Part shown: one piece after another, positions 1 through 64,000 of the stretch
How positions within the stretch are numbered: the first letter of the stretch is position 1
Layout of the letters: each line of letters begins with the position of its first letter
Virus record (IMG/VR): IMGVR_UViG_3300021185_002143
Span: 2,221-66,220 of that record
Length of the DNA stretch: 64,000 nucleotides
Direction: 5' to 3' (one strand)
Source: a virus
Taxonomy: Duplodnaviria; Caudoviricetes
Notes under the pieces: model-generated
Told to the model about the DNA's origin: nothing
Databases searched by the model: none
What the model saw: the letters and a program-made list of their open reading frames with translations, nothing else
Program-made: the position numbers and the translations under genes

Positions 1-3000
1 TCATACTCTTCTCTCAGCTCGTACAGATATCTTCTGTATTGTTGTTCCACATCTACAGTATGCGCTTTGAATGGCTTGAACTGGTCAATCATAATTTGAA
101 GAGGCATATCTTCCTTACGTAGTAGCGTTGGGTCAACGTCTTTAGATTCATACAGTTTCTTAAACCTCTTATATATGTCTGGACCATATGCTTCCTTGAG
201 GACATAGGCCATTCGTTTAGTCATCTTGGTGAGCGAGTCATCTGTCCGAGTCTCTACAATAGGATTATCATTAGATGAATTTCTGTTTTCCGAGATGTCA
301 ATCAGAGATGAGGCGAGGATTTGTGGATCTAGATACTGGTCAGTCAGGAAACCTGTGATCAGTTTACCTGCACCTGATGCATACTCACCACGTCGTACAT
401 CCTCTATCATTCTAAGAGCGGGGTCACCCAGTAGAGAGTAGGGGTTAGAGAATGTTAAGTCCAAGCTGGTAAGTTCATCTGTCTCCTTATCTCGGAAGAA
501 CCAGAACGAATGCCCACGTAAGTATGAAGGTATTCCAGCCCGCATGGACTCATCTTCTTCCTCACCTATCCCAGCAATGTGTTGGAGAACAGCTGGCACA
601 GTAGTTGACCACACGCCCAGCATCATGCTCATACTCGCGAACCTGTTTTGTCCCCTCCTCCTGAGCACCTTGTTGCCACTACGCATCTCCTCGAAAGATA
701 GCCTGTATGTGTTCATAACAATCCTCGGAACCTCCGCCTTGAATCGAATAAACGGAGCGAACAGCATAGCGAAGTTGGATTGAGACAACCCAGTAATAAA
801 TGGTGGAGCCTCACTATGTGACTGAGCCGTCATCTTAACCTTCTTAGCGGCCATTCTCTTGAGCTGATACTCATCGGTAGGTATAGTTGAATCAGGCTCA
901 CCGCTCGCCTTACGTAGGATCTTGAGCTCGTGCTCGAAGTAGCCTATCTTGTAGAACGCATCAATGGCGGAGGCTAACTCGGCTGCTTTTTCATATAAGT
1001 ATTTAGCTGGTTTCGTACCTTTTTTAATCTTACTCAACACACCCATTTGTTCTTCCATTAAGATGTCAGGAGTTGTCTTACCCCTCATTAAGTCCAGCAT
1101 CATCTGACCTCGAACTTCATCTCCTATAATTCCAAGAGAGGTATACTCAATCATAGCTTCCTCAATCTGCTCACCACGTATTGCACCCTTCGCCTTGACG
1201 CCCGCACGTTGCATCATGATCCATGGCACATCCACAACCGCCTTATAATATCCCTGTGATGGACCGAAGAAAGCCATGTTACTGAAGGCATTACGGACAA
1301 AGAAACCAACGCTACCGAGTGTCTTACTAGCCATTGACAAGCCAGTTACCGCCCTAGAAAACATACCAAATGATGCGATCACTTCCTCCGATTTAGTTTG
1401 GGCAGCCCTAAGTTCTGTGCGATCAAATGTCTTGTCAAATCCATCCCTTAATTCAGGTGGGCCATAGAATCCAGCAAGCGGATCACCATCAGATGTTTCA
1501 TTGGTGTTTCTCATAGGAACCCAGAGCTCATACTGATCCATATCAGCCTCACGTTCCTCCTGAGTGATCAGGAAACCCTCGGCTTTACCCATCTCCGCTA
1601 CATTGTTAATGAACGACTGGTTCGCAGACATCTTCGCTACAGTAGAAAATGTTCGTAGCAGGTTATCAACCGTACCATCCTGACCATACTCACCCAGTAG
1701 ATTACGTAGAGATATATCTAAGTCCTTCTTTTGCTTAAGGTTATCAATCATAATGCGGTGTGACTCCGAATGATTCTTTGCAAGGGAACTCATACTATGA
1801 GGTTGATATGATTCTAGAAATTCATCCAACATACGTTGACCTTTCGGGTGTCCACTATCATCCGCCGTTCTGAGCTTCGCCTCAGCTTGCGCCTTCGCTT
1901 CTGTCTCAGTCAGATCTTTTTCCTTCACGAGCTGCGCCGTTTTATCTTTAACGTATTGCTTCTCAAAATATTTCTTAGCGGCTTCACGGACTTCATGGTA
2001 AGCAGAATCCTTCTTAACTTTGGATGCATAGTTAGAATCAGTAAACATGCGATAGGATCTAGTGATATAGAAGTCCATGTTCATGTCTAGTCTAGCTTGA
2101 AGCTCCTCATTTAATCCGAAGTTGTCCTTGATGTATGTAGACAATGGTTGGATAAGTTCCTTACGTACATCTCTGATGTGCTGAGCTAACTCAGGAGATA
2201 AGAGTTCGAGCTCCGCCATCTTCTCATCCTTTGTCCGTAGTATCTCATCCCTAGCGATGATCTCCTCGGACTGAACGGCTTGCCTCTTACGTAACTTAGA
2301 CGCTTCTTCAGCAGCTTCCGCTTGCTCATTGGTGAGATCCTTGTTGTCTCTAATAGCTTTAAGCTCAGCCTCGTGAACCGTATCAATGGCCTCAAGGGTA
2401 TCACTTGTTAATACAATACCCTTCGCGTCACCCATTGCCTTCTCCAACATTTCTTTTTGGTAATCGTTAGGCTCGCCATTGAATGCTTTCTTGACAAGCT
2501 TATCCATCTTCCTCTTGTATTTAGTAACAATCAGATCCGAAGCCCTTAAGAATGCTAGTCTGTTCTTATGGAGGTCGGTGATGCGTGGATCTACCTCTCC
2601 TCTAAACAAACGCTGATACCATTTACGAGGCGCATTATAATCACCCGTCGTATACACAGGCATCTCAAGTGTTTTGATGAACCCAGCCATGTTGATGCTG
2701 TCCGCCTCTACGGAAGAACCAGCCTCGAGCGATGAACGCAACGCCCTACGTGCCACAGGTTTATACTTCACATTAAATTGTTTCATGGCATCACTACCAA
2801 CACCAAGGTCAAACACGAACTGCTGATCCCATCCATAGTTTCGCCACAACCCGAGACCACCCGTGCTCTGCACTACTTTTCTGACAGACCAAGTCTTCTT
2901 AGAAGTTGTGGCCATCTTCTGTAGCTCAGCGATCTGAGTCTTGTGATACTTCTGGATACGTTTAAAGTTATCTTCGATGTAGGCAACCACATCTGCATCT

Positions 3001-6000
3001 GCATTATCATGTACCTTCCTGACATTCCCAAGAAGGGCGAAGGAATACTCAAGATTCTTACCAACCTTCATGACTACATCTTTGTTGTTAAATGTTTGTG
3101 CGTCCACTACATCTACCATTGCCCTGACATATTCTTCAGGAGCCGCTGTAGCAAGCCACTCTGAGAACTCATTATGTATGTGAATCGGGAGCTGACTCTC
3201 TAGCCTTACTTTGAAATCACTTAAGTCTTTATCTGTGTTTTCAAAACCCCACTTGGCCCATGCATCATAACCCTTTGTCATAGCGCCAGAACTTTGCAGG
3301 TCTTGTATCATCTTAGCTTTCTTATTAGCGCCCATACCTTCTGCTTTCTTAACAGCGGTAGTCAATACGTTACGACGAGCCCTAGACATGTTTACGATCT
3401 GTCCTGAACCTGAACCCTGAGTCTTGATTGCTGGAGCGTTAATCTCTCCATTCGCAGCTATGAGCTGGACCATTAATGGAACAGTATTCGGGACTGGTGT
3501 CACACGACCACCCTCACTTTTAAGTTGTTCTATCTTCGCCGACAATACATCAGCTTCTTCATTCGTTAGCTCACCCTTACTAACTCGATCTCCTAGCATA
3601 AAGAACTCATCGTCCAATGTAATCGGACTCATAGACCCAACAGAGATAGATCCATCTGAATCAATACTGAAGTCTACCAGTGACCGCGAGCCTATCTCTC
3701 CGATAGCGACCTCCATCGTGGGACTGGTAGGTAATGACAACTCGTCAGTTATAATCTCCATATAGCCAGCACCCTCGAGTTCTGATAATGCCTGTCTTAG
3801 CTTTGATACATCAGTCGTTCCGACTGCTTGATATGTAACCTCACCAGATGAGACTTCATTGTTAAGACGAGCAAGCAAACTATCATCTGCGGCTACTTCA
3901 GATGAACCTTTAGCTTGTTGTATATCTCGAAGAGAACGTATGTATAATGCAAAAGTATCATCAAGTGCTTTAGTAAGTTCTGGGCTTGTACCAAAGTCGG
4001 CGGCCAGTCCTTCATATAAGTCAGCATCCAGTGCTTCCAGAGCAGAAAGACCTAACTTGAGATTCATAGTGTTAGGGTTCATCAACTCATGATTAAAGCC
4101 CTCGATATATTCGGCAAGGATTCCCCTTTGTTGATCTACGTCAGGGGTGTTGATAATATTTTCTGATGTAGTAAGTGGACTAATATCAGACCCAGATAAC
4201 ATTGTGTCTTCTACGAGTGCACGTACATCATCTAACACAGCTTCATAAAACTCCTCAGGAACCTCATCAGTTTCTCTGGGTATTTGTTTTAGTGCGTTCT
4301 CATATGCTTCTTCTGCAATAGAACGTCTTGCATCCGTAACACGGCGGTGTCGCGCCTGTAAAGATGTCCGTAAAGTTTTCCTAATGTCTGTTGTAGTTTG
4401 TGGTGAGCTGTCTACCTCTTCTTTTTCTGGGTAGTCAACAAGTCCACCAGTTAGGTCTCGAACAAACTCGATCTTCTGCTTAGGTATAATATCTGGTAAA
4501 GCATTTAATCCTTCTACTGCCCTTAGTTCTGCAACAAAATCCTCTGGGTCTGAAACCATCTTATCATTTAGTATAGCCGCGAGCGTCTCAAATGAATTGT
4601 CTGGGTTATTTGGGTCAAAGTTTAGGTGTGTCGGAGCGAGTCGATACCCCCTCTTAATCGCACGTAACTCATCCACTAGTCGATTGATCGAGGATGACAG
4701 GTATTTGTTATCAATACTACCCATAGCGCGAGCCGCCGCTACCCTTTTAAACAGACCCGATACATAACGGAAGAGGATCTTCATCATGGATGGGTTTGTT
4801 TTGTAAAAGGCGTGATCTTCCTCAGTTGTGTATCCACGCGTGATACGTTGTCCTACTGAACGGAGGTGTTCCTCCACTAGCATACGCTTAGTTTCGAGAA
4901 TATCTTGTTCTAGGGCAGCCTTCTCCTCAGGTGTCATATCCGAAGTTATTTCTGTCGCTAGTAAAGCCTTCGCGTCATCACGTTTAGCTTGGTTTGTGGT
5001 AAAGTAGTTATCAATAATCCTGTCAAACTCTCTAGAGTTTAGGGTCGAAGCTAACTGATCTATCTCAGACTGAGGTATTGCATTATAGGAAGCTACGTGA
5101 GCCAGCTCCTCCTCAATGACTGCTGACATCAGCAACCGAGAAGACACAACGTCCATGTCCTTGGTGAGCTGAAAAATATTCTCTGGGTTAAGGTAAACCA
5201 TACCACCCTGCATCTTAGCTGGACCAGAAGATTCTGTGTCGAATGCTAGATTAACTTCAGGGGGAATCAGATTACGCATGTGCTGAACTATAACCCTTAG
5301 TTTCTTCTGAGCCTCAGTCAAACTTAGTGAATCATCGGGGACATCTAGTTCATCTAGATTGTCTATTAATGCCTCTACCTCTGCCTCATTGTCTAGTTGG
5401 TTTTGTTCGAGGGAGCTATTAAGAGCTTGTTGCTCACGTTCATTGAGGGGCTTGTCTTCATCGCGTTGGGTCTGGGCTCGGTCTTCATAACCTCGCATGT
5501 TATTAAATCCAATAGCACGGAGCATCATGTTATTACGATCCATCCGAACCATGGCGGCCTTAGCTATTCTCTTCGCCGCTGTCTTGGCACTAGCCTCTAC
5601 ACCAGCACCAGCTTTGACTGTTATGACATCTACAATAGCATCACTATACTCAGCGGCTTCTGCGGACGTAACACCTCTCTCAAAGAACCTGAGGATAGCG
5701 TCCCCAATTCTCTTGAAGAAACTCTTCTTGGCATTCTTGGATTTACCGAGTGCGAGAATCTCTTGCTGTAACTCGTTAGAAAGCATCACACCTGCGATAA
5801 ACTCATCTATGTTACCAAGGGAGTCCATGATAGGACTATTGGCAGCATACCCATTGTCGGTAGCGGCTTGCCTAATCTCACCCATCAGATTTTCTAATCG
5901 GGACATCGCTTCCTGTTGCTTAGTGCTAAGGCTATCTTTCGGTTTAGCAAACGCATCAGAAAGGGTGGCGTGTAAATACTCCTCTAGTAATACATTAGTA

Positions 6001-9000
6001 AGCCCTTTGCCATTGTGACCATTTAAGTTAAGAGTCACCCCATGGGAACCATCAGTATACTTGGTATACAACCCCGCATACTTACTCAAGTTAAGTTCGG
6101 TAATATCAAAGTCTACTGACCTTATGAACGCTGGGTTCTCAAGTAGTAGCTCAGCCACTAGTGCGTGCTGTTTATTTGACTTATTTTTTGCGATGTTTTG
6201 TAGAGCGTTGATTACACTTTCTGGATTACCAGAGACTAGTCCCAATCTATTAGCTTCTGCTCTGTTGAGTTCTCTAGCCATGGCTTGCCCTGCTTGGCTA
6301 ACCCTAGACTTGGCCATCCGACTGCGACGAACTCGTGTGTTTTCCTTGGCAAAAGCGCCAGCGTCTGCACCATTCTTAATGTTCTTCTGGAAACTATCCT
6401 TGTAACCTGAATCCTGACTCATGTTTCCGTCAACTGAGGCAGTATTGACATTGAGAACTTTGAGAGCGTTCTGCAGACGTAATATATCAGGGTCCTGTTG
6501 GGTTGAGTCCTCATTCTGCATCGACGCAAGCCTCTCTTTAAAAGACTTGACCTTCTGGTTTTGGTTACCTTGAGCCAACCAATCTTGAAGCATAACTGCG
6601 AGCTTGGGACTTGATGCCTTCTTGACAAACTTACGGTCAGCCGTAGTACCTGAAAAAACAGAATTTAGCAGTAAATTTTCAAGTTCAGCTCTGACTGCTT
6701 TGTTTTTATCTAGATTCTCAAGGTGTGTCGCCACTTGATCATACGTCATGTATGTATCTGTCCGATTAGGTGCAAGGTCATCAATACGGGCTCTCTCATA
6801 ATTAGCTACGACCTCCCTATCGAAGTTAATAGCCCCAGCATTTCCATCACTGGCAGCGTCAATTTCAACAATCTGTATTGAGTTCTTACGTCTTTTATTG
6901 GCATCATAAAGCTGCTGAACTCCCATGCGAGTAGACACAAGCTTAGCTACGTCTTCAACAATAGGCATCTTACCGCTGGTTTGCTGGTTGTTGAGGATCT
7001 CGTCTAGGACATAGTTCGATATAGTTTCCAGACTGTTGTCACTAACCCTACTTATTGAGAGCATAGGAGCCACCTGTTTCGCTAATCTTTTTTGACCCGC
7101 TGCATTTTTAGGTAAGTCCGTAAACTCCATGAATGCCTGAAGTATTTTTGTCCTAGCCGCCAGTTCATTTTTCTGGTTTAGTTCATACTTGCCCTCTTTG
7201 TTTTGCTGAACATACGGGAGAACGCTTGTATTGCTATCACCCCTAAGCATTTCTATTCTAACGGCGCGGGTCGATGCATAGTATCTCATCTCAGCTTGCA
7301 CAGACAGTGATCCAAGGGACAAATAATTCTCGTCTAGGACTCTACCTCTGGGTGTCATCAAGTTAAAGAAACTCCCCTGAGTTGATGAATTAAGGGAGGA
7401 GCTGACGTATGAGTCGGTTGACTCGATTACCTCTGATACAGATACGGTTTCACCTTCTTGTATAACACGCATCGTGGATGGACCCGACGGTATACTAGCG
7501 ACGTCCACAGCCAACTCACCTACCTTAGTTTCTGAAAATATATAAGATGCAGTCATATACTTCTCTAACGTGGAAGTATCTTCGATTGTGTCTCTACTCT
7601 TTTTGGCCTTACTCTTAGTAGATATCTGCATAGCCTCTAGAACATCAGGCTTTCTAATCATTGTCACACGTCTACCCTCTTTGTAGTCTACCTCAAACGC
7701 CTCGTTGACATCACTAGGGTCCATGTCTAGAGGTATGCTAAATGGAATCTCAGCTTCTTCCAGTAGGGCCATGGTAAGTGGGTTGTTATCAAACACGCCT
7801 TTACCATCAGCATCTACATATGCCCTGTGAATACGGCGAATTGATTTTTTTTCGACTGGGTGATACCACGTCGCGGCCTTTGTATCCTTCGTAGTGATCG
7901 TCCTCCCTCCGACTGGCTCAGCGACTTCAATCCAAGGACTATTTTCATATACCTGTACCGCAATGTAGTCAGAAATACGTGAGTAATTATGGCGATTACC
8001 CCCACCTAATACAAGACCATAGCTTCGGTTACTGTTGATACGGACAGGATACCCGAGATCAATGAGACGCTGTATCTTAGGGGCGTTGTTGTTGGGATCT
8101 CCTAATCCTACTAACTCTTCTATCTCTTCACTTAGTTCCATCACCTCATCCGCTTCCTCCTGTAAGACGGGTTCTGATATATCTTCTTCTAAGACACGTT
8201 TGTATGATTCTTCGGAGCGTGCCTGAGTGACTTCATCTGGGTTAATACCAGTCGCTTGTAGATTACTTACTTCCCGTGGCGTAGGTGGTGGGGACAGTAT
8301 GTCAAGAGACGCTGGGGATATGGTAGAGGTATCTACATCAAGGTCTAAGATAGAATCGGATTCTTGAGTGAAGTCTAACTCTAATTGAATAGGGGCCTTA
8401 GCTGATTCACGCTCGAAGTTTTCTTCAGCTATAGCTTCACGGCTAGCCCGCTCCCAATCTTCTGGGGTGCGCTCATCGAGCTCTTCCATGATAGTAAAGA
8501 CATCCTGTGTGTCTTGGTCTACACCAACTTGTTCGTTAGTATCTGGGTCTATGACCCCAACGATGTTGTTCTCACGATCAAGCACGTAGTTCTCTGAAAT
8601 AGTTACTGCGGCATCAGATTCAGAAATCTTACCATCGGTAATGGCCTCAATCTCTTGAGCAACAAACCCAGCTTCCACGACTCCATTCTGTCTAATTAAC
8701 TTAGCTACACGCTGACGGATAAATGGCTCTGACTTCTCTACACTTGGCTCAACGACGCCTATTTCTAGTGGGGCGACTGTCTCTGAATCTACTTCAATAG
8801 GATCAGCGTCCTGTTCTGTGGTGGCTTCTTGTGGGAATACAATCGTATTAAGGGTATCCGATCCATCTTCTGATGGGATCACTACTCCATTAGACAGGCC
8901 AACTACCCTCGAGTAAGTTTTGTCACGGACTTTAACATCTTCCTTAATCGCTACAACTGTAGCTACGTTCCCGCTTGGTAGTAACACCGAGTCACCTTCG

Positions 9001-11960
9001 CTTAGGGCCGATACAACTTTAGCAGTAGGTGGTATACTCTGGTCAAACTCTTGCTCACCTTCGGGGACTTCTACTGGCGCGGGTTCAGGTTCCTGCGTTG
9101 GTGTGTCTTCTACTACCTCGGGTTCCTGCGTTGGTGTGTCTTCTACTACCTCAGGTGCCTGACCTTGCTCTTGAGTAGGTGCCCCAGTTGTCTCAGACCT
9201 AGTCTGAGTATACCTGTCGTAAGCTTCGCGAGCTTGATCAACCTGACCCATAGGCACAGTTAAAATTTGTTCTACAATCTGAGCCGAGGCAGGAGCACCC
9301 TTCTCATTTAAACGTGTAGTGACATCATTGATGAAGCCTTGTTGTATCGCTTGTTCCTCAGCTCTTGCCACCGCATCAGTCGTACCCCTTACGTTTTGGA
9401 TAACACGTGCTCCCGTAGGCATAGCACCACCAAAGAGACCACCAGCTAAGGAAGCCCAACCAGCACCAGTGATCCGATCTAGCATCGGTGTGTCCTGATC
9501 AGTATAGAAGTCCTGTACTATACCATTGATAAACTCGTCGATAAATTCTTCCGCCCCTTCCTGAGAAGCATCTTTAAGAACCTCCCCAATAAACGTATCT
9601 TTTAAGCCATACTTAGAGTTGCCATACACGGATTTTTTAGTGGCTTCTTTTAATACACCAGCAAGGAGCTCGTCCTGCTTGCCAGCATCGGCGACTTGTT
9701 TGCCTCTTGCACTAAGACGAGAAATAACATTAGTGGCTTGCTTCTTAGACATACCAGCTAAGAAAGTTTTCTCAGCACCAGCGGCTCCCATAGCTCCGAA
9801 AGATCCCGTGATCAAAGCAGTAAATGATCCTGCCACAAGACCAGCTCCAACCGCACGGTCATGCTTCTCCTCATGAGACAAACCACTATCTTCTAAAGAG
9901 GAATATGTTGTTGCATATGTCATTCCAGCGGATCTGTTAAAAGCGGGGATCGCCATAGCTGGAATAGTATTAAGCTTACTAGCTTGCAACTTACTGAATT
10001 TATCAATAGCTTCCATGGCACCTTTACGGCTAGAACCCGTGGCAGTGACGAAGCCATCCTTAACTAATCTGTTCAATGCACTCTCCGCGCTTTCTCGGCC
10101 TGTCACCTTAAACGCATTAGTTACGATACCCTTTGCCAATCCTTTTGCCGTTATTTTTGCGCCTGTCTTAGCAGCCAAGTATGCGGCTCCACCAGCTCCC
10201 GCAGAACCAAGAGAAAGCAAACCTGTAATGGCTACGTCTGTGATAACAGGAGCTACCATCTCGGCGATGTCCTGTCCCATACCCATCTCAACCCCAAACA
10301 AACGTGCGGTCTCTCGCCTGTTCTGGTTATCTTTAATCTGATCTATGAGATATCCTTGAGCAGTTTCAGACCCCATAATAGCTGGTAGCGCAGCGATAGC
10401 TGACCCCAACGCATTGGGTATGGACATAGCGACACCACCTACACGAGAAGTGAGTTCACTATAATTATCATCATCCTGTACAAATTCTTCAAGGATAGTT
10501 CCCTTACTTTTACCCTCTGCAAGACCTACTTGCACGGCTTCTTGCCACTCGTCTTGAGTGTTGCCGCCAGACAAAATCTGGTTGTATGTGTCAAAGTTAT
10601 TTTCCAGAGTCAACTTCCTCTGGTTTGTTAGGTTTGTCACCTGATCCTCCGAGAGCTGCGGGTTAGCTTTGATGATCGAGTCAAACATCTGCTTTCGGGG
10701 GATTGCTGCACCGTGTATGACTGGATCTTGGTATCCGTAGTCTTTAAGATTATACTTTAACTTATCGGGCTCATCTTGAAATGCCCACATGTTCTGCTCC
10801 GCAGCAGCCCCAGCCGCAGCCTGCTCGACGACAACCTTGAGATCATCCATGTCGATGACCTCCCCTTTATCTGACACAAGGCCAGTCTGCTCTAGGATAT
10901 AACCTAGGTTCTGCACATTGCTATCGTATACTTTTTTAGCTCGGTCTATCTCTTTCTGATCTCCGCTGGATAAGCTGTCATCGTAAGTAGCTAGTGATTG
11001 AATCGTTGATTTCCAGTATTTGTTAGCCCTGTTATGTGGGTTTGCTTCTACAGTGTTCTGGTAAGGCCCAAAGAAAACTCCTTTTCCGTCCGCGTTGCTG
11101 TGTATAAGACCTGCCAACATACGTCCTTCACGGTCCACCTGCATGGTGCCTAGTGACGGACCCTCTACATCCTCCTTTGTCAACAAGACCGTAAGCTTGT
11201 CAGCAAGGTCTACATACCGACGTTGTTCAGCATAGGTAGTCCCCTTTAGGTTGATGGGGCTGTTAGCCGCCTCAATCTCAATAGCGTCGTTGTAGTCTAT
11301 ACCGAGGTGTTTTGAAGATTCAATGATCTCTTTAGTGCTCATCCCCTTGGCTTGACGGCCAAGCCTTATAACTGAATTTCCTGTAGAGTCATTGACACGA
11401 GCGGCAATTAGGTTTCCTGTATTGACACTATCAATAATAGATTTGTCCCAGTCCTCACTATATGCAACTTCTTCAGCTGCTGATTTTAACTGAGCTCGTT
11501 GTTCAATATATGCTGGGTCTTCGACCATACCCAGCTTTGCGATCGCTTTCTCATTAGCGAGATACGCCGTTGCCTTTTGCCACGCGTCCGTGTCGCTAGA
11601 GTGAGTGCTGGTTACTAGCTGTAGTCTCGTGTCTAGACTTATTTCTTTGGGGGCATATAGATCCCTTACTTGTTCTTTGTCCTGACGATCTAGTAAACCT
11701 TTTGATTCTAGCGCAGACTCATAGTTGTTGCGTAAATCTATTTCCACCGCCGCATTCCACGTATTATCGTCAAGGTGGTGTTTCCTTACGTAATTTGAGT
11801 ACCCTTTTAAATCAGCGGCATCATCCCCTGTGGCGTTTTCTTCTCCCCATTTTGAGAACTTAGAATACGTGGGTGTTGGAATTGCCTGAGTAGTATCATA
11901 GGCGTCGGAATCTTCACTAGCCTCAAGGGGAGTGAGTAGGTATTTGGATAGATCAGTCAT
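1..11960 (-). CDS. Giant (>3,980 aa) virion/ejection-type polyvalent protein, 3' end outside window
   Basis: Starts ATG at 11960 (MTDLSKYLLTPLEASEDS). The same frame is open at every point I translated (~6000, ~5100, ~3400, 1-60). The ORF track lists no long minus-strand ORF here, consistent with no in-frame stop. Motifs: LLEEYLH...NIDEFIAG, IEEELAH...LVEEHLR, GYDAWAKWGF, C-terminal FFVRNAFSN and FAPFIRF. Lies downstream of terminase and small ejection-type genes. Confidence 0.85.
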   Translation of the reverse strand, partial: MTDLSKYLLTPLEASEDSDAYDTTQAIPTPTYSKFSKWGEENATGDDAADLKGYSNYVRKHHLDDNTWNAAVEIDLRNNYESALESKGLLDRQDKEQVRDLYAPKEISLDTRLQLVTSTHSSDTDAWQKATAYLANEKAIAKLGMVEDPAYIEQRAQLKSAAEEVAYSEDWDKSIIDSVNTGNLIAARVNDSTGNSVIRLGRQAKGMSTKEIIESSKHLGIDYNDAIEIEAANSPINLKGTTYAEQRRYVDLADKLTVLLTKEDVEGPSLGTMQVDREGRMLAGLIHSNADGKGVFFGPYQNTVEANPHNRANKYWKSTIQSLATYDDSLSSGDQKEIDRAKKVYDSNVQNLGYILEQTGLVSDKGEVIDMDDLKVVVEQAAAGAAAEQNMWAFQDEPDKLKYNLKDYGYQDPVIHGAAIPRKQMFDSIIKANPQLSEDQVTNLTNQRKLTLENNFDTYNQILSGGNTQDEWQEAVQVGLAEGKSKGTILEEFVQDDDNYSELTSRVGGVAMSIPNALGSAIAALPAIMGSETAQGYLIDQIKDNQNRRETARLFGVEMGMGQDIAEMVAPVITDVAITGLLSLGSAGAGGAAYLAAKTGAKITAKGLAKGIVTNAFKVTGRESAESALNRLVKDGFVTATGSSRKGAMEAIDKFSKLQASKLNTIPAMAIPAFNRSAGMTYATTYSSLEDSGLSHEEKHDRAVGAGLVAGSFTALITGSFGAMGAAGAEKTFLAGMSKKQATNVISRLSARGKQVADAGKQDELLAGVLKEATKKSVYGNSKYGLKDTFIGEVLKDASQEGAEEFIDEFINGIVQDFYTDQDTPMLDRITGAGWASLAGGLFGGAMPTGARVIQNVRGTTDAVARAEEQAIQQGFINDVTTRLNEKGAPASAQIVEQILTVPMGQVDQAREAYDRYTQTRSETTGAPTQEQGQAPEVVEDTPTQEPEVVEDTPTQEPEPAPVEVPEGEQEFDQSIPPTAKVVSALSEGDSVLLPSGNVATVVAIKEDVKVRDKTYSRVVGLSNGVVIPSEDGSDTLNTIVFPQEATTEQDADPIEVDSETVAPLEIGVVEPSVEKSEPFIRQRVAKLIRQNGVVEAGFVAQEIEAITDGKISESDAAVTISENYVLDRENNIVGVIDPDTNEQVGVDQDTQDVFTIMEELDERTPEDWERASREAIAEENFERESAKAPIQLELDFTQESDSILDLDVDTSTISPASLDILSPPPTPREVSNLQATGINPDEVTQARSEESYKRVLEEDISEPVLQEEADEVMELSEEIEELVGLGDPNNNAPKIQRLIDLGYPVRINSNRSYGLVLGGGNRHNYSRISDYIAVQVYENSPWIEVAEPVGGRTITTKDTKAATWYHPVEKKSIRRIHRAYVDADGKGVFDNNPLTMALLEEAEIPFSIPLDMDPSDVNEAFEVDYKEGRRVTMIRKPDVLEAMQISTKSKAKKSRDTIEDTSTLEKYMTASYIFSETKVGELAVDVASIPSGPSTMRVIQEGETVSVSEVIESTDSYVSSSLNSSTQGSFFNLMTPRGRVLDENYLSLGSLSVQAEMRYYASTRAVRIEMLRGDSNTSVLPYVQQNKEGKYELNQKNELAARTKILQAFMEFTDLPKNAAGQKRLAKQVAPMLSISRVSDNSLETISNYVLDEILNNQQTSGKMPIVEDVAKLVSTRMGVQQLYDANKRRKNSIQIVEIDAASDGNAGAINFDREVVANYERARIDDLAPNRTDTYMTYDQVATHLENLDKNKAVRAELENLLLNSVFSGTTADRKFVKKASSPKLAVMLQDWLAQGNQNQKVKSFKERLASMQNEDSTQQDPDILRLQNALKVLNVNTASVDGNMSQDSGYKDSFQKNIKNGADAGAFAKENTRVRRSRMAKSRVSQAGQAMARELNRAEANRLGLVSGNPESVINALQNIAKNKSNKQHALVAELLLENPAFIRSVDFDITELNLSKYAGLYTKYTDGSHGVTLNLNGHNGKGLTNVLLEEYLHATLSDAFAKPKDSLSTKQQEAMSRLENLMGEIRQAATDNGYAANSPIMDSLGNIDEFIAGVMLSNELQQEILALGKSKNAKKSFFKRIGDAILRFFERGVTSAEAAEYSDAIVDVITVKAGAGVEASAKTAAKRIAKAAMVRMDRNNMMLRAIGFNNMRGYEDRAQTQRDEDKPLNEREQQALNSSLEQNQLDNEAEVEALIDNLDELDVPDDSLSLTEAQKKLRVIVQHMRNLIPPEVNLAFDTESSGPAKMQGGMVYLNPENIFQLTKDMDVVSSRLLMSAVIEEELAHVASYNAIPQSEIDQLASTLNSREFDRIIDNYFTTNQAKRDDAKALLATEITSDMTPEEKAALEQDILETKRMLVEEHLRSVGQRITRGYTTEEDHAFYKTNPSMMKILFRYVSGLFKRVAAARAMGSIDNKYLSSSINRLVDELRAIKRGYRLAPTHLNFDPNNPDNSFETLAAILNDKMVSDPEDFVAELRAVEGLNALPDIIPKQKIEFVRDLTGGLVDYPEKEEVDSSPQTTTDIRKTLRTSLQARHRRVTDARRSIAEEAYENALKQIPRETDEVPEEFYEAVLDDVRALVEDTMLSGSDISPLTTSENIINTPDVDQQRGILAEYIEGFNHELMNPNTMNLKLGLSALEALDADLYEGLAADFGTSPELTKALDDTFALYIRSLRDIQQAKGSSEVAADDSLLARLNNEVSSGEVTYQAVGTTDVSKLRQALSELEGAGYMEIITDELSLPTSPTMEVAIGEIGSRSLVDFSIDSDGSISVGSMSPITLDDEFFMLGDRVSKGELTNEEADVLSAKIEQLKSEGGRVTPVPNTVPLMVQLIAANGEINAPAIKTQGSGSGQIVNMSRARRNVLTTAVKKAEGMGANKKAKMIQDLQSSGAMTKGYDAWAKWGFENTDKDLSDFKVRLESQLPIHIHNEFSEWLATAAPEEYVRAMVDVVDAQTFNNKDVVMKVGKNLEYSFALLGNVRKVHDNADADVVAYIEDNFKRIQKYHKTQIAELQKMATTSKKTWSVRKVVQSTGGLGLWRNYGWDQQFVFDLGVGSDAMKQFNVKYKPVARRALRSSLEAGSSVEADSINMAGFIKTLEMPVYTTGDYNAPRKWYQRLFRGEVDPRITDLHKNRLAFLRASDLIVTKYKRKMDKLVKKAFNGEPNDYQKEMLEKAMGDAKGIVLTSDTLEAIDTVHEAELKAIRDNKDLTNEQAEAAEEASKLRKRQAVQSEEIIARDEILRTKDEKMAELELLSPELAQHIRDVRKELIQPLSTYIKDNFGLNEELQARLDMNMDFYITRSYRMFTDSNYASKVKKDSAYHEVREAAKKYFEKQYVKDKTAQLVKEKDLTETEAKAQAEAKLRTADDSGHPKGQRMLDEFLESYQPHSMSSLAKNHSESHRIMIDNLKQKKDLDISLRNLLGEYGQDGTVDNLLRTFSTVAKMSANQSFINNVAEMGKAEGFLITQEEREADMDQYELWVPMRNTNETSDGDPLAGFYGPPELRDGFDKTFDRTELRAAQTKSEEVIASFGMFSRAVTGLSMASKTLGSVGFFVRNAFSNMAFFGPSQGYYKAVVDVPWIMMQRAGVKAKGAIRGEQIEEAMIEYTSLGIIGDEVRGQMMLDLMRGKTTPDILMEEQMGVLSKIKKGTKPAKYLYEKAAELASAIDAFYKIGYFEHELKILRKASGEPDSTIPTDEYQLKRMAAKKVKMTAQSHSEAPPFITGLSQSNFAMLFAPFIRFKAEVPRIVMNTYRLSFEEMRSGNKVLRRRGQNRFASMSMMLGVWSTTVPAVLQHIAGIGEEEDESMRAGIPSYLRGHSFWFFRDKETDELTSLDLTFSNPYSLLGDPALRMIEDVRRGEYASGAGKLITGFLTDQYLDPQILASSLIDISENRNSSNDNPIVETRTDDSLTKMTKRMAYVLKEAYGPDIYKRFKKLYESKDVDPTLLRKEDMPLQIMIDQFKPFKAHTVDVEQQYRRYLYELREEY
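9088..9153. repeat. 33-bp tandem duplication inside giant ORF (PEVVEDTPTQE x2 linker)
   Basis: ggttcctgcgttggtgtgtcttctactacctc at 9088 and again at 9121. Confidence 0.9.
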
Positions 11961-11983
11961 AGCTGAATTTTATGTGGTGGGGA

Positions 11984-13024
11984 TTATTCTAAATCCCACT
12001 GTGTGTTTGTTGGTGGTGGTGAAGTTTGGTTTTCGTTTGATTGTTGTCTGATGGGCTTGAATTGGCTGTTTTCAATGTCCATCTCCATAGCATAGGCTGC
12101 ATCATACAATTCGTCTTGTAAGTCATCGTCAGCTAACTTTAGTTCTCTTACATCTTTAAGAGACTGTTTCGTGATGCGAGCGTATATACGCTCGAGTTTC
12201 TTACGAGATTGGGGCTTGAGGACAGATGGTCCACCAGTATCGCTCGGCTCCTTCATCATAAACTGTTGAGTTTCTGGGTCAAATGCCAAGCCTCCCTTAT
12301 CATCACCCGTGTAAGACAAAGAGTCGAGTGCGGAAAATGCGGATTTAACAATCGCATTGTTCTTCGCGATGAAATCAGTTCTAGCTTTAGCACCAGCCTG
12401 TTGACTAATCTTATCCTGTCCTGATCGACGCGCATATTGGGCGAAGTCTAGAGCAGATTGCTCGTCTTCGGTTCTGACACCATCCGCGTCAATCATAGCG
12501 GTAACCTCATCCACGCCCCCTGATTCAGCATATGGTTTTAGTCTGCTCATATACTTACCGCGCTCTTCTTTTTCTTTGTTTTCTATCTTAATCCTTTCCT
12601 TTTCCTGCAACTCAAGACTCTTATAGGCGGTGCCAATTATCGAAGACCCTAAACCTGAGTTAGCTAGATACGGATTCTTGAGCTGTAGCTCGGTGAGGGC
12701 TTTGGCTTTTGATCCGCTATCCCCCTCGGCATCATTAATGTCATTAATCTGACTTACAAGATTCGGGATACGTGATTCAAGATCGCGTTCTCGGGCTGCT
12801 TTATCCTTTGAATTTTTAAGATCTGCTAATGTAGCCTCATACCGAAGATCACTATTCCTGATAGAAGCTAATTGAGATTGAATGGTCAACATGTCCTTCA
12901 TGTCTTTTGTGTCTGGACCATACTTTTTAGCAAGGTACGAGCCTTCACGACTCGATAACCCAGACTTGAAAAAGCTCCCGCGCATGGGAGCTATGTCACC
13001 TTCAAATGAAAAACCTTGTGGCAT
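11984..13024 (-). CDS. Probable internal virion (ejection) protein
   Basis: 346 aa, charged and helical, directly upstream of the giant virion ORF; call is positional. Confidence 0.5.
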   Translation of the reverse strand: MPQGFSFEGDIAPMRGSFFKSGLSSREGSYLAKKYGPDTKDMKDMLTIQSQLASIRNSDLRYEATLADLKNSKDKAARERDLESRIPNLVSQINDINDAEGDSGSKAKALTELQLKNPYLANSGLGSSIIGTAYKSLELQEKERIKIENKEKEERGKYMSRLKPYAESGGVDEVTAMIDADGVRTEDEQSALDFAQYARRSGQDKISQQAGAKARTDFIAKNNAIVKSAFSALDSLSYTGDDKGGLAFDPETQQFMMKEPSDTGGPSVLKPQSRKKLERIYARITKQSLKDVRELKLADDDLQDELYDAAYAMEMDIENSQFKPIRQQSNENQTSPPPTNTQWDLE

Positions 13025-13026
13025 AA

Positions 13027-13434
13027 TTAATATCTAGTTTCTTGTCCTCGTCGCACCTCATCTGGTTCAGTAATCCCATCTCCATCACGCCTTGTTCTGT
13101 TACGCATGAACTCATCTATCATGTCCTGCATTTGTTGCCCATAATCTATTTCACCTCCTTTTGCTCTCTCCTGAGCGTCCACGAATGCTTGCGATTTTAC
13201 TGTTGGCTCACCCGCTATTTTTTCAGCAGCTGCTCTACGCCTTAGCATACGGGCTCCTTCCTTATCTCCAGCACGTCCTAGCTTGCGAGCCTCCAACAGC
13301 ATACGACCAGCTTCGGACATGATTTGTCGAGATGGTGCATCGAGCCCTGTGATGCGGAGAGCTTTAGGCCGTGCGGCTGCTTTCTGCTTGATGGAAAGCT
13401 TCGGTTTGTTCTTCTCGTCTTTGTAATATTTCAT
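13027..13434 (-). CDS. Basic hypothetical protein, probably virion-associated
   Basis: 135 aa K/R/A-rich ORF, co-oriented in the operon. Confidence 0.45.
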   Translation of the reverse strand: MKYYKDEKNKPKLSIKQKAAARPKALRITGLDAPSRQIMSEAGRMLLEARKLGRAGDKEGARMLRRRAAAEKIAGEPTVKSQAFVDAQERAKGGEIDYGQQMQDMIDEFMRNRTRRDGDGITEPDEVRRGQETRY

Positions 13435-13456
13435 GCGTGAGATTAGATGTTTACCA

Positions 13457-14509
13457 TTACGATCTGTTGCGTCGTCTCTCCTCTTTATCTAGGTCAGCTT
13501 GGCTTGTCCTGATGTTGCTCCCTGTTCTGTTTCGCTGTAACCCCCCAGAAGCACCCTGTGTTGTCGCTCTGTTACTCCTCTGAGAGTCTACTGTGTCTAA
13601 AAACTTCCCCATATTTGCACGTCTGTAATCACGCTCTGCTTGCTTATCTAGTTGCTTGTTTGCATAAGAGTCAATTTGATCACTACTAAGACCCATGTCT
13701 TTACCCATAGCGTAGAAATTGGCTTTGTCTTCGGAAGACGCCGTGGCTGGGTTGTAGTTAGCGGCGTTCAGTTGGGACGCAAAATCTTTTCTTTTATCAG
13801 TTCTTGCCTGATTAGCGATCTTGTTCTGGTTCATGTTGAACGCTCTTTCCGCAGCGGCTAGATTTTGAGGATTATAGTCTCGGACGTAATCACCTTGATT
13901 ATTCTTAGTGACTAGTTCACTGGGGTCAAACTTAGGCTGTTTCTTCTCTAAAAAATTATCAGCTTTGGGTGTCGCCGCAGGTTGAAACTTACCTTCTCGA
14001 CTTGTAGCCATCACATCATCTACTACGCCAGCGAGATCCACGGGTTCGCTAGCAATCGCTGAAAGTTGGTTTCCTTTGAGTATACCCTCTGGCGTTGTTG
14101 GCGTTGGTGCAGATCCAAATGGCACGGCTGCTCCAAGGGAAGGTGCTTTTGGACCACGAGCCATGTCCATTAACTGCTTACTCTTACCGAGACCTTCGTA
14201 TGCGCTGAGAGAATCTTGCACTGAATTAAACAAGGATGAACCACCGCCCGCTCTGTTTTTTTCCACTACGGCATTATTATCGTATTGTCTAAGCTGCTCA
14301 TCACGAGCTGCTTGGTCTGCACGACGACTCCTAGCTTGTCCCTCAGGCCCACTAAAAAATGACTCGGCTTCCTTGCCTAGATTCTTGAACATCCCTTGGA
14401 GACTGGCGGATTGCCCCCTTTTGATTTGCTCACGTTTTAAGCTCTCTGACAATTCATCCGCAAATTCTGCAAATGTCTTAACTCTTTTATCTTTGTCTTT
14501 GTCGGCCAT
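13457..14509 (-). CDS. Probable internal virion protein
   Basis: 350 aa, Q/A/K-rich, low hydrophobicity; promoter-like sequence upstream. Confidence 0.45.
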   Translation of the reverse strand: MADKDKDKRVKTFAEFADELSESLKREQIKRGQSASLQGMFKNLGKEAESFFSGPEGQARSRRADQAARDEQLRQYDNNAVVEKNRAGGGSSLFNSVQDSLSAYEGLGKSKQLMDMARGPKAPSLGAAVPFGSAPTPTTPEGILKGNQLSAIASEPVDLAGVVDDVMATSREGKFQPAATPKADNFLEKKQPKFDPSELVTKNNQGDYVRDYNPQNLAAAERAFNMNQNKIANQARTDKRKDFASQLNAANYNPATASSEDKANFYAMGKDMGLSSDQIDSYANKQLDKQAERDYRRANMGKFLDTVDSQRSNRATTQGASGGLQRNRTGSNIRTSQADLDKEERRRNRS

Positions 14510-14532
14510 ATATTAAGTAGGATGTACGTTTT

Positions 14533-14560
14533 AGTATATACATTGTGCCTCCGAACTCAA
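14533..14560 (-). promoter_or_regulatory. sigma70-like promoter TTGAGT-N16-TATACT
   Basis: Intergenic, upstream of the 14509 start. Confidence 0.5.
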
Positions 14561-14568
14561 GGGTAAAT

Positions 14569-16347
14569 TCAAGGTAAGTAAGCGGCGTCGTTCTGCAGTG
14601 CGGCTTTTAGGTGCTTCATCGACTTAGGTGGTTTCCTATAAGCCTGATTTGGATCTTCCTCACGTGGCTCCATAGCGATCAATCCGTGCCTCTGGCGAGC
14701 ACAGTCAAGGGCTAGAAACGCCGCATCTGCAAGGTCGGGAGACTGTCCGAGCCTCTGCTTAAACTCTGGCTTGGACTCAATCCTAACCTTTAGTGAGCCA
14801 GTCTTTACTAGCTCATAGTTCCGACCGACAATTTCCTGAGCTAAATCAGAGTCCACACCAAAAATTTGTCTGGTCCTCATGAGCTCCTTGCCCACAAACC
14901 ACAGCTCTGACACTCGGTTGGTATATAGCTCCAGTCCCGTAAGCTGGCTATTCACTGAGACACGCTTATCTGAGGGTCTGCCACCAAAGGTAACACGTAA
15001 GAATCTAGCCGACCACTCTCCTGCCAATACGTCACAGAAAGATGAACCTGCACCAGTTGCGTCCACCGCTAGATCATCGGGGGCTACACCCTCCTTCTTA
15101 CAAATCTTCTTAATCTGCTCGACCAGCTGATATGTCCGTGGCACCGCCTTGTTGGTCGCATCATCATTAAGCTGGTAGCTCTTACCTAGCTCAAAGACAA
15201 ACTGACCTGTATCGTCGGTACCTACCTGACCTACATACAGCACGGTCCTGTCACCGCCATTAGTAAAGGCAGGGTCGAGACCAGCTACCTTGGTAGGTGA
15301 TGATGCCCATCGAACCTTATTCATGCACCCGCTCTTGGTTATCTCATTCTCGCTGTAGATACCTTCGTCCTCATCTGAGTCAAAGAATACAGCTCGCACC
15401 ATTCGCATATAACCACGGGAGCTAGTTCCCAGTAGCTCACGCTTCTCCGCGATCTGATCGGCACGTGGTAAGTATGGGTAGATTGTCTCACCTGCTAAGA
15501 TGTTTGGACTACGCTCACCATCCAGTCGTATGTATTTACCACCCCATTTGGTACGCCAGCCGTCATCGACGTTGGTATCTACCGAATCCCAGCCATCCTC
15601 TGGCTCAGACCACACGCCAAACGCATCGAACTTCGAGCTCGGGTTGGACATACCGATCATGCGGAACTCGGGGTTTGATGACAAGTTGGTCAGACCAGCG
15701 TGGACCACAGCCTCAGATATCTCAGATAGCTCGTCACCTATAACAATAACCCGCCTGTTCTTAATACCGATAAACTTACCTACTGCCTCACGAGTCCTGC
15801 TCTTCTCCGCTGCAATAAGCGAAAGACCAGACTTCTCTAGGAGTGTGCCGTGCTCGTTTACGTAAGCTACGTTACCTATGGAATCCCGAATCCTGAAAGG
15901 CATATCATCTATCACTGCCAGTAAGCTGATAATAGAACCCCAGATCCGCTTACGTGCTTCACGCAACGTGGTTGAAGTAATCAGGACTAAGGTATCCTTA
16001 GGCTGGGATAGACAGTTGATGATAGCGTAGGCCGCCATCGTGTGTGACTTGGATGAGGATGCAGCACCACCAACAGCAACAAACTTATTCTCAAGGCAGC
16101 TTCGGATGATTATCTTAGCCCATGGGTTTGGTTGCATCAGGGGCTCAGGTAGATCTGGCCTATTCCACAGCACATCACAGGCTCTCCAGAAGTAATACTC
16201 CTTCGCCTTCATCAAGTCGTGGTTAGCAAAACCAAACAGTAAGGCAGTTAGCAAACTAGTTGGTGGTATCTCCATGCCACCCACATCCATCTTGGTGCTA
16301 GACGGCTTAATGAACGGCTCGTATTTGCTGTCTAATTTAATCTCCAT
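14569..16347 (-). CDS. terL: Terminase large subunit
   Basis: Walker A-like GGAASSSKS, Walker B VIGDE, coupling motif GMSNP, RNase H-like nuclease motifs GLDPAF..GGD, AVDATG, SPDLADA; likely start MEIKLDS at 16347. Confidence 0.88.
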   Translation of the reverse strand: MEIKLDSKYEPFIKPSSTKMDVGGMEIPPTSLLTALLFGFANHDLMKAKEYYFWRACDVLWNRPDLPEPLMQPNPWAKIIIRSCLENKFVAVGGAASSSKSHTMAAYAIINCLSQPKDTLVLITSTTLREARKRIWGSIISLLAVIDDMPFRIRDSIGNVAYVNEHGTLLEKSGLSLIAAEKSRTREAVGKFIGIKNRRVIVIGDELSEISEAVVHAGLTNLSSNPEFRMIGMSNPSSKFDAFGVWSEPEDGWDSVDTNVDDGWRTKWGGKYIRLDGERSPNILAGETIYPYLPRADQIAEKRELLGTSSRGYMRMVRAVFFDSDEDEGIYSENEITKSGCMNKVRWASSPTKVAGLDPAFTNGGDRTVLYVGQVGTDDTGQFVFELGKSYQLNDDATNKAVPRTYQLVEQIKKICKKEGVAPDDLAVDATGAGSSFCDVLAGEWSARFLRVTFGGRPSDKRVSVNSQLTGLELYTNRVSELWFVGKELMRTRQIFGVDSDLAQEIVGRNYELVKTGSLKVRIESKPEFKQRLGQSPDLADAAFLALDCARQRHGLIAMEPREEDPNQAYRKPPKSMKHLKAALQNDAAYLP

Positions 16348-16353
16348 TAATGA

Positions 16354-16389
16354 TTGAATACATTGTAAATACAAACTATACTCCAACAC
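16354..16389 (+). promoter_or_regulatory. sigma70-like promoter TTGAAT-N17-TATACT, 7 nt before ATG (leaderless)
   Basis: Read directly; ATG at 16390. Confidence 0.6.
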
Positions 16390-17067
16390 ATGGCGAAGGA
16401 CAACCCTGAAGACAAAAAAAATAAAGGCCCCGAGCCGCTACCTTTGCACAAGAAAAAGGTCACAAATCCTTTTGGCCAGAATGGAAAGAAGCGCCGCCTG
16501 TTTAACAAGGCGATGGAAATGTATGAGCAACAATACACGTTCTCTGCCATTGCCAAGGAGTGCGGAGTCCACGTTAGCACACTGCGTAGATGGTTCAGGG
16601 ATGCGGGTGCACCACCGAAGAAAAGCAAGTGGGAACAAAACCCCACCCCTTGGAAAGAAGGAGACGATCCCAAGCCAGAGTCAATCTTTGACGGCACAGA
16701 GGAGCATAAAGTAAAACACGCTGTAGATGCAGCGGCAGAACAGGCACACGTAGCCGAGAAAGGTAGGATCAACGAGATCGCTGAAGCTCAGGGTAGCCCA
16801 GCAGAACAATACCAAAGCTACATGGCGAGCCAAGCGGTTCGCTTAATGCGAGATGGCATGGCTCAGATGAGGCCGCCCAGCAATGTCCGAGAAGTAGAGG
16901 TGCTTGATAAGATAGCACGACGCCACTTCGGACTAGATGAAAAACAAAAAGGTGGGGCTAATAGCCTCAGCATAGATATTAACATTCTCAACGATGCCGC
17001 AGCAGCTGCCAGAAAAAGGCCAACCAAGGTTGTCGATGTAGACCCAGAACCAAACAACCAAGACTAA
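16390..17067 (+). CDS. HTH DNA-binding protein, candidate terminase small subunit
   Basis: HTH motif FSAIAKECGVHVSTLRRW, helical middle, C-terminal IDINIL..VVDV tail as in many TerS; adjacent to but divergent from terL. Confidence 0.55.
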   Translation: MAKDNPEDKKNKGPEPLPLHKKKVTNPFGQNGKKRRLFNKAMEMYEQQYTFSAIAKECGVHVSTLRRWFRDAGAPPKKSKWEQNPTPWKEGDDPKPESIFDGTEEHKVKHAVDAAAEQAHVAEKGRINEIAEAQGSPAEQYQSYMASQAVRLMRDGMAQMRPPSNVREVEVLDKIARRHFGLDEKQKGGANSLSIDINILNDAAAAARKRPTKVVDVDPEPNNQD

Positions 17068-17324
17068 TGAAATTTTTCGCTGAACGCAGCCACGAGCCTG
17101 ACCCGTTCGTTATCAAAGGGAGTGTACGCTCCAGTGTCGATTACTTCTATTCCGCAAAACAAATCACAGGTGACTTTGTCAGAGTGATTCCGAACAGCTG
17201 GAAAGAAATATCATTTATACAAAGCCTTGAGAAAGGATACAACTTGTTCGCCCCATGGCATGGAGATGGTGTGTTAGTCCGAGCAGACTTCCTCCCACCT
17301 GTCCATGATCGTAGGCGTCGATAA
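17067..17324 (+). CDS. Hypothetical protein
   Basis: 85 aa, stop/start coupled to the upstream gene. Confidence 0.6.
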   Translation: MKFFAERSHEPDPFVIKGSVRSSVDYFYSAKQITGDFVRVIPNSWKEISFIQSLEKGYNLFAPWHGDGVLVRADFLPPVHDRRRR

Positions 17325-17796
17325 CGGATCTTGCTCTGGGGCAGCTGTGGCTATTAGTAGCTGGGATGGTGCCCTGCTAGGGTATACCCGTTTACCGAGT
17401 TACAAGAATGGTAAGAAGACTGAGCTCGACATGATCGCGTTCAGGGACTGGATACTATCATTTGAATGTCCACCTATGCGGGTGGTCATCGAGGAGCCTC
17501 TGCACCATGCCCCATCCTCACAATCCATGCGGTCTATGGCGTTGTGCTATGGTCAGCTTACTGGGCTGTGCACAGGTATGTGCTGGCCGTGGGATGCCGT
17601 CTCTGTCAGGGAGTGGCAAAAAGAAATGTTGGGTAAGTTCCCTAAGGGGCAGTCTAAGAAATATGCGATTGCCAAAGCTCAGGAAATACTACCTGATGAG
17701 AAGTGGTTAGCGACACCAAGATCGAAGACATCACACGACGGCATCGTCGATGCATTCCTTATGGCTACAAGAGAATACAGGAAAAACTTTGCCTAA
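17305..17796 (+). CDS. RuvC-like Holliday junction resolvase
   Basis: MIVGVDNG..GA, VVIEE, W.K..L, HDGIVDAFL catalytic pattern. Confidence 0.8.
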   Translation: MIVGVDNGSCSGAAVAISSWDGALLGYTRLPSYKNGKKTELDMIAFRDWILSFECPPMRVVIEEPLHHAPSSQSMRSMALCYGQLTGLCTGMCWPWDAVSVREWQKEMLGKFPKGQSKKYAIAKAQEILPDEKWLATPRSKTSHDGIVDAFLMATREYRKNFA

Positions 17797-17886
17797 GGAA
17801 AAAATATATTGAAAAATTGTTGACGGGCTAAATGACGTCTGGTAGGTATGAATCATACAAATCAGAAACCATGAAGCCAGTAAACA

Positions 17887-19179
17887 ATGAAAACACTATT
17901 TCCCAAGCAAGAAGACGCGCATAGATTCTTTACTATTACCCAGCGTCAGGGACACAACACACTCGACACCAGCGATGCTGGAACAGGCAAAACTGTAGTT
18001 GCCGCTGCGTTAGCAAAATCATTAGGACACCCTGTTGCTGTCCTGTGCCCTAAGCAAGTTATCCCGTCTTGGGAGCGCGAGTTAAAAGATATGGGCGTAG
18101 ACCCACTTTTTGTAATTAACTACGAAAAGATTCGTGGTGGTCGTACCAAGTGGATGACCAAGTCAGGTAAGAAGATAATGAAGTGGATGTTACCTATGGG
18201 AACACTTCTTCTCGTAGATGAGATCCACAAGTGCAAAGGACCCTACACACAAAATGCACAGATCGTTTTGTCACTCGTTAACCAAGGTTATCAGATACAT
18301 GGTATGTCTGCTACAGCAGCGGAAGACCCGACTGAGATGAGATCACTCGGCTACATGCTCAAGCTACACAGTCTTAACAAAGCGGACAAGCCACTGAGAT
18401 CTTGGTATAGCTGGATGACTAGACTTGGTTGCGAAAAGGATTTCTGGAATCAGTGGCGTTTGACTAAAAAGAGCAAACTTAAAGACCTCAGGGAGAGCAT
18501 GTATGGCATCAGCACTGACCGACTGTCCGTGCAGGACCTGCCTGACGCCTTTAAAGACAACCGTATCTTCGTTGAGCCAATTCAATTTAAGAATTTAGCT
18601 AAGATCAAAAAGGCTTACAAAGACCTAGGTCTCACACCAGAGATCCTAGAGCAGTATATTGAGAACGGCACAGTAGAGAACAGTGAGCATGTCATCGTCA
18701 ATATCATACGTGCCCGCCAACTGGCTGAGACATTGAAGGTACCTGACCTTGTCGAGATGGCTGAGGACCTCATGTTGGAAGGACTAAGTGTTGTTATCTT
18801 TGTCAGCTTTAAAGAAACTGTAGAGTCGCTCTGCGAAAAACTACAGTGCGACCGCATCGAGGGTTCGCAGAAGTCAGATCGTCAGCAGGTCATCGACGAC
18901 TTTCAGGCAGATAAGACTACTTGTATTGTTGTCAACACCGCAGCAGGTGGCACAGGTATATCACTCCATGACGTGAATGGAGAGCGGCCCCGTGTTAGTC
19001 TTATATCCCCACAGTTTTCTGCCAAGGACCACGTCCAAGTATTAGGACGCATCCACCGCAATGGCATGAAGTCAGACGCACTTCAAAAGATTCTCGTCGC
19101 AAGTGGCAGTGTAGAGGAGGCAGTAATGTCTTCGATGCAACGTCGCCTCGACAACCTCAAAACACTACAGAACCAATGA
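17887..19179 (+). CDS. SF2 (SNF2-like) helicase
   Basis: GTGKT, DEIH, SAT, AGGTGISL, QVLGRIHR motifs. Confidence 0.9.
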   Translation: MKTLFPKQEDAHRFFTITQRQGHNTLDTSDAGTGKTVVAAALAKSLGHPVAVLCPKQVIPSWERELKDMGVDPLFVINYEKIRGGRTKWMTKSGKKIMKWMLPMGTLLLVDEIHKCKGPYTQNAQIVLSLVNQGYQIHGMSATAAEDPTEMRSLGYMLKLHSLNKADKPLRSWYSWMTRLGCEKDFWNQWRLTKKSKLKDLRESMYGISTDRLSVQDLPDAFKDNRIFVEPIQFKNLAKIKKAYKDLGLTPEILEQYIENGTVENSEHVIVNIIRARQLAETLKVPDLVEMAEDLMLEGLSVVIFVSFKETVESLCEKLQCDRIEGSQKSDRQQVIDDFQADKTTCIVVNTAAGGTGISLHDVNGERPRVSLISPQFSAKDHVQVLGRIHRNGMKSDALQKILVASGSVEEAVMSSMQRRLDNLKTLQNQ

Positions 19180-19820
19180 AGCATACTAAAAAAAATCAGG
19201 TATTTGGCATTGGGATCAACGATGCTGATTACGTTGTTAACCCAAGGATAAATGGTAAACAAGTAGGCTGCCCGTTCTACAGCACATGGAAACAAATGCT
19301 GCGCCGCTGTTACAGCAAAAAATGGTGTGCGCGTGCCCCTTCCTACATCGGTTGTTCTGTTACCAAGGAATGGCACTCATTCATGACATTCCGCCACTGG
19401 ATGTCCATGCAGAAATGGCGTGGTAAACAATTAGATAAAGACATAATCGAACCAAAAAACAAAGTGTATGGCCCTGAGACCTGTATGTTTGTGCCCCAAC
19501 ATATTAATCTTTTACTTCGTGATAACAAGCGAGGTATATGTCCTTGCGGTATATGTCCTCGGGGTGTTAACTACGTGGCGAAGAATAAAAAATACAGGGC
19601 TCAGCTAAGGATTAAAAACAAGACGACTCACTTGGGTTATTACAGCACCCCCGAGGAAGCCCACGCAGTTTACTGCTTGGCAAAAGCTGACTACATTGAA
19701 TCACTCTTCCCCGAGCTAACGGACGAAGACCCCAGATTAATTCCTACACTTCAAAGACACGCCGACAACTTCCGTAAAAAATATCGTGAGCAATATGCTC
19801 ACAGTAACCAAAACAAATAA
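19176..19820 (+). CDS. HNH endonuclease with C-terminal AP2-like domain (free-standing homing endonuclease type)
   Basis: W..ML.RCY, EWHSF..F..W, LDKDII...YGPETCMFVP; C-terminal GV......KYRAQL......HLGYYSTPEEA. Confidence 0.85.
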   Translation: MKHTKKNQVFGIGINDADYVVNPRINGKQVGCPFYSTWKQMLRRCYSKKWCARAPSYIGCSVTKEWHSFMTFRHWMSMQKWRGKQLDKDIIEPKNKVYGPETCMFVPQHINLLLRDNKRGICPCGICPRGVNYVAKNKKYRAQLRIKNKTTHLGYYSTPEEAHAVYCLAKADYIESLFPELTDEDPRLIPTLQRHADNFRKKYREQYAHSNQNK

Positions 19821-19833
19821 AACAAATAACACA

Positions 19834-20001
19834 ATGAGTGAAGAAAATAAAGACAACGGACTCGACGCAATCTTACAAAACAAGTTTGTGCAAGAGCTCC
19901 TTAAATTCGTAAGTGATATCAGAAGCGCCTTAGGTGATGAGAAAGGTGAACTAGAGAACCATGAGGTTGTCGAGCGTGCACGTAACTCCTACAACAAGTA
20001 A
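19834..20001 (+). CDS. Small hypothetical protein
   Basis: MSEENKD start after an A/C-rich leader; stop overlaps next ATG. Confidence 0.55.
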   Translation: MSEENKDNGLDAILQNKFVQELLKFVSDIRSALGDEKGELENHEVVERARNSYNK

Positions 20002-21131
20002 TGTCCGATCAGCAACCACACGCTGACCGAGGTCACGCAGAGTTCTCACCTTCTTCTTTGAAGTATGTGAAGGGCTGTGCTGCATACCACGGCAAAGATG
20101 GTTCATCTCCAGCTGCCGAAATGGGTACTCGTATTCATGAGGCACTGGAGGTTCGCGATCCTTCTGCTTTACACAACGAAGAGGAGCTCGATCTCTATAA
20201 CCGCTGTGCGGATATGGAGGATGAGTATCTTGCCGAAATGTTTGTAGATGGTATTAGTGAAGACCACTATGAGGTACAGGTGGATGTGGAGCTGGATGGA
20301 ACATCTACCTTCGGTACATGTGATCGCCTGACAATTGATGAGGGCGGTTCTTTTGCTGTCCTTGCTGACTATAAGACAGGCATCAGCACCATTGATAAAC
20401 CTCATGAGAACATGCAAGCGATTGCATACACCATTGGTGTTTTTCAGAGGTTCCCTAAACTGCAAAAACTTACATTTGCTTTTTATGTACCCCAACGACA
20501 TAGCTCTCCATTAGAGGGTGACTTCCAGCGTTCTGAACTATCCGACCTTATCGAGATGCTCAGCAACGTAATTAAGGAAGGTGAGCGGGTCCGTCCTATG
20601 TGGGGTGGTGGTCAGTGCCCTCCATCGGGAGAGTGTAACCCAACTCAGAACTGCCGCTTCTGCCGCTTTGAAGATCGCTGTCCCGCACTTGGTGGTATGG
20701 TTCTTGATGTGGCGTCTAACCTCAAGAGGAAAGACTTCACTAACATAGACATCGAAGCGGTAGATGACCCAGCCTCAATCGAGGAGCTTTGGAATATATC
20801 TAAAATAGTAGAAGCATGGGCCAAAAGGCTACGAGCTCGAGCTATGGATATGGCACATGAAGGTGCGGAGTTTCCATCACTACGACTGTCATCCATGGGA
20901 TCACCATCAAAGGTCGTAGACAACCACAAGTTTATTGAGATCGCCACCGATATGGGTGTAGATACTGATGAGCTTTTAGAAAGTGCCACATTTGCAGTAA
21001 CTAAGACGGCTAAGATCGTCGGGTCTACCGCAGACAAAGGCGAGAAAGGACAAAAGTCCGCAGAATTTCTGGACGCTTGCAAAGATGCAGGTGCCCTCGA
21101 AAAACAAAAGGAGCGTTTTACGCTCCGCTAA
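20001..21131 (+). CDS. Cas4-like PD-(D/E)XK exonuclease (DUF2800-type)
   Basis: HAEFSPSS...C, GTRIH, GTCD..DYKTG, Q..AY, C-terminal CRFC.....CP Fe-S cysteines. Confidence 0.85.
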   Translation: MSDQQPHADRGHAEFSPSSLKYVKGCAAYHGKDGSSPAAEMGTRIHEALEVRDPSALHNEEELDLYNRCADMEDEYLAEMFVDGISEDHYEVQVDVELDGTSTFGTCDRLTIDEGGSFAVLADYKTGISTIDKPHENMQAIAYTIGVFQRFPKLQKLTFAFYVPQRHSSPLEGDFQRSELSDLIEMLSNVIKEGERVRPMWGGGQCPPSGECNPTQNCRFCRFEDRCPALGGMVLDVASNLKRKDFTNIDIEAVDDPASIEELWNISKIVEAWAKRLRARAMDMAHEGAEFPSLRLSSMGSPSKVVDNHKFIEIATDMGVDTDELLESATFAVTKTAKIVGSTADKGEKGQKSAEFLDACKDAGALEKQKERFTLR

Positions 21132-21164
21132 ACCAATAAACCATAAAACAAACAAAACAATAAA

Positions 21165-21827
21165 ATGGCTAAAACCAAAAACAACGAAGAGACAGAGATC
21201 GCAGTAGCTGACACAACAGCCCTCGCGAATCCAAGCAGCAACGAATTTGTAATCGACGCCGAGGACATTGATATCCCACGACTTAGTGTGATACAAAAAA
21301 TGAGTACCTCCGACTTTGATCACGGATCTCTCGTAATCGACAAGGCTAACGAGATCATTACTCGGGAAACTAAGATTAGCTGTATAGTCCTCGGGGCTGT
21401 AAAGAAGTGGAAAGAAGACATCGACTTTGATAGTGATGAGATGCCCCAAATCGTCTCTACTAAAGAAGCACTCGATGATCTCAAGCGTACGTCAGAATAT
21501 AACATTCTTGAGTTTGCTGAGTTGTATCTGATGTTTGCACAGCCTGAAGGCAATGAAGATGACGAAGCGTTCCCATACCCAATTGGAGATAACAACTACT
21601 GTATTGGAAAACTGTATGTGCAGAAGGATGCTTACCGTAAGACATACAAGTCACTTATGACTTTCGCTGCATTTAACCGTGGCATGTCTCTTGGTAGTCG
21701 TCTCTGGAACTTCGAGTCCCAGATCATGAGCAAGGGTAAGTATTCTTGGTATGTGCCTACACTGGCTGTGACCAAGGAAATGGTTCCTGAAGCTGCTGCA
21801 CAGTTCGCTGAGACATTTAGCATCTAA
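21165..21827 (+). CDS. Probable ssDNA-binding/annealing protein
   Basis: DIDIPRL.VIQ..S N-terminus, aromatic C-terminus (KGKYSWYVP), position between exonuclease and polymerase. Confidence 0.55.
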   Translation: MAKTKNNEETEIAVADTTALANPSSNEFVIDAEDIDIPRLSVIQKMSTSDFDHGSLVIDKANEIITRETKISCIVLGAVKKWKEDIDFDSDEMPQIVSTKEALDDLKRTSEYNILEFAELYLMFAQPEGNEDDEAFPYPIGDNNYCIGKLYVQKDAYRKTYKSLMTFAAFNRGMSLGSRLWNFESQIMSKGKYSWYVPTLAVTKEMVPEAAAQFAETFSI

Positions 21828-21834
21828 TACGACC

Positions 21835-22047
21835 ATGAGTAACCAACAAGTAGTCGTCTTAGAACATGAGCTCATTACGGCTAATGATCATCTTGCCCAA
21901 CTTGATAGCAATATCAAGCAGCTTGAAGAGCAATACGCCAACCTCGTAGTAGTCATTGACGCATTCGAGAAGTCCAAAGAACTGTTGCAGAAGATGGCCG
22001 ATGAGCTACCTGAGCAACTTGAACTTGCACTGGACGAAGAAGAATAA
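21835..22047 (+). CDS. Small acidic coiled-coil protein
   Basis: 70 aa with heptad pattern. Confidence 0.6.
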   Translation: MSNQQVVVLEHELITANDHLAQLDSNIKQLEEQYANLVVVIDAFEKSKELLQKMADELPEQLELALDEEE

Positions 22048-22070
22048 TTCTTCCAGTTTAACATAACCAC

Positions 22071-22108
22071 ACCCACCTCCTATCTATGCATAGGGGGTGG
22101 GTAATTTT
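22071..22108 (+). terminator. Probable intrinsic terminator
   Basis: ACCCACCTCCTAT-CTATGC-ATAGGGGGTGGGT followed by AATTTT. Confidence 0.6.
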
Positions 22109-22140
22109 ACGCCATATAATACCAAACGGCACACCTATAA

Positions 22141-23931
22141 ATGAATACACAAATCACTTACGCTCTCGATTACGAGACTTTCTACAGCAACGCCTGTAGC
22201 ATCCGAACACTAGGCCCATTGGGCTACTTTTCTCACCACGAATTTGACGCCTATATGGTCTCCGTTGTCGGAGACAATGGCTACGAGTTTGTTGGGCATC
22301 CCAAAGACTTTGACTGGGACAAACTAATTGGCAACGTGGTCCTCGCACACAACGCCTCCTTTGATGAAACCCTATATAAATATGGTTGCAAGCAAGGTTG
22401 GTGGCCAGAAGTCAAGTATGACAAATGGCACTGCACGGCAGACTTAGCCGCTTACTGTGGCATCCCACGAAACCTCGCAGGTGCTGCGGACTACGCACTA
22501 GGCATTAAGCCAGACAAGTCTACCCGTGACAACATGAAGGGCAAGCTTTGGGAAACAATGACACCAGAATTTCAAGCTGAAGTCTCCGAGTATGCCTTGG
22601 TTGACTCACGCCTTTGTCTGCAACTATGGCAGGAGATCGGGGACAAGTGGCCTGAGCACGAACGCGAGATTAGCCGAGTGAATAGAGAAGCCCTACAGCG
22701 TGGCATTCCTATTGACCAAGAGGAACTGAAGACTGCACAAGAACGTGTTAAGAAATATCTGTTTGATGCAGAGTCCAACATACCTTGGCTAGGCGAGAAG
22801 CCTACCCTGTCGCGTAAAGCCTTTAACGATGAGTGCAGGAAGATGGGTATTGAACCACCTGCATCATTAGCTAAGACAAATGCTGAGGCACAGGAGTGGA
22901 TCAAGGAGCACGGGCAGAAGTACAAGTGGATACAAGCGGTCTCAGAGTGGCGTAGAATCAACTCCTTACTTAAGAAGCTAGAAGCTATTGACAATGCAAC
23001 GATGGCCGACGGACGCTACTACGGAAACATCATGTATTTTGGTGCCCACACAGGTCGCTTCTCTGGCGGTGGTGGTAACTTCAACCTACAGAACCTACCA
23101 CGTAAAGAGATGTTTGGTGCAGATCTGCGTAAGCTTATCTGTGCTCCTGAAGGCAAGAAGCTTGTCGTAGTTGACCTATCTCAGATTGAGGTGAGGACAC
23201 TGCTATGGCTGGCGGAGGACTGGGACATGCTCAAGACCGTCGAGAAGTCAGATGATATCTACGAGGCATTTGCCGTGGAGTTTGGTAAGTGGGATCCTAA
23301 GAAAGGAGCCATGCGTGATAAAGACCCTGAACTACGTAACCTAATCAAGGCGATTGTTCTGGGTGCAGGATTCATGGCTGGGTCTAAAGCATTCTCTGCT
23401 ACCTATGGATACAGCGAAAAGGATTCACAAGAGGCTATTGATTTGTATCGAGGAAAGATGAAGAAGGTCGTCAGACTTTGGAAATCTCTAGCCGACAATC
23501 TCAACGGTTACTATAGCATTGGTGGCGATCACAACTGTAATAAGAAAGATCACTGCGAGTCGCTACCCCTACGTGATATCTGCTATGGGAAACCAAAGAA
23601 GGTAAAGGGTAAGTATGGCTACATGGAGAATCTCACTAGTATCATCAAGAACTCACGACCTGTCGGGGTCCGCATATGGCAGGGTCTTATAACGGAGAAC
23701 TTAGCGCAGGGATTAGCCCGAGATGTCTTTGCTGATATACTAGTAAGACTTGAGAAAGTAGGTTATGAACTTCTCTTCCACGTCCATGACGAAGTAATCA
23801 TAGAAGTAAATGACGAAAATGCTTCCGAGGCTCTCGAGGATGTGATAAGAATAATGTCGGAACCTCCTCCGTGGATACCGAATATACCACTATCTGCTGA
23901 AGGTTCTGTCCTTAAACACTACGAGAAATAA
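22141..23931 (+). CDS. polA: Family A DNA polymerase with 3'-5' exonuclease
   Basis: DYET and HNASFD exonuclease motifs, HTGRFS..NLQNLP, motif A DLSQIEVR, motif B RNLIKAIVLGAGF, motif C HVHDE. Confidence 0.93.
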   Translation: MNTQITYALDYETFYSNACSIRTLGPLGYFSHHEFDAYMVSVVGDNGYEFVGHPKDFDWDKLIGNVVLAHNASFDETLYKYGCKQGWWPEVKYDKWHCTADLAAYCGIPRNLAGAADYALGIKPDKSTRDNMKGKLWETMTPEFQAEVSEYALVDSRLCLQLWQEIGDKWPEHEREISRVNREALQRGIPIDQEELKTAQERVKKYLFDAESNIPWLGEKPTLSRKAFNDECRKMGIEPPASLAKTNAEAQEWIKEHGQKYKWIQAVSEWRRINSLLKKLEAIDNATMADGRYYGNIMYFGAHTGRFSGGGGNFNLQNLPRKEMFGADLRKLICAPEGKKLVVVDLSQIEVRTLLWLAEDWDMLKTVEKSDDIYEAFAVEFGKWDPKKGAMRDKDPELRNLIKAIVLGAGFMAGSKAFSATYGYSEKDSQEAIDLYRGKMKKVVRLWKSLADNLNGYYSIGGDHNCNKKDHCESLPLRDICYGKPKKVKGKYGYMENLTSIIKNSRPVGVRIWQGLITENLAQGLARDVFADILVRLEKVGYELLFHVHDEVIIEVNDENASEALEDVIRIMSEPPPWIPNIPLSAEGSVLKHYEK

Positions 23932-23935
23932 GAGC

Positions 23936-26116
23936 ATGAAGTATTTTTATATCAAGAATCTAAGAAGCACTGACATCACTATTGTCGGAGATGTCGCGAG
24001 CATTAAGTCCAAGGTACCATATCACAAGACTAAATCGGATCACCGTAAGTGGTCAGCTGAAGCCTCTACTGATCACGTATTCTACAACACAGTAGAAGCT
24101 GACTCTCCTAGGGAGCGTGTCGGTGTAGACAACCCACCTCGATTAATCTATGGTGTAGTAGGTGATTATGATGCAGCTGTAGACTGGACTCTTATAGAGG
24201 ATCTGCTTGAAAAAGCACCACACACTCCAACATGGATCTCTAAAACCCACAGTGACTACATGCGGTTAGTCTGGGAGTTCGAGTCTCCTGTGCCCACATC
24301 TGATGACATGTTCCCCGCGTTCATGAAGCAGATGGCTAAGATACTCACGCTTCAGAAGCTACACGCTGGGTTCGATAGCACCTCTACCAAGTCGTCTCAG
24401 TATTTTGATCTGGGCACACACTGGAAACAGATCGGTGTCTCCCTTCCTAAATCAGTAACTCAAACAGCAGCAATCAAAGCGGCGTCTACACAAGCCCCTC
24501 GATCTGGGGACGTTGTTATACCCATTGAAGTTGTAGCTAAGGAAGTAGATACTAGATTCCCTAACCGATGGTCCAACCCATTTGAGGTAGGTCAACGTGG
24601 TCCATTGTTCTGGATCAACGATGGTATCGAAAGGGACGGTTGCCAGATCGTCGAAGATGGTATCGTGTGTTATTCAGATCGTGCTGGTAAAGGGTTTGTG
24701 ACATGGGCTGAGATCTTCGGTCGTAAGTTTGTTCAGGACTACGAGGAAGAGAAGGTCGGTAGCTTGCTGAATGACTACTGGTACAATGGCAGAAACTTCT
24801 ACAAGATGAGCTACGGTCAGGCGGTCAACATCAACGAGTCCCAGATTACAAGGGAGCTCAAGAAAGCTGGGTTCTCTCACAAGACAATAAAGGGTAAGAA
24901 TACCAGCGAGATTGATGAGGCTATACTAGCTATATGCAATGTTAACAGGGTGAATGATATTGCTCCTGTGATTTTCTCGACTGATAGGATCGTTGAGTTT
25001 AACTCCAACCGCATACTAAACACAGCTTGCTTACACCCCACAGCTCATGATAGTGACGGGGACATTAGCAAGTGGCCGTTTATCCACGAGTGGCTTCACC
25101 AGTTGTTTGCTAACTGCCAAGGGCAACGGCCTACCGTAGAATACTTCTTCGCATGGCTTCAGAGGTTTTACATCGCGGTTACCAACCATCAGCTAACGCA
25201 GGGACAGGCTATGCTGTTAGTAGGACCTACCAACAAAGGTAAGTCTCTACTATCAAACAAAGTCATAGCTGCATTAGTGGGTGGTTTCTCAGACGCCAGT
25301 GAATACCTAAGTGGCACTAGTCAGTTTAACAAGGACCTAGCTCGAGTAGCTGCATGGGTAGTAGATGACACTACGTCAGCTGCTTCATTCCAAGACCAGC
25401 TAAAAGCAACGGAGCTTATTAAGCGTGCTGTTGCTAACCCTCGTATGGAATACATGGCAAAGTATTCTGATGCAATGTCGGTGCCGTGGACTGGTCGAGT
25501 GATCATGTCGCTCAACGAAGACGCGAATAGCCTGTCAGTTATCCCTGCCTTAGACTCATCCAACAGAGATAAGATAATGGCGCTCAGGATCTCAGAGAAT
25601 GCTACAAGCAACTTCCCACCTAACCATGTGCTGGAAGAGACCATCGAACGGGAGCTACCGCACTTTGCTAAGTGGCTATTAGACCATCAACCTCACGAAG
25701 AGATTATGGATGGTCCAGCTAGATTTGGAGTGGTGAGCTTCATTGACGAGAAGATAGCCGAAGCTGCGTATGACAACTCAAGCCGAAGCTCAGTCGCTGA
25801 GCTGGTAGACTGGTTTGCCAAGCAAGCTAGGAACTATACAGCCGAGGGCGAGACGGAGTGGCGTGGGACTCTCACAGAGTTCCTCATTGCAACGATGAGC
25901 TTTAATGATGGTCGCACTGTGGGTCGTAGTAACAACCCCGAGTTTGTCCGCCGTGGTATGTGTACCATGGAGGAGACCACTAAGACCAACACCAATGTCA
26001 GACCAGTAAGGTCGGAAGGACGCGGTGGTGGTAAGGTGTGGGTGGTCAATATCGAAGAGAAATTTGATATCGAAAAGATCGGCCATAAACCTACATCAAG
26101 TTTGGCACAGATATAG
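23936..26116 (+). CDS. Primase-helicase (N-terminal primase-like domain, C-terminal P-loop NTPase)
   Basis: VVGDYDA acidic motif; WL.....GQAMLLVGPTNKGKS, VVDD, IMSLN pattern of SF3/DUF5906-type NTPases. Confidence 0.75.
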   Translation: MKYFYIKNLRSTDITIVGDVASIKSKVPYHKTKSDHRKWSAEASTDHVFYNTVEADSPRERVGVDNPPRLIYGVVGDYDAAVDWTLIEDLLEKAPHTPTWISKTHSDYMRLVWEFESPVPTSDDMFPAFMKQMAKILTLQKLHAGFDSTSTKSSQYFDLGTHWKQIGVSLPKSVTQTAAIKAASTQAPRSGDVVIPIEVVAKEVDTRFPNRWSNPFEVGQRGPLFWINDGIERDGCQIVEDGIVCYSDRAGKGFVTWAEIFGRKFVQDYEEEKVGSLLNDYWYNGRNFYKMSYGQAVNINESQITRELKKAGFSHKTIKGKNTSEIDEAILAICNVNRVNDIAPVIFSTDRIVEFNSNRILNTACLHPTAHDSDGDISKWPFIHEWLHQLFANCQGQRPTVEYFFAWLQRFYIAVTNHQLTQGQAMLLVGPTNKGKSLLSNKVIAALVGGFSDASEYLSGTSQFNKDLARVAAWVVDDTTSAASFQDQLKATELIKRAVANPRMEYMAKYSDAMSVPWTGRVIMSLNEDANSLSVIPALDSSNRDKIMALRISENATSNFPPNHVLEETIERELPHFAKWLLDHQPHEEIMDGPARFGVVSFIDEKIAEAAYDNSSRSSVAELVDWFAKQARNYTAEGETEWRGTLTEFLIATMSFNDGRTVGRSNNPEFVRRGMCTMEETTKTNTNVRPVRSEGRGGGKVWVVNIEEKFDIEKIGHKPTSSLAQI

Positions 26117-27077
26117 CGCCAGCACCAGATGGATTAAACTTCACCGTGGGTTTAGCAGCCCCACGGTGAGCATCCATTTCCTCTTCGAGTAATACTCGAC
26201 AAGTTCCCCAATGATACTGGGCACGCTCAACATCAGCATTGTCCTCAGCGATGAAGCCGAGTAGTCCATGTTTGAGCACATTAAGATTCCCTAAGTAAAC
26301 AATATCCTGTGCGGATCTGAGTGGGACGAACTTACGTTTCATCAATAAGCGTACACTTTTGGATGAATCGGACGGATTAGAGAGCCTGTAGCGGCGATAG
26401 CGGGCAACGGCATTACCCTCGCCCCGCGCTAACGTCAGTATGGAGGTGTTCCAGTCACCAGAATCCACGGCAAAATCAACTGTTGGGACATCATCCGTGT
26501 TAACCGCTACGATCTTGACGTCATCAGACACACTCTCGAACACGATAGATGTAATCCTAGTTGCATCTTCGTTGGCACCAACCATTGCGGTTGATCCATC
26601 TAGCTGAAAAATTTCCTCCCCCAGTTCTCCATTTGTGTTGAGGTAGCTTACAATAACACGGCCACAGTCAGTAATATTACCGCCCTCTACCATAGGTCTA
26701 GCGTATAGCTTATATTGCTTAGACCTGTTGAGGTCAATGATCGAAGGTGCGTATCCGTCATCCACTACGCCATACATGGGATCTGGACCCGAACCCTGAG
26801 TCATGGTTCCTCCACCAGTTAACTTGATATCATGCCACAGCGATCTGATGGACGCGGTGCTGTCATCAATGGTCGCAGCTAAGAGGGACTCTGCACCATC
26901 AGGTAACGAAAAGTATTCATGGTCCGTCATGATAGTGTCCTCGTAGACCAGATCACGCCAGTATCCCATAGAATATATACGTGGGAGAACCATGTTAAGG
27001 CTCGTGATAAAGTCAAAATCGGGGCGGACGTAGTCGTTTAGAGACTGGTTAATAGCTGATAAAGTGAGAGCGGGCAT
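26091..27077 (-). CDS. Probable tail adaptor / tail tubular protein A-like
   Basis: Start MPALTLS; LN.V..RI...G.W.....E and FSLP motifs, helical C-terminus; last gene of the structural operon. Confidence 0.55.
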   Translation of the reverse strand: MPALTLSAINQSLNDYVRPDFDFITSLNMVLPRIYSMGYWRDLVYEDTIMTDHEYFSLPDGAESLLAATIDDSTASIRSLWHDIKLTGGGTMTQGSGPDPMYGVVDDGYAPSIIDLNRSKQYKLYARPMVEGGNITDCGRVIVSYLNTNGELGEEIFQLDGSTAMVGANEDATRITSIVFESVSDDVKIVAVNTDDVPTVDFAVDSGDWNTSILTLARGEGNAVARYRRYRLSNPSDSSKSVRLLMKRKFVPLRSAQDIVYLGNLNVLKHGLLGFIAEDNADVERAQYHWGTCRVLLEEEMDAHRGAAKPTVKFNPSGAGAISVPNLM

Positions 27078-27113
27078 ATGATTAAGAGTAGCAGATTCAG
27101 GAATCGGGGTCAA
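27078..27113 (-). promoter_or_regulatory. sigma70-like promoter TTGACC-N17-TACTCT, 7 nt before ATG
   Basis: Read directly. Confidence 0.6.
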
Positions 27114-27883
27114 GGGTTGAGGTCTTGCCAGCACCGTGCCATCTCGTGGAATAACTCCCTCGGTCTGTAGAACTGCTCTAGTTTGGAGATGTCTAGGATG
27201 TTATTTACCAATGCTAACCCCTGACTGTGTTGCAGTTGCTCCCCTGTCATTGGTGGCTTTGCGTCTATTCCCAAGCAGCTAGCAACCTGCTGAATGGTTC
27301 CGTATCCACGTTGTGCCACGTTGAAGACGCCACACTGGTCTGCATTCAATAGTGCTGTGGTTGCCTCCACGATTGTCGCCGTGCTCGTGAATGAGTTTAT
27401 TTCAGTGAGGTGCTGTGAGAATTTTGGCAGCTTGCTGAGCAGGTTGTTTTTGTCTGGCAAGTCGCTGAAATAGAGGCGTGGCCTCAGGATCAAGTCTTTT
27501 GGACTGCACTCATACTCGGCTGCCAACTTGCTAACAACATACCTGCAATGGGATGCTGTGAATGAATCTTCATTTTGTGGTGAATTGTTCTGATCATAAA
27601 CACATCCCGTGGAGATGTGGACAAGCTTCTTGCCATGGCTCTGACAGTAATCAGACAATGCGCCAACAAGAGTTGTATTTACGGACATGACGCGAGGCCA
27701 GTTCTCCGCTCGCTCACAACCGCGTGTGTCTGCAATCCCAATACAATTGATAATTGTATTGTATCTTTCTAGGGTGTCCAATTCACACGGCCATATAAAT
27801 TCTCTGCGACTATATACTTCGTATCCTTGTCGTTGAAACTCATTACCGAGGAAGCCTCTCCCCAAAACAATTGTATCCTTCAT
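27110..27883 (-). CDS. RmlD-like NAD(P)-dependent nucleotide-sugar reductase/epimerase
   Basis: VLGRGFLG Rossmann motif, IINCIG, HISTGCVY, catalytic YVVSK. Confidence 0.85.
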   Translation of the reverse strand: MKDTIVLGRGFLGNEFQRQGYEVYSRREFIWPCELDTLERYNTIINCIGIADTRGCERAENWPRVMSVNTTLVGALSDYCQSHGKKLVHISTGCVYDQNNSPQNEDSFTASHCRYVVSKLAAEYECSPKDLILRPRLYFSDLPDKNNLLSKLPKFSQHLTEINSFTSTATIVEATTALLNADQCGVFNVAQRGYGTIQQVASCLGIDAKPPMTGEQLQHSQGLALVNNILDISKLEQFYRPRELFHEMARCWQDLNP

Positions 27884-28386
27884 TTTTCTATGCAGTTAAA
27901 GTTACTCGCCAAGACTTCGTCGGGATTAATTAAACTAACGAACTCAGGGGTCTGCGAATAAACCATAGCTGCAATTCTGTTTTTTAGTTTTGTAGTTGAC
28001 CACCCATGTGACCTTGTCGTGTATATGGTTTTGATTGGTAAGTCGCTCCCTGTGAAATCCTTTCCGATATAGTCCTCTCCGAGGATACGGACATTGCACT
28101 GGAAGAACACAATCAACTCATACAGCTCCTCCTCTGTTTGATAGCAATAAACCTCATCAATATAGCGAATGGATTTGAGGGTTTTGTATCTCTCATAATA
28201 TGGGATGACTGGTCTATATTTTGTGTTTCGGGTCTGTGAGGGGTCTTTCTGTAGGAACACAATAAAACGATCACAGTGTCTCTTTGCCTCCTCGAAGGTG
28301 ACAGTGTAGCCATAATGCAAGAGGTCAAAGTTTCCTGCCGTAAAGCCCACTAACGGGGTGTTATTTACCTGAGGAGATATTTCCAT
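27880..28386 (-). CDS. TagD-like cytidylyltransferase
   Basis: GNFDLLHYGY (HxGH variant), ER...L..IRYIDEV, GEDY, R..GWSTT. Confidence 0.88.
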   Translation of the reverse strand: MEISPQVNNTPLVGFTAGNFDLLHYGYTVTFEEAKRHCDRFIVFLQKDPSQTRNTKYRPVIPYYERYKTLKSIRYIDEVYCYQTEEELYELIVFFQCNVRILGEDYIGKDFTGSDLPIKTIYTTRSHGWSTTKLKNRIAAMVYSQTPEFVSLINPDEVLASNFNCIEK

Positions 28387-29470
28387 CGTTCTCTTTGCTG
28401 TATCTCTCGCCAGTATCGTGTGAATACCACGGGCGTGGTAGCTGCCGCAGGTGCCCTACACATTCACCTTCGATTTCATGACCTGTGGTAATGTGAATGT
28501 ACTTGTTTTTCTCCTCTCGGTGTCGAATCACATGGTCGCATGGGCAATGTGGTATTGCAGCAATTTTAATCCCACGAGGTTGCCAACCACTCCATACAAC
28601 AAATAGGTCTTCCGTGCCACTACCATCATAGCCACTCCAGTCGCACAGAGCCAGTGCCTCTTTATTCATCATCGTGCATCCGAACCCACACCAATCTGAA
28701 GGCACAACAGCCCCTAGACCGATGGCTGGGTATGCGTTATCAAACCAACCACGCTGTCTCCACTTCTTAGCATTTAGTGCAAACACATTTTCCTTAGGCT
28801 GTATTTTGTCTATTTCTTTTTCGGCTGCACGAAGCTTTTCTATTAGATCCTCTGGTGGTCGTTTATGTTTTTGACTATATTTATCGCAGCGGTCGCGGAG
28901 CTTAGTGACCTTATTTAAGAGCCGTGCTGGAACATCCTTTTCATCTTCATAAAAGCACGGAAGGATTGGTCGCTGGGGCGTTCCTCTACCACATAAAAAG
29001 GAACCACCACCTTGGCTTGGGTATGGGCACGCTGCCACGCCGTAGTAACCATTATCAAATTCCAGCATATCAATCATGCACCGTAGTGCGTTGCTTGGTG
29101 GGAGCACGTCGCTGTCCATGCTTAAACAGTATTCCGCTCCCCATGCAACAGCCCTGCTTGTGGCCACAGTTCTTAGCTGAGCAATAAGAAGCTGGGTGGC
29201 ATTGTCGTAATTTTTATCACCCGCTTGTAGACCATCGTGGTGCAACAACTCGACCTTAGCATCTGGAAGCAGTTTCTCATATTCTTTGACTGCTTTGAGG
29301 TTTCCCTCTGATCCATCCCCCACGACAATAATCAAAAGTTTAAGGTCGCGATCACACGCAGCCACACAACTCTGGATGCGCCTCGCTTGTGCTGTCATGG
29401 CGTATGTATATCCCTCGGTACCACATGTATATATAGCTAATCTGGTTTTTTTAGTAGGCATTGGATACAT
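28361..29470 (-). CDS. GT-A fold glycosyltransferase
   Basis: MDSDV (DxD) motif, GFGCTMM, GTEDL, C-terminal CDH. Confidence 0.75.
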   Translation of the reverse strand: MYPMPTKKTRLAIYTCGTEGYTYAMTAQARRIQSCVAACDRDLKLLIIVVGDGSEGNLKAVKEYEKLLPDAKVELLHHDGLQAGDKNYDNATQLLIAQLRTVATSRAVAWGAEYCLSMDSDVLPPSNALRCMIDMLEFDNGYYGVAACPYPSQGGGSFLCGRGTPQRPILPCFYEDEKDVPARLLNKVTKLRDRCDKYSQKHKRPPEDLIEKLRAAEKEIDKIQPKENVFALNAKKWRQRGWFDNAYPAIGLGAVVPSDWCGFGCTMMNKEALALCDWSGYDGSGTEDLFVVWSGWQPRGIKIAAIPHCPCDHVIRHREEKNKYIHITTGHEIEGECVGHLRQLPRPWYSHDTGERYSKENDGNISSGK

Positions 29471-31235
29471 AAGGTATTACATCTTGGTAGAATTGCAAAC
29501 CCGATCTTCCATACTGGTAAAGTATTTCTGCTTCTAGTTGTATTCCTATACCTTGAGGGATATCCATACTATACATACTGAAGGTGCCTATAATGGACTG
29601 CCCGAAAAAATCAAGTTCTTGGGTTATAGTGGCATTAGTTGCTGTGAGTCGTGTACTATAGCTAGATGATACTCCATCAGACGAAATCTTAGTGCTTGTA
29701 ATGTCTAAACCTGATCTAAGGTATAGTGTTTGCTTGCTGTTAAAGGTGTTGTCGCGACCCAAATTAATAGTCAATATTGGGCTAGGGGAAGCCTGAGCGT
29801 TGGTTGTAAGAATCGTATCATAATCAAGTAGAAAAAAATTATAACTAAAAGTCTCTTCATACGTGTTTGGGGAGTCTTCTTTTTCTGCAAGTTTAAATGT
29901 ATAAGTGGCAAACTTATCGGAGCGTGTGCTGGTCGATCCCCCACCAGCTAGATTCCGCACTACCGTGGATGAATAAGTAGCAAGCAAAGTGGATTCAGTG
30001 TGTGACCTCTTTGTATCGTCCGTGTCGGTGGGGGCAGACCATGACATAGTCGCACCATGCGGCAATTGGCATCCTGTGTGAATGGCTTGTGGACCTTCAA
30101 ATTCTATGTTAGCGGTAAGATTATTCGTGTTTGGCAGGTTGGACTCATCCCAAGTCTGACCAGAGGATTGCATAGTTAGGGATTTGTAGATGGGTGCAGT
30201 GGTGTTGAATCCTGCACCAAACCCTACCAATCCCGTTTTGTTTTGGGGGCTCTTAATAACCCAAGCTGGTTGTTGATCAAAAAATGCGCCATCGTCATAA
30301 CTCAGAACAGGAGACGGGTAATCTGTGAAATCTGAATGTAAAACAACTGACGTAGATGTACTGATTTTGGTATAGATTTCATCAAATTTATACCAAGCAG
30401 TATCCCCAGTCCTTTTTCGAGGGGCTTGATACAAGACGCCATCCACGTTACCAATGTAATGGTATTCCGTAGATCCTACGTTTTCTACTATATCTCTCGT
30501 TCGGCTGCTTATACTGCTAGAGGTAACTGTTATAGGGTTGTTATAATCGGGATAAGTTCCCGATCCTTCTAGTCTCGCAGTGGTGGTAGTACAAGCCCCC
30601 CCAACCATAGTCGGGATTCTGGTTATCCTTACTGAGGATATACTTAAGGCTGTTGTGGTGCGTGGTATATTGTCAATCTGTTGATATGTTGTAAATGCGT
30701 TACCTTGGTCCCAACTTGTAAAACCAACAGGAGCATATTTTTGGACGGAATATCTTCCTTGGAACGTATAAGTATCATCATATTTGTAACATCGACCGAC
30801 GTTATACAGGGTTTCGGGTTTGTTTCATCCTACGGCTTCCCCTTCCGATCCGAGACCAGTTGCTGGTTCAAGATCAGTATTGGGGGCGTTTAGATCTGAG
30901 CCAGCAACCTCTGCCCCATTATGTTGACATTGGTTTGTTGTAACATACGACCGCCGTGTAGTATATCGTGTGCCAACGTAACCATATGGATACCAACCAA
31001 AATAGTAATTTATTTTTGTTCGGTATACGCCATAGTTCCAGTATGTACCACCGTTTCGTTTTACCGAAGACATCCGTACATTTGTGTCTATGACCCGTAT
31101 AGTTTTACCAATTTCACCGACGCTCCAATAATGTTCTGATGTGCCTGTGCATCTTCTTCCTTCAGCATACGTGCCGCCCCCCCAACTACTGCTACCGCTG
31201 GTATAGTTTTCTACATAATTGATATAGTTTAACAT
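29451..31235 (-). CDS. Thr/Ser/Tyr-rich putative tail or receptor-binding protein, interrupted by a single in-frame TGA at 30825-30827
   Basis: Track ORFs 30825-31235 and 29451-30608 are in the same frame; the gap translates openly (EAVG*NKPETLYNVGRCYKY...RIPTMVGG). Confidence 0.7.
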
Positions 31236-31768
31236 TACGTTCCGACTTTTAATTTGTAATATGGCTCATACACCACTCTCCCAGTGCTATTATATACTCT
31301 AAAAGCCTCGTACCCTTCTAACGTAAATGATGTGCTATAAGTACTACAACCAGACTGGCCTCTCCAAACACCTATCAAAACTAAAATTCGGGCTGGGAGC
31401 CCATCTTTTGAGGATGGGTCCATTTGTTCTAATGGGGGGAGTCCTGTATCTAGCGAATAGGAAACACTACTAGCTTGCCCGTCAGTAAAACTTACATCTG
31501 CAAAAATATAGATTGATTCTTCGTCTTCTATCAGTGAAGTGGCGACAGGTAAGCCTTGATCCCAATCCGTGTTAAGGACATTGTTAATGGTGCCCGCGCC
31601 AACTTTGATATAATATTCTGGGATATCCGCGTCTCCTTCGTTAATTAGACTTAGTTCAAATGGAGAGCATTTAGATGATTCAATCGAACGACCACTTGGT
31701 GGGTGGCTAACTATTGGATCAGGTTGGTAGTAACCAGTAGGTCCTCCGTTGTAATCAGGATATGGCAT
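31235..31768 (-). CDS. Hypothetical structural (tail) protein
   Basis: 177 aa, beta-rich, coupled within the tail operon. Confidence 0.55.
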   Translation of the reverse strand: MPYPDYNGGPTGYYQPDPIVSHPPSGRSIESSKCSPFELSLINEGDADIPEYYIKVGAGTINNVLNTDWDQGLPVATSLIEDEESIYIFADVSFTDGQASSVSYSLDTGLPPLEQMDPSSKDGLPARILVLIGVWRGQSGCSTYSTSFTLEGYEAFRVYNSTGRVVYEPYYKLKVGT

Positions 31769-34700
31769 CGGATTGAACTGGTGGTTTACAAGTTACTGTT
31801 TTCTTAAGGAAACCCCCTTGGAACGGGGACACTTCGTCTGAGATCACAACATCCACCCATTGCGTTTGTGAGGTAGCTGGGATTGTGTCGTCCCATGTGT
31901 TGTATTCCCATTCCTCACTTGTAGTGCCAGTAGTACCTGTAAAGGTAATAGCCTGATGCAGACAGGGTGGTATACTTACCCTGAACAATGGGGTCACGTA
32001 GAAAACAGGAGTCGTCTTCAGGAATGGCCCGACCGATGACTGTCCTGTTGGTGCTTCCTTAGACCATGTCTCGGTCACGATAGCTCGGCAGGGCCCACTA
32101 TACTCTTCCTCTTTGTATGTAGGGAAATATGAAAAAACATCGGTGCCATCTCTCCGAAAAAAGGTTTTTGGATGTAGTTGTTCTAGAACAGCTGGCCATC
32201 TTTTGTTGACGGTGCTCTCATACGTAATGGAAGGTTCTGGGCTGAATACTGTCCTGTCAATTCTATATACCACATCTGTCGAATTATTATATACCGACGT
32301 ATTTCTTACTTCCTCGTTATTCGCTGGACTTGAATTAGGTGTTTTATCATATTTAGTGAATGTTTCACTAATGAAATATTGATTGGTCTCCTTAGCTGAA
32401 GTGAACTCTACCGTGTTTGGGACAGGTGTCTCTTCGTCAATCTGAAACACTTGAACCGAAGATCCTGACACCTCACCTCTGTAAACTGCTCTGATTCGAT
32501 TGATCTTATTAGCGTCACTGGCGACTCCAGTATCGTTAAAATAAGTTCTGATTTCTAGGTGACCCCAAGGGACAGATGAATTGACTGCATACTCATAGTC
32601 GGAGTTAGGTTCTATGTCTGTAACTTCATCGACTTGGTATACTTCGGTGGTGCCATCATTGTACACCAATCTAGAATTACCAGTGCTTGTTAAGTCCCCC
32701 TCGGTAGCGAACTTAGACTTAGTAGTAATCGTGGCGTATATAGTGGACTCTTTAGTCTCTCCGTTATCTGCCGATTTAAATGCAAGATCTTCTACGTCTA
32801 CTTGGTATATGATTTGGCCCCCACCACGGTAAACCACCCTCGATCTACCAATGCCCCCAGTGACTTCTGAGCTCTGACTATATGTGCCAGTTGTCGTTAG
32901 TGTTCCGTATAAACGGGCTTCTTTAGTCTCACCAGCATCTGTGTTGGAACTTACTGTTGTCGTCTCTTCATCAACTTGGTAGATAACAATACCACCTCCA
33001 CGGTAAGCTACACGTGAACTACCAGTTTCTGTGGCAATGTCAGGAGAAAGTCTGAACTCACTTGAAGTAGTTATGTCAGCAAAGACAGTCTGTTGTTTTG
33101 TCTGCCCAGCGTCTGGGTTGGAAGGTAAAGCTGCTACTTCGTTATCAATTTGGTAGAGGATAATACCACCACCTCGGTAAACTACACGAGAACTTCCAGT
33201 GTCACCTGTGACATCACCAGACTGTGCATATGTACTGGTTGTGGTGATAACTGCAGAAGCTGTTTTTTGTATGGTCTCACCAGCATCTGTGTTGGAACTT
33301 ACCGTTGTCGTCTCTTCATCAACTTGGTAGATAACAATACCACCTCCACGGTAAGCTACACGTGAGCTACCAGTGTCTGTGTTGATCGTAGGAGAAAGTC
33401 TAAACTCACTAGCAGTAGATATGTCAGCAAAGACAGTCTGTTGTTTTGTCTCACCAGCGTCTGTGTTGGAAGGCAACTCGGCAACCTCGTTATCAATTTG
33501 ATAAATAGTTACTCCGCCACCTCGGTATACTACACGGGAGCTTCCAGTATCGCCTGTGACATCACTATACTGAGAAAATATGCTACTGGTAGTAATCACG
33601 GCAGAAGCTGTCTTCTGTATAGTTGTACCCGCGTCCGCATCTTCTTTGGCTACTACAGACTCCTCACTGACTTCATACACTTGTGTAGTGCCATCATCAT
33701 ATATAACCCGACTAGATCCCGTTTCCGACAGAACGTCTCCACTGGTTCGGTAAAACTTATTCGTAGTTATGGACGCGTAGATCTGCTCATTCTTCTCCTG
33801 ACCTGCGGAACCTTCTTTGATTGTAAATGTGTCCTCGTCCCTCTGGTAAATTTTTAGTGTGCCATCATCAAAAACAATCTGACTTCTAGTATTATTTTGT
33901 CCGACAATAGGCTCCGTTCCTGCTGATCGGTTTGTAGTAATCTTACCGTATGGTCTTGTCTCTACTTGTGATTCATACTCAAACCCAGTGAGCTCGGCGC
34001 TGCGCTGTTGCCTCTGCCATCCACGCTCATCAAATGACACGGTGTAATTACCTTCACCATCCTTGTCATCCTCTAGGGTGGACGTTTCAATAATCTTATA
34101 GCCAATGTTATACTGGTGCTCTTCTCTAAATGACCACCCTTTCCTAGCGTATATGTCGAGTATGACGCTGTAGTATGAGTCTATCTCAGCTGGTGTCTCT
34201 TGAGATATCCTACGTGTGGCGTACTCGTACTGACCATATTCTGGATCAGATGATCCTACAGATGGTTGTGGGAAAGCTCCGACTTGATCGCGTGGAACGA
34301 TCCACGTGCGGGTTACAGTTAAACCCCCTTCCTGAAGCGTGAAGTTACCTTCCTGATTCTGGGTGTCTGGTGTCTTGGCGTATATCCGCTCTTCTGAAAC
34401 ATACAGGGAAGAAAGGGTCTCGTCTTCGATTGGACGTTGTAATCGGTCTACGAGCAGGTAGTTACCTGTAAACTTATTCGAGGGGTCAGAAGGCATTGCT
34501 GCCCCTACCTCTGGGGAATTAGGATCATATGAGTCACGGAGAACGACGTAGCTGCGACGTACTAAGGATACACGGACTCCTCCTATATCTACAAAGGACT
34601 CAGAGAAGTTATACTGGTCTTCATTGAACCTATCGCGGGCGTAGTAATACTTGTAAAAGTCGCCAATGTTGTCGTTGGGAACTGCGGCTACAAACTTATG

Positions 34701-35591
34701 ATCCGTAAATTCTGAGTGAGCTTCCCCAAACTCAGGTAAGGGAGATGGTTCTAGCTTTTCGTTTTTACGATCTACTAACTCATAGAAGACAAAGTCATTC
34801 TGGTTGGGCGTCAGGTAAAGAAAAACCCTGCGTTCGTTGGCATCGCCATTCTGTATAGAGGAAACATAGAACCACTCCTCGGATACTTGCTCAATTGTTT
34901 TGTGAGAACCTGTATCCTCATCTATGTCCCAGAAACTATTTGACTCATCCGCCAGCAGACTACCTACACTTAAGCTTGATCCCTCAGGGGTCTCGTCACG
35001 GTGAAGGAGGTTGGTCGTTGTAAATATATGAGCGCCTGTGTTCTTATCATACGCTGTCGTGGTGATAGGAACTCTCTTTAGGTAGAGACATTTTTCCAGA
35101 ACGAACATAGAGTCCATCTCGTCTGGGTTTCTCTTTGAAGAAATACCTACTGTTTCGCCGACTCGTGATTGCTCCCTAGAAATTAGGGTATACTCGTCTG
35201 TTTCGTCAAATGGGTCTGCCTCTACGATGGGCATCGGCGAGCCCAGTGCTGGGGAATCCTCATCATACTCTGACCGTAGAGTAATATAGGTACGTATTAC
35301 CTGATCGTAGGTTCCAGACTTGTGGTTAACAGTCGAGTGCTCAAAGTTGTAATCATCCTGATGATCACGTTTAGCAGCATAATAGTAAAAGTAGGTCTGC
35401 CCTTCTTCATCTGCTTGGACCGCTTGAGTAAAGAAATGGTTAGGATACTTCCTAAAATCAGGGTGTGGGTCTCCATATTCAGGTATAGATTCCTGAATAC
35501 GTTGCTTATCTACTTTCTCGTAGAATAAGAAATCTTCGTTACGTGGGCTAACGAAGATAGAGAAACGCTGACGTTGGCTACTCAGAGGCAT
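31755..35591 (-). CDS. Large repeat-containing tail/structural protein
   Basis: 1278 aa; repeated N-terminal modules (F.FYE.V...YYYA..R..QD.YNF) and 58-aa repeats (DAG.T...TGSSRV.YRGGG..IYQ.D.E). Confidence 0.7.
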   Translation of the reverse strand: MPLSSQRQRFSIFVSPRNEDFLFYEKVDKQRIQESIPEYGDPHPDFRKYPNHFFTQAVQADEEGQTYFYYYAAKRDHQDDYNFEHSTVNHKSGTYDQVIRTYITLRSEYDEDSPALGSPMPIVEADPFDETDEYTLISREQSRVGETVGISSKRNPDEMDSMFVLEKCLYLKRVPITTTAYDKNTGAHIFTTTNLLHRDETPEGSSLSVGSLLADESNSFWDIDEDTGSHKTIEQVSEEWFYVSSIQNGDANERRVFLYLTPNQNDFVFYELVDRKNEKLEPSPLPEFGEAHSEFTDHKFVAAVPNDNIGDFYKYYYARDRFNEDQYNFSESFVDIGGVRVSLVRRSYVVLRDSYDPNSPEVGAAMPSDPSNKFTGNYLLVDRLQRPIEDETLSSLYVSEERIYAKTPDTQNQEGNFTLQEGGLTVTRTWIVPRDQVGAFPQPSVGSSDPEYGQYEYATRRISQETPAEIDSYYSVILDIYARKGWSFREEHQYNIGYKIIETSTLEDDKDGEGNYTVSFDERGWQRQQRSAELTGFEYESQVETRPYGKITTNRSAGTEPIVGQNNTRSQIVFDDGTLKIYQRDEDTFTIKEGSAGQEKNEQIYASITTNKFYRTSGDVLSETGSSRVIYDDGTTQVYEVSEESVVAKEDADAGTTIQKTASAVITTSSIFSQYSDVTGDTGSSRVVYRGGGVTIYQIDNEVAELPSNTDAGETKQQTVFADISTASEFRLSPTINTDTGSSRVAYRGGGIVIYQVDEETTTVSSNTDAGETIQKTASAVITTTSTYAQSGDVTGDTGSSRVVYRGGGIILYQIDNEVAALPSNPDAGQTKQQTVFADITTSSEFRLSPDIATETGSSRVAYRGGGIVIYQVDEETTTVSSNTDAGETKEARLYGTLTTTGTYSQSSEVTGGIGRSRVVYRGGGQIIYQVDVEDLAFKSADNGETKESTIYATITTKSKFATEGDLTSTGNSRLVYNDGTTEVYQVDEVTDIEPNSDYEYAVNSSVPWGHLEIRTYFNDTGVASDANKINRIRAVYRGEVSGSSVQVFQIDEETPVPNTVEFTSAKETNQYFISETFTKYDKTPNSSPANNEEVRNTSVYNNSTDVVYRIDRTVFSPEPSITYESTVNKRWPAVLEQLHPKTFFRRDGTDVFSYFPTYKEEEYSGPCRAIVTETWSKEAPTGQSSVGPFLKTTPVFYVTPLFRVSIPPCLHQAITFTGTTGTTSEEWEYNTWDDTIPATSQTQWVDVVISDEVSPFQGGFLKKTVTCKPPVQSDAIS

Positions 35592-35634
35592 AGCAACATA
35601 CTACCTACTATTCTGAGAAAACCAATACAAAATT

Positions 35635-35925
35635 CTATGGCTTATTCTTAAACTCAGCAGCGAGCTTGTCAAGAGAATTGCTAAGTTTACTGTATGATTC
35701 CCTGTGCTCCTGCCTATCAGCGGTTCGTTCCTGTCGGTCTTCCTGTCTGGATTGTCGGTCCTCCTGTCTAAGGAGTCTATCTTCATCCATCATGTCTCCA
35801 AGAAAGATACGGTGGACTTCGTCTCTCTCGTTAATAGTTTTAAGGAATAACTTAGTTATAAAGTATAATCCACCTACAGCGACACCTATGGGGCCACCTT
35901 CCATTACAATACTTGTGATATCCAT
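35635..35925 (-). CDS. Holin-like single-TM membrane protein
   Basis: N-terminal TM segment (GPIGVAVGGLYFITKLFL), charged RQED repeats; next to the amidase. Confidence 0.55.
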   Translation of the reverse strand: MDITSIVMEGGPIGVAVGGLYFITKLFLKTINERDEVHRIFLGDMMDEDRLLRQEDRQSRQEDRQERTADRQEHRESYSKLSNSLDKLAAEFKNKP

Positions 35926-35926
35926 A

Positions 35927-36553
35927 TTATGATAAATTCATGTGCTTCTCAAGTCTAGCAACTCGCTCTTCTAAAGTCAATGGGGGCTTTGTATGTTGAC
36001 CAAATCCTAGGTATTTGCACACCCCATTAGCCACTGCACGAGCCATTTTATTGCGGTTATCCGCATCACCTATGAACTTCTCACCCAGTGGGTTATGTAT
36101 AAATTCACCCTCCATAAGAACGGCAGGGCAGTTTGCTCTACGGATAACAGAGAAATTTGCTTCTTTATCTAGGTCGCCATCAGACCAATCCATCCTAGCA
36201 AATTGTTTGGGAAACTCGGACGCGTGGGCTTCCCCAATACACGTGGCTAGCTTATCGGAGTTGTTGTCTTTCCTTGTGGTAAAGACCTCCCATCCATTGG
36301 CAAGGGCACTCTCAGCCGAATTAAAATGATATGATATAAATAGCGAACATCCTTCAGCATTACATATATCCGCTCTCTTGGTTAGGCTTAGGTATGTATC
36401 ATTGGTGCGAGTCATAACCACATCAACTACTGGGTCCAACATGACCTTGATGCGCTCACAAACATCGAGAGCCATGTCAGATTCTCTCAAACCTGATGGC
36501 CCCACGGCACCCACGTCATTACCTCCGTGACCTGCGTCTATACATACTTTCAC
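35927..36553 (-). CDS. Endolysin, N-acetylmuramoyl-L-alanine amidase (Amidase_3)
   Basis: IDAGHGG.D.GA, E, SLTKR...N, FISYHFNS, PAVLMEGEF. Confidence 0.93.
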   Translation of the reverse strand: MKVCIDAGHGGNDVGAVGPSGLRESDMALDVCERIKVMLDPVVDVVMTRTNDTYLSLTKRADICNAEGCSLFISYHFNSAESALANGWEVFTTRKDNNSDKLATCIGEAHASEFPKQFARMDWSDGDLDKEANFSVIRRANCPAVLMEGEFIHNPLGEKFIGDADNRNKMARAVANGVCKYLGFGQHTKPPLTLEERVARLEKHMNLS

Positions 36554-36726
36554 TTACCAGAGTAGTCTACTAGGACAGGATTGAAACCCACGTCTAGACC
36601 GCCCTTCGCAGAGTAATCAATGACTGCTTCACCACCCATTGATTGCCCGTCACCCAAGGTAACAGTGACATCAAAAGGTAGGCAGGAAGAAAGCGATAAT
36701 GCTAATAGTGCAATGATATACTTCAT
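36550..36726 (-). CDS. Small lipoprotein (spanin-like candidate)
   Basis: MKYIIALLALSLSSC lipobox signal peptide. Confidence 0.6.
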   Translation of the reverse strand: MKYIIALLALSLSSCLPFDVTVTLGDGQSMGGEAVIDYSAKGGLDVGFNPVLVDYSGK

Positions 36727-36730
36727 GAGA

Positions 36731-36904
36731 TTAGTCTTTCTTGAGGATGTTGATAGCCGCAATTAAGCTGACACCAGCCGTGACAATAGCTTCGATCTGT
36801 TCTGGCTGCAACTTGGCACCCACCAATGTAGCGACAACAATAAGTCCTCGCCATGTTGACTCTTGCTTGAGTCGGTTCAGTATTTCGTTTAGGGTCGTTT
36901 TCAT
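36731..36904 (-). CDS. Small two-TM holin-like protein (below ORF-track cutoff)
   Basis: Translated by hand: MKTTLNEILNRLKQESTWRGLIVVATLVGAKLQPEQIEAIVTAGVSLIAAINILKKD. Confidence 0.65.
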   Translation of the reverse strand: MKTTLNEILNRLKQESTWRGLIVVATLVGAKLQPEQIEAIVTAGVSLIAAINILKKD

Positions 36905-36912
36905 AATTTAGA

Positions 36913-38069
<1,157 letters not shown>

Positions 38070-38104
38070 GACCCATAGTGTAGGCTACAGGATCGAGGGT
38101 TCAA
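38070..38104 (-). promoter_or_regulatory. sigma70-like promoter TTGAAC-N16-TACACT, 7 nt before the sulfotransferase ATG
   Basis: Read directly. Confidence 0.55.
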
Positions 38105-38109
38105 GTTTT

Positions 38110-39741
38110 TTAGACAATCTTTAACGTGCCACCATCACTCCAGATACTCCCGCTAGGTAGACCTGTGGCTGACGTTGGAATTTGTTTAATTGAAAGGTTG
38201 TTGACGAATGTGCAGTTGCCTCTGTCTGCCGTAATTTGGCTTCCCACGATCATGGCTTCTGAGAAATTGTTAGTGTTGCTGCTTAGTCCGCCTAATATAG
38301 AAGACCACATGCCAGTTGCCGTGTTCAATGTCCCCCCTGCTACGGTGGTGTAGTATCCGCTTGCCGTATTAGTATCACCGCCAGATACTGTTGAATTTGA
38401 ACCAGATGCAGTGCAAGTCACGCCACCACCCACTGTAGAAATATAACCAGATGCAGTGTTACTCGAGCCACCTCCTACTGCGCTCTTTCTTCCCGATGCA
38501 GTATTACCACCATAAAAACCACCGCCACCTGCTACAGTAGCACCATAATCAGATGCTGTGTTGTTATTACCACCACCTACTGTGGTGTAAGTAGCGGTCG
38601 CATTGTTAGCTTGCCCTCCCGCAATCACGCTAGTGACTCCTGTTGCATTGTTTTGTCTACCACCTCCTACTACACTTGAACTATCCGTTGCTGTGTTTGT
38701 AGTACCACCACCCACAGTAGCATAAAGTCCAGTTGCTGAGTTTCTCTCACCCCCACCAACTGTAGCGTAGCCTTGCCCCATATAATTAGCAGATGCTGTG
38801 TTTTTAAAACCGCCTCCGACTGTATTGCTGTTGCCACCAGATGCTGTGTTATCAACCCCGCCGCTGATCGTAGCCGCACTACCACTCGCCACATATGCGG
38901 AGCTTGTTCGTGAAGACTGTAAATCAACAGAGTTTTCACCTCTTGAATTACCAGCTACATTACCTTCGTTAGCGGCTTGGATGTCATATGTCTGGTCAGT
39001 CCCTTGAACTGTGCCGCCTCCGCCACCGCCACCGCCAGCGGCTTGCCATGTGCCTACGCCATTTGCATCTGAGGTCATGACGTAAGTGTCAGTTGCGCCT
39101 GTTGGCATCTTGAAGCCAGAGCCAACATTTAGGTTTGGAACAAAAACTGTATTGCTTGCGTCTGAGGTTATGCCGTTACCAGCAATAATTACAGAATCAG
39201 AGTGATTCAAGTTGTGACCAAAACCTGCCAAAATAGCACCCCTAGCTGCTCCGCTTGCAGCTGTTTGATTCAAACCTCCAACTGTAGCCGTCCAGTTGGC
39301 TGCATTTTGGTGATTACTACCACCAATTACGCTTGAGCCTTGACCACTGGCCGTTGAACCATCACCACCAAGAACCTCAGAGCTCGGCCCACTAGCAGTA
39401 TTGTTTTGTCCACCTATTGCTGTAGCTGTTGCACCAGCAGCTGTATTGTTACCAGTTATGATTCGATTTCCTACACTAATGTCATTGGTTGTGGTTGCTC
39501 CGTTGCTAGTTACATCATCAAGGTTTCCAACGCTTGTGATAAATCCTGCATTGTTGGTGAGCTCTGTGATGTTGTCAGATGGCTGCAGTGCACTGTCAGC
39601 TTTGCCCCCTTGCTCTGATGTTGCGAAGTCACCAGTTGCTGCTTCGGCTGCTGTGCCTAAGCCTAGGCTCGTCCTTGCTGCTGCATTGTCAGCACTCTTT
39701 AAAAGGTTGTCTACGTCTGTTGATACGGTTACGTCTGGCAT
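38110..39741 (-). CDS. Tail fibre/spike with Gly-Asn beta-roll repeats
   Basis: AARTSLGLG tail-fibre motif; many (T/V)VGGG..NTA.G repeats. Confidence 0.8.
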   Translation of the reverse strand: MPDVTVSTDVDNLLKSADNAAARTSLGLGTAAEAATGDFATSEQGGKADSALQPSDNITELTNNAGFITSVGNLDDVTSNGATTTNDISVGNRIITGNNTAAGATATAIGGQNNTASGPSSEVLGGDGSTASGQGSSVIGGSNHQNAANWTATVGGLNQTAASGAARGAILAGFGHNLNHSDSVIIAGNGITSDASNTVFVPNLNVGSGFKMPTGATDTYVMTSDANGVGTWQAAGGGGGGGGTVQGTDQTYDIQAANEGNVAGNSRGENSVDLQSSRTSSAYVASGSAATISGGVDNTASGGNSNTVGGGFKNTASANYMGQGYATVGGGERNSATGLYATVGGGTTNTATDSSSVVGGGRQNNATGVTSVIAGGQANNATATYTTVGGGNNNTASDYGATVAGGGGFYGGNTASGRKSAVGGGSSNTASGYISTVGGGVTCTASGSNSTVSGGDTNTASGYYTTVAGGTLNTATGMWSSILGGLSSNTNNFSEAMIVGSQITADRGNCTFVNNLSIKQIPTSATGLPSGSIWSDGGTLKIV

Positions 39742-39748
39742 GATTTAA

Positions 39749-39910
39749 TTAAGGTTGAAGGTAGTAGGAAGTGCCGTCTGGCTGCTTGTATAAGCTGTTG
39801 TCTGGTTGTCTGTAATATTTTGTAATGGGTGGTGGGGAACCACCACCACCAGCAATTTGCGCCACTGCCCGTGCCGCACACTTTGCAATTGATAGAGTAA
39901 GACCTAGCAT
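39749..39910 (-). CDS. Small tail-associated protein (below ORF cutoff)
   Basis: MLGLTLSIAKCAARAVAQIAGGGGSPPPITKYYRQPD...; fills the gap and its start overlaps the upstream stop. Confidence 0.55.
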   Translation of the reverse strand: MLGLTLSIAKCAARAVAQIAGGGGSPPPITKYYRQPDNSLYKQPDGTSYYLQP

Positions 39911-40173
39911 TAGACTTGGTTATATGCAGTAACCGCTCCAGTAGCTAATGTGAAACCAGTGATCTGCCCATATAAGACATACCCAGCAGGATATGTAACA
40001 CCAGTTCCATTATCCCCGCTTGAGTCTAGCTCAGCCCATGTCAGTGCGGACAATGTGGATTCTTCGATGAAGGCCAATGCACAAAAGTCACCAGTCACGG
40101 CTCCTGTTGCAGGGAGTGCGATAGTAGCTCCAGCTTGACCGAATGCTTGCTTTTCAATATTTGAAGTTGCCAT
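39910..40173 (-). CDS. Small beta-rich virion protein
   Basis: 87 aa, ends ITGFTLATGAVTAY; leaderless-type promoter TTCACA-N17-TACATT upstream (40180-40208). Confidence 0.65.
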   Translation of the reverse strand: MATSNIEKQAFGQAGATIALPATGAVTGDFCALAFIEESTLSALTWAELDSSGDNGTGVTYPAGYVLYGQITGFTLATGAVTAYNQV

Positions 40174-40222
40174 AGAATTAATGTATCAGTAATTAGTTTC
40201 TTTGTGAATCTTAATATTTGAC

Positions 40223-43200
40223 TTAGAGTTTTGTCACAACTAGTTGGCCTGACTGAACAAGGAAGTTCGTGGTAGAACCTGAATCAATTGTCTGGTAGAC
40301 AGCTAGTCTGGCTTGACCACCAGCCGCAACATTAACAATACCGCTTACTGTTGCACTGCCAACATCTCCATTGTTTGGCATGGCCCTGTCAGCTACAAAT
40401 CCTGTTCCCGACCAGTTTGCTCCATTAAAGTAATAAATCTCGAATTGATATTCACCAGCAACGTCGGTCGTGCAGCAGATATTGGCTTCGACTCTGTAAA
40501 GGCCACCAGAAGGTATTATGATATAGTTGTTGGTTGTGGTCGGTGTGGTTCCAGAAGATGGGCCAGCAGACACCCAATCCACAGCCGTCGGTATCGTGTT
40601 ACATGATGAAGTCGCAGAGTTCGCATTGTTATAAAGCATACCATAAGTACCTCCCGTAAGGGCGTTGTCGTTACCTGCATCATCCGTAAACCAAAGCTCG
40701 TTTGGTGTTGCATCTTTAACCCAGATTTGGCCGCGACCTGCAATGTCTGCCAATGCACTGGATCTCTCAGTAATGAACAAGGGAGCAGTAATGTGCATTC
40801 CATTAGCCACTCGGAAGTTGGCTGTCCTTTCGGTGTTGCAAACGTAGTCTAAATCTTGATCGTCAGCATATATGAACTGACCGTGCTTATTCGCTACGGT
40901 GATCTTTGCTCTCCGACCAGACATGACGGTGTAGTCGGAGTAGAATAATCTGCAATCCCTGCCGCCTAATATGACTGAGTTGGATGCGTAGTATGCTGAG
41001 TTGGTTGATCCACCAATAATACTTGTGTTGGTAGAGCCGCCAAAGAATCCGTCGATATCGCAACTTGACCCACCGCCAATAAAGCAACCATAACCAGATA
41101 GGGTGTTGGAGCTGCCAGCGGCAATACAGCTATCGGTTCCGCCGTAGCCAGACATTGAGTTGCCAGATCCCGTTACGATGGCTGACCTCTGTCCTTGTAG
41201 GATGTCGTTGTCCTGACCAGCACCAACAAAAGAGTAAGATGATTGAATTTCGTTTGTTTGACCCCCAGCAATCACATTTCGTGAACCTGAACTGGTGGTG
41301 TTGATTAAATTTCCGTAACCTCCTGAGACAGTGGAGTAGGACGAATTAGTGATTCTGTTGTTTTTGCCCCCAAGGATGGAGCTTTGACCACTTGAGTCGA
41401 TCTCATTATACTCTCCAGAGACAGTGGAAGCTTGGGATGATGATCTGATAAAATTGTATCTTCCACCCGCAATCACAGAGTAGGCGGCTTGGGTGCTTAA
41501 TCCCGTTATCTGATTATACTCTCCACCACTAATAGTTGCTGCAAAGCTCTGATTGTTGTTGTTACTCCCACCTGCGACAACGGCAAAAGCCTCGTCGGTA
41601 GAGTTGTTTCCGCCTCCACCAATCACAGATGAAACGCCTTTGGACGTCTGTGTAGATGCCGCTCTAACTGCTTGCAAGTCTACAGATTTGTCTGCCGTGC
41701 CTACTGGGGCGGTTCCAGATGCGGATGCCAGCAGAACATCATAAGTAACTGACGACCCTTGAACTGTTCCTCCTCCGCCAGCCCCAATGGCTGCATCAAG
41801 CAACTCGATCTTATCGTAGATCGCATTCTTGGAGGCAGCGTTTGTTGTGTCTCCATTCCAAGTAGCTCCGTAGACAGTATTGGATGCAGCTGACCCTGAC
41901 GCAGAGATTGTTGTCCCTGACATAGTCAACCCTGTGCCAAGGTTAATCTCCTGCATGTCTCCTGCTCCAAGGGCACTGCCACGGCCTACGAGTTTAGAAG
42001 CGGTAGTAGATGAGACAAGGTTAGAGTAAGGTAGATCTCCGATGACATCAGATGTTAAGTCGATGTTGGTTATGCTGTTACCAGTGCCATCTGCGTCAAA
42101 TGTCTTGTTGGTGAGTGTCTCAGTGCTGGATGCGGTCGAGTATGTTCCCAAGTCGCTGATGTCAGCTTCAACAAGAGCGCGTCCTACGTATGAAGCACCA
42201 TCGGCCATGAGGGCAAACTTGTCAGTAACTGCTGCTGTGGTTACATCGGATAATTCGCTAAGCTCGGCGGCACCGCCGCCCGATATAATCTCCCACCCAG
42301 TCAAGCTAGATGGATTATATTCGTTGGCTATAATTAGAGTACCAATAGTCACGTCTTCGGTCCAGAACTGCCCATCGGCTGAAACAATATATGCATCCCC
42401 AGTCGCGACTGGCTCTCTTGGGGCGCTGCCATCTAGGTCTGGGGTGTTCGTGGTGGCGTTATATTCACCTTTAAATTGCATTGTGTCACTATTGGTACCT
42501 GTTAAGGAATCAACATAACTCTTTATGGAAGAAGACGTTGCTAGTTTAGAACTAGTTGCAGTAGCCATTGTGGCGTCATTAATGACCCACCCATTGCCGA
42601 GAACTGATGTCTGGTCGTCTCTGGTATATTCACCAGCAATCACATCGCTGACGGCTTGCTCGTCCGCATCTGTGAATGCGTTGGTGTTGGCTTCCAATTC
42701 GTAAGCAGTTTTAATCTCGGCCCCTGTCTGGTCAGCTGTTGCGGCAGTTTCTATGCCTGTGAGTTTTGTTTGGTCAGCATCTGTGAATGCGTTGGTGTCC
42801 AAATTTGACTCGTATGTGGTCTTAACAGTTGTGGCATTCAGCCCATTAACTACTATAGTCCATTCATTTTCTGTGGATGCATTGTTAGAATCTGCAATTA
42901 TAGTTGTCCCAACTAATAATAATTGACTGTAAAAGTTACCCTCTGTATCGACAACGTATGCGTCTCCTGCACTAATGGATATCGCCGATGGTGACGTTAA
43001 GTCAGGTGTATTAGTTAAAGCATTATAAGCACCTTTGAACGATTGGGCTACTGCATCAATTTGCAGGATTTCATTGTCTACGTATGACTTGACGCTGGCC
43101 TGTGTGGGAACTTTTGTTGTAGAGTTACTAGATAAAGTTACTTCATCTAAAACCCATGAGGTGCTGCTCACGTCTACGTCAGTTGTCCTAACGACAATAT

Positions 43201-43840
43201 TGTTATCTGTAATTTCAGATAGGGGATGGTTGTGTGAAACCGCTGCAAATGCTGTAGCGTCTTGCAACGCTGTGTCAGCTAGGTCGCCTTGTGCTGATGT
43301 TGCAAATGCTGTTGGATCTTGCAACGCTGTGGTTGCTAAAGTACCTTGCGCTGCTGTGGCAAAGTCGGTTGTATCTGCTGCGGCTGCTGTGCCTCTGTCT
43401 GAGATGTCGGAAAGGGTGTGGGTGTGTGCGGTCGGGTCACGGTCATCTGACAACCTAGAGTCATTACCTTTGACAACTTCTCCATCTGCTGCATTACCGA
43501 CTGTAGCTACATCAAGGCCAGCGGAGCTACCAGAACCAGTGATTTCTGATAGTGTGTGACTGTGTGTGGTTGGGGTTCTTGAATCACTCAGCCTTGGGTC
43601 GGTGGTGTCGATCAACGTGGCATCGGTAATGTCTGCATTAATAGACGCGAGATTACCTGCTTGAATGGCGTTGTCTGCCTTGGTTCCTTGCGTGGATGTG
43701 GCAAAATCACTTGTATTAGCTGAAGCAGCTGTGCCAGCATCGTTAATATCTGATAAAACGTGATCATGTATCACGTCTGCTTTTCCTTCTAGAGATCCAG
43801 AGACCCCTGTTAGCTTAATAACTTTGATTGGGTTGGACAT
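40223..43840 (-). CDS. Long tail fibre protein
   Basis: H.H.LS.I repeats, DFAT..QG..A..A repeats, NAFTDA repeats, GG..N beta-roll, C-terminal jelly-roll-like domain. Confidence 0.85.
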   Translation of the reverse strand: MSNPIKVIKLTGVSGSLEGKADVIHDHVLSDINDAGTAASANTSDFATSTQGTKADNAIQAGNLASINADITDATLIDTTDPRLSDSRTPTTHSHTLSEITGSGSSAGLDVATVGNAADGEVVKGNDSRLSDDRDPTAHTHTLSDISDRGTAAAADTTDFATAAQGTLATTALQDPTAFATSAQGDLADTALQDATAFAAVSHNHPLSEITDNNIVVRTTDVDVSSTSWVLDEVTLSSNSTTKVPTQASVKSYVDNEILQIDAVAQSFKGAYNALTNTPDLTSPSAISISAGDAYVVDTEGNFYSQLLLVGTTIIADSNNASTENEWTIVVNGLNATTVKTTYESNLDTNAFTDADQTKLTGIETAATADQTGAEIKTAYELEANTNAFTDADEQAVSDVIAGEYTRDDQTSVLGNGWVINDATMATATSSKLATSSSIKSYVDSLTGTNSDTMQFKGEYNATTNTPDLDGSAPREPVATGDAYIVSADGQFWTEDVTIGTLIIANEYNPSSLTGWEIISGGGAAELSELSDVTTAAVTDKFALMADGASYVGRALVEADISDLGTYSTASSTETLTNKTFDADGTGNSITNIDLTSDVIGDLPYSNLVSSTTASKLVGRGSALGAGDMQEINLGTGLTMSGTTISASGSAASNTVYGATWNGDTTNAASKNAIYDKIELLDAAIGAGGGGTVQGSSVTYDVLLASASGTAPVGTADKSVDLQAVRAASTQTSKGVSSVIGGGGNNSTDEAFAVVAGGSNNNNQSFAATISGGEYNQITGLSTQAAYSVIAGGRYNFIRSSSQASTVSGEYNEIDSSGQSSILGGKNNRITNSSYSTVSGGYGNLINTTSSGSRNVIAGGQTNEIQSSYSFVGAGQDNDILQGQRSAIVTGSGNSMSGYGGTDSCIAAGSSNTLSGYGCFIGGGSSCDIDGFFGGSTNTSIIGGSTNSAYYASNSVILGGRDCRLFYSDYTVMSGRRAKITVANKHGQFIYADDQDLDYVCNTERTANFRVANGMHITAPLFITERSSALADIAGRGQIWVKDATPNELWFTDDAGNDNALTGGTYGMLYNNANSATSSCNTIPTAVDWVSAGPSSGTTPTTTNNYIIIPSGGLYRVEANICCTTDVAGEYQFEIYYFNGANWSGTGFVADRAMPNNGDVGSATVSGIVNVAAGGQARLAVYQTIDSGSTTNFLVQSGQLVVTKL

Positions 43841-43841
43841 A

Positions 43842-44171
43842 CTAGTGGGTAATGTGTTTGGAAGTTGTTAGGACAATGTCATCCGAGTAATGAATGTCTC
43901 CGCCCCCATCAGTAAACTTAATGTCAAACACTAAGGTCATTTCTGGTGGCAGGTTTAAAGTGTCAGATGCAGGTGCGTAGACACGTACCTGTCCAGCCGA
44001 GGCGGCGGTATCATCAATATTGAACGAGATAAGGGTCTCGTTACTGGCGGCAAGTTTCAGGTCACTTGCGAAGGACCACAAAGAGAGATCAATAGGTTGA
44101 TCTAGCTCATCTACACAGAGGCAAGTCTGAGAAAATGTAGAACCCCTCTTGATCTCTATTTCGATAGACAT
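43842..44171 (-). CDS. Small beta-sandwich structural protein (BppU N-terminal-like)
   Basis: IKRGSTF......D....PIDLS, ...FDIKFTD pattern. Confidence 0.55.
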   Translation of the reverse strand: MSIEIEIKRGSTFSQTCLCVDELDQPIDLSLWSFASDLKLAASNETLISFNIDDTAASAGQVRVYAPASDTLNLPPEMTLVFDIKFTDGGGDIHYSDDIVLTTSKHITH

Positions 44172-44174
44172 TAT

Positions 44175-44546
44175 TTAAGCGTATTCCTCTTTGTCTTTGT
44201 CTTCGTCGTCTTCGTCGTCTTCAGCGATTGCTTGTTCTACTGCGGTCGCGAAGTCGGCTTCTTCGTCTTCGTCTTCGGGTGCCTCTTCTTGGGGCTCTCC
44301 CTCAGTCATTTCCTCGGACATTTCTTCAACCATCTCTTCGTCGGCAGGTGCTCCTTCAGCAGGTGCTTCTTCGGCAGGTGCTTCTTCGCCTCCTTCGACT
44401 AATGCTTCGGCTTCAGCTACTGCTTGGTCCGCTTTGATCTGCATTTGTTGTGCCTCAAGCTGTAGAACTTCCGCTTTAGCGCGGGCTAGTTCTGCTTCGA
44501 TAGCGGCGGCGAAATTGTCAGGCTCTTCTTTAGGTTGGTTGTCCAT
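44175..44546 (-). CDS. Highly acidic hypothetical protein
   Basis: 123 aa E/D/A-rich, directly after the capsid gene. Confidence 0.6.
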   Translation of the reverse strand: MDNQPKEEPDNFAAAIEAELARAKAEVLQLEAQQMQIKADQAVAEAEALVEGGEEAPAEEAPAEGAPADEEMVEEMSEEMTEGEPQEEAPEDEDEEADFATAVEQAIAEDDEDDEDKDKEEYA

Positions 44547-44558
44547 GAGGTAAAAGGT

Positions 44559-44593
44559 GTTGTGGGGGGTATAGATTTTATACCCCCCACAAC
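44559..44593 (-). terminator. Strong hairpin/terminator after the major capsid gene
   Basis: Perfect 15-bp stem GTTGTGGGGGGTATA / TATACCCCCCACAAC followed by ACCTTTT on the minus strand. Confidence 0.8.
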
Positions 44594-44612
44594 GGTTAGT
44601 TTGTTTTAGCGA

Positions 44613-45983
44613 TTAGGCTGCTGGTGTAGCAGAGTCACGCTTGAATAGGACTACATAGCCGAACTCAGTTTTGATTGGCTTGGATGCAGAAGCAAGGATG
44701 CCACGGAAGAAACCAGTGGTTCCATCAGGGTTCTTATCTTCGTGCGGGATGTTCAACCAGTTGAACTTACCCTTGTAATCACAAGCCTCGAAGCTCAGAC
44801 CGTTGGATCCACTGAATGGGTTAGGAATCTGGGACTCCATGACCTCTGAGTGAAGAACGAATGCTGCTTCGATAGGTGCTACCTCGTATTCTGCGTTGTC
44901 AACAACGATGCCACCGACACTCATGCTGTAAGGCATAACGCGTGTGAGGACACCAGCAGCGATTGTGTAACGAGGAGCGAGATCGTCAACCATGTGGTAG
45001 TAACCACGGAAGGACTTCTCAACACCAAGCGGAGCAATGAGCTCGCTGACTTTAGCTGCGTTGTAACGTACGTCATCACGGAAGCCTGACTCAGTCTGGA
45101 GAGCGTATGAAGCCTCAGAAGAACAGACAAGTGCGAAGACTGGGCGACCATTCTCGCGACCATAAGCATCACGGCCAGCACCCTTGCGGACGTTCTGGTA
45201 GTAAACTTTGTCGAGGAGGGCGTTGGAGATATTGGCATCTGGAGAGATGTCAGTGTCGCCTACACCAGAAGTGGTGAGATCCATGCTACCAGCAACAGAT
45301 ACATCTTCAAATGCTTGGGCTGAAGTGCCGTCACCGTTGCCATCAACGATTGAGCTAACTACAGAACCAGCAGTTTGAGCACATACAAGGTTACCAGCAA
45401 GACGCTCGTACTCATCACGATAACGGTTTTCCCATGTGTAGGCGGTAGCCTCAGTCATGAGATCCATGATAGCGCGGAGCTGGTCTTGGCGGTGAGCAGC
45501 GTAACGTAGGTCCTCCAAAGAAATCTTAGGAGACTCAACTGTTGCGCGGCGTAGGGTGTATGGCTTCAGCTTACGGCTGAAGTTGATGTATGAACGCTGA
45601 TCTTGAGCAAGGTCTGTGGCAGGACTTGCAGTATCACCACCGTTGTTACCAGCGAACTGATTAGCTGCACCAGCGAGTGGCTGGTCGCCTACAAGTTGAG
45701 ACTGGTTTAGGGTAGATGATGTCTCAGTGATAGCGATGTCATGCCAGTTAACACCTTGGCTACCTCCGATGGAAGTAGTAGGTAGAGCACGATCATAGAT
45801 CATTGTCTGTTGTGTGTAGCCCATGCCTTCTGGGAAGGGTGACTGCTTGATAAGATCCATCCACGCAGATGTGTGGAGGGTTCGTTTGTGGATGTCAGCT
45901 CCGATGCGTCCAGCTTCCTGAACGAGGGCTGCGTCGATTGCGGTGATACCTGTGTCGGTTACACCTCCTTGGAATGTTGCCAT
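44613..45983 (-). CDS. Major capsid protein
   Basis: 456 aa after portal and scaffold, long upstream leader, strong downstream hairpin; call is mainly positional. Confidence 0.75.
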   Translation of the reverse strand: MATFQGGVTDTGITAIDAALVQEAGRIGADIHKRTLHTSAWMDLIKQSPFPEGMGYTQQTMIYDRALPTTSIGGSQGVNWHDIAITETSSTLNQSQLVGDQPLAGAANQFAGNNGGDTASPATDLAQDQRSYINFSRKLKPYTLRRATVESPKISLEDLRYAAHRQDQLRAIMDLMTEATAYTWENRYRDEYERLAGNLVCAQTAGSVVSSIVDGNGDGTSAQAFEDVSVAGSMDLTTSGVGDTDISPDANISNALLDKVYYQNVRKGAGRDAYGRENGRPVFALVCSSEASYALQTESGFRDDVRYNAAKVSELIAPLGVEKSFRGYYHMVDDLAPRYTIAAGVLTRVMPYSMSVGGIVVDNAEYEVAPIEAAFVLHSEVMESQIPNPFSGSNGLSFEACDYKGKFNWLNIPHEDKNPDGTTGFFRGILASASKPIKTEFGYVVLFKRDSATPAA

Positions 45984-46098
45984 TTTATTAGTTGGTTTTT
46001 AGTTGGTTGTATTTAATGTGCCTGTCATATACGACAGACAACGAGGTTTGTGTATCAATTGCGATACACGATGTCTTTTTTAGGGACGGTTACCTTTA

Positions 46099-46217
46099 AA
46101 TAGAACTACTTATGGCTAGAGCGACCGATGGTATCCGATATGTAGATGAGATAAAACTCGTGTAACTTCTCGGAGTCTAATAGAACTAATTAATGGCTAG
46201 AGCAACCTATCCGATAT
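46099..46217 (-). promoter_or_regulatory. Tandem ~28-nt motif in the capsid gene leader
   Basis: aatagaactacttatggctagagcgacc (46099) and aatagaactaattaatggctagagcaacc (46179), each followed by tatccgatat. Confidence 0.6.
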
Positions 46218-46236
46218 ATTACGGATTCATTTAACC

Positions 46237-46270
46237 AAAAAAGTCCCACACCGTCAAGGGACAATGTGGG
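46237..46270 (-). terminator. Intrinsic terminator after the scaffold gene
   Basis: CCCACATTGTC-CCTT-GACGGTGTGGG then ACTTTTTT on the minus strand. Confidence 0.7.
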
Positions 46271-46368
46271 GTGACAAGGTAAGTGGGAGGCGAATAAACA
46301 TATGAAAAAAACCTACCACCTACCTTGACGGACCACAACACGGGGACACTACAACCCCTCAGTGGAAA

Positions 46369-47559
46369 TTATTGACCACCAAGTATAGACTCGATGGATG
46401 AAGCGAAGTCACCACTCTTTGAAGCGGAGCCAGCTAGTGGTGCAGAGTTAGTTCCACCTGATAGCTTAGGCTCTGCATCTTCGTATGATGCAAGCTTGCT
46501 AGTAAGTTCTTCGATGAGCTTCTGTGATGAGGCGTACTCTTTGACCATTGATGGTAAAAGGCGGGCGGCTACTGCTTGGTAAGCAAAGTCTACTGAGTGC
46601 ACGACTGTTGGGTCTACATCAGCTGCTTCTTTCTGGATGCCTTCTAGGTCTAGTCCCTCGAAGCCAGATAAGAAAGGTACCTTGTCCTTGATTCTTTGTG
46701 TGACGTTCTTAGTTACCTCAACACGCTGTGCGGCTCGGTCGGCGAGTGCTATCTTCTCACGCTCTTCTGAAACTAGGTTTGCCTCACGTAACGCCTCGTC
46801 TGCGTTTGACCGTAGGTTGTCACGTCGCTGTAGGATCGGGTCAATCTCTGCGGCTAGTCTGTAGAATACAGCCTTGTCGCGATCTGATGCTGTGGCCATG
46901 AGCTCGGCTACAACTTCTTCCTGCTGTGCCGCATCCTCGATGGTCATTGCATCTACGAGGTCCTCGTAATCTACGCCGTGTGCTTCAGCTAGCTTTTCTA
47001 CGCCAGTAAAGATCTGCTCCAACGGCTGCATGACTGCCTCATTGTATGCATCGGTCTGCTCCAAGCTGGTCAGCATTTGCTGGTTCTCATACTCTTGGAC
47101 ACGTTGTTGTAAAGTTTCTACGGTCTCGTTGCCTACCACGCCTTCGAGCTCGGCTACTTTAGCCTCTGCTTCTTTTGCTCTTTGCGTAAGTGACTCACGC
47201 TCAACACGTTCTGACTTAAGTTCTGTCTTGAGTCGCTGGAATGCGGAACTAGCTTTCGGTGTCCAGTCATCACCGACGTCGGCGTCGAGTGAATCAAGTA
47301 GATCGGATGTCTCTTCGGTGGACTCCTCCTTGGTTGCCTCTGGTGTCTCCTCAGTTGCTTCTGCTTCTGGGGTGGACTCTTCTGTTGCTGGTTCTTCCTC
47401 CTGTACAGGTGCTTCTTCGGCTGGCTCATCAACAGCGTTGATGCTTGCCTCGAGGGCTGCTTCAAATGAGAAGTCAGCTGATTCACCGCCATCCACTTCA
47501 GGGATGGCGGCTACTGGGTCAGCTGGGGCGGATTCGGGTGCGGGTGCAGTATCAGACAT
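46369..47559 (-). CDS. Capsid scaffolding protein
   Basis: Acidic disordered N-terminus plus coiled coil, between portal and MCP. Confidence 0.7.
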   Translation of the reverse strand: MSDTAPAPESAPADPVAAIPEVDGGESADFSFEAALEASINAVDEPAEEAPVQEEEPATEESTPEAEATEETPEATKEESTEETSDLLDSLDADVGDDWTPKASSAFQRLKTELKSERVERESLTQRAKEAEAKVAELEGVVGNETVETLQQRVQEYENQQMLTSLEQTDAYNEAVMQPLEQIFTGVEKLAEAHGVDYEDLVDAMTIEDAAQQEEVVAELMATASDRDKAVFYRLAAEIDPILQRRDNLRSNADEALREANLVSEEREKIALADRAAQRVEVTKNVTQRIKDKVPFLSGFEGLDLEGIQKEAADVDPTVVHSVDFAYQAVAARLLPSMVKEYASSQKLIEELTSKLASYEDAEPKLSGGTNSAPLAGSASKSGDFASSIESILGGQ

Positions 47560-47574
47560 TATAATGTTGTTTTG

Positions 47575-47895
47575 TTATTGTAGGTGGTCCCATTCAGTTG
47601 TGCTGAATGTTTGGTTTAGGTTTGCTGGGGCTGAGCAAAGTTTTCGTAAATCATCGAACGCGTCACAGTAACCAGCAAAGACTGCGTGGTTCATGGAGTT
47701 GGTCTCGGTGTTTCTAATGGATCCTCGGGTGGGTCGTGCGTTCTCTTTAAGAACGGCCTCTGCCTTGCGGAACACTTCGCTGTTCATCAGCTCTTTTAAT
47801 GATCCTGCGTTACCACTGGCGTACCATCCCTTGACACTTGAGTCTACTGGGATCGGCTCGAGTGGGAATGATTGTGGTTCTTTCTTACGGAACAT
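47575..47895 (-). CDS. Small head-region hypothetical protein
   Basis: Likely start MFRKK; typical small gene between portal and scaffold. Confidence 0.6.
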   Translation of the reverse strand: MFRKKEPQSFPLEPIPVDSSVKGWYASGNAGSLKELMNSEVFRKAEAVLKENARPTRGSIRNTETNSMNHAVFAGYCDAFDDLRKLCSAPANLNQTFSTTEWDHLQ

Positions 47896-47927
47896 GGGTT
47901 GAATATTAGGGACTTGATTCCCAATGT

Positions 47928-48356
47928 TCAAGGTAAATCGTTAAGTATTTCCCAGTTATCTCTGGGGCTGTCTATTAGATTCCAGCTCATTGAAGAAGGA
48001 CCAATGATGTCTGTTAGAGGATACAGGGCAAAGGCTTCGTGTTCAGCGATGTACATAGCCATGTAATCGAAGTCCCCTTCTTTATATAAAGTGTAGCGTG
48101 GCTTGCCTGTGTTGTTTACCCTGCGCAGACTCGACGGCTTCCCTGAACCTATAATAACTTTCCAGCGTTCTTTGTGCGTTGGCTTGACCTGCTTTTGCTT
48201 GGCACCTTTCTTGACCTGAATCATGATGGGCTTGCACCCAGCCTTGCGGATGATCACATCCGTTTTAGTATTATGGGACGTGGGCAGGAACGCCTCGTAG
48301 CCGTGCAGGGTGGCCTGATATACAAAGGCGGCTTCGGCTACGTCTCCTGTGTTCAA
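47928..48356 (-). CDS. PD-(D/E)XK endonuclease (homing-type)
   Basis: GDVAE, D.II, IQVK, Y....FD motifs. Confidence 0.75.
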   Translation of the reverse strand: MNTGDVAEAAFVYQATLHGYEAFLPTSHNTKTDVIIRKAGCKPIMIQVKKGAKQKQVKPTHKERWKVIIGSGKPSSLRRVNNTGKPRYTLYKEGDFDYMAMYIAEHEAFALYPLTDIIGPSSMSWNLIDSPRDNWEILNDLP

Positions 48357-48367
48357 ATAGTTTGGGG

Positions 48368-50647
48368 TTAAGACCTAGCGTCTTCTTGGAACTTCATTGC
48401 TGCCTCAGCGTCGCGGATTGCTTGGTCCTGCTCGTGCTTCTGCTGCTTGATTGACATTTCAAGTTCTGCCTTCTGTTGCATGATCTGCATTTGGACTTGT
48501 GCCGCTGCGATCTTAGGATCTTCCTGCGGCTGCTCTCCACCTTGCTGCTGCATCATGGCTGCTTCCTCCTCGGTCATTTGCTGCTGGGCTTGCGCTTCGT
48601 CGCGCTGGATCTTCTCCATTGCCTTGGCAGTGTTGTTGATCATCTCTTCACCATACTGCAACGACTGCTTAGCTTGTGCAACTAGTCCCTCAAGTGCTGG
48701 CTCGCCGCTGGCGAACTGTGTATGTTCGGCGATGTGCTGGTAGAACGCCTGTAGAACTGGCATTGCTTGCATTGGGTCTGCCTGACCCGTGTTTAATGCT
48801 TCCAGTAACTGGCCAAATGACTCTAAATGGATACCTAAGTGTGTACCATGTAACTCCGAAGACAATACAGGCATCGGTTGTCCCTGATTCAGGGTAGCGG
48901 TTTCCATGATAGCGATCTTATTGTCCACTGTTTCACGTGGAACATCCATCTGCGGTGCGTATCTGTCAGCGATATCGGCTCCAACACGGGTAGCTACGAT
49001 GTCACGGGTCAGGTTAGCACGACCTACTTCGTCAAATGAACCACTAATTGCGTTCAATTCACGTAGGGAAGCTAGTCTGTTAGCCCTTGAGCCGTCTCCG
49101 ATAGCCCTAACGGCTGTGGTTCTGGCTAGATCTAGGTTTTCTAGGAACTCTTTTGGCACCCCACGGTCATAACAACGGTCGCAGAAGTCCTTGGTGCGCT
49201 GGTCTTTGGGTGATTTGATCACGCGTTTTACTACTTCTCGTAGCAAACGGCCCCAAGATGCGTAGAATAAGTTCAATGCAGCACCACTTAACTGGGTGCT
49301 GATGTCCATATCACTGATAACTTGATCCTTATTCCTGTATGGGCTGGACTGAGTCGGGCCATATGGGGACTGTGTGTCCGTATTCATGGCCAATTGGTTC
49401 TGCATATCCTGCAATGCGGGCTGCACTGCGTTCGATAAGTTAGGAATTGCCTTCTCAATGATGTTAACATTGGGGCTAAGCACTGCATATGAACCGTAAA
49501 AGGTCATGTCTAGCTCCTCAAGGGCTCTGCTAGACTCTGGCTGAAGCATAACTGCCGAAGAAATCATGGCTCCGTCGATCATCTGGCAACGTAAACGGTT
49601 GCTGGTCTGGACGTGCGAGAAGACTCGCTGCCCTAAACCACGAATCGAGTGGTATGTTCCGTTAGATCCTACGCCATACGTAAACATTACGTATGCTTCT
49701 TCTGCTGATTTGTATCGAGATGGTTTCTCGTAAAGGAATTTGGATGGGCTTGACTCGACACAGGAGTAATGACTCAGGGTTCCGTCTGTCTCACGCACCA
49801 AAAAGTGCAACACAGATACCGTTGGGTTCTCTACACCGACTAGTAAGTCGTTGTTCTTGATCTCAGCTTGCAGGGATTCGTAATCAGAGTTCAGGTTTCC
49901 TGTAGAAAAGGATCCGCGTCCGTTGGTAGTCACGTTCTTGACCATGACTCGCTTCACCTCATCGACGTTCCACCCTACCTTGGCTGCGGCTTCAGGGTTC
50001 TTGATGAAGTTTGCTAGTTCGTGAATGTGGTAAGAGCGACGGATTACGGATACGTCAATGGCTTCCTCGGAAGAGGGTGTCTGTCTCGGGATTAGGATGT
50101 CCTCGAATGAGCCTACCTTAAACTGCCAACCTTCTGGCGAGTCAAAGTATGCGACACCGACACCATGTTTAATGAATGTGGTGCAGAGGCGTAAGTAGTT
50201 CGAGTGAAACTCAGGCCATGACTTTAGTAGCTGCGTGAGTTCTGAGCTGACGATGTCTTCCCACTCGTGGCGCTGGGCATCTTCACCGACTGTGCCTTTA
50301 ACATTAACAAACTTCTCAAGGGACGAGTATAAGTCCACATAAGCTGACAAAGAAATATCAAGTAGACGCTGAGCTTCTCCAAAATTTAAGTTGGTTTTTT
50401 GACCCTGACCTGAAGCGTTAAGCTTCGACTGGTCATAGGGAGCCGCTCCATCAAACATCCCGTCGATGCGGGCGCGTTGTAGAGCTGACTGTCGATCAGC
50501 ATCCTTTAAACGGGTGTATATTGCAAGGGCCGATTTAACGTCCTTGAGTCGGCGTGTCTTGGTGCCGTCTTCTTTTACCCCCATCGTGAGCCCGAGCCCA
50601 TCAATAACGTCTAGGGACTTGGGTTGCTTCGTAGGTTTGTCTGCCAT
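48368..50647 (-). CDS. Portal protein
   Basis: 759 aa; FDGAAPY, NLNFGEA, HGVGVAY, IRGLG; Q-rich coiled-coil C-terminal barrel as in podovirus portals. Confidence 0.8.
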   Translation of the reverse strand: MADKPTKQPKSLDVIDGLGLTMGVKEDGTKTRRLKDVKSALAIYTRLKDADRQSALQRARIDGMFDGAAPYDQSKLNASGQGQKTNLNFGEAQRLLDISLSAYVDLYSSLEKFVNVKGTVGEDAQRHEWEDIVSSELTQLLKSWPEFHSNYLRLCTTFIKHGVGVAYFDSPEGWQFKVGSFEDILIPRQTPSSEEAIDVSVIRRSYHIHELANFIKNPEAAAKVGWNVDEVKRVMVKNVTTNGRGSFSTGNLNSDYESLQAEIKNNDLLVGVENPTVSVLHFLVRETDGTLSHYSCVESSPSKFLYEKPSRYKSAEEAYVMFTYGVGSNGTYHSIRGLGQRVFSHVQTSNRLRCQMIDGAMISSAVMLQPESSRALEELDMTFYGSYAVLSPNVNIIEKAIPNLSNAVQPALQDMQNQLAMNTDTQSPYGPTQSSPYRNKDQVISDMDISTQLSGAALNLFYASWGRLLREVVKRVIKSPKDQRTKDFCDRCYDRGVPKEFLENLDLARTTAVRAIGDGSRANRLASLRELNAISGSFDEVGRANLTRDIVATRVGADIADRYAPQMDVPRETVDNKIAIMETATLNQGQPMPVLSSELHGTHLGIHLESFGQLLEALNTGQADPMQAMPVLQAFYQHIAEHTQFASGEPALEGLVAQAKQSLQYGEEMINNTAKAMEKIQRDEAQAQQQMTEEEAAMMQQQGGEQPQEDPKIAAAQVQMQIMQQKAELEMSIKQQKHEQDQAIRDAEAAMKFQEDARS

Positions 50648-50659
50648 AAGATGTTGGGG

Positions 50660-50688
50660 ATGTTACTATTTTATAATGAAGTGGTCAA
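50660..50688 (-). promoter_or_regulatory. sigma70-like promoter TTGACC-N17-TAACAT for the portal gene
   Basis: Intergenic, 12 nt before ATG. Confidence 0.6.
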
Positions 50689-50694
50689 GGTGCA

Positions 50695-50964
50695 TTACCA
50701 CTTGACCTTGTTGGCCCAGTAGGCGGCGGACATCTTGCCCTTCTTAATGTTCTTAGCGTGGCGAGCTTTGAACGAGGCTTGACGCTTCGTGGGTTTCCTG
50801 TCCCCAGTTACACCCTGTTGTCCAAAGCGAATGAGTTTATGCTTACCGCCCTCACTAGCCATCACCACGTGACTCTTCTTAGGGTGCTTAGGTGTGCGCT
50901 TAGGTTTATTAACCCCAGCGAGACCTAGTCTTTTGATAGTAGCCTTGACGCGATCGGAAGCCAT
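50695..50964 (-). CDS. Small basic conserved phage protein
   Basis: KLIRFGQQG...RQASFKARH...MSAAYWA pattern; start MASDRVKAT. Confidence 0.7.
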   Translation of the reverse strand: MASDRVKATIKRLGLAGVNKPKRTPKHPKKSHVVMASEGGKHKLIRFGQQGVTGDRKPTKRQASFKARHAKNIKKGKMSAAYWANKVKW

Positions 50965-51716
50965 GTGATTAACATTACACAAGATCTATCTAATCGTCAA
51001 CGCTTGATCCCCCGTGGGGAGCGTGAGGCTAACCTCTGGGCAGCGAGCTTTGCACGAACAGATCTATATTTGGATTCGTCACCGTTAAAATATCTAATAA
51101 TAGCCTTTGCTTGTGCCTTTCTTAAATCTGCGACTGCATCACCCCTTGCATACAAAGTACCCATGGGATCTAGGAGGCCCTGTGCTATGTTCTGCCCCGC
51201 GCCTTTCAGGGAAAAGCCCCTTTCCCCCATGACCTTATGTTGTTCCCGAGCTTTTTCTCGTGCCTCCTCTGAGTTAGCGAGGGATGCGGCTTCATAGGCC
51301 ATTATAGCTGCTGTGACAGGTGGTGCTTTTTTTGCTATAAACTTCCCAGCTGCAGCCGCTTTAGAACCCCCTTGGATGATTCTCTCGGCAATTTTCTTTT
51401 TAGGAACCTGAGTCGGTCTTAACTGAACTGTTCGTGGAGTAGCTTGGGTGGGGCTTATCTGAACTGTTCTCGGGCTTGTCGGAAATGTTCTGGGTGTGGC
51501 TTGGGTGGCCTTTTTCTTAAGACCATTCTTGACGTAATTTACCACTTCAATGTTGTCCAACACATCATAGGTGGCCCCCAAATCTTGTTGCTCGGTTTTT
51601 TCGATGGCACGCCTAGCTCGGTCTAGTGTCTTAGACAAAACTTTCTTTTTTGTGGTAGCCTTGACGCGATCGGAAGCCATGCGGTTAACATTACACAAGA
51701 TCTACCCAGTCGTCAA
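50939..51716 (-). repeat. 62-bp direct repeat (50939-51000 and 51655-51716): promoter plus first 9 codons
   Basis: TTGACGA....TAGATCTTGTGTAATGTTAA.C.CATGGCTTCCGATCGCGTCAAGGCTAC in both copies. Confidence 0.9.
50997..51680 (-). CDS. Basic hypothetical protein
   Basis: Starts MASDRVKAT like the downstream gene; internal TQATPRT repeats. Confidence 0.65.
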   Translation of the reverse strand: MASDRVKATTKKKVLSKTLDRARRAIEKTEQQDLGATYDVLDNIEVVNYVKNGLKKKATQATPRTFPTSPRTVQISPTQATPRTVQLRPTQVPKKKIAERIIQGGSKAAAAGKFIAKKAPPVTAAIMAYEAASLANSEEAREKAREQHKVMGERGFSLKGAGQNIAQGLLDPMGTLYARGDAVADLRKAQAKAIIRYFNGDESKYRSVRAKLAAQRLASRSPRGIKR

Positions 51717-51912
51717 TACCTGTGACTCCGCCGCCCTCCTCGAGGTTCCCCTCAATAAAAGAAACGAGAGCGAGTGTCTCGGACTTGGTTAGCTTGGTGA
51801 CATGAATCTCGCCTGAGGCTCGCCATGACTTAATGATTTCTACTATGCCATTGTTCCACTGGAATGCTAGGCGATAGTTCTCTGCTTCGTATTGGTCTAG
51901 TTGTTTGCTCAT
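51691..51912 (-). CDS. Hypothetical protein
   Basis: 73 aa, coupled ORF. Confidence 0.55.
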   Translation of the reverse strand: MSKQLDQYEAENYRLAFQWNNGIVEIIKSWRASGEIHVTKLTKSETLALVSFIEGNLEEGGGVTGIDDWVDLV

Positions 51913-52196
51913 AATAGTATTTGTTTAACCCACGTAGCTAATCGAGTAGGCATGTGGTCGTATAGGTAAAGTCCAATGTGGATAATGACCACTAGTTCTC
52001 TAGGAATCCTGTATCGTGTAAGCTGCTTGATGAATCGTCTACGGTTGTGTGTCGTAGTGTTGGGATACTTATTAGTAAGTATATCGTGAAAGTCCCCTGC
52101 GCGATCAATGCGATACATGATCTCGGGTCCGTAATTACAAAGTATATACTCCCGAAGTAGGGTCGGGATTGACGCGCCATCTGTTTCTTGTTTCAT
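51909..52196 (-). CDS. Hypothetical protein
   Basis: 95 aa, ATGA-coupled. Confidence 0.55.
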   Translation of the reverse strand: MKQETDGASIPTLLREYILCNYGPEIMYRIDRAGDFHDILTNKYPNTTTHNRRRFIKQLTRYRIPRELVVIIHIGLYLYDHMPTRLATWVKQILL

Positions 52197-52732
52197 TCGT
52201 GCATCTCCGTTAGTTGTTTCATACGTTCTTCCTGCATCTCTTTAATCTGCTTGCGACTGTATGTCCGTGGTCGGAATGATACATCCCTTAGGTTGACTCG
52301 CTCGATGGGGCAACGACCGCTTGTCTCATCCAAGTAATACTTGACCTCTCGGAAGTATATACCCTGAGCATCCTCGGTCTGGTGATATACAGTCCCACCA
52401 TGGTCCACCAAGTAAAGACACCACAGGTCAGGTATCTCTATAAACTGAGAGCCAATCTCTCGAGGTCTATTAGGTAACCAGTCGTGATCTTCGCCCGCTG
52501 TTATCATAGCCTCCCTGCGAAGTGCGTGTGGGTTACGGCTACGTCTCTTACCATCGTCAAAGGTGATCTGGACACGCAGCTCTTTCCAGTTTCTGCCTTT
52601 GCGAGATGATGACGTAGTCTTAATAGGCTTGCGCGAGCCACTCTTTAGTAAGCGATATACCCTACCGTCAGAGGCGATCTCATACTTAGACGCGTTGGGT
52701 ATAGGGTAAAATTGTAGTGCGGTTTCGCTCAT
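52193..52732 (-). CDS. NUMOD4-like domain protein
   Basis: FYPIP....YEIASDGRV N-terminus with a degenerate second copy (FIEIP....YLVDHGGTV); leaderless-type promoter TTGACA-N16-TAGTAT at 52739-52766. Confidence 0.6.
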   Translation of the reverse strand: MSETALQFYPIPNASKYEIASDGRVYRLLKSGSRKPIKTTSSSRKGRNWKELRVQITFDDGKRRSRNPHALRREAMITAGEDHDWLPNRPREIGSQFIEIPDLWCLYLVDHGGTVYHQTEDAQGIYFREVKYYLDETSGRCPIERVNLRDVSFRPRTYSRKQIKEMQEERMKQLTEMHE

Positions 52733-52832
52733 AGGGGCATACTACTAAAAAGTGAGGGGGTGTCAATCCGTTTTGGAGGCTAATTTTACGGGCCGAGCTG
52801 TAGCCTATATTCTATATGGCCTAGCGGCTAAT

Positions 52833-52949
52833 AGAGATGACCACAACAACCTCTCTTTTCAGAGAAAGTTTTTTTTGACTTTGTTCCTCTTAGAAGAATA
52901 ATATAGGAAAAAACTTTCTCTGAAAAGAGGGGTTGTTGTGGTCATCTCT
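52833..52949. repeat. 42-bp inverted repeat (1 mismatch) with a 33-bp spacer
   Basis: Left arm agagatgaccacaacaacctctcttttcagagaaagtttttt; right arm aaaaaactttctctgaaaagaggggttgttgtggtcatctct. Confidence 0.95.
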
Positions 52950-53183
52950 CTTTTTATTTAGCCCTTATTCCATAAGGCCCACAGGCCAATAGAGGGGTTG
53001 TCAATCAGTAAAAATATAGCGTTAAATAAACGCAAACTACTTGCATTAAGCACTATATGTATTCACTTTGTGCCTACTTAAGCAGCAAATAGGCAATAAC
53101 GACAGCCGTCGCGAAAAGCAACACGAGAGCCGCCATAACCATCAGGCACCCTGTTTCGTGAGCCTTGTCTATCTCATCCCGCA

Positions 53184-53498
53184 TCATCTAGGTCTTAGAT
53201 AGTTGTGTTCTAAAATCCACGGTATAATTAGGTTCTCGACGCACCTTACATACGCCTCCTCCTCATTACGCTCCATGTATGCGATACCCGTTATTCGGAA
53301 TATCATATGTGACACCTCGTGTATGAGCGTGAGCCAGTGTTGCTTCGGGTCATCTATGCACTTCAGAGATAGAAAGATGGTGAGCTGGTCATTGTCACAC
53401 AGACCCCACTCCTCTATATCTGAATACCGAACCTTGATCCATTTACCCAGAACCTTGATTCGTTTGACCTTGCTGCCCTTCTCAAGTTCTTTCTTCAT
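53184..53498 (-). CDS. Small HExxH metallopeptidase-like protein
   Basis: WGLC......I.L, TLIHEVSH, downstream EEE. Confidence 0.7.
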   Translation of the reverse strand: MKKELEKGSKVKRIKVLGKWIKVRYSDIEEWGLCDNDQLTIFLSLKCIDDPKQHWLTLIHEVSHMIFRITGIAYMERNEEEAYVRCVENLIIPWILEHNYLRPR

Positions 53499-53736
53499 CC
53501 GTCATCGTGATAAAGCAAGGTGTTGATTCGCCAAGCCATGCACCTATCTGGTTAAACTCAAAGAACTCTTCTGCCTCCTCATAGTCCATACCCTCCTTCA
53601 TATGCGCCGCGATGACTTTGTCACGGTCGTAGCAAATGATAGGTGGCTGCCCAAATCGTTCTACTATACCTACGATGCACTCGTCATACCCATCCATAAT
53701 GAGCATGTCCTCTGTAATTTCATCTTCTAATATCAT
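53482..53736 (-). CDS. Conserved phage hypothetical protein
   Basis: DGYDECIVG...YD..K...EEAEEFFEFN..GAW.GE.TP. Confidence 0.7.
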   Translation of the reverse strand: MILEDEITEDMLIMDGYDECIVGIVERFGQPPIICYDRDKVIAAHMKEGMDYEEAEEFFEFNQIGAWLGESTPCFITMTDEERT

Positions 53737-54137
53737 GACTTCTTGTTGTATGGGCTAATTGGTGCCTCGCCTCGGTCTTCGAGTGTGCGTTGCAATAGTG
53801 CTAACGCCCGCCACGCAACTTTCGCTGCATGTAGAATACCGTCATCATCGAGCTGGTCATACTGCATCAGGTGTCTGACTAGGCAGTCCGACTCATCGGT
53901 AGACTTCTCCCTCGCCCAATGAAGCGGTTCACCTGCATTGTGTTGGTCGTTTCCTGTCTTACTACACTTAGCTACCAGCCACAGTGCATCTGGGAAGTAG
54001 TTAAGCACTCCACTAAATATAGGCGCTTGCTTCCGTTCGTAACCCTTGTTCCAGCCTCCTTCGTCCTGTAGATAAGGCTTCGAGTCGCCTTCACCGACTC
54101 CTATACTGGACCATCCTTGTTTTTGTTTATCGCTCAT
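53733..54137 (-). CDS. dATP/dGTP diphosphohydrolase-like protein (DUF5664-type)
   Basis: ERK..PIFSGVL.YFPDAL..VA..S..GN.QH.....LHW.R.KS.D..D...RHL...HAAKVAWRALA. Confidence 0.7.
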   Translation of the reverse strand: MSDKQKQGWSSIGVGEGDSKPYLQDEGGWNKGYERKQAPIFSGVLNYFPDALWLVAKCSKTGNDQHNAGEPLHWAREKSTDESDCLVRHLMQYDQLDDDGILHAAKVAWRALALLQRTLEDRGEAPISPYNKKS

Positions 54138-54543
54138 TTTTGTGGTATGTATGTTTTCTTGACTATCATTTTATATCTGGTCCCTGCCCGTAGATCAAGT
54201 ATAATCAATACTTTCATTAATTTTTTCATATGCGTGTATATGTATAGTGTGCGCCCGCGCAAAAAAGACCGACCCCACCCGTAGGGTGTCCACAACTTCG
54301 CACTATAACACTAATGCGTGGTTCTAACCCCCTCTTACAGAGGGGGTTGGCTCAAACAGGCTGTGGAACATGACTCAAGAGTCATGATCCGTGGGTCATG
54401 TTACATGACTCAGGGTTAAGCGCGGACAAGGTGCGGAGCGTAGCTCGGCGCGATTGTCCATGCGAACCACATATGAACCCTGAACCCTGCTTCCCGAGCC
54501 GTTTGCCTCGCATCATGTATGTGTTGCCTCGAAGAGGGAGAGT

Positions 54544-54600
54544 TGCAATATGATATTTCAACTACCCCTTTAGGGGTAAACTTGGCTGTCCTAACTTAGA
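54544..54600 (+). repeat. Cassette-boundary element, copy 1 (divergent 3' half)
   Basis: tgcaatatgatatttcaactacccctttaggggtaaacttggctgtcctaacttaga. Confidence 0.9.
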
Positions 54601-54646
54601 TGGTGAAGCTGATGGCAATTCCGCTGATCACCTTCCCAATTACATT

Positions 54647-55333
54647 ATGAAAAACACAATCGACACATCCGCTAGTTATTCCGACATCAAGACTCAAGCT
54701 AAGACTGCTATCATCCAAGCAGGAACTGCTTTCCTATCCACAGTAAAGACTGTAGGTCTTTACCGAGCCGCTTTGACTCTCAAGTCTCCTCACTACGAAT
54801 CCGACCCAGCTAAAGCTTCCAGTCAAGCTTACAATCTCGTAGAGAAATGGCTTGTCCAGTCTGGTATTCCTAAGAAGCAAGCACGAGGGATTGCCAATAA
54901 CTCCAAAGGAGCTTCGCTCCTTGCTGAGAAAGTTCTCACCCTCGGTCTCTCCGAGACTGTTTACAACGCTGTTCCCACTGGGAACTGTGCCAAGGCATCC
55001 GAAGCGGTGACTGAGGAAAACGTAGCGGAGCTAAACAAGATCAAGCCCAGCAAAGCTGGTAGATTGAACAAGAAAGCCAAGGACAAGTTTGGTATCTCCG
55101 ATACCATAGCTAAGGAGACTCCCACTAAGAAGACGAAGTCTAGTAAGCCCAAGCCATGTGGCGAGAATCCAGATGCCCTTCACCCAGAGCTTGCATCTTG
55201 CTTAAGCAAGATCAACAAGATCAAGAAGAGCGTAGCTGAGGACTTGAACCACTCAGCGAAGCTGGAACTCAAGAGAGCCGTGCTTGACTTGCTCCACTCA
55301 CTCAGCCCAGCCGTGAACAGCGAAGCTGCTTAA
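54647..55333 (+). CDS. Early hypothetical protein (K/A/S-rich)
   Basis: 228 aa, first gene after the strand switch. Confidence 0.7.
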   Translation: MKNTIDTSASYSDIKTQAKTAIIQAGTAFLSTVKTVGLYRAALTLKSPHYESDPAKASSQAYNLVEKWLVQSGIPKKQARGIANNSKGASLLAEKVLTLGLSETVYNAVPTGNCAKASEAVTEENVAELNKIKPSKAGRLNKKAKDKFGISDTIAKETPTKKTKSSKPKPCGENPDALHPELASCLSKINKIKKSVAEDLNHSAKLELKRAVLDLLHSLSPAVNSEAA

Positions 55334-55354
55334 TTCCTTACCCTAAAGGGTAGT

Positions 55355-55423
55355 TGCAATATGATATTTCAACTACCCCTTTAGGGGTAAGAATGACTGT
55401 CCTACTTAGACTAACGACAACAC
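55355..55423 (+). repeat. Cassette-boundary element, copy 2
   Basis: tgcaatatgatatttcaactacccctttaggggtaagaatgactgtcctacttagactaacgacaacac. Confidence 0.95.
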
Positions 55424-55433
55424 AATCCAAATT

Positions 55434-55679
55434 ATGACCAAAGAAAAAGCAAAGCAAGTATTATCCGCCATGGCTTCCAAAGACTATGACACCCTCAGAT
55501 CCCTCAAGCTAGGGGTATTCGGAAACAAGGGCAGGTTGTGGACAAACACCGCCTGTCTCATGACTCTTGACTCTGTCAAGGGTGAGTGCAACCCCCGACT
55601 GTCTCACAACTATTGTGATGTCGAACAGATCGGATGCCCCAAGTGCATGGAGACCCTCGAGCTAATCGCTGAGGGTTAA
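55434..55679 (+). CDS. Small Cys-containing hypothetical protein
   Basis: 81 aa with C...CPKC; single-gene cassette. Confidence 0.65.
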   Translation: MTKEKAKQVLSAMASKDYDTLRSLKLGVFGNKGRLWTNTACLMTLDSVKGECNPRLSHNYCDVEQIGCPKCMETLELIAEG

Positions 55680-55688
55680 CCCTCAAGT

Positions 55689-55760
55689 TGCAATATGATA
55701 TTTCAACCCCCCTCTTACAGAGGGGGTGAATGACTGTCCTACTTAGACTAACGACAACAC
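55689..55760 (+). repeat. Cassette-boundary element, copy 3 (alternative hairpin)
   Basis: Central hairpin replaced by ccccctct-tac-agaggggg. Confidence 0.95.
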
Positions 55761-55766
55761 CATCCT

Positions 55767-55949
55767 ATGAAACTACACAGCAAGCTAATTGCCCTTACCA
55801 TCCACCTGTTCACCAAGCACTACTTGTTCTCCCAAGAGTGGAGAAAAGGGAACGGCATTAAGAACTGGCTCTATGAGCATGGCATCATTGAAGCCGTCCA
55901 GATCAATCTCGAATTACTTCAACTACGAGTCGAAGACTTATCCAAATAG
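55767..55949 (+). CDS. Hypothetical protein
   Basis: 60 aa directly after the repeat leader. Confidence 0.55.
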   Translation: MKLHSKLIALTIHLFTKHYLFSQEWRKGNGIKNWLYEHGIIEAVQINLELLQLRVEDLSK

Positions 55950-55953
55950 AACC

Positions 55954-56232
55954 ATGAAACGTAAAGCAAGATACTTCCTCACAATATTCGATTCAGTCTA
56001 CAAATTCGACAAGCCCTACATGCTATGCAACGACGGCAAGCTCCGAGACTTCGTCTGGTTCGGCACAGTCAAGTCTGCCCTCAAGATCTACCGATCTGAG
56101 GGTTGGGCAATCCGTAAAGCCAGCGAGCTGGTGAGATCTGGTCAAGTGGGTAGCGTTGTTATCAACTATGCATATGATGGCGAGACCATCAGCAACCGAG
56201 GCGAGATCATCAAACCACAATCTGCAATATGA
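55954..56232 (+). CDS. Hypothetical protein; stop codon lies inside repeat copy 4
   Basis: MKRKARY...KPQSAI*. Confidence 0.65.
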   Translation: MKRKARYFLTIFDSVYKFDKPYMLCNDGKLRDFVWFGTVKSALKIYRSEGWAIRKASELVRSGQVGSVVINYAYDGETISNRGEIIKPQSAI

Positions 56233-56291
56233 TATTTCAACTACCCCTTAAGGGGTAAGAATGACTGTCCTACTTAGACTAACGACAACAC
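56223..56291 (+). repeat. Cassette-boundary element, copy 4
   Basis: tgcaatatgatatttcaactaccccttaaggggtaagaatgactgtcctacttagactaacgacaacac. Confidence 0.95.
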
Positions 56292-56306
56292 AAACCAAAC
56301 ATTACC

Positions 56307-57044
56307 ATGCGAACCAAACTACCTAAGCTCAGCCAATCCTACTTACTGCATGAAGATGCTAATGTCTTCATCGTCGCATCATCCAAATCATCTAACGTCA
56401 AGACAGGTGACATGATCCAGATCTGGATACTCGATAACACCAGACACCCAGTAGACTCAAGACGAGACAAGCACGATGCATTGAACCAATGCAAAGGATG
56501 TGTCCTAGCTAGTGGCAATGGTTGTTATGTCAACGCCAATCCACTATCAGCAATCTACCGCAAGCACAAGTCCGACAACCCATACCCCCAACTTGTCGCT
56601 GGTTCATTGGAGTTCCGTAGGTTCTTCTCTGGTAAGAAGGTGCGGTTCGGTGCATATGGAAACCCTAGCATGATTCCTTTACCCTTAACCCAGAGCATTG
56701 CAAAGCTGGCATCCAAGTGGACTGGATACTTCCACGACTGGCACATGATGTCACCAGATGATGCCCGTGCTTATGGCAAATACTTCATGGCATCCTGCGA
56801 GTCTACCAATTACCAAGATGCACAAGCACTAGGACTCCGCACCTTCACCACAGTAGTCAACACCCCAGACGACAAGCAGACTGGTATGGAATGCCTAGCT
56901 GATAGCCATGATATGCAATGTGCAGAGTGTGGTCTGTGTGATGGCACGAACCGCAGAGATGGCAAGCTACCCAATGTATGGATCAAGGTGCATGGATACC
57001 AGACCAAGAAAGCATCCGTAGCTACTACCAAATCTGCAATATGA
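56307..57044 (+). CDS. Cys-rich Fe-S / radical-SAM-like phage protein; stop inside repeat copy 5
   Basis: SNVKTGDM, CKGC......CYV, VRFGAYGNP, TGYFH.W, MASCE, C..CGLC. Confidence 0.6.
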   Translation: MRTKLPKLSQSYLLHEDANVFIVASSKSSNVKTGDMIQIWILDNTRHPVDSRRDKHDALNQCKGCVLASGNGCYVNANPLSAIYRKHKSDNPYPQLVAGSLEFRRFFSGKKVRFGAYGNPSMIPLPLTQSIAKLASKWTGYFHDWHMMSPDDARAYGKYFMASCESTNYQDAQALGLRTFTTVVNTPDDKQTGMECLADSHDMQCAECGLCDGTNRRDGKLPNVWIKVHGYQTKKASVATTKSAI

Positions 57045-57103
57045 TATTTCAACTACCCCTTAAGGGGTAACAATGACTGTCCTACTTATACTAACGACAA
57101 CAC
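57035..57103 (+). repeat. Cassette-boundary element, copy 5
   Basis: Two substitutions relative to copy 4. Confidence 0.95.
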
Positions 57104-57123
57104 AAACCAAACCAAACCAAAGC

Positions 57124-57456
57124 ATGAACTATAATTTATTAGTAAACAACTACTCAGAAGAAACCCCCTGTATCGCAGTAATTAAAGATGTAAACCTTAA
57201 AGAATTAGATTCTTTTATATCCACATTGGAGTTAGTTCTTCAGGAGCATTATTGTGGTGGTAGTTCCGTAACATTTCCTAACGGATTCCCAGATTACATT
57301 TCATCAAAACCATTTCCAGTTTTCTGGGTTGATTTTCAAGTAGAAGAAGACAATGGAGATACTCTTTGGAATAGTCGAGTAGAGATTTCTTGTATAGCTA
57401 TCTATGATTGCCCATCGAATGATGATCCAGAATTAGATAAGCTAAACATGGATTGA
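57124..57456 (+). CDS. Hypothetical protein (AT-rich cassette)
   Basis: Likely start MNYNLL; visibly more A/T-ending codons than neighbours. Confidence 0.6.
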   Translation: MNYNLLVNNYSEETPCIAVIKDVNLKELDSFISTLELVLQEHYCGGSSVTFPNGFPDYISSKPFPVFWVDFQVEEDNGDTLWNSRVEISCIAIYDCPSNDDPELDKLNMD

Positions 57457-57475
57457 CTAACCCCCGAACACAATC

Positions 57476-57544
57476 TGCAATATGATATTTCAACTACCCC
57501 TTAAGGGGTAAGAATGACTGTCCTACTTATACTAACGACAACAC
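57476..57544 (+). repeat. Cassette-boundary element, copy 6
   Basis: One substitution relative to copy 4; leader identical through to ATG. Confidence 0.95.
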
Positions 57545-57559
57545 AAACCAAACATTACC

Positions 57560-57730
57560 ATGACTAAAGAACATAAGTGCGATGCTATCGCCAGACACGA
57601 AGCCAGCATTGCGACCGAGCTTGAAGTATACAACCTCCTCATTGATGGGTGTCCCGCCCTCATCGACATGAAAGATGAAGAGATAGATCAACTCATGTCA
57701 GACTACAACATCCCAACCCAAACCAAATAG
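57560..57730 (+). CDS. Small hypothetical protein (below ORF cutoff)
   Basis: MTKEHKCDAIARHEAS...NIPTQTK. Confidence 0.55.
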   Translation: MTKEHKCDAIARHEASIATELEVYNLLIDGCPALIDMKDEEIDQLMSDYNIPTQTK

Positions 57731-57734
57731 AACC

Positions 57735-57953
57735 ATGAGATATATACTAGACATCGCTCAAACAAATGAGACACCCGCCAACTACGCCAAGAAGTTCATG
57801 CAAGATTTCTGTGAGACAATGGAGGATCACATCGTCACCATCGTGTGCATTGATGAGACTAATGACAACCAGTTTCACAATGACCCTACCAAGAATACGC
57901 TGACTGATACACAACTTCAGCGTTACTCTGACTACTGCCATCGTGAAGACTAA
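57735..57953 (+). CDS. Hypothetical protein
   Basis: 72 aa. Confidence 0.55.
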   Translation: MRYILDIAQTNETPANYAKKFMQDFCETMEDHIVTIVCIDETNDNQFHNDPTKNTLTDTQLQRYSDYCHRED

Positions 57954-58080
57954 ACCCAAACCAAACCAATAATATGCAATACAGTGACCATATGATACCC
58001 ATCATCGAGATACGTAAAATATTAGAATCATTAAACCAAACCCAAACCAAATAGAAACCAAACCTATACCAAATAAACAT

Positions 58081-58311
58081 ATGCAAGTAAAACTAATGAC
58101 CCATGGATGGGGAGACAATGATCTACCCATCGACTCCGACAACCAAGTGCTACCATCCCATGTCAATGACGTAGCATTACGTGATGTGGTATTCAATGCG
58201 AAGCAACCCGACTCATTGGATGACAGTAACTTCAACCTGTTCATCTGGGTCGGGGATAGTGGCTGGCTCGTTCAGTCTGCTGACTTTGAGTTCGTAACAT
58301 TTACACCATAA
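58081..58311 (+). CDS. Hypothetical protein
   Basis: 76 aa after an A/C-rich leader. Confidence 0.55.
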   Translation: MQVKLMTHGWGDNDLPIDSDNQVLPSHVNDVALRDVVFNAKQPDSLDDSNFNLFIWVGDSGWLVQSADFEFVTFTP

Positions 58312-58315
58312 CCAA

Positions 58316-58549
58316 ATGAAAACAATAATACATGTAAACCAGCACACCATCCGTGCCAACAGCAAGACAGGTGAGCGCAACCCAGTGCTTACTTGCAAGA
58401 CATACAAGTCCAATGACTACGCCAAGCGTGTCGAGATCCTCGATGATGATGGCGAGGTGACTGCGACTGTGGTCTATAGCCCAGACAAACCACTATCATG
58501 TGGTGCTAAAGTCTGGATCGAAACACAGCAACCTGTAACACTCTCCTAA
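58316..58549 (+). CDS. Conserved phage hypothetical protein
   Basis: IHVNQH.IRAN.K.G...PVLT.K....N.Y....VVYSPDKPLSCGAKVWIET. Confidence 0.75.
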   Translation: MKTIIHVNQHTIRANSKTGERNPVLTCKTYKSNDYAKRVEILDDDGEVTATVVYSPDKPLSCGAKVWIETQQPVTLS

Positions 58550-58574
58550 AATAATATAAAATAGTGATTGCCAA

Positions 58575-58596
58575 ATGGCTGTCCTACTTATACTAA
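58575..58596 (+). repeat. Partial cassette-boundary element (3' half only)
   Basis: atggctgtcctacttatactaa. Confidence 0.75.
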
Positions 58597-58655
58597 TACT
58601 CAACACCCCCTCACTAACCACAACAAACAACAAACAACAAACACAAACAAACATT

Positions 58656-59705
58656 ATGTCCCACGAAATAACAAACATCGACTCCGTCCTCGTCCCTAAT
58701 CACTCCAAGTATGCTGCATGGCATGGTCTTGAGAAGCGTGTCGGGGATAGCATCCACCTCTCTGACGTAGAGGAACACGGACTACACCCTCAGATTGTAG
58801 AGGGAACTGTAACTGCTGGCATTGCTGGTCAGCAGGTAACCCTCAAGGATTACAAAAGCCTCTGCGCTTTGACCAACCTAGGTGAACTCCACCCCCTGCA
58901 CATTAGTGGCAACCGCTACTCTGTCATCCAGAACCGAGACGTTTGGAAGGCTATGTCTACTGCCTTCCAAGGTGTTGACATGGACTACAAGCTGACCTGT
59001 GTCGGCACACTATGTGGTCTACGTAGATACTTTATCTCAGTTGAGGTAGGTGATGCTGGTGGTTTCTCTGTCAATGGCGACAAGTTCCACGGCAACATTA
59101 ACTTCGTGACCAGTCACGATGGGTCACTTGCCTTCCGAGCCTACGACTCCATGATCAGGATTGTGTGTAACAACACACTCAACTGGTCAGTCGAAGGTGA
59201 GAAGAACATTGACTTCAAGGTATACCACAAGGGTGATGCCAAGGTAGCTTGTCATCAGCTGGGTAAGTATCTCAATGATGTCCTACAAGGTAGGTCTATC
59301 TTCACCGAGAAGATGGAAGAGCTTGCCTCGTTCCAAGTGAGGAACGCAGACATCGAAGCTGTGGTCGGAGGCTACTTCATCAACAAGGCACACGACCGAG
59401 GTGAGAAGCTCGAGACATTCAGCACCCGAACACTCAACCAAGTGCAGGGCATTGCTGACCTAGCCCGACATGGTCGAGGCAACCAAGGACGTAACATGTA
59501 TGATGTCCTCAATGGTGCGACCGAGTTCTGGACCAGCGGTGATGGTGTAGGTAAGTCTACCACCCAAGGACGTAGAGCATTCAGCTCTGAGTTTGGCACA
59601 GGTGCTGACCGCAAGCAGGAGTTCTCCCGCTACCTCATCAAGGGTAACTACGAACCATCCGCTGACGAAGCACAGCGTGTGCTGAATGCTACCCTCGCTG
59701 GATAA
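58656..59705 (+). CDS. DUF932 / TIGR03299-like protein
   Basis: AWHGL, Y.VIQN, SHDGS......IRIVCNNTL, NGATEF. Confidence 0.85.
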   Translation: MSHEITNIDSVLVPNHSKYAAWHGLEKRVGDSIHLSDVEEHGLHPQIVEGTVTAGIAGQQVTLKDYKSLCALTNLGELHPLHISGNRYSVIQNRDVWKAMSTAFQGVDMDYKLTCVGTLCGLRRYFISVEVGDAGGFSVNGDKFHGNINFVTSHDGSLAFRAYDSMIRIVCNNTLNWSVEGEKNIDFKVYHKGDAKVACHQLGKYLNDVLQGRSIFTEKMEELASFQVRNADIEAVVGGYFINKAHDRGEKLETFSTRTLNQVQGIADLARHGRGNQGRNMYDVLNGATEFWTSGDGVGKSTTQGRRAFSSEFGTGADRKQEFSRYLIKGNYEPSADEAQRVLNATLAG

Positions 59706-59762
59706 CCATGAACCATGAACCCCGAACCCTGTCTCCTGTATCGGGAGGCAGGGTCAACCAAC

Positions 59763-59831
59763 TGCAATATGATATTTCAACTACCCCTTAAGGGGTAATA
59801 ATGACTGTCCTACTTAGACTAACGACAACAC
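59763..59831 (+). repeat. Cassette-boundary element, copy 7
   Basis: tgcaatatgatatttcaactaccccttaaggggtaataatgactgtcctacttagactaacgacaacac. Confidence 0.95.
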
Positions 59832-59846
59832 AAACCAAATAAACAT

Positions 59847-60413
59847 ATGAAACCTAAATTAATAACAGCAGACAATTCCTACCTCAAGTTCGAGGGAACA
59901 TCAGACCAAGCGTTCGACTTCATCGACGCAATGGCACAACTAGATGCCTCGAAAAACATGAGCGACTTGGTATTCAATATCGAAGTTGCCCTGCAACGGG
60001 AAGGATTTCTTGATGAAGACTTCAACCGAGTTGATGATACACTCAGCTACCCATTCGAGGATGGTGACACCTTCTACACAATCGAGAATGGTCTAGTCAT
60101 TGAGTCGGTGTGGGACGAACAAGCCGAAGAGGTGCATGATGATAATCCAGATTGTGTCTACTACAAATGCCACGGTGATGCAGTGCACGAACACAAGGCA
60201 CAGCTACTTGAGTTCCTATCCAACAACCTCCGAGCTGACTACTTCAAAGACCAGAGCAACCTGTATCAAAGTGCCATCAACTACATCACCTCAACTGAGA
60301 GCACTCTATGCTCCAACTGTGGACACGACCTAGGCTATGGCTACATGAACTGTGGTGCTGGCATAGCAGGGGACTGCCCAGAATGTGGTCACAACAATAA
60401 GCAACTACATTAA
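59847..60413 (+). CDS. Acidic protein with C-terminal Zn ribbon
   Basis: CSNCG...CPECG. Confidence 0.65.
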   Translation: MKPKLITADNSYLKFEGTSDQAFDFIDAMAQLDASKNMSDLVFNIEVALQREGFLDEDFNRVDDTLSYPFEDGDTFYTIENGLVIESVWDEQAEEVHDDNPDCVYYKCHGDAVHEHKAQLLEFLSNNLRADYFKDQSNLYQSAINYITSTESTLCSNCGHDLGYGYMNCGAGIAGDCPECGHNNKQLH

Positions 60414-60419
60414 AACATC

Positions 60420-60620
60420 ATGATCTTTACATACTGTATCATCTTACTGATCACTACATACCTAGGTTCTGTAGCATTATCAATCGCCACCCAAAGCCAC
60501 GATGGCAAGCCAGACTTATGGATCGCACTCATTGACGCATGGGTCACAACCATCAGCATCATCGTCGGACTCGGTGTGGTGTGGGTTACAATCTCTGGCG
60601 TGTTCCTCTTGGTTTCATAA
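60420..60620 (+). CDS. Small two-TM membrane protein
   Basis: Two hydrophobic stretches. Confidence 0.55.
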   Translation: MIFTYCIILLITTYLGSVALSIATQSHDGKPDLWIALIDAWVTTISIIVGLGVVWVTISGVFLLVS

Positions 60621-60633
60621 CACACTAAACACT

Positions 60634-60870
60634 ATGACAAACAACATAAACATACGAGGCTGGATCATAACAGCCGAGCCCTACTCCGATCCCAAAGTCC
60701 TCATCGACATCGAGTCACCATGCGGTAAGTATGGATCGAGCCTAGCCCTAGCCGAAGACACAGGTAGTGTGGAAGATTACCACACCCTGTCTAAAACAAA
60801 AGCTGTGCCTACCTCTGTGTTGAGGAGAGCACAAGAAATAGAAGAAACATATTACAACCAAACCAAATAG
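60634..60870 (+). CDS. Hypothetical protein
   Basis: Likely start MTNNIN. Confidence 0.55.
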   Translation: MTNNINIRGWIITAEPYSDPKVLIDIESPCGKYGSSLALAEDTGSVEDYHTLSKTKAVPTSVLRRAQEIEETYYNQTK

Positions 60871-60883
60871 AACAAACACCAAT

Positions 60884-61093
60884 ATGAAAGAGATTATATA
60901 CACAATTGATTGGGTCAACAAGCTGGGTGCACACTACAGGCACCACACCGACAGTCTAGAAACTGTGGGTGCTAACTTGCTCACCCGATACAAGTCTAGG
61001 CAAACAGCAACTGCCAAAGATGACAAGGGAGTAGTCATTGGACGAGCATGGAAAGACGAGAGAGCATGGAACTGGTATCTAGACCAGCAATAA
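60884..61093 (+). CDS. Hypothetical protein
   Basis: 69 aa in the early gene run. Confidence 0.55.
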   Translation: MKEIIYTIDWVNKLGAHYRHHTDSLETVGANLLTRYKSRQTATAKDDKGVVIGRAWKDERAWNWYLDQQ

Positions 61094-61108
61094 TAACCAA
61101 CCAAACAT

Positions 61109-61438
61109 ATGACAAATATACCAGTAACACCAACAGATACCTACAACCTACTCATAGATTATCCTATGACCACCCCACCCACAGTTGCTGTGCTCCGAGA
61201 CCTAGTATGCTCTGACCCTAGCCCGCTGAGGCAAAAGCTAACGACTGCACTGATTAATTTCTTTGAAGCTGATGACGCCACCTTCGGAGACATAGAGTCA
61301 TCCTACCCATGTACTGTGGCCTTTGAAGTTAGCGGGGATGAGCAACCTTGGTGGTTTGACGCAGGTCTTGACCAGTGCGACGGAACCCCCAACCAGTGGA
61401 GAGGCGAGGTGATCCTTGACTATGTTCCTACTTACTAA
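61109..61438 (+). CDS. Hypothetical protein
   Basis: 109 aa. Confidence 0.55.
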   Translation: MTNIPVTPTDTYNLLIDYPMTTPPTVAVLRDLVCSDPSPLRQKLTTALINFFEADDATFGDIESSYPCTVAFEVSGDEQPWWFDAGLDQCDGTPNQWRGEVILDYVPTY

Positions 61439-61476
61439 CACCAACCAAACCAACAACACAAACCAATAGAAACACT

Positions 61477-61704
61477 ATGCAAGAATACACAAACAGATAC
61501 GGAATGACTTTTAAAGTCGGACAAGTAGGGACGTTGACAAGACGCTTCAAGATGCACGATGGGGAGAAGCTAACTATTACAGGCTTCACTCCAACGGGTC
61601 GATTCATGCACACAGAAAACGAGCGAGGCACAAGATACTCTTTCACTACCGAAAGTCAAATCCTTCGCGGATCTCACATGGGAAACTGTAAAATCACATT
61701 CTAA
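61477..61704 (+). CDS. Small beta-barrel-like hypothetical protein
   Basis: FKVGQ....LTITGFTPTGR. Confidence 0.55.
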   Translation: MQEYTNRYGMTFKVGQVGTLTRRFKMHDGEKLTITGFTPTGRFMHTENERGTRYSFTTESQILRGSHMGNCKITF

Positions 61705-61718
61705 CCCCAACCAAACAT

Positions 61719-61955
61719 ATGACAACAACACAAGTAACACTACCCATCCACATGATTGACATCGTGCGGTATAAGAACTGGACTGGCCTCACTGTGGCCC
61801 AACTCTTCCACGCTGGGAGACTAGGATCCAATGGTGCAGACAAGAAGAACATCGAACGCTTCGCCCTCCACATGCACCAACCTCGAGACCTCGACGAGCA
61901 CCATGCTCTCATGGCCTTGGCTAACGATGCATACGAATACCTACTTAACGAATAA
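61719..61955 (+). CDS. Hypothetical protein
   Basis: 78 aa. Confidence 0.55.
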   Translation: MTTTQVTLPIHMIDIVRYKNWTGLTVAQLFHAGRLGSNGADKKNIERFALHMHQPRDLDEHHALMALANDAYEYLLNE

Positions 61956-61959
61956 GACA

Positions 61960-62118
61960 ATGCAAGTAACCATAACAATAGATGCAACGAGTGAGCGCCA
62001 GCTTACTGACTCCCTAATGAAACTAGCCACCAACATATCTGATACGGATACTGGGTCATATGACCTGATGGATGGGTCATACCAGATCGAAGAAGCCAAC
62101 GTAGAAATACAACCATGA
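61960..62118 (+). CDS. Small hypothetical protein
   Basis: MQVTITIDA start. Confidence 0.5.
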   Translation: MQVTITIDATSERQLTDSLMKLATNISDTDTGSYDLMDGSYQIEEANVEIQP

Positions 62119-62498
62119 AACAACTAAGCAAACAAGAGATGGTCAATAAAATGACCACCCATATAAACTCCACTTACAACCTACTCAACACACTTGTTGA
62201 CCAGACCGACCCCGAAAGCATCCGTGCGCTATATGATAAGTACATAAACGATACGGAAGAAGAAGAAGAAGAGGAAATGTGGAGCGGATACCTGCCAACT
62301 AATCTGGAAGTACAGCTTGTCAGTCTAGGAGGTGAGTGGGCAGTCGATATCCGAGAGCGAGCCAAGCATGAAGATGATGCCGACCGTTGTCTGGACGGGT
62401 ATCTCTTCTTTCACTCTTATAAGGAAGCCCGAGCCCTGTATCACAAAGCAGTAGCCTATCACGTACACCACCCAGTCACAACCTTAGGAGAACTATAA
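62115..62498 (+). CDS. Hypothetical protein with poly-E linker
   Basis: 127 aa. Confidence 0.55.
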   Translation: MKQLSKQEMVNKMTTHINSTYNLLNTLVDQTDPESIRALYDKYINDTEEEEEEEMWSGYLPTNLEVQLVSLGGEWAVDIRERAKHEDDADRCLDGYLFFHSYKEARALYHKAVAYHVHHPVTTLGEL

Positions 62499-62500
62499 CA

Positions 62501-62764
62501 ATGATTACCCACGACGAAGATGCGGAGTGCACGACATATGTTATACACCTAGATGGTCAGGCAGGTAACAGCATGTATCTCCTAGGCATGGCACAGAAGT
62601 TTATGCGAGACCAGTATCAAGACAAAGACACCACGGACAACCTACTACTAGAGATGCAGGGCGGTGACTACCACCACCTCATCAAGACATTCGACAATGC
62701 ATTCGGCAACGATGTCACACTAGTGACTACTGACGAAGACATCCTAGCCCTCAACCACCTATGA
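62501..62764 (+). CDS. Conserved phage hypothetical protein
   Basis: I.LDG.AGN...LLG.A...M..GDY.HL..TFD..FG pattern. Confidence 0.65.
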   Translation: MITHDEDAECTTYVIHLDGQAGNSMYLLGMAQKFMRDQYQDKDTTDNLLLEMQGGDYHHLIKTFDNAFGNDVTLVTTDEDILALNHL

Positions 62765-62943
62765 TATATCTACTCCTACCCTGTATCCTGATTCCTCTAT
62801 CCTGTTACACGATCTATTACCTATGGGTCACGTATCATAATGATAAGTATCTATCCAAGCTGAGGCGTAAAGCTGACGCACAACTCAAGGACGACACACA
62901 CCGCACCTTCCTTCTCACCATACAAAACAAAACCAACAAATAA
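62761..62943 (+). CDS. Small single-TM protein
   Basis: Hydrophobic N-terminus, basic tail. Confidence 0.5.
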   Translation: MIYLLLPCILIPLSCYTIYYLWVTYHNDKYLSKLRRKADAQLKDDTHRTFLLTIQNKTNK

Positions 62944-62947
62944 AAAC

Positions 62948-63241
62948 ATGAAACTAGAAACACAAAAACTAAATGTAATCCGCAAGTTTGAATCCTCAGC
63001 TTACCAACGCATCAGCGTCAAGCAAGCCCTGTCATTATTCTACCTAGATGAGGACGACATCACAACCACCGCCCTCGCCAAGAGGGTGGGCGTAACAAGT
63101 GCTGCCGCTACTGGTATGGTGGACCGCATGGTGGACCGAGGCTTAGTAGTCAGGAACCGCAACCGCTCCGACCGAAGGGTCATTACTGTGCAGATCACCG
63201 ACCAAGGCCGAGGCGTAGTATCACGTATCATCAACTCCTAA
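62948..63241 (+). CDS. MarR-family winged-helix regulator
   Basis: LAKRVGVTSAAATGMVDRMVDRGLV.R.....DRRVITVQITDQG. Confidence 0.9.
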   Translation: MKLETQKLNVIRKFESSAYQRISVKQALSLFYLDEDDITTTALAKRVGVTSAAATGMVDRMVDRGLVVRNRNRSDRRVITVQITDQGRGVVSRIINS

Positions 63242-63277
63242 CTCAACCCAACCCACAACAAACCAAACTATAATATT

Positions 63278-63721
63278 ATGAAACCAACAAACAACAACAG
63301 CGTAACCACTATCCACCCTTATGTATACCACGGCGAGTGGGTCTTCGATGATGAGTCCCGTGGCCTAGACAAGGAAGCCTTTGTATCTGGGGCAGACTCT
63401 ATCATGGACATGCTATACCTCACCGCACAAGGAGCGACCGAAGCATTCATACCCGAGACAGGTCAGTTCAGTCTTAGGTTTTCTGATACCCGATTCAAAG
63501 GACACCATTATAAGTTTGACTGGGTCGAGGACAACGGCATGAAGTATGACGATGACCAATGGAATCATTATGTAGAGCACACTACAGGTATTAGTGGGTG
63601 GCTGTGCCCCGCTCTGCTAAGGTTCTTCCCTGACGCACCCCGTTGTATCTATGTTGAGGCTGTTAAGTATAGTGCTGGTCGAGCAGTCAGCGATGAAGTT
63701 TTGTCTGCCATACAAGATTAG
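63278..63721 (+). CDS. Conserved hypothetical protein (DUF6717-like)
   Basis: I.PY.Y.G.WVFDD...GL.KEAFV.GAD...GWLCPAL..FF..AP..IYV. Confidence 0.7.
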   Translation: MKPTNNNSVTTIHPYVYHGEWVFDDESRGLDKEAFVSGADSIMDMLYLTAQGATEAFIPETGQFSLRFSDTRFKGHHYKFDWVEDNGMKYDDDQWNHYVEHTTGISGWLCPALLRFFPDAPRCIYVEAVKYSAGRAVSDEVLSAIQD

Positions 63722-63732
63722 CACCTAGCATT

Positions 63733-64000
63733 ATGAGCAACAACAAAATGCCGAGGACGTCATTTGCTAAATCCTTGGGGGCACCAACCCCCAAGGATTA
63801 TGACCAACTAGTCCAACGTGCTAGTGAATTGTCTGGCATCTCGATGACCGATTTGCTATCATCAAAGCGCACCCAGAGGGTGAGTCAATGGAGACAATCT
63901 ATCTTCTTTGTGCTCCGCCACATGGGTGCTACCTTCCAAGAGATTGGAGCATACTTCAACAGGACACATGGCACCATCATTCATGGGTGCAATACCCTAG
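63733..64000 (+). CDS. DnaA domain IV-like HTH protein (partial; runs off window)
   Basis: Translated by hand: ...GISMTDLLSSKRTQRVSQWRQSIFFVLRHMGATFQEIGAYFNRTHGTIIHGC. Confidence 0.75.
   Translation, partial: MSNNKMPRTSFAKSLGAPTPKDYDQLVQRASELSGISMTDLLSSKRTQRVSQWRQSIFFVLRHMGATFQEIGAYFNRTHGTIIHGCNTL

Follow-up and report, generated by a model that had tools for sequence, protein, structure and literature searches.

A repeated composite element associated with cassette turnover in the early region of an uncultured marine tailed phage

Introduction

T4-type phages carry regulatory cassettes known as promoter-early stem-loops, or PeSLs (Arbiol et al. 2010, PMC2839356; Comeau et al. 2014, PMC4122927). 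These are described as composite units of ~70–100 bp in which an AT-rich segment is combined with a GC stem-loop and a promoter. Such units recur in front of small orphan early genes within a hypervariable region; insertion, deletion or replacement between two copies in close relatives leaves one chimeric copy, and no dedicated recombinase is involved. The element analyzed here (75–95 nt), which heads groups of small early genes in an uncultured marine tailed phage, resembles PeSLs in these respects, its promoter being a putative one. Unlike the carriers of PeSLs, the phage is not T4-like: no T4-type core genes were seen, and its DNA polymerase is ~25% identical to that of any cultured phage. 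PeSLs, in the same accounts, are defined by consensus −35/−10 boxes and end in a Shine–Dalgarno sequence, whereas the putative promoter here has no sigma-70 consensus match, its A/C-rich leaders contain no Shine–Dalgarno sequence, and an additional invariant 19-nt dyad is present. Mini-circles and promoter/terminator activities are experimental findings for PeSLs, whereas the promoter and terminator activities of the present element are predictions.

In halovirus HF2 (Russ et al. 2021, PMC8707807), intergenic DNA contains conserved repeats of 29–58 bp or more upstream of genes, which are shared among related viruses and act as promoters, as may the element studied here. However, HF2 infects archaea and uses archaeal promoters, and its repeats are reported to stay at the same genomic positions from one relative to another, whereas here the cargo between repeats turns over. 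Cluster A mycobacteriophage stoperators (PMC9283540) are described as numerous protein-binding-type sites of identical sequence and orientation in intergenic regions along one transcription direction; by analogy, a regulator bound at the invariant dyad may block or control transcription. They are, however, asymmetric 13–14-bp sites for a monomeric immunity repressor and are spread over whole temperate-phage genomes, whereas the putative site here has a near-symmetric 8-1-8 layout and is confined to seven early-region sites; no sign of lysogeny was seen in the phage. Integron arrays, too, are made up of small genes that are unrelated to each other, with a repeated imperfect palindrome between neighbors. 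This analogy, drawn in a preliminary description of the locus, fails: no integrase was found in 32 of the 37 ORFs of at least 150 aa, the cassettes do not share one promoter but each have a promoter-like box, and the joints fit homologous crossover, with some lying at plain linkers.

Results

Distribution of the element

The window (64,000 nt, bases 2221–66220 of a 66,220-nt genome record) contains seven full copies and one 3′ half copy of the element, all on the plus strand. A search for the 17-nt dyad TGCAATATGATATTTCA allowing up to three mismatches (0.20 matches expected by chance) gave seven exact plus-strand matches at 54544, 55355, 55689, 56223, 57035, 57476, and 59763, and seven minus-strand matches that are the palindromic images of these sites. 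The box ATGACTGTCCTACTTAKACTAA was found seven times (0.01 expected by chance), six times exactly and once, in the half copy at 58575, with one mismatch; the copy at 54544 is missing from this set because its box has diverged to TTGGCTGTCCTAACTTAGATGG. Copy number and positions (54544–59763) of the preliminary description were thus borne out, and no further copy was present in the 66,220-nt record, minus strand included. A covariance model built from 20 copies (the seven of the window plus 13 from relatives) detected no additional ones, and searches of the genome beyond the early region and of 185,579 species genomes were likewise negative. The full copies are spaced by 811, 334, 534, 812, 441, and 2287 nt, and each copy, read on the coding strand, follows a stop codon and precedes an ATG. 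The earlier statement that most copies differ by 1–2 nt applies to five of the seven (55355, 56223, 57035, 57476, and 59763), which are 83–100% identical over 94 nt.

Architecture of the copies

A full copy is composed of a 19-nt AT-rich dyad, a 7-bp GC hairpin, the box GACTGTCCTRCT followed by TAKACT, and an A/C-rich leader. These parts had been described as fixed in each copy, which is true of the dyad (7/7); the box is altered in the first copy, and the hairpin TACCCCTTAAGGGGTA is present in four of the seven, with a TTTA loop in two others. Across the window and five related contigs, TGCAATATGATATTTCAAC and G.CTGTCCT are invariant in 20 of 20 copies, including all six of contig L034, in which the flanking DNA shares only ~80% identity with the window. 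The conserved box stretch spans ~28 nt, far beyond the need of a −10 hexamer. The distance from the end of TAKACT to the ATG is 17–31 nt in the six canonical full copies, 44 nt in the first copy, and 61 nt in the half copy.

The GC hairpin is kept as a structure by compensatory changes: all 126 cells of the seven pairs are paired, four of the seven pairs show changes on both sides, none of 500 shuffles reached the covariation score, and shifted registers are only 48–73% paired. A simple consensus scan revealed no sigma-70 promoter at any copy; the full copies have no recognizable −35 hexamer since the 3′ arm of the hairpin fills that place. A scan for the hairpin-plus-T-run terminator pattern was likewise negative at the copies, no T-run following the hairpin. 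In the half copies of the window and L034, the box is kept and the dyad and hairpin are replaced by an AT-rich stretch with TTGCCA or TTGCTA, 15 nt upstream of the TAKACT hexamer. The element copies evolve in concert and are homogenized within a genome, one box position being T in 14 of 14 copies of window-type genomes and A in all six L034 copies; such homogenization requires exchange between copies.

Copies and cargo along the array

All features of the array lie on the plus strand. The first copy (E1, 54544–54646) is located in the divergent intergenic region at the array start, with no plus-strand gene upstream, and comprises the dyad, a TTTA-loop hairpin, the diverged box GGCTGTCCTAACTTAGATGG, and a leader running to the ATG of gA (54647–55333). 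E2 (55355–55433, before gB, 55434–55679) is preceded by a second hairpin, TACCCTAAAGGGTA, with which it forms a 49-nt imperfect palindrome. E3 (55689–55766) carries the alternative hairpin CCCCCTCTTACAGAGGGGG (stem CCCCCTC..GAGGGGG) and is followed by gC (55767–55949) and gD (55954–56232). The same hairpin also occurs alone at 54326–54350. In E4 (56223–56306) and E5 (57035–57123), the TGA stop codon of the upstream gene, gD and gE (56307–57044), respectively, is part of the dyad. The TATACT variant is found in E5, which heads gF (57124–57456), and in E6 (57476–57559), which heads gG (57560–57730), gH (57735–57953), gI (58081–58311), and gJ (58316–58549). The half copy (58537–58655) has neither dyad nor hairpin; it consists of an AT-rich stretch with TTGCCA 15 nt upstream of TATACT, the box ATGGCTGTCCTACTTATACTAA, and a long A/C leader, and heads gK (58656–59705), a DUF932 gene (Pfam E 1.9e-27) that is common to all relatives as a conserved anchor of the early region. 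E7 (59763–59846) is the last copy.

The intervals hold one to five small ORFs each. The ten cargo ORFs gA–gJ (54647–58549) are mutually unrelated, and no BLASTP similarity (E ≤ 0.01) was detected among the 24 early ORFs of the window, as the preliminary description had stated for the cargo. The preliminary description had proposed anti-host/anti-defense functions for the cargo; seven of the ten cargo proteins belong to no PHROG family, and three fall into PHROG families of unknown function; gE has a weak DUF7227 match (phrog_2554). Behind E7, the early region continues for ~4.2 kb (59847–64000, plus strand) without copies, as ~12 small ORFs joined by A/C-rich linkers. These include a 97-aa MarR-family winged-helix DNA-binding protein (62948–63241, PF01047 E 1.3e-11), a DUF6717 protein (63278–63721), and a DnaA-C-like HTH protein (63733 onward), all on the plus strand.

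Cassette turnover among relatives

The same element was present in five distinct metagenome contigs that are 80–98% identical to the window. Because the element itself served as the query in finding these relatives, contigs having lost all copies are invisible in this set. Compared with the window, the contigs have one extra, one missing, and one replaced cassette, with alignment blocks ending within the element or at its borders. In L039 and L034, an extra gene, gX, lies between two copies where the window has the single copy E2. The left part of E2 corresponds to the upstream copy of L039 and its leader to the downstream copy, the switch falling within a run of 45 nt in which the two L039 copies do not differ. 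The gB cassette is missing from L036, where one chimeric copy stands, and at the position of gE, L034 has an unrelated gene of 258 aa between two copies. Two copies with cargo versus one chimeric copy, with the switch in a 45-nt identical stretch, indicate homologous crossover between copies.

Nine of 18 block ends are no more than 10 nt away from an element, elements making up 13.8% of the region (binomial P = 2.7e-4). The remaining ends, about half (7–9 of 18), fall at the plain, short A/C-rich linkers that separate genes; joints are thus not confined to the element. All 18 ends are intergenic or within the last 11–18 nt of a gene; intergenic-only ends are also expected from selection for intact genes after random recombination. 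As judged from these alignments, cargo is gained, lost, and swapped at elements among natural relatives. The earlier proposal of a recombination joint thus holds insofar as cargo varies with breakpoints at the element in the five contigs, and has to be widened to the linkers. At the population level, Logan contigs from four marine and viral metagenome runs break at copies and have alternative neighbors at 57109, 57121, 59762, and 59850, but they contained only two weak joints and no repeat-to-repeat deletion junction. Among the runs listed as containing the phage, none was of RNA.

For the more distant contigs L020 and L023, late genes are shared at 79–83% nucleotide identity, and the early cargo is almost wholly different. 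Their repeat, 80–88% identical between both, reads GC stem, CCCTTTAAAAGGG hairpin, CYGTCCT box, and A/C leader; GTCCT is followed by TTGAAAT or TTAAAAC, and TAKACT itself is not retained. The hairpin-to-box spacing is ~18 nt versus ~9 nt in the window. Both contigs lack the dyad and show the same cassette behavior. The box differs by sub-lineage, CYGTCCT in the window, L020, and L023 versus CGTAGCTCACAGC in L017 and L024. Canonical sigma-70 promoters are found in the same region of L016 and L021; in L016, a more distant relative, TTGCAT-N17-TATTAT precedes the same DUF932 gene.

Recombination enzymes and the giant early-flanking protein

The preliminary description had seen no integrase in the window, and a genome-wide scan likewise detected no catalytic domain of tyrosine/serine recombinases or transposases in 32 of the 37 ORFs of at least 150 aa; each of the other five is contained in or overlaps a longer ORF, in most cases one on the opposite strand. 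The sole recombination-type enzyme recognized in the genome is a PD-(D/E)XK/DUF2800 exonuclease (20001–21131, plus strand). Abutting the early region is a gene conserved in the clade that encodes a giant protein of 4118 aa, for which no Pfam, PHROG, or PDB-sequence match was obtained. A model of its residues 1296–2465 (pLDDT 62) showed no polymerase fold and gave no Foldseek match at E ≤ 0.001.

Discussion

The element is probably a composite regulatory unit that heads early transcription units, with homologous recombination between its copies shuffling the genes between them. The dyad would be the binding site of a dimeric regulator or an upstream promoter element; the MarR-like protein encoded at 62948–63241 is a conceivable candidate for binding it. 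The GC hairpin may insulate against, or terminate, transcription arriving from the upstream cassette. As E1 keeps dyad and hairpin without an upstream plus-strand gene, a terminator role is not their whole function. The GACTGTCCTRCT stretch followed by the −10-like TAKACT would form the core promoter, with a start site expected ~7 nt downstream and a short, unstructured leader to the ATG. We infer these promoter, terminator, and operator roles, as well as the identity of the acting recombination enzymes. The same 75–95 nt in direct orientation every 0.3–1.2 kb would permit homologous recombination between copies, which could delete, insert, or replace the genes between them and homogenize the copies; the shorter A/C-rich linkers may serve as secondary joints. 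Such shuffling would need no dedicated integrase.

That the element is only a repeated promoter/operator with no particular role in recombination is unlikely, but it is the alternative with most in its favor. Block ends would accumulate at elements because gene-breaking recombinants are lost and much of the intergenic space is element sequence, in accordance with the position of all 18 ends, the 7–9 ends at plain linkers, and the lack of a repeat-to-repeat junction in the Logan contigs and of a recombinase gene among the 32 ORFs scanned. However, the two simple indels are exact, the chimeric copy bears the signature of crossover rather than of random joining, and the homogenized copies demand exchange. 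Rather doubtful is an early promoter for a phage-specific polymerase or factor that enters the cell together with the DNA, for example in the 4118-aa protein, with recombination as a side effect. The DNA hairpin would then form part of the promoter, as it does in the virion RNA polymerase promoters of phage N4. The missing sigma-70 match and −35, the structurally conserved hairpin without T-run, the long conserved box and its sub-lineage variants, and the position of the clade-conserved giant gene fit this explanation, and hairpin extrusion would bring the TTTCAA of the dyad to ~18 nt from TAKACT. It is at odds with the database and modeling results for the giant protein, the variable hairpin-to-box spacing, the −35-like TTGCCA in hairpin-less half copies, and the canonical promoters of L016 and L021.

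The invariance of the dyad over 19 nt in 20 copies, the bounding of cassettes on both sides with one replaced by an unrelated gene, and the 49-nt palindrome at E2 could also suggest an integron-like site-specific system, in which a recombinase recognizes the dyad or folded palindrome and cassettes move as circles. We regard this as very improbable given the negative scan of 32 of the 37 ORFs of at least 150 aa for recombinase domains, inferred crossovers that lie in the box and not in the dyad, the many joints at linkers, and the identical cassette behavior of L020 and L023, which have no dyad. Least probable is a small non-autonomous, MITE-like mobile element that spread into intergenic sites: the element is short and palindromic with many near-identical copies, but the seven window copies and the 13 of relatives share one orientation and a fixed register with the next ATG, terminal inverted repeats and target duplications are absent, and no copy occurs outside the early region or in the species genomes searched.

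Homologous exchange between regulatory units is thus preferred over these readings, and by analogy with PeSLs, ordinary exchange of this kind is the likely mechanism. The precedent of PeSLs named in the preliminary description proved apt, with gain, loss, and replacement of cassettes between element copies. The naming of the array as a candidate for an undescribed system has to be withdrawn, as it works in the manner of the PeSL cassettes already published (PMC2839356, PMC4122927). The PeSL principle would here be realized in a phage unrelated to T4-type phages, with a different promoter architecture.

Copies of the element in the phage genome

The element heading the early-gene cassettes comprises a dyad, a GC hairpin, a box with a TAKACT hexamer, and an A/C-rich leader. 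Its 17-nt dyad TGCAATATGATATTTCA was found exactly at 54544, 55355, 55689, 56223, 57035, 57476, and 59763 (copies E1 to E7), as the preliminary description had placed it; every exact match lies on the + strand, and the chance expectation is 0.20 matches with up to three mismatches allowed. The 22-nt box ATGACTGTCCTACTTAKACTAA occurs seven times (six exact copies, plus one with a single mismatch in the half copy at 58575) at a chance expectation of 0.01. No further copy was found on the other strand or elsewhere in the whole 66,220-nt virus record, of which the window is bases 2221 to 66220, and a covariance model built from 20 copies detected no extra one. The parts described initially as fixed are not so in E1 at 54544 (diverged box) and E3 at 55689 (other hairpin sequence). 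The former figure of 1 to 2 differing nucleotides applies to five of the seven copies, which are 83 to 100% identical over 94 nt. In two copies a TGA inside the dyad is the stop codon of the upstream gene (gD and gE, two of the ten cargo ORFs gA to gJ at 54647–58549, + strand). The cargo is unrelated, as had been claimed: the 24 early ORFs show no similarity to one another.

Distant-mode blastn of region 54300–60100 against 50,697 phage records gave no match, an Rfam search of the region returned no family, and a tRNA search found none. Pattern searches of IMG/VR yielded no match to the box and eight single, unrelated matches to the dyad alone, which were taken as chance. The element pattern was likewise absent from the genomes searched, which represent 185,579 prokaryote species.

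Cassette turnover among close relatives

JGI metagenome contigs were scanned for the dyad plus box core, so that the element itself served as bait, and six contigs were obtained. L034 and L037 overlap and represent one phage that is approximately 80% identical to the window; L035, L036, L038, and L039 are 90 to 98% identical to it. The preliminary description had made turnover of cargo with breakpoints at the element the decisive test, and gain, loss, and replacement were all seen among these relatives. In L039 and L034, an additional gene, gX (100–106 aa), lies between two copies where the window has only E2. This single copy combines the left flank and TTTA loop of the upstream L039 copy with the leader of the downstream one, and the crossover lies in a 45-nt stretch identical in both L039 copies. 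In L036, the gB cassette is missing, and a single copy is found whose left side is that of E2 and whose leader is that of E3. The window and L035 both have gE, in place of which L034 carries an unrelated 258-aa gene; the replacement begins at the ATG that follows one copy and extends as far as the first base of the dyad in the next.

Downstream of the gE position, copy E5 is joined directly to gH in L035, while in L034 a homologue of gene 61719 has moved in, the order of gH and gG is reversed, and three more genes absent from the window are present. The joints of these downstream rearrangements are plain A/C linkers. When the 18 ends of unique alignment blocks were counted by script, nine fell within 10 nt of an element, five at plain A/C linkers, two in the last 11 to 18 nt of gG, which is itself linker-like, and two at an alignment gap in the leftward genes that is not a rearrangement. 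Since elements make up 13.8% of the region, nine of 18 ends at elements corresponds to a binomial P of 2.7e-4, a value to be read with the caveat that the contigs were fished with the element and that selection would remove ends in coding DNA anyway. The copies within a phage are concerted, with one box position being T in all 14 window-type copies and A in all six L034 copies.

The region is partly present in 24 DNA runs from 20 studies, mostly marine; no RNA run was among those listed. Four runs were mapped, all as Logan contigs, which break at every copy and would not reveal deletions or circles. Loose contig ends with other neighbours were observed at 57109 (runs X1 and X5), 57121 (X3), and 59850 (X1), and at 59762 (X3) the DNA before E7 continues into a leader resembling that of gene 61109. 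Cassette content is thus variable in nature. Two joints, 55430>57026 and 57969>59831, were set aside, each being represented by one contig with a short side of 20 to 30 nt and unknown sequence between. A very high depth at 58421–58822 resulted from cross-mapping of the low-complexity A/C leader.

Anatomy and constraint of the element

The alignment comprised 20 copies, of which the window supplied seven and five related contigs the other 13. The sequence TGCAATATGATATTTCAAC is invariant in 20 of 20 copies, including the six of L034, where identity to the window in the DNA around the copies is no more than about 80%. The dyad is rich in A and T, which make up 13 of its 17 bases. The hairpin occurs in four sequence forms with three different stems, namely TACCCCTTAAGGGGTA, the same stem with a TTTA loop, CCCCCTC-TTACA-GAGGGGG, and CCCCCC-TT-GGGGGG, with loops of 2 to 5 nt. 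In the 7-bp stem, 126 of 126 cells are paired (18 distinct copies), and four of the seven pairs are changed on both sides in a compensatory manner. None of 500 shuffles reached the covariation score, shifted registers were only 48 to 73% paired, and the centroid fold retained the hairpin. Thus, structure is what is conserved in the hairpin, and sequence is what is conserved in the dyad.

The box is conserved as GRCTGTCCTRCT and followed by a variable hexamer (TAGACT, TATACT, TATTAT, or TAGAGT) that, as read from the sequence, has the TAnnnT pattern of a −10 element; in the six canonical full copies, 17 to 31 nt separate its end from the ATG. We infer that the box is the promoter of each cassette. 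Full copies have the −10-like TAKACT and no −35 hexamer. The half copies of the window and L034, devoid of dyad and hairpin, carry an AT-rich stretch instead, with TTGCCA or TTGCTA placed 15 nt ahead of the hexamer, and in the more distant relative L016 the gene for a DUF932 protein (gK in the window, 58656–59705) is preceded by a canonical TTGCAT-N17-TATTAT. A σ70 consensus scan of 53500–64000 placed none of 11 σ70-like sites inside an element, and a hairpin-plus-T-run scan placed none of 11 terminator-like sites at one. The sequence directly after the hairpin is AAGAATGAC, which has no T-run and so differs from the intrinsic (Rho-independent) terminator pattern. E1 retains dyad and hairpin though nothing is transcribed into it from upstream, and this, together with the negative σ70 and terminator scans, was counted against a simple promoter/terminator reading of the element.

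σ54, σE, and Bacteroidota-type promoters were considered for the box, and none fitted in a by-eye comparison with their consensus sequences. A leader peptide starting at the ATG inside the box, which opens MTVLL... frames in the window, was also considered. At this position L034 has AAG in seven of seven box copies, including the half copy, and the leader peptide was therefore rejected.

Box-like sequences were also noted elsewhere: CTGTCCTAGTAGACT at 36560–36600 (− strand), approximately 25 nt ahead of 35927–36553, the gene for the endolysin-type amidase, TGTCCTAAC upstream of the tail gene 40223–43840, and TCCTACTTAATAT directly upstream of gene 13457–14509. These may be promoters of the box class lacking dyad and hairpin. 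The divergent intergenic region before E1 (54300–54540) contains a free-standing hairpin of the E3 type at 54326–54350, CCCCCTCTTACAGAGGGGG, and a cluster of inverted CATGACTC/GAGTCATG repeats at approximately 54368–54412; it is a possible origin or regulatory region.

Genome context

This uncultured tailed phage encodes a terminase, a helicase, a PD-(D/E)XK/DUF2800 exonuclease, a family-A DNA polymerase, a primase, tail proteins, and an amidase. Its DNA polymerase shares approximately 25% identity with the polymerase of any cultured phage, and neither the terminase nor a conserved 759-aa protein matched any of 50,697 phage records. The array starts a block of small + strand genes of approximately 9.7 kb; in relatives, a small-gene block lies between the structural genes and a giant gene. 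Seven of the ten cargo proteins have no family.

The giant ORF codes for 4118 aa; it occupies 3–11960 (− strand) of the window and runs on into the 2220 record bases before it. The protein had no Pfam, PHROG, or PDB-sequence match, and an Atlas search gave scores of only <0.9 and pointed weakly to the LPD domains of polyvalent proteins. Metagenome homologues are 54 to 69% identical over most or all of their length, more distant ones have common cores at residues ~400–900, 1890–2465, and 3090–4080, and none belongs to an informative family.

A Shine-Dalgarno sequence is absent from every gene of the genome. Leaders and intergenic linkers are A/C-rich, of the type TAAACCCAAACCAAACCAATAATATG. The linkers are G-poor before starts, for example at 57954–57974, 58030–58080, and 58597–58655 (AACCAAACCAAACC...), and also in L016, L020, L023, and L034; relatives have AACCCTGAACCCTG repeats. 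Such linkers are common to the whole clade and are secondary recombination joints; they would imply a host or a translation-initiation mode independent of Shine-Dalgarno pairing.

A 70-nt repeat is present in two copies (50931–51000 and 51647–51716; 89% identical, 716 nt apart) around ORF 50997–51698. Gene 37245–38069 (− strand) encodes a 274-aa protein of phrog_27463 that is 27 to 30% identical to sulfotransferase-annotated genes of Synechococcus phages S-SKS1, S-SRM01, and S-SCSM1, a range that also covers marine single-cell virus records; nucleotide-sugar-type genes at 27110–28386 were reported as adjoining it. Genes 52193–52732 (− strand) and 19176–19820 (+ strand) are possible homing-endonuclease-type genes, one with a weak AP2-domain match (E 2.8e-4) and the other with an N-terminal motif that we take to resemble NUMOD4.

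The element design in distant relatives

IMG/VR relatives were reached via an alignment of the DUF932 protein, which used alone retrieved none. They have structural genes in common and almost no early genes, and early-region content differs among all of them. Additional relatives are represented by ENA and Logan contigs (P0001–P0004), with DUF932 proteins 79 to 90% identical. L020 (five copies) and L023 (three copies) have a repeated unit composed of a GC stem, a CCCTTTAAAAGGG hairpin, a CYGTCCT box, and an A/C leader. Between these two phages the element is 80 to 88% identical and late genes 79 to 83%, whereas the DUF932 proteins are only 40% identical and the other early cargo is unrelated. 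The hairpin-to-box spacing is approximately 9 nt in the window versus approximately 18 nt in L020 and L023, an argument for regarding hairpin and box as separable modules. The element design is older than the window's own element.

Other repeats, CCCCGCTTCGGCGGGG plus CGTAGCTCACAGC, are found in L017 and L024, and L021 has a canonical TTGACT-N17-TATACT. At 427–1853 of L024, 341–1502 of L017, and 7229–8283 of L020, the GC hairpin CCCCGCTTCGGCGGGG is followed by CGTAGCTCACAGC and a second long hairpin whose 3′ arm reaches right up to the ATG, suggesting that a structured 5′ leader conceals the start codon. Tandem 12- to 14-nt units lie upstream of the DUF932 gene in L016 (2049–2194, GAGGGTAATCCA, nine units) and L018 (4586–4855, GTGTCCGGTCTG-like, 16 units), and nothing like them is present upstream of this gene in the window. 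Among the genomes of 185,579 prokaryote species, the sole match to this clade's DUF932 protein family (49% identity) was on L040, a 2610-nt contig of the MAG "uncultured Opitutae bacterium"; as a short contig in a Verrucomicrobiota bin, it is a weak host lead.

Mechanism of exchange and relation to known systems

A recombinase search bore out the reported absence of an integrase: 32 of the 37 ORFs of at least 150 aa showed no recombinase family and no catalytic domain of an integrase or transposase, the other five lying within or overlapping longer ORFs, mostly on the opposite strand. The recombination-related enzyme encoded is the PD-(D/E)XK exonuclease. The repeated composite regulatory unit would serve as a substrate for general homologous recombination, and a regulatory unit recombined in this way is the most economical reading. 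A MarR-family protein (62948–63241) is a candidate binder of the dyad.

N4-type virion RNA polymerases are giant virion proteins with a T7-like RNA polymerase domain, and their promoters place a short hairpin, its loop 3 nt long, at a set distance from the transcription start. Whether the element might be such a hairpin promoter, read by an N4-like polymerase carried in the virion, was considered here. Sequence searches of the giant protein revealed no polymerase signature, and a structure model, covering residues 1296–2465 only (pLDDT 62, pTM 0.31), showed no polymerase fold and no Foldseek match at E ≤ 0.001. The loops of varying length, the unequal hairpin-box spacing in the window and in L020/L023, and the half copies without a hairpin depart from the N4 pattern. 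This explanation is considered unlikely, although the giant protein may still hold a polymerase domain. Dyad and hairpin might be more than passive signals and provide a binding site or DNA structure to a phage-delivered factor that fires −35-less early promoters on entry and stimulates exchange between copies, a proposal we consider improbable; the factor could be, for example, part of the 4118-aa protein or the MarR-like protein. If true, this would be a dedicated integrase-free system for expression and shuffling of early cassettes, conserved in an uncultured marine phage clade, with a box, CYGTCCT, that fits no known promoter class.

Recombination between repeated regulatory units relates the array to the PeSLs (promoter-early stem-loop cassettes) of T4-type phages; that such units act as homologous-recombination substrates was proposed and partly demonstrated by Arbiol et al. 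(PMC2839356; PMC4122927). Common to both are a stable GC-rich stem-loop in the motif, an AT-rich part (in this phage the dyad, with the gD and gE stop codons), a position just before orphan ORFs in a hyperplastic region, and indels or replacements bounded by two motifs that leave one chimeric motif (gX, gB, and gE). In contrast to PeSLs, the element has no σ70 consensus −35/−10 early promoter, and its phage, with a 66-kb genome and an A-type DNA polymerase, has no close cultured relative and is not a T4-type myovirus. For PeSLs, excised mini-circles and reporter-shown promoter and terminator activity have been described, whereas the element is known from sequence. The analogy to integrons drawn earlier does not hold: an IntI-type tyrosine recombinase beside the array was not found among the ORFs searched, and instead of promoterless cassettes under one common promoter, every cassette has its own conserved box, a putative promoter.

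Nor is this an undescribed system, as first suggested, since the principle was already published for T4-type phages; in the literature on similar arrays outside T4-type phages, a halovirus HF2 study was the only relevant match. New are the phage lineage, a box of unknown promoter class common to distant relatives, the invariant dyad, the Shine-Dalgarno-free leaders, and clean natural cases of single-cassette gain, loss, and replacement. The PeSL principle, by which repeated terminator-promoter units are crossover points as well, allowing orphan early genes to move as ready-to-express modules, is thereby extended to an unrelated, uncultured marine phage lineage, with natural population data that resolve these single-cassette events at the nucleotide level. 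Three departures from PeSLs (no −35 hexamer, a long conserved box recurring in distant relatives, and the invariant dyad) may point to early transcription of an unusual kind. In virome annotation, the early hypervariable region of the clade can be recognised by the element together with the A/C-rich linkers, and for the search for anti-defence genes, the cassettes provide a defined set of candidates with unassigned functions.
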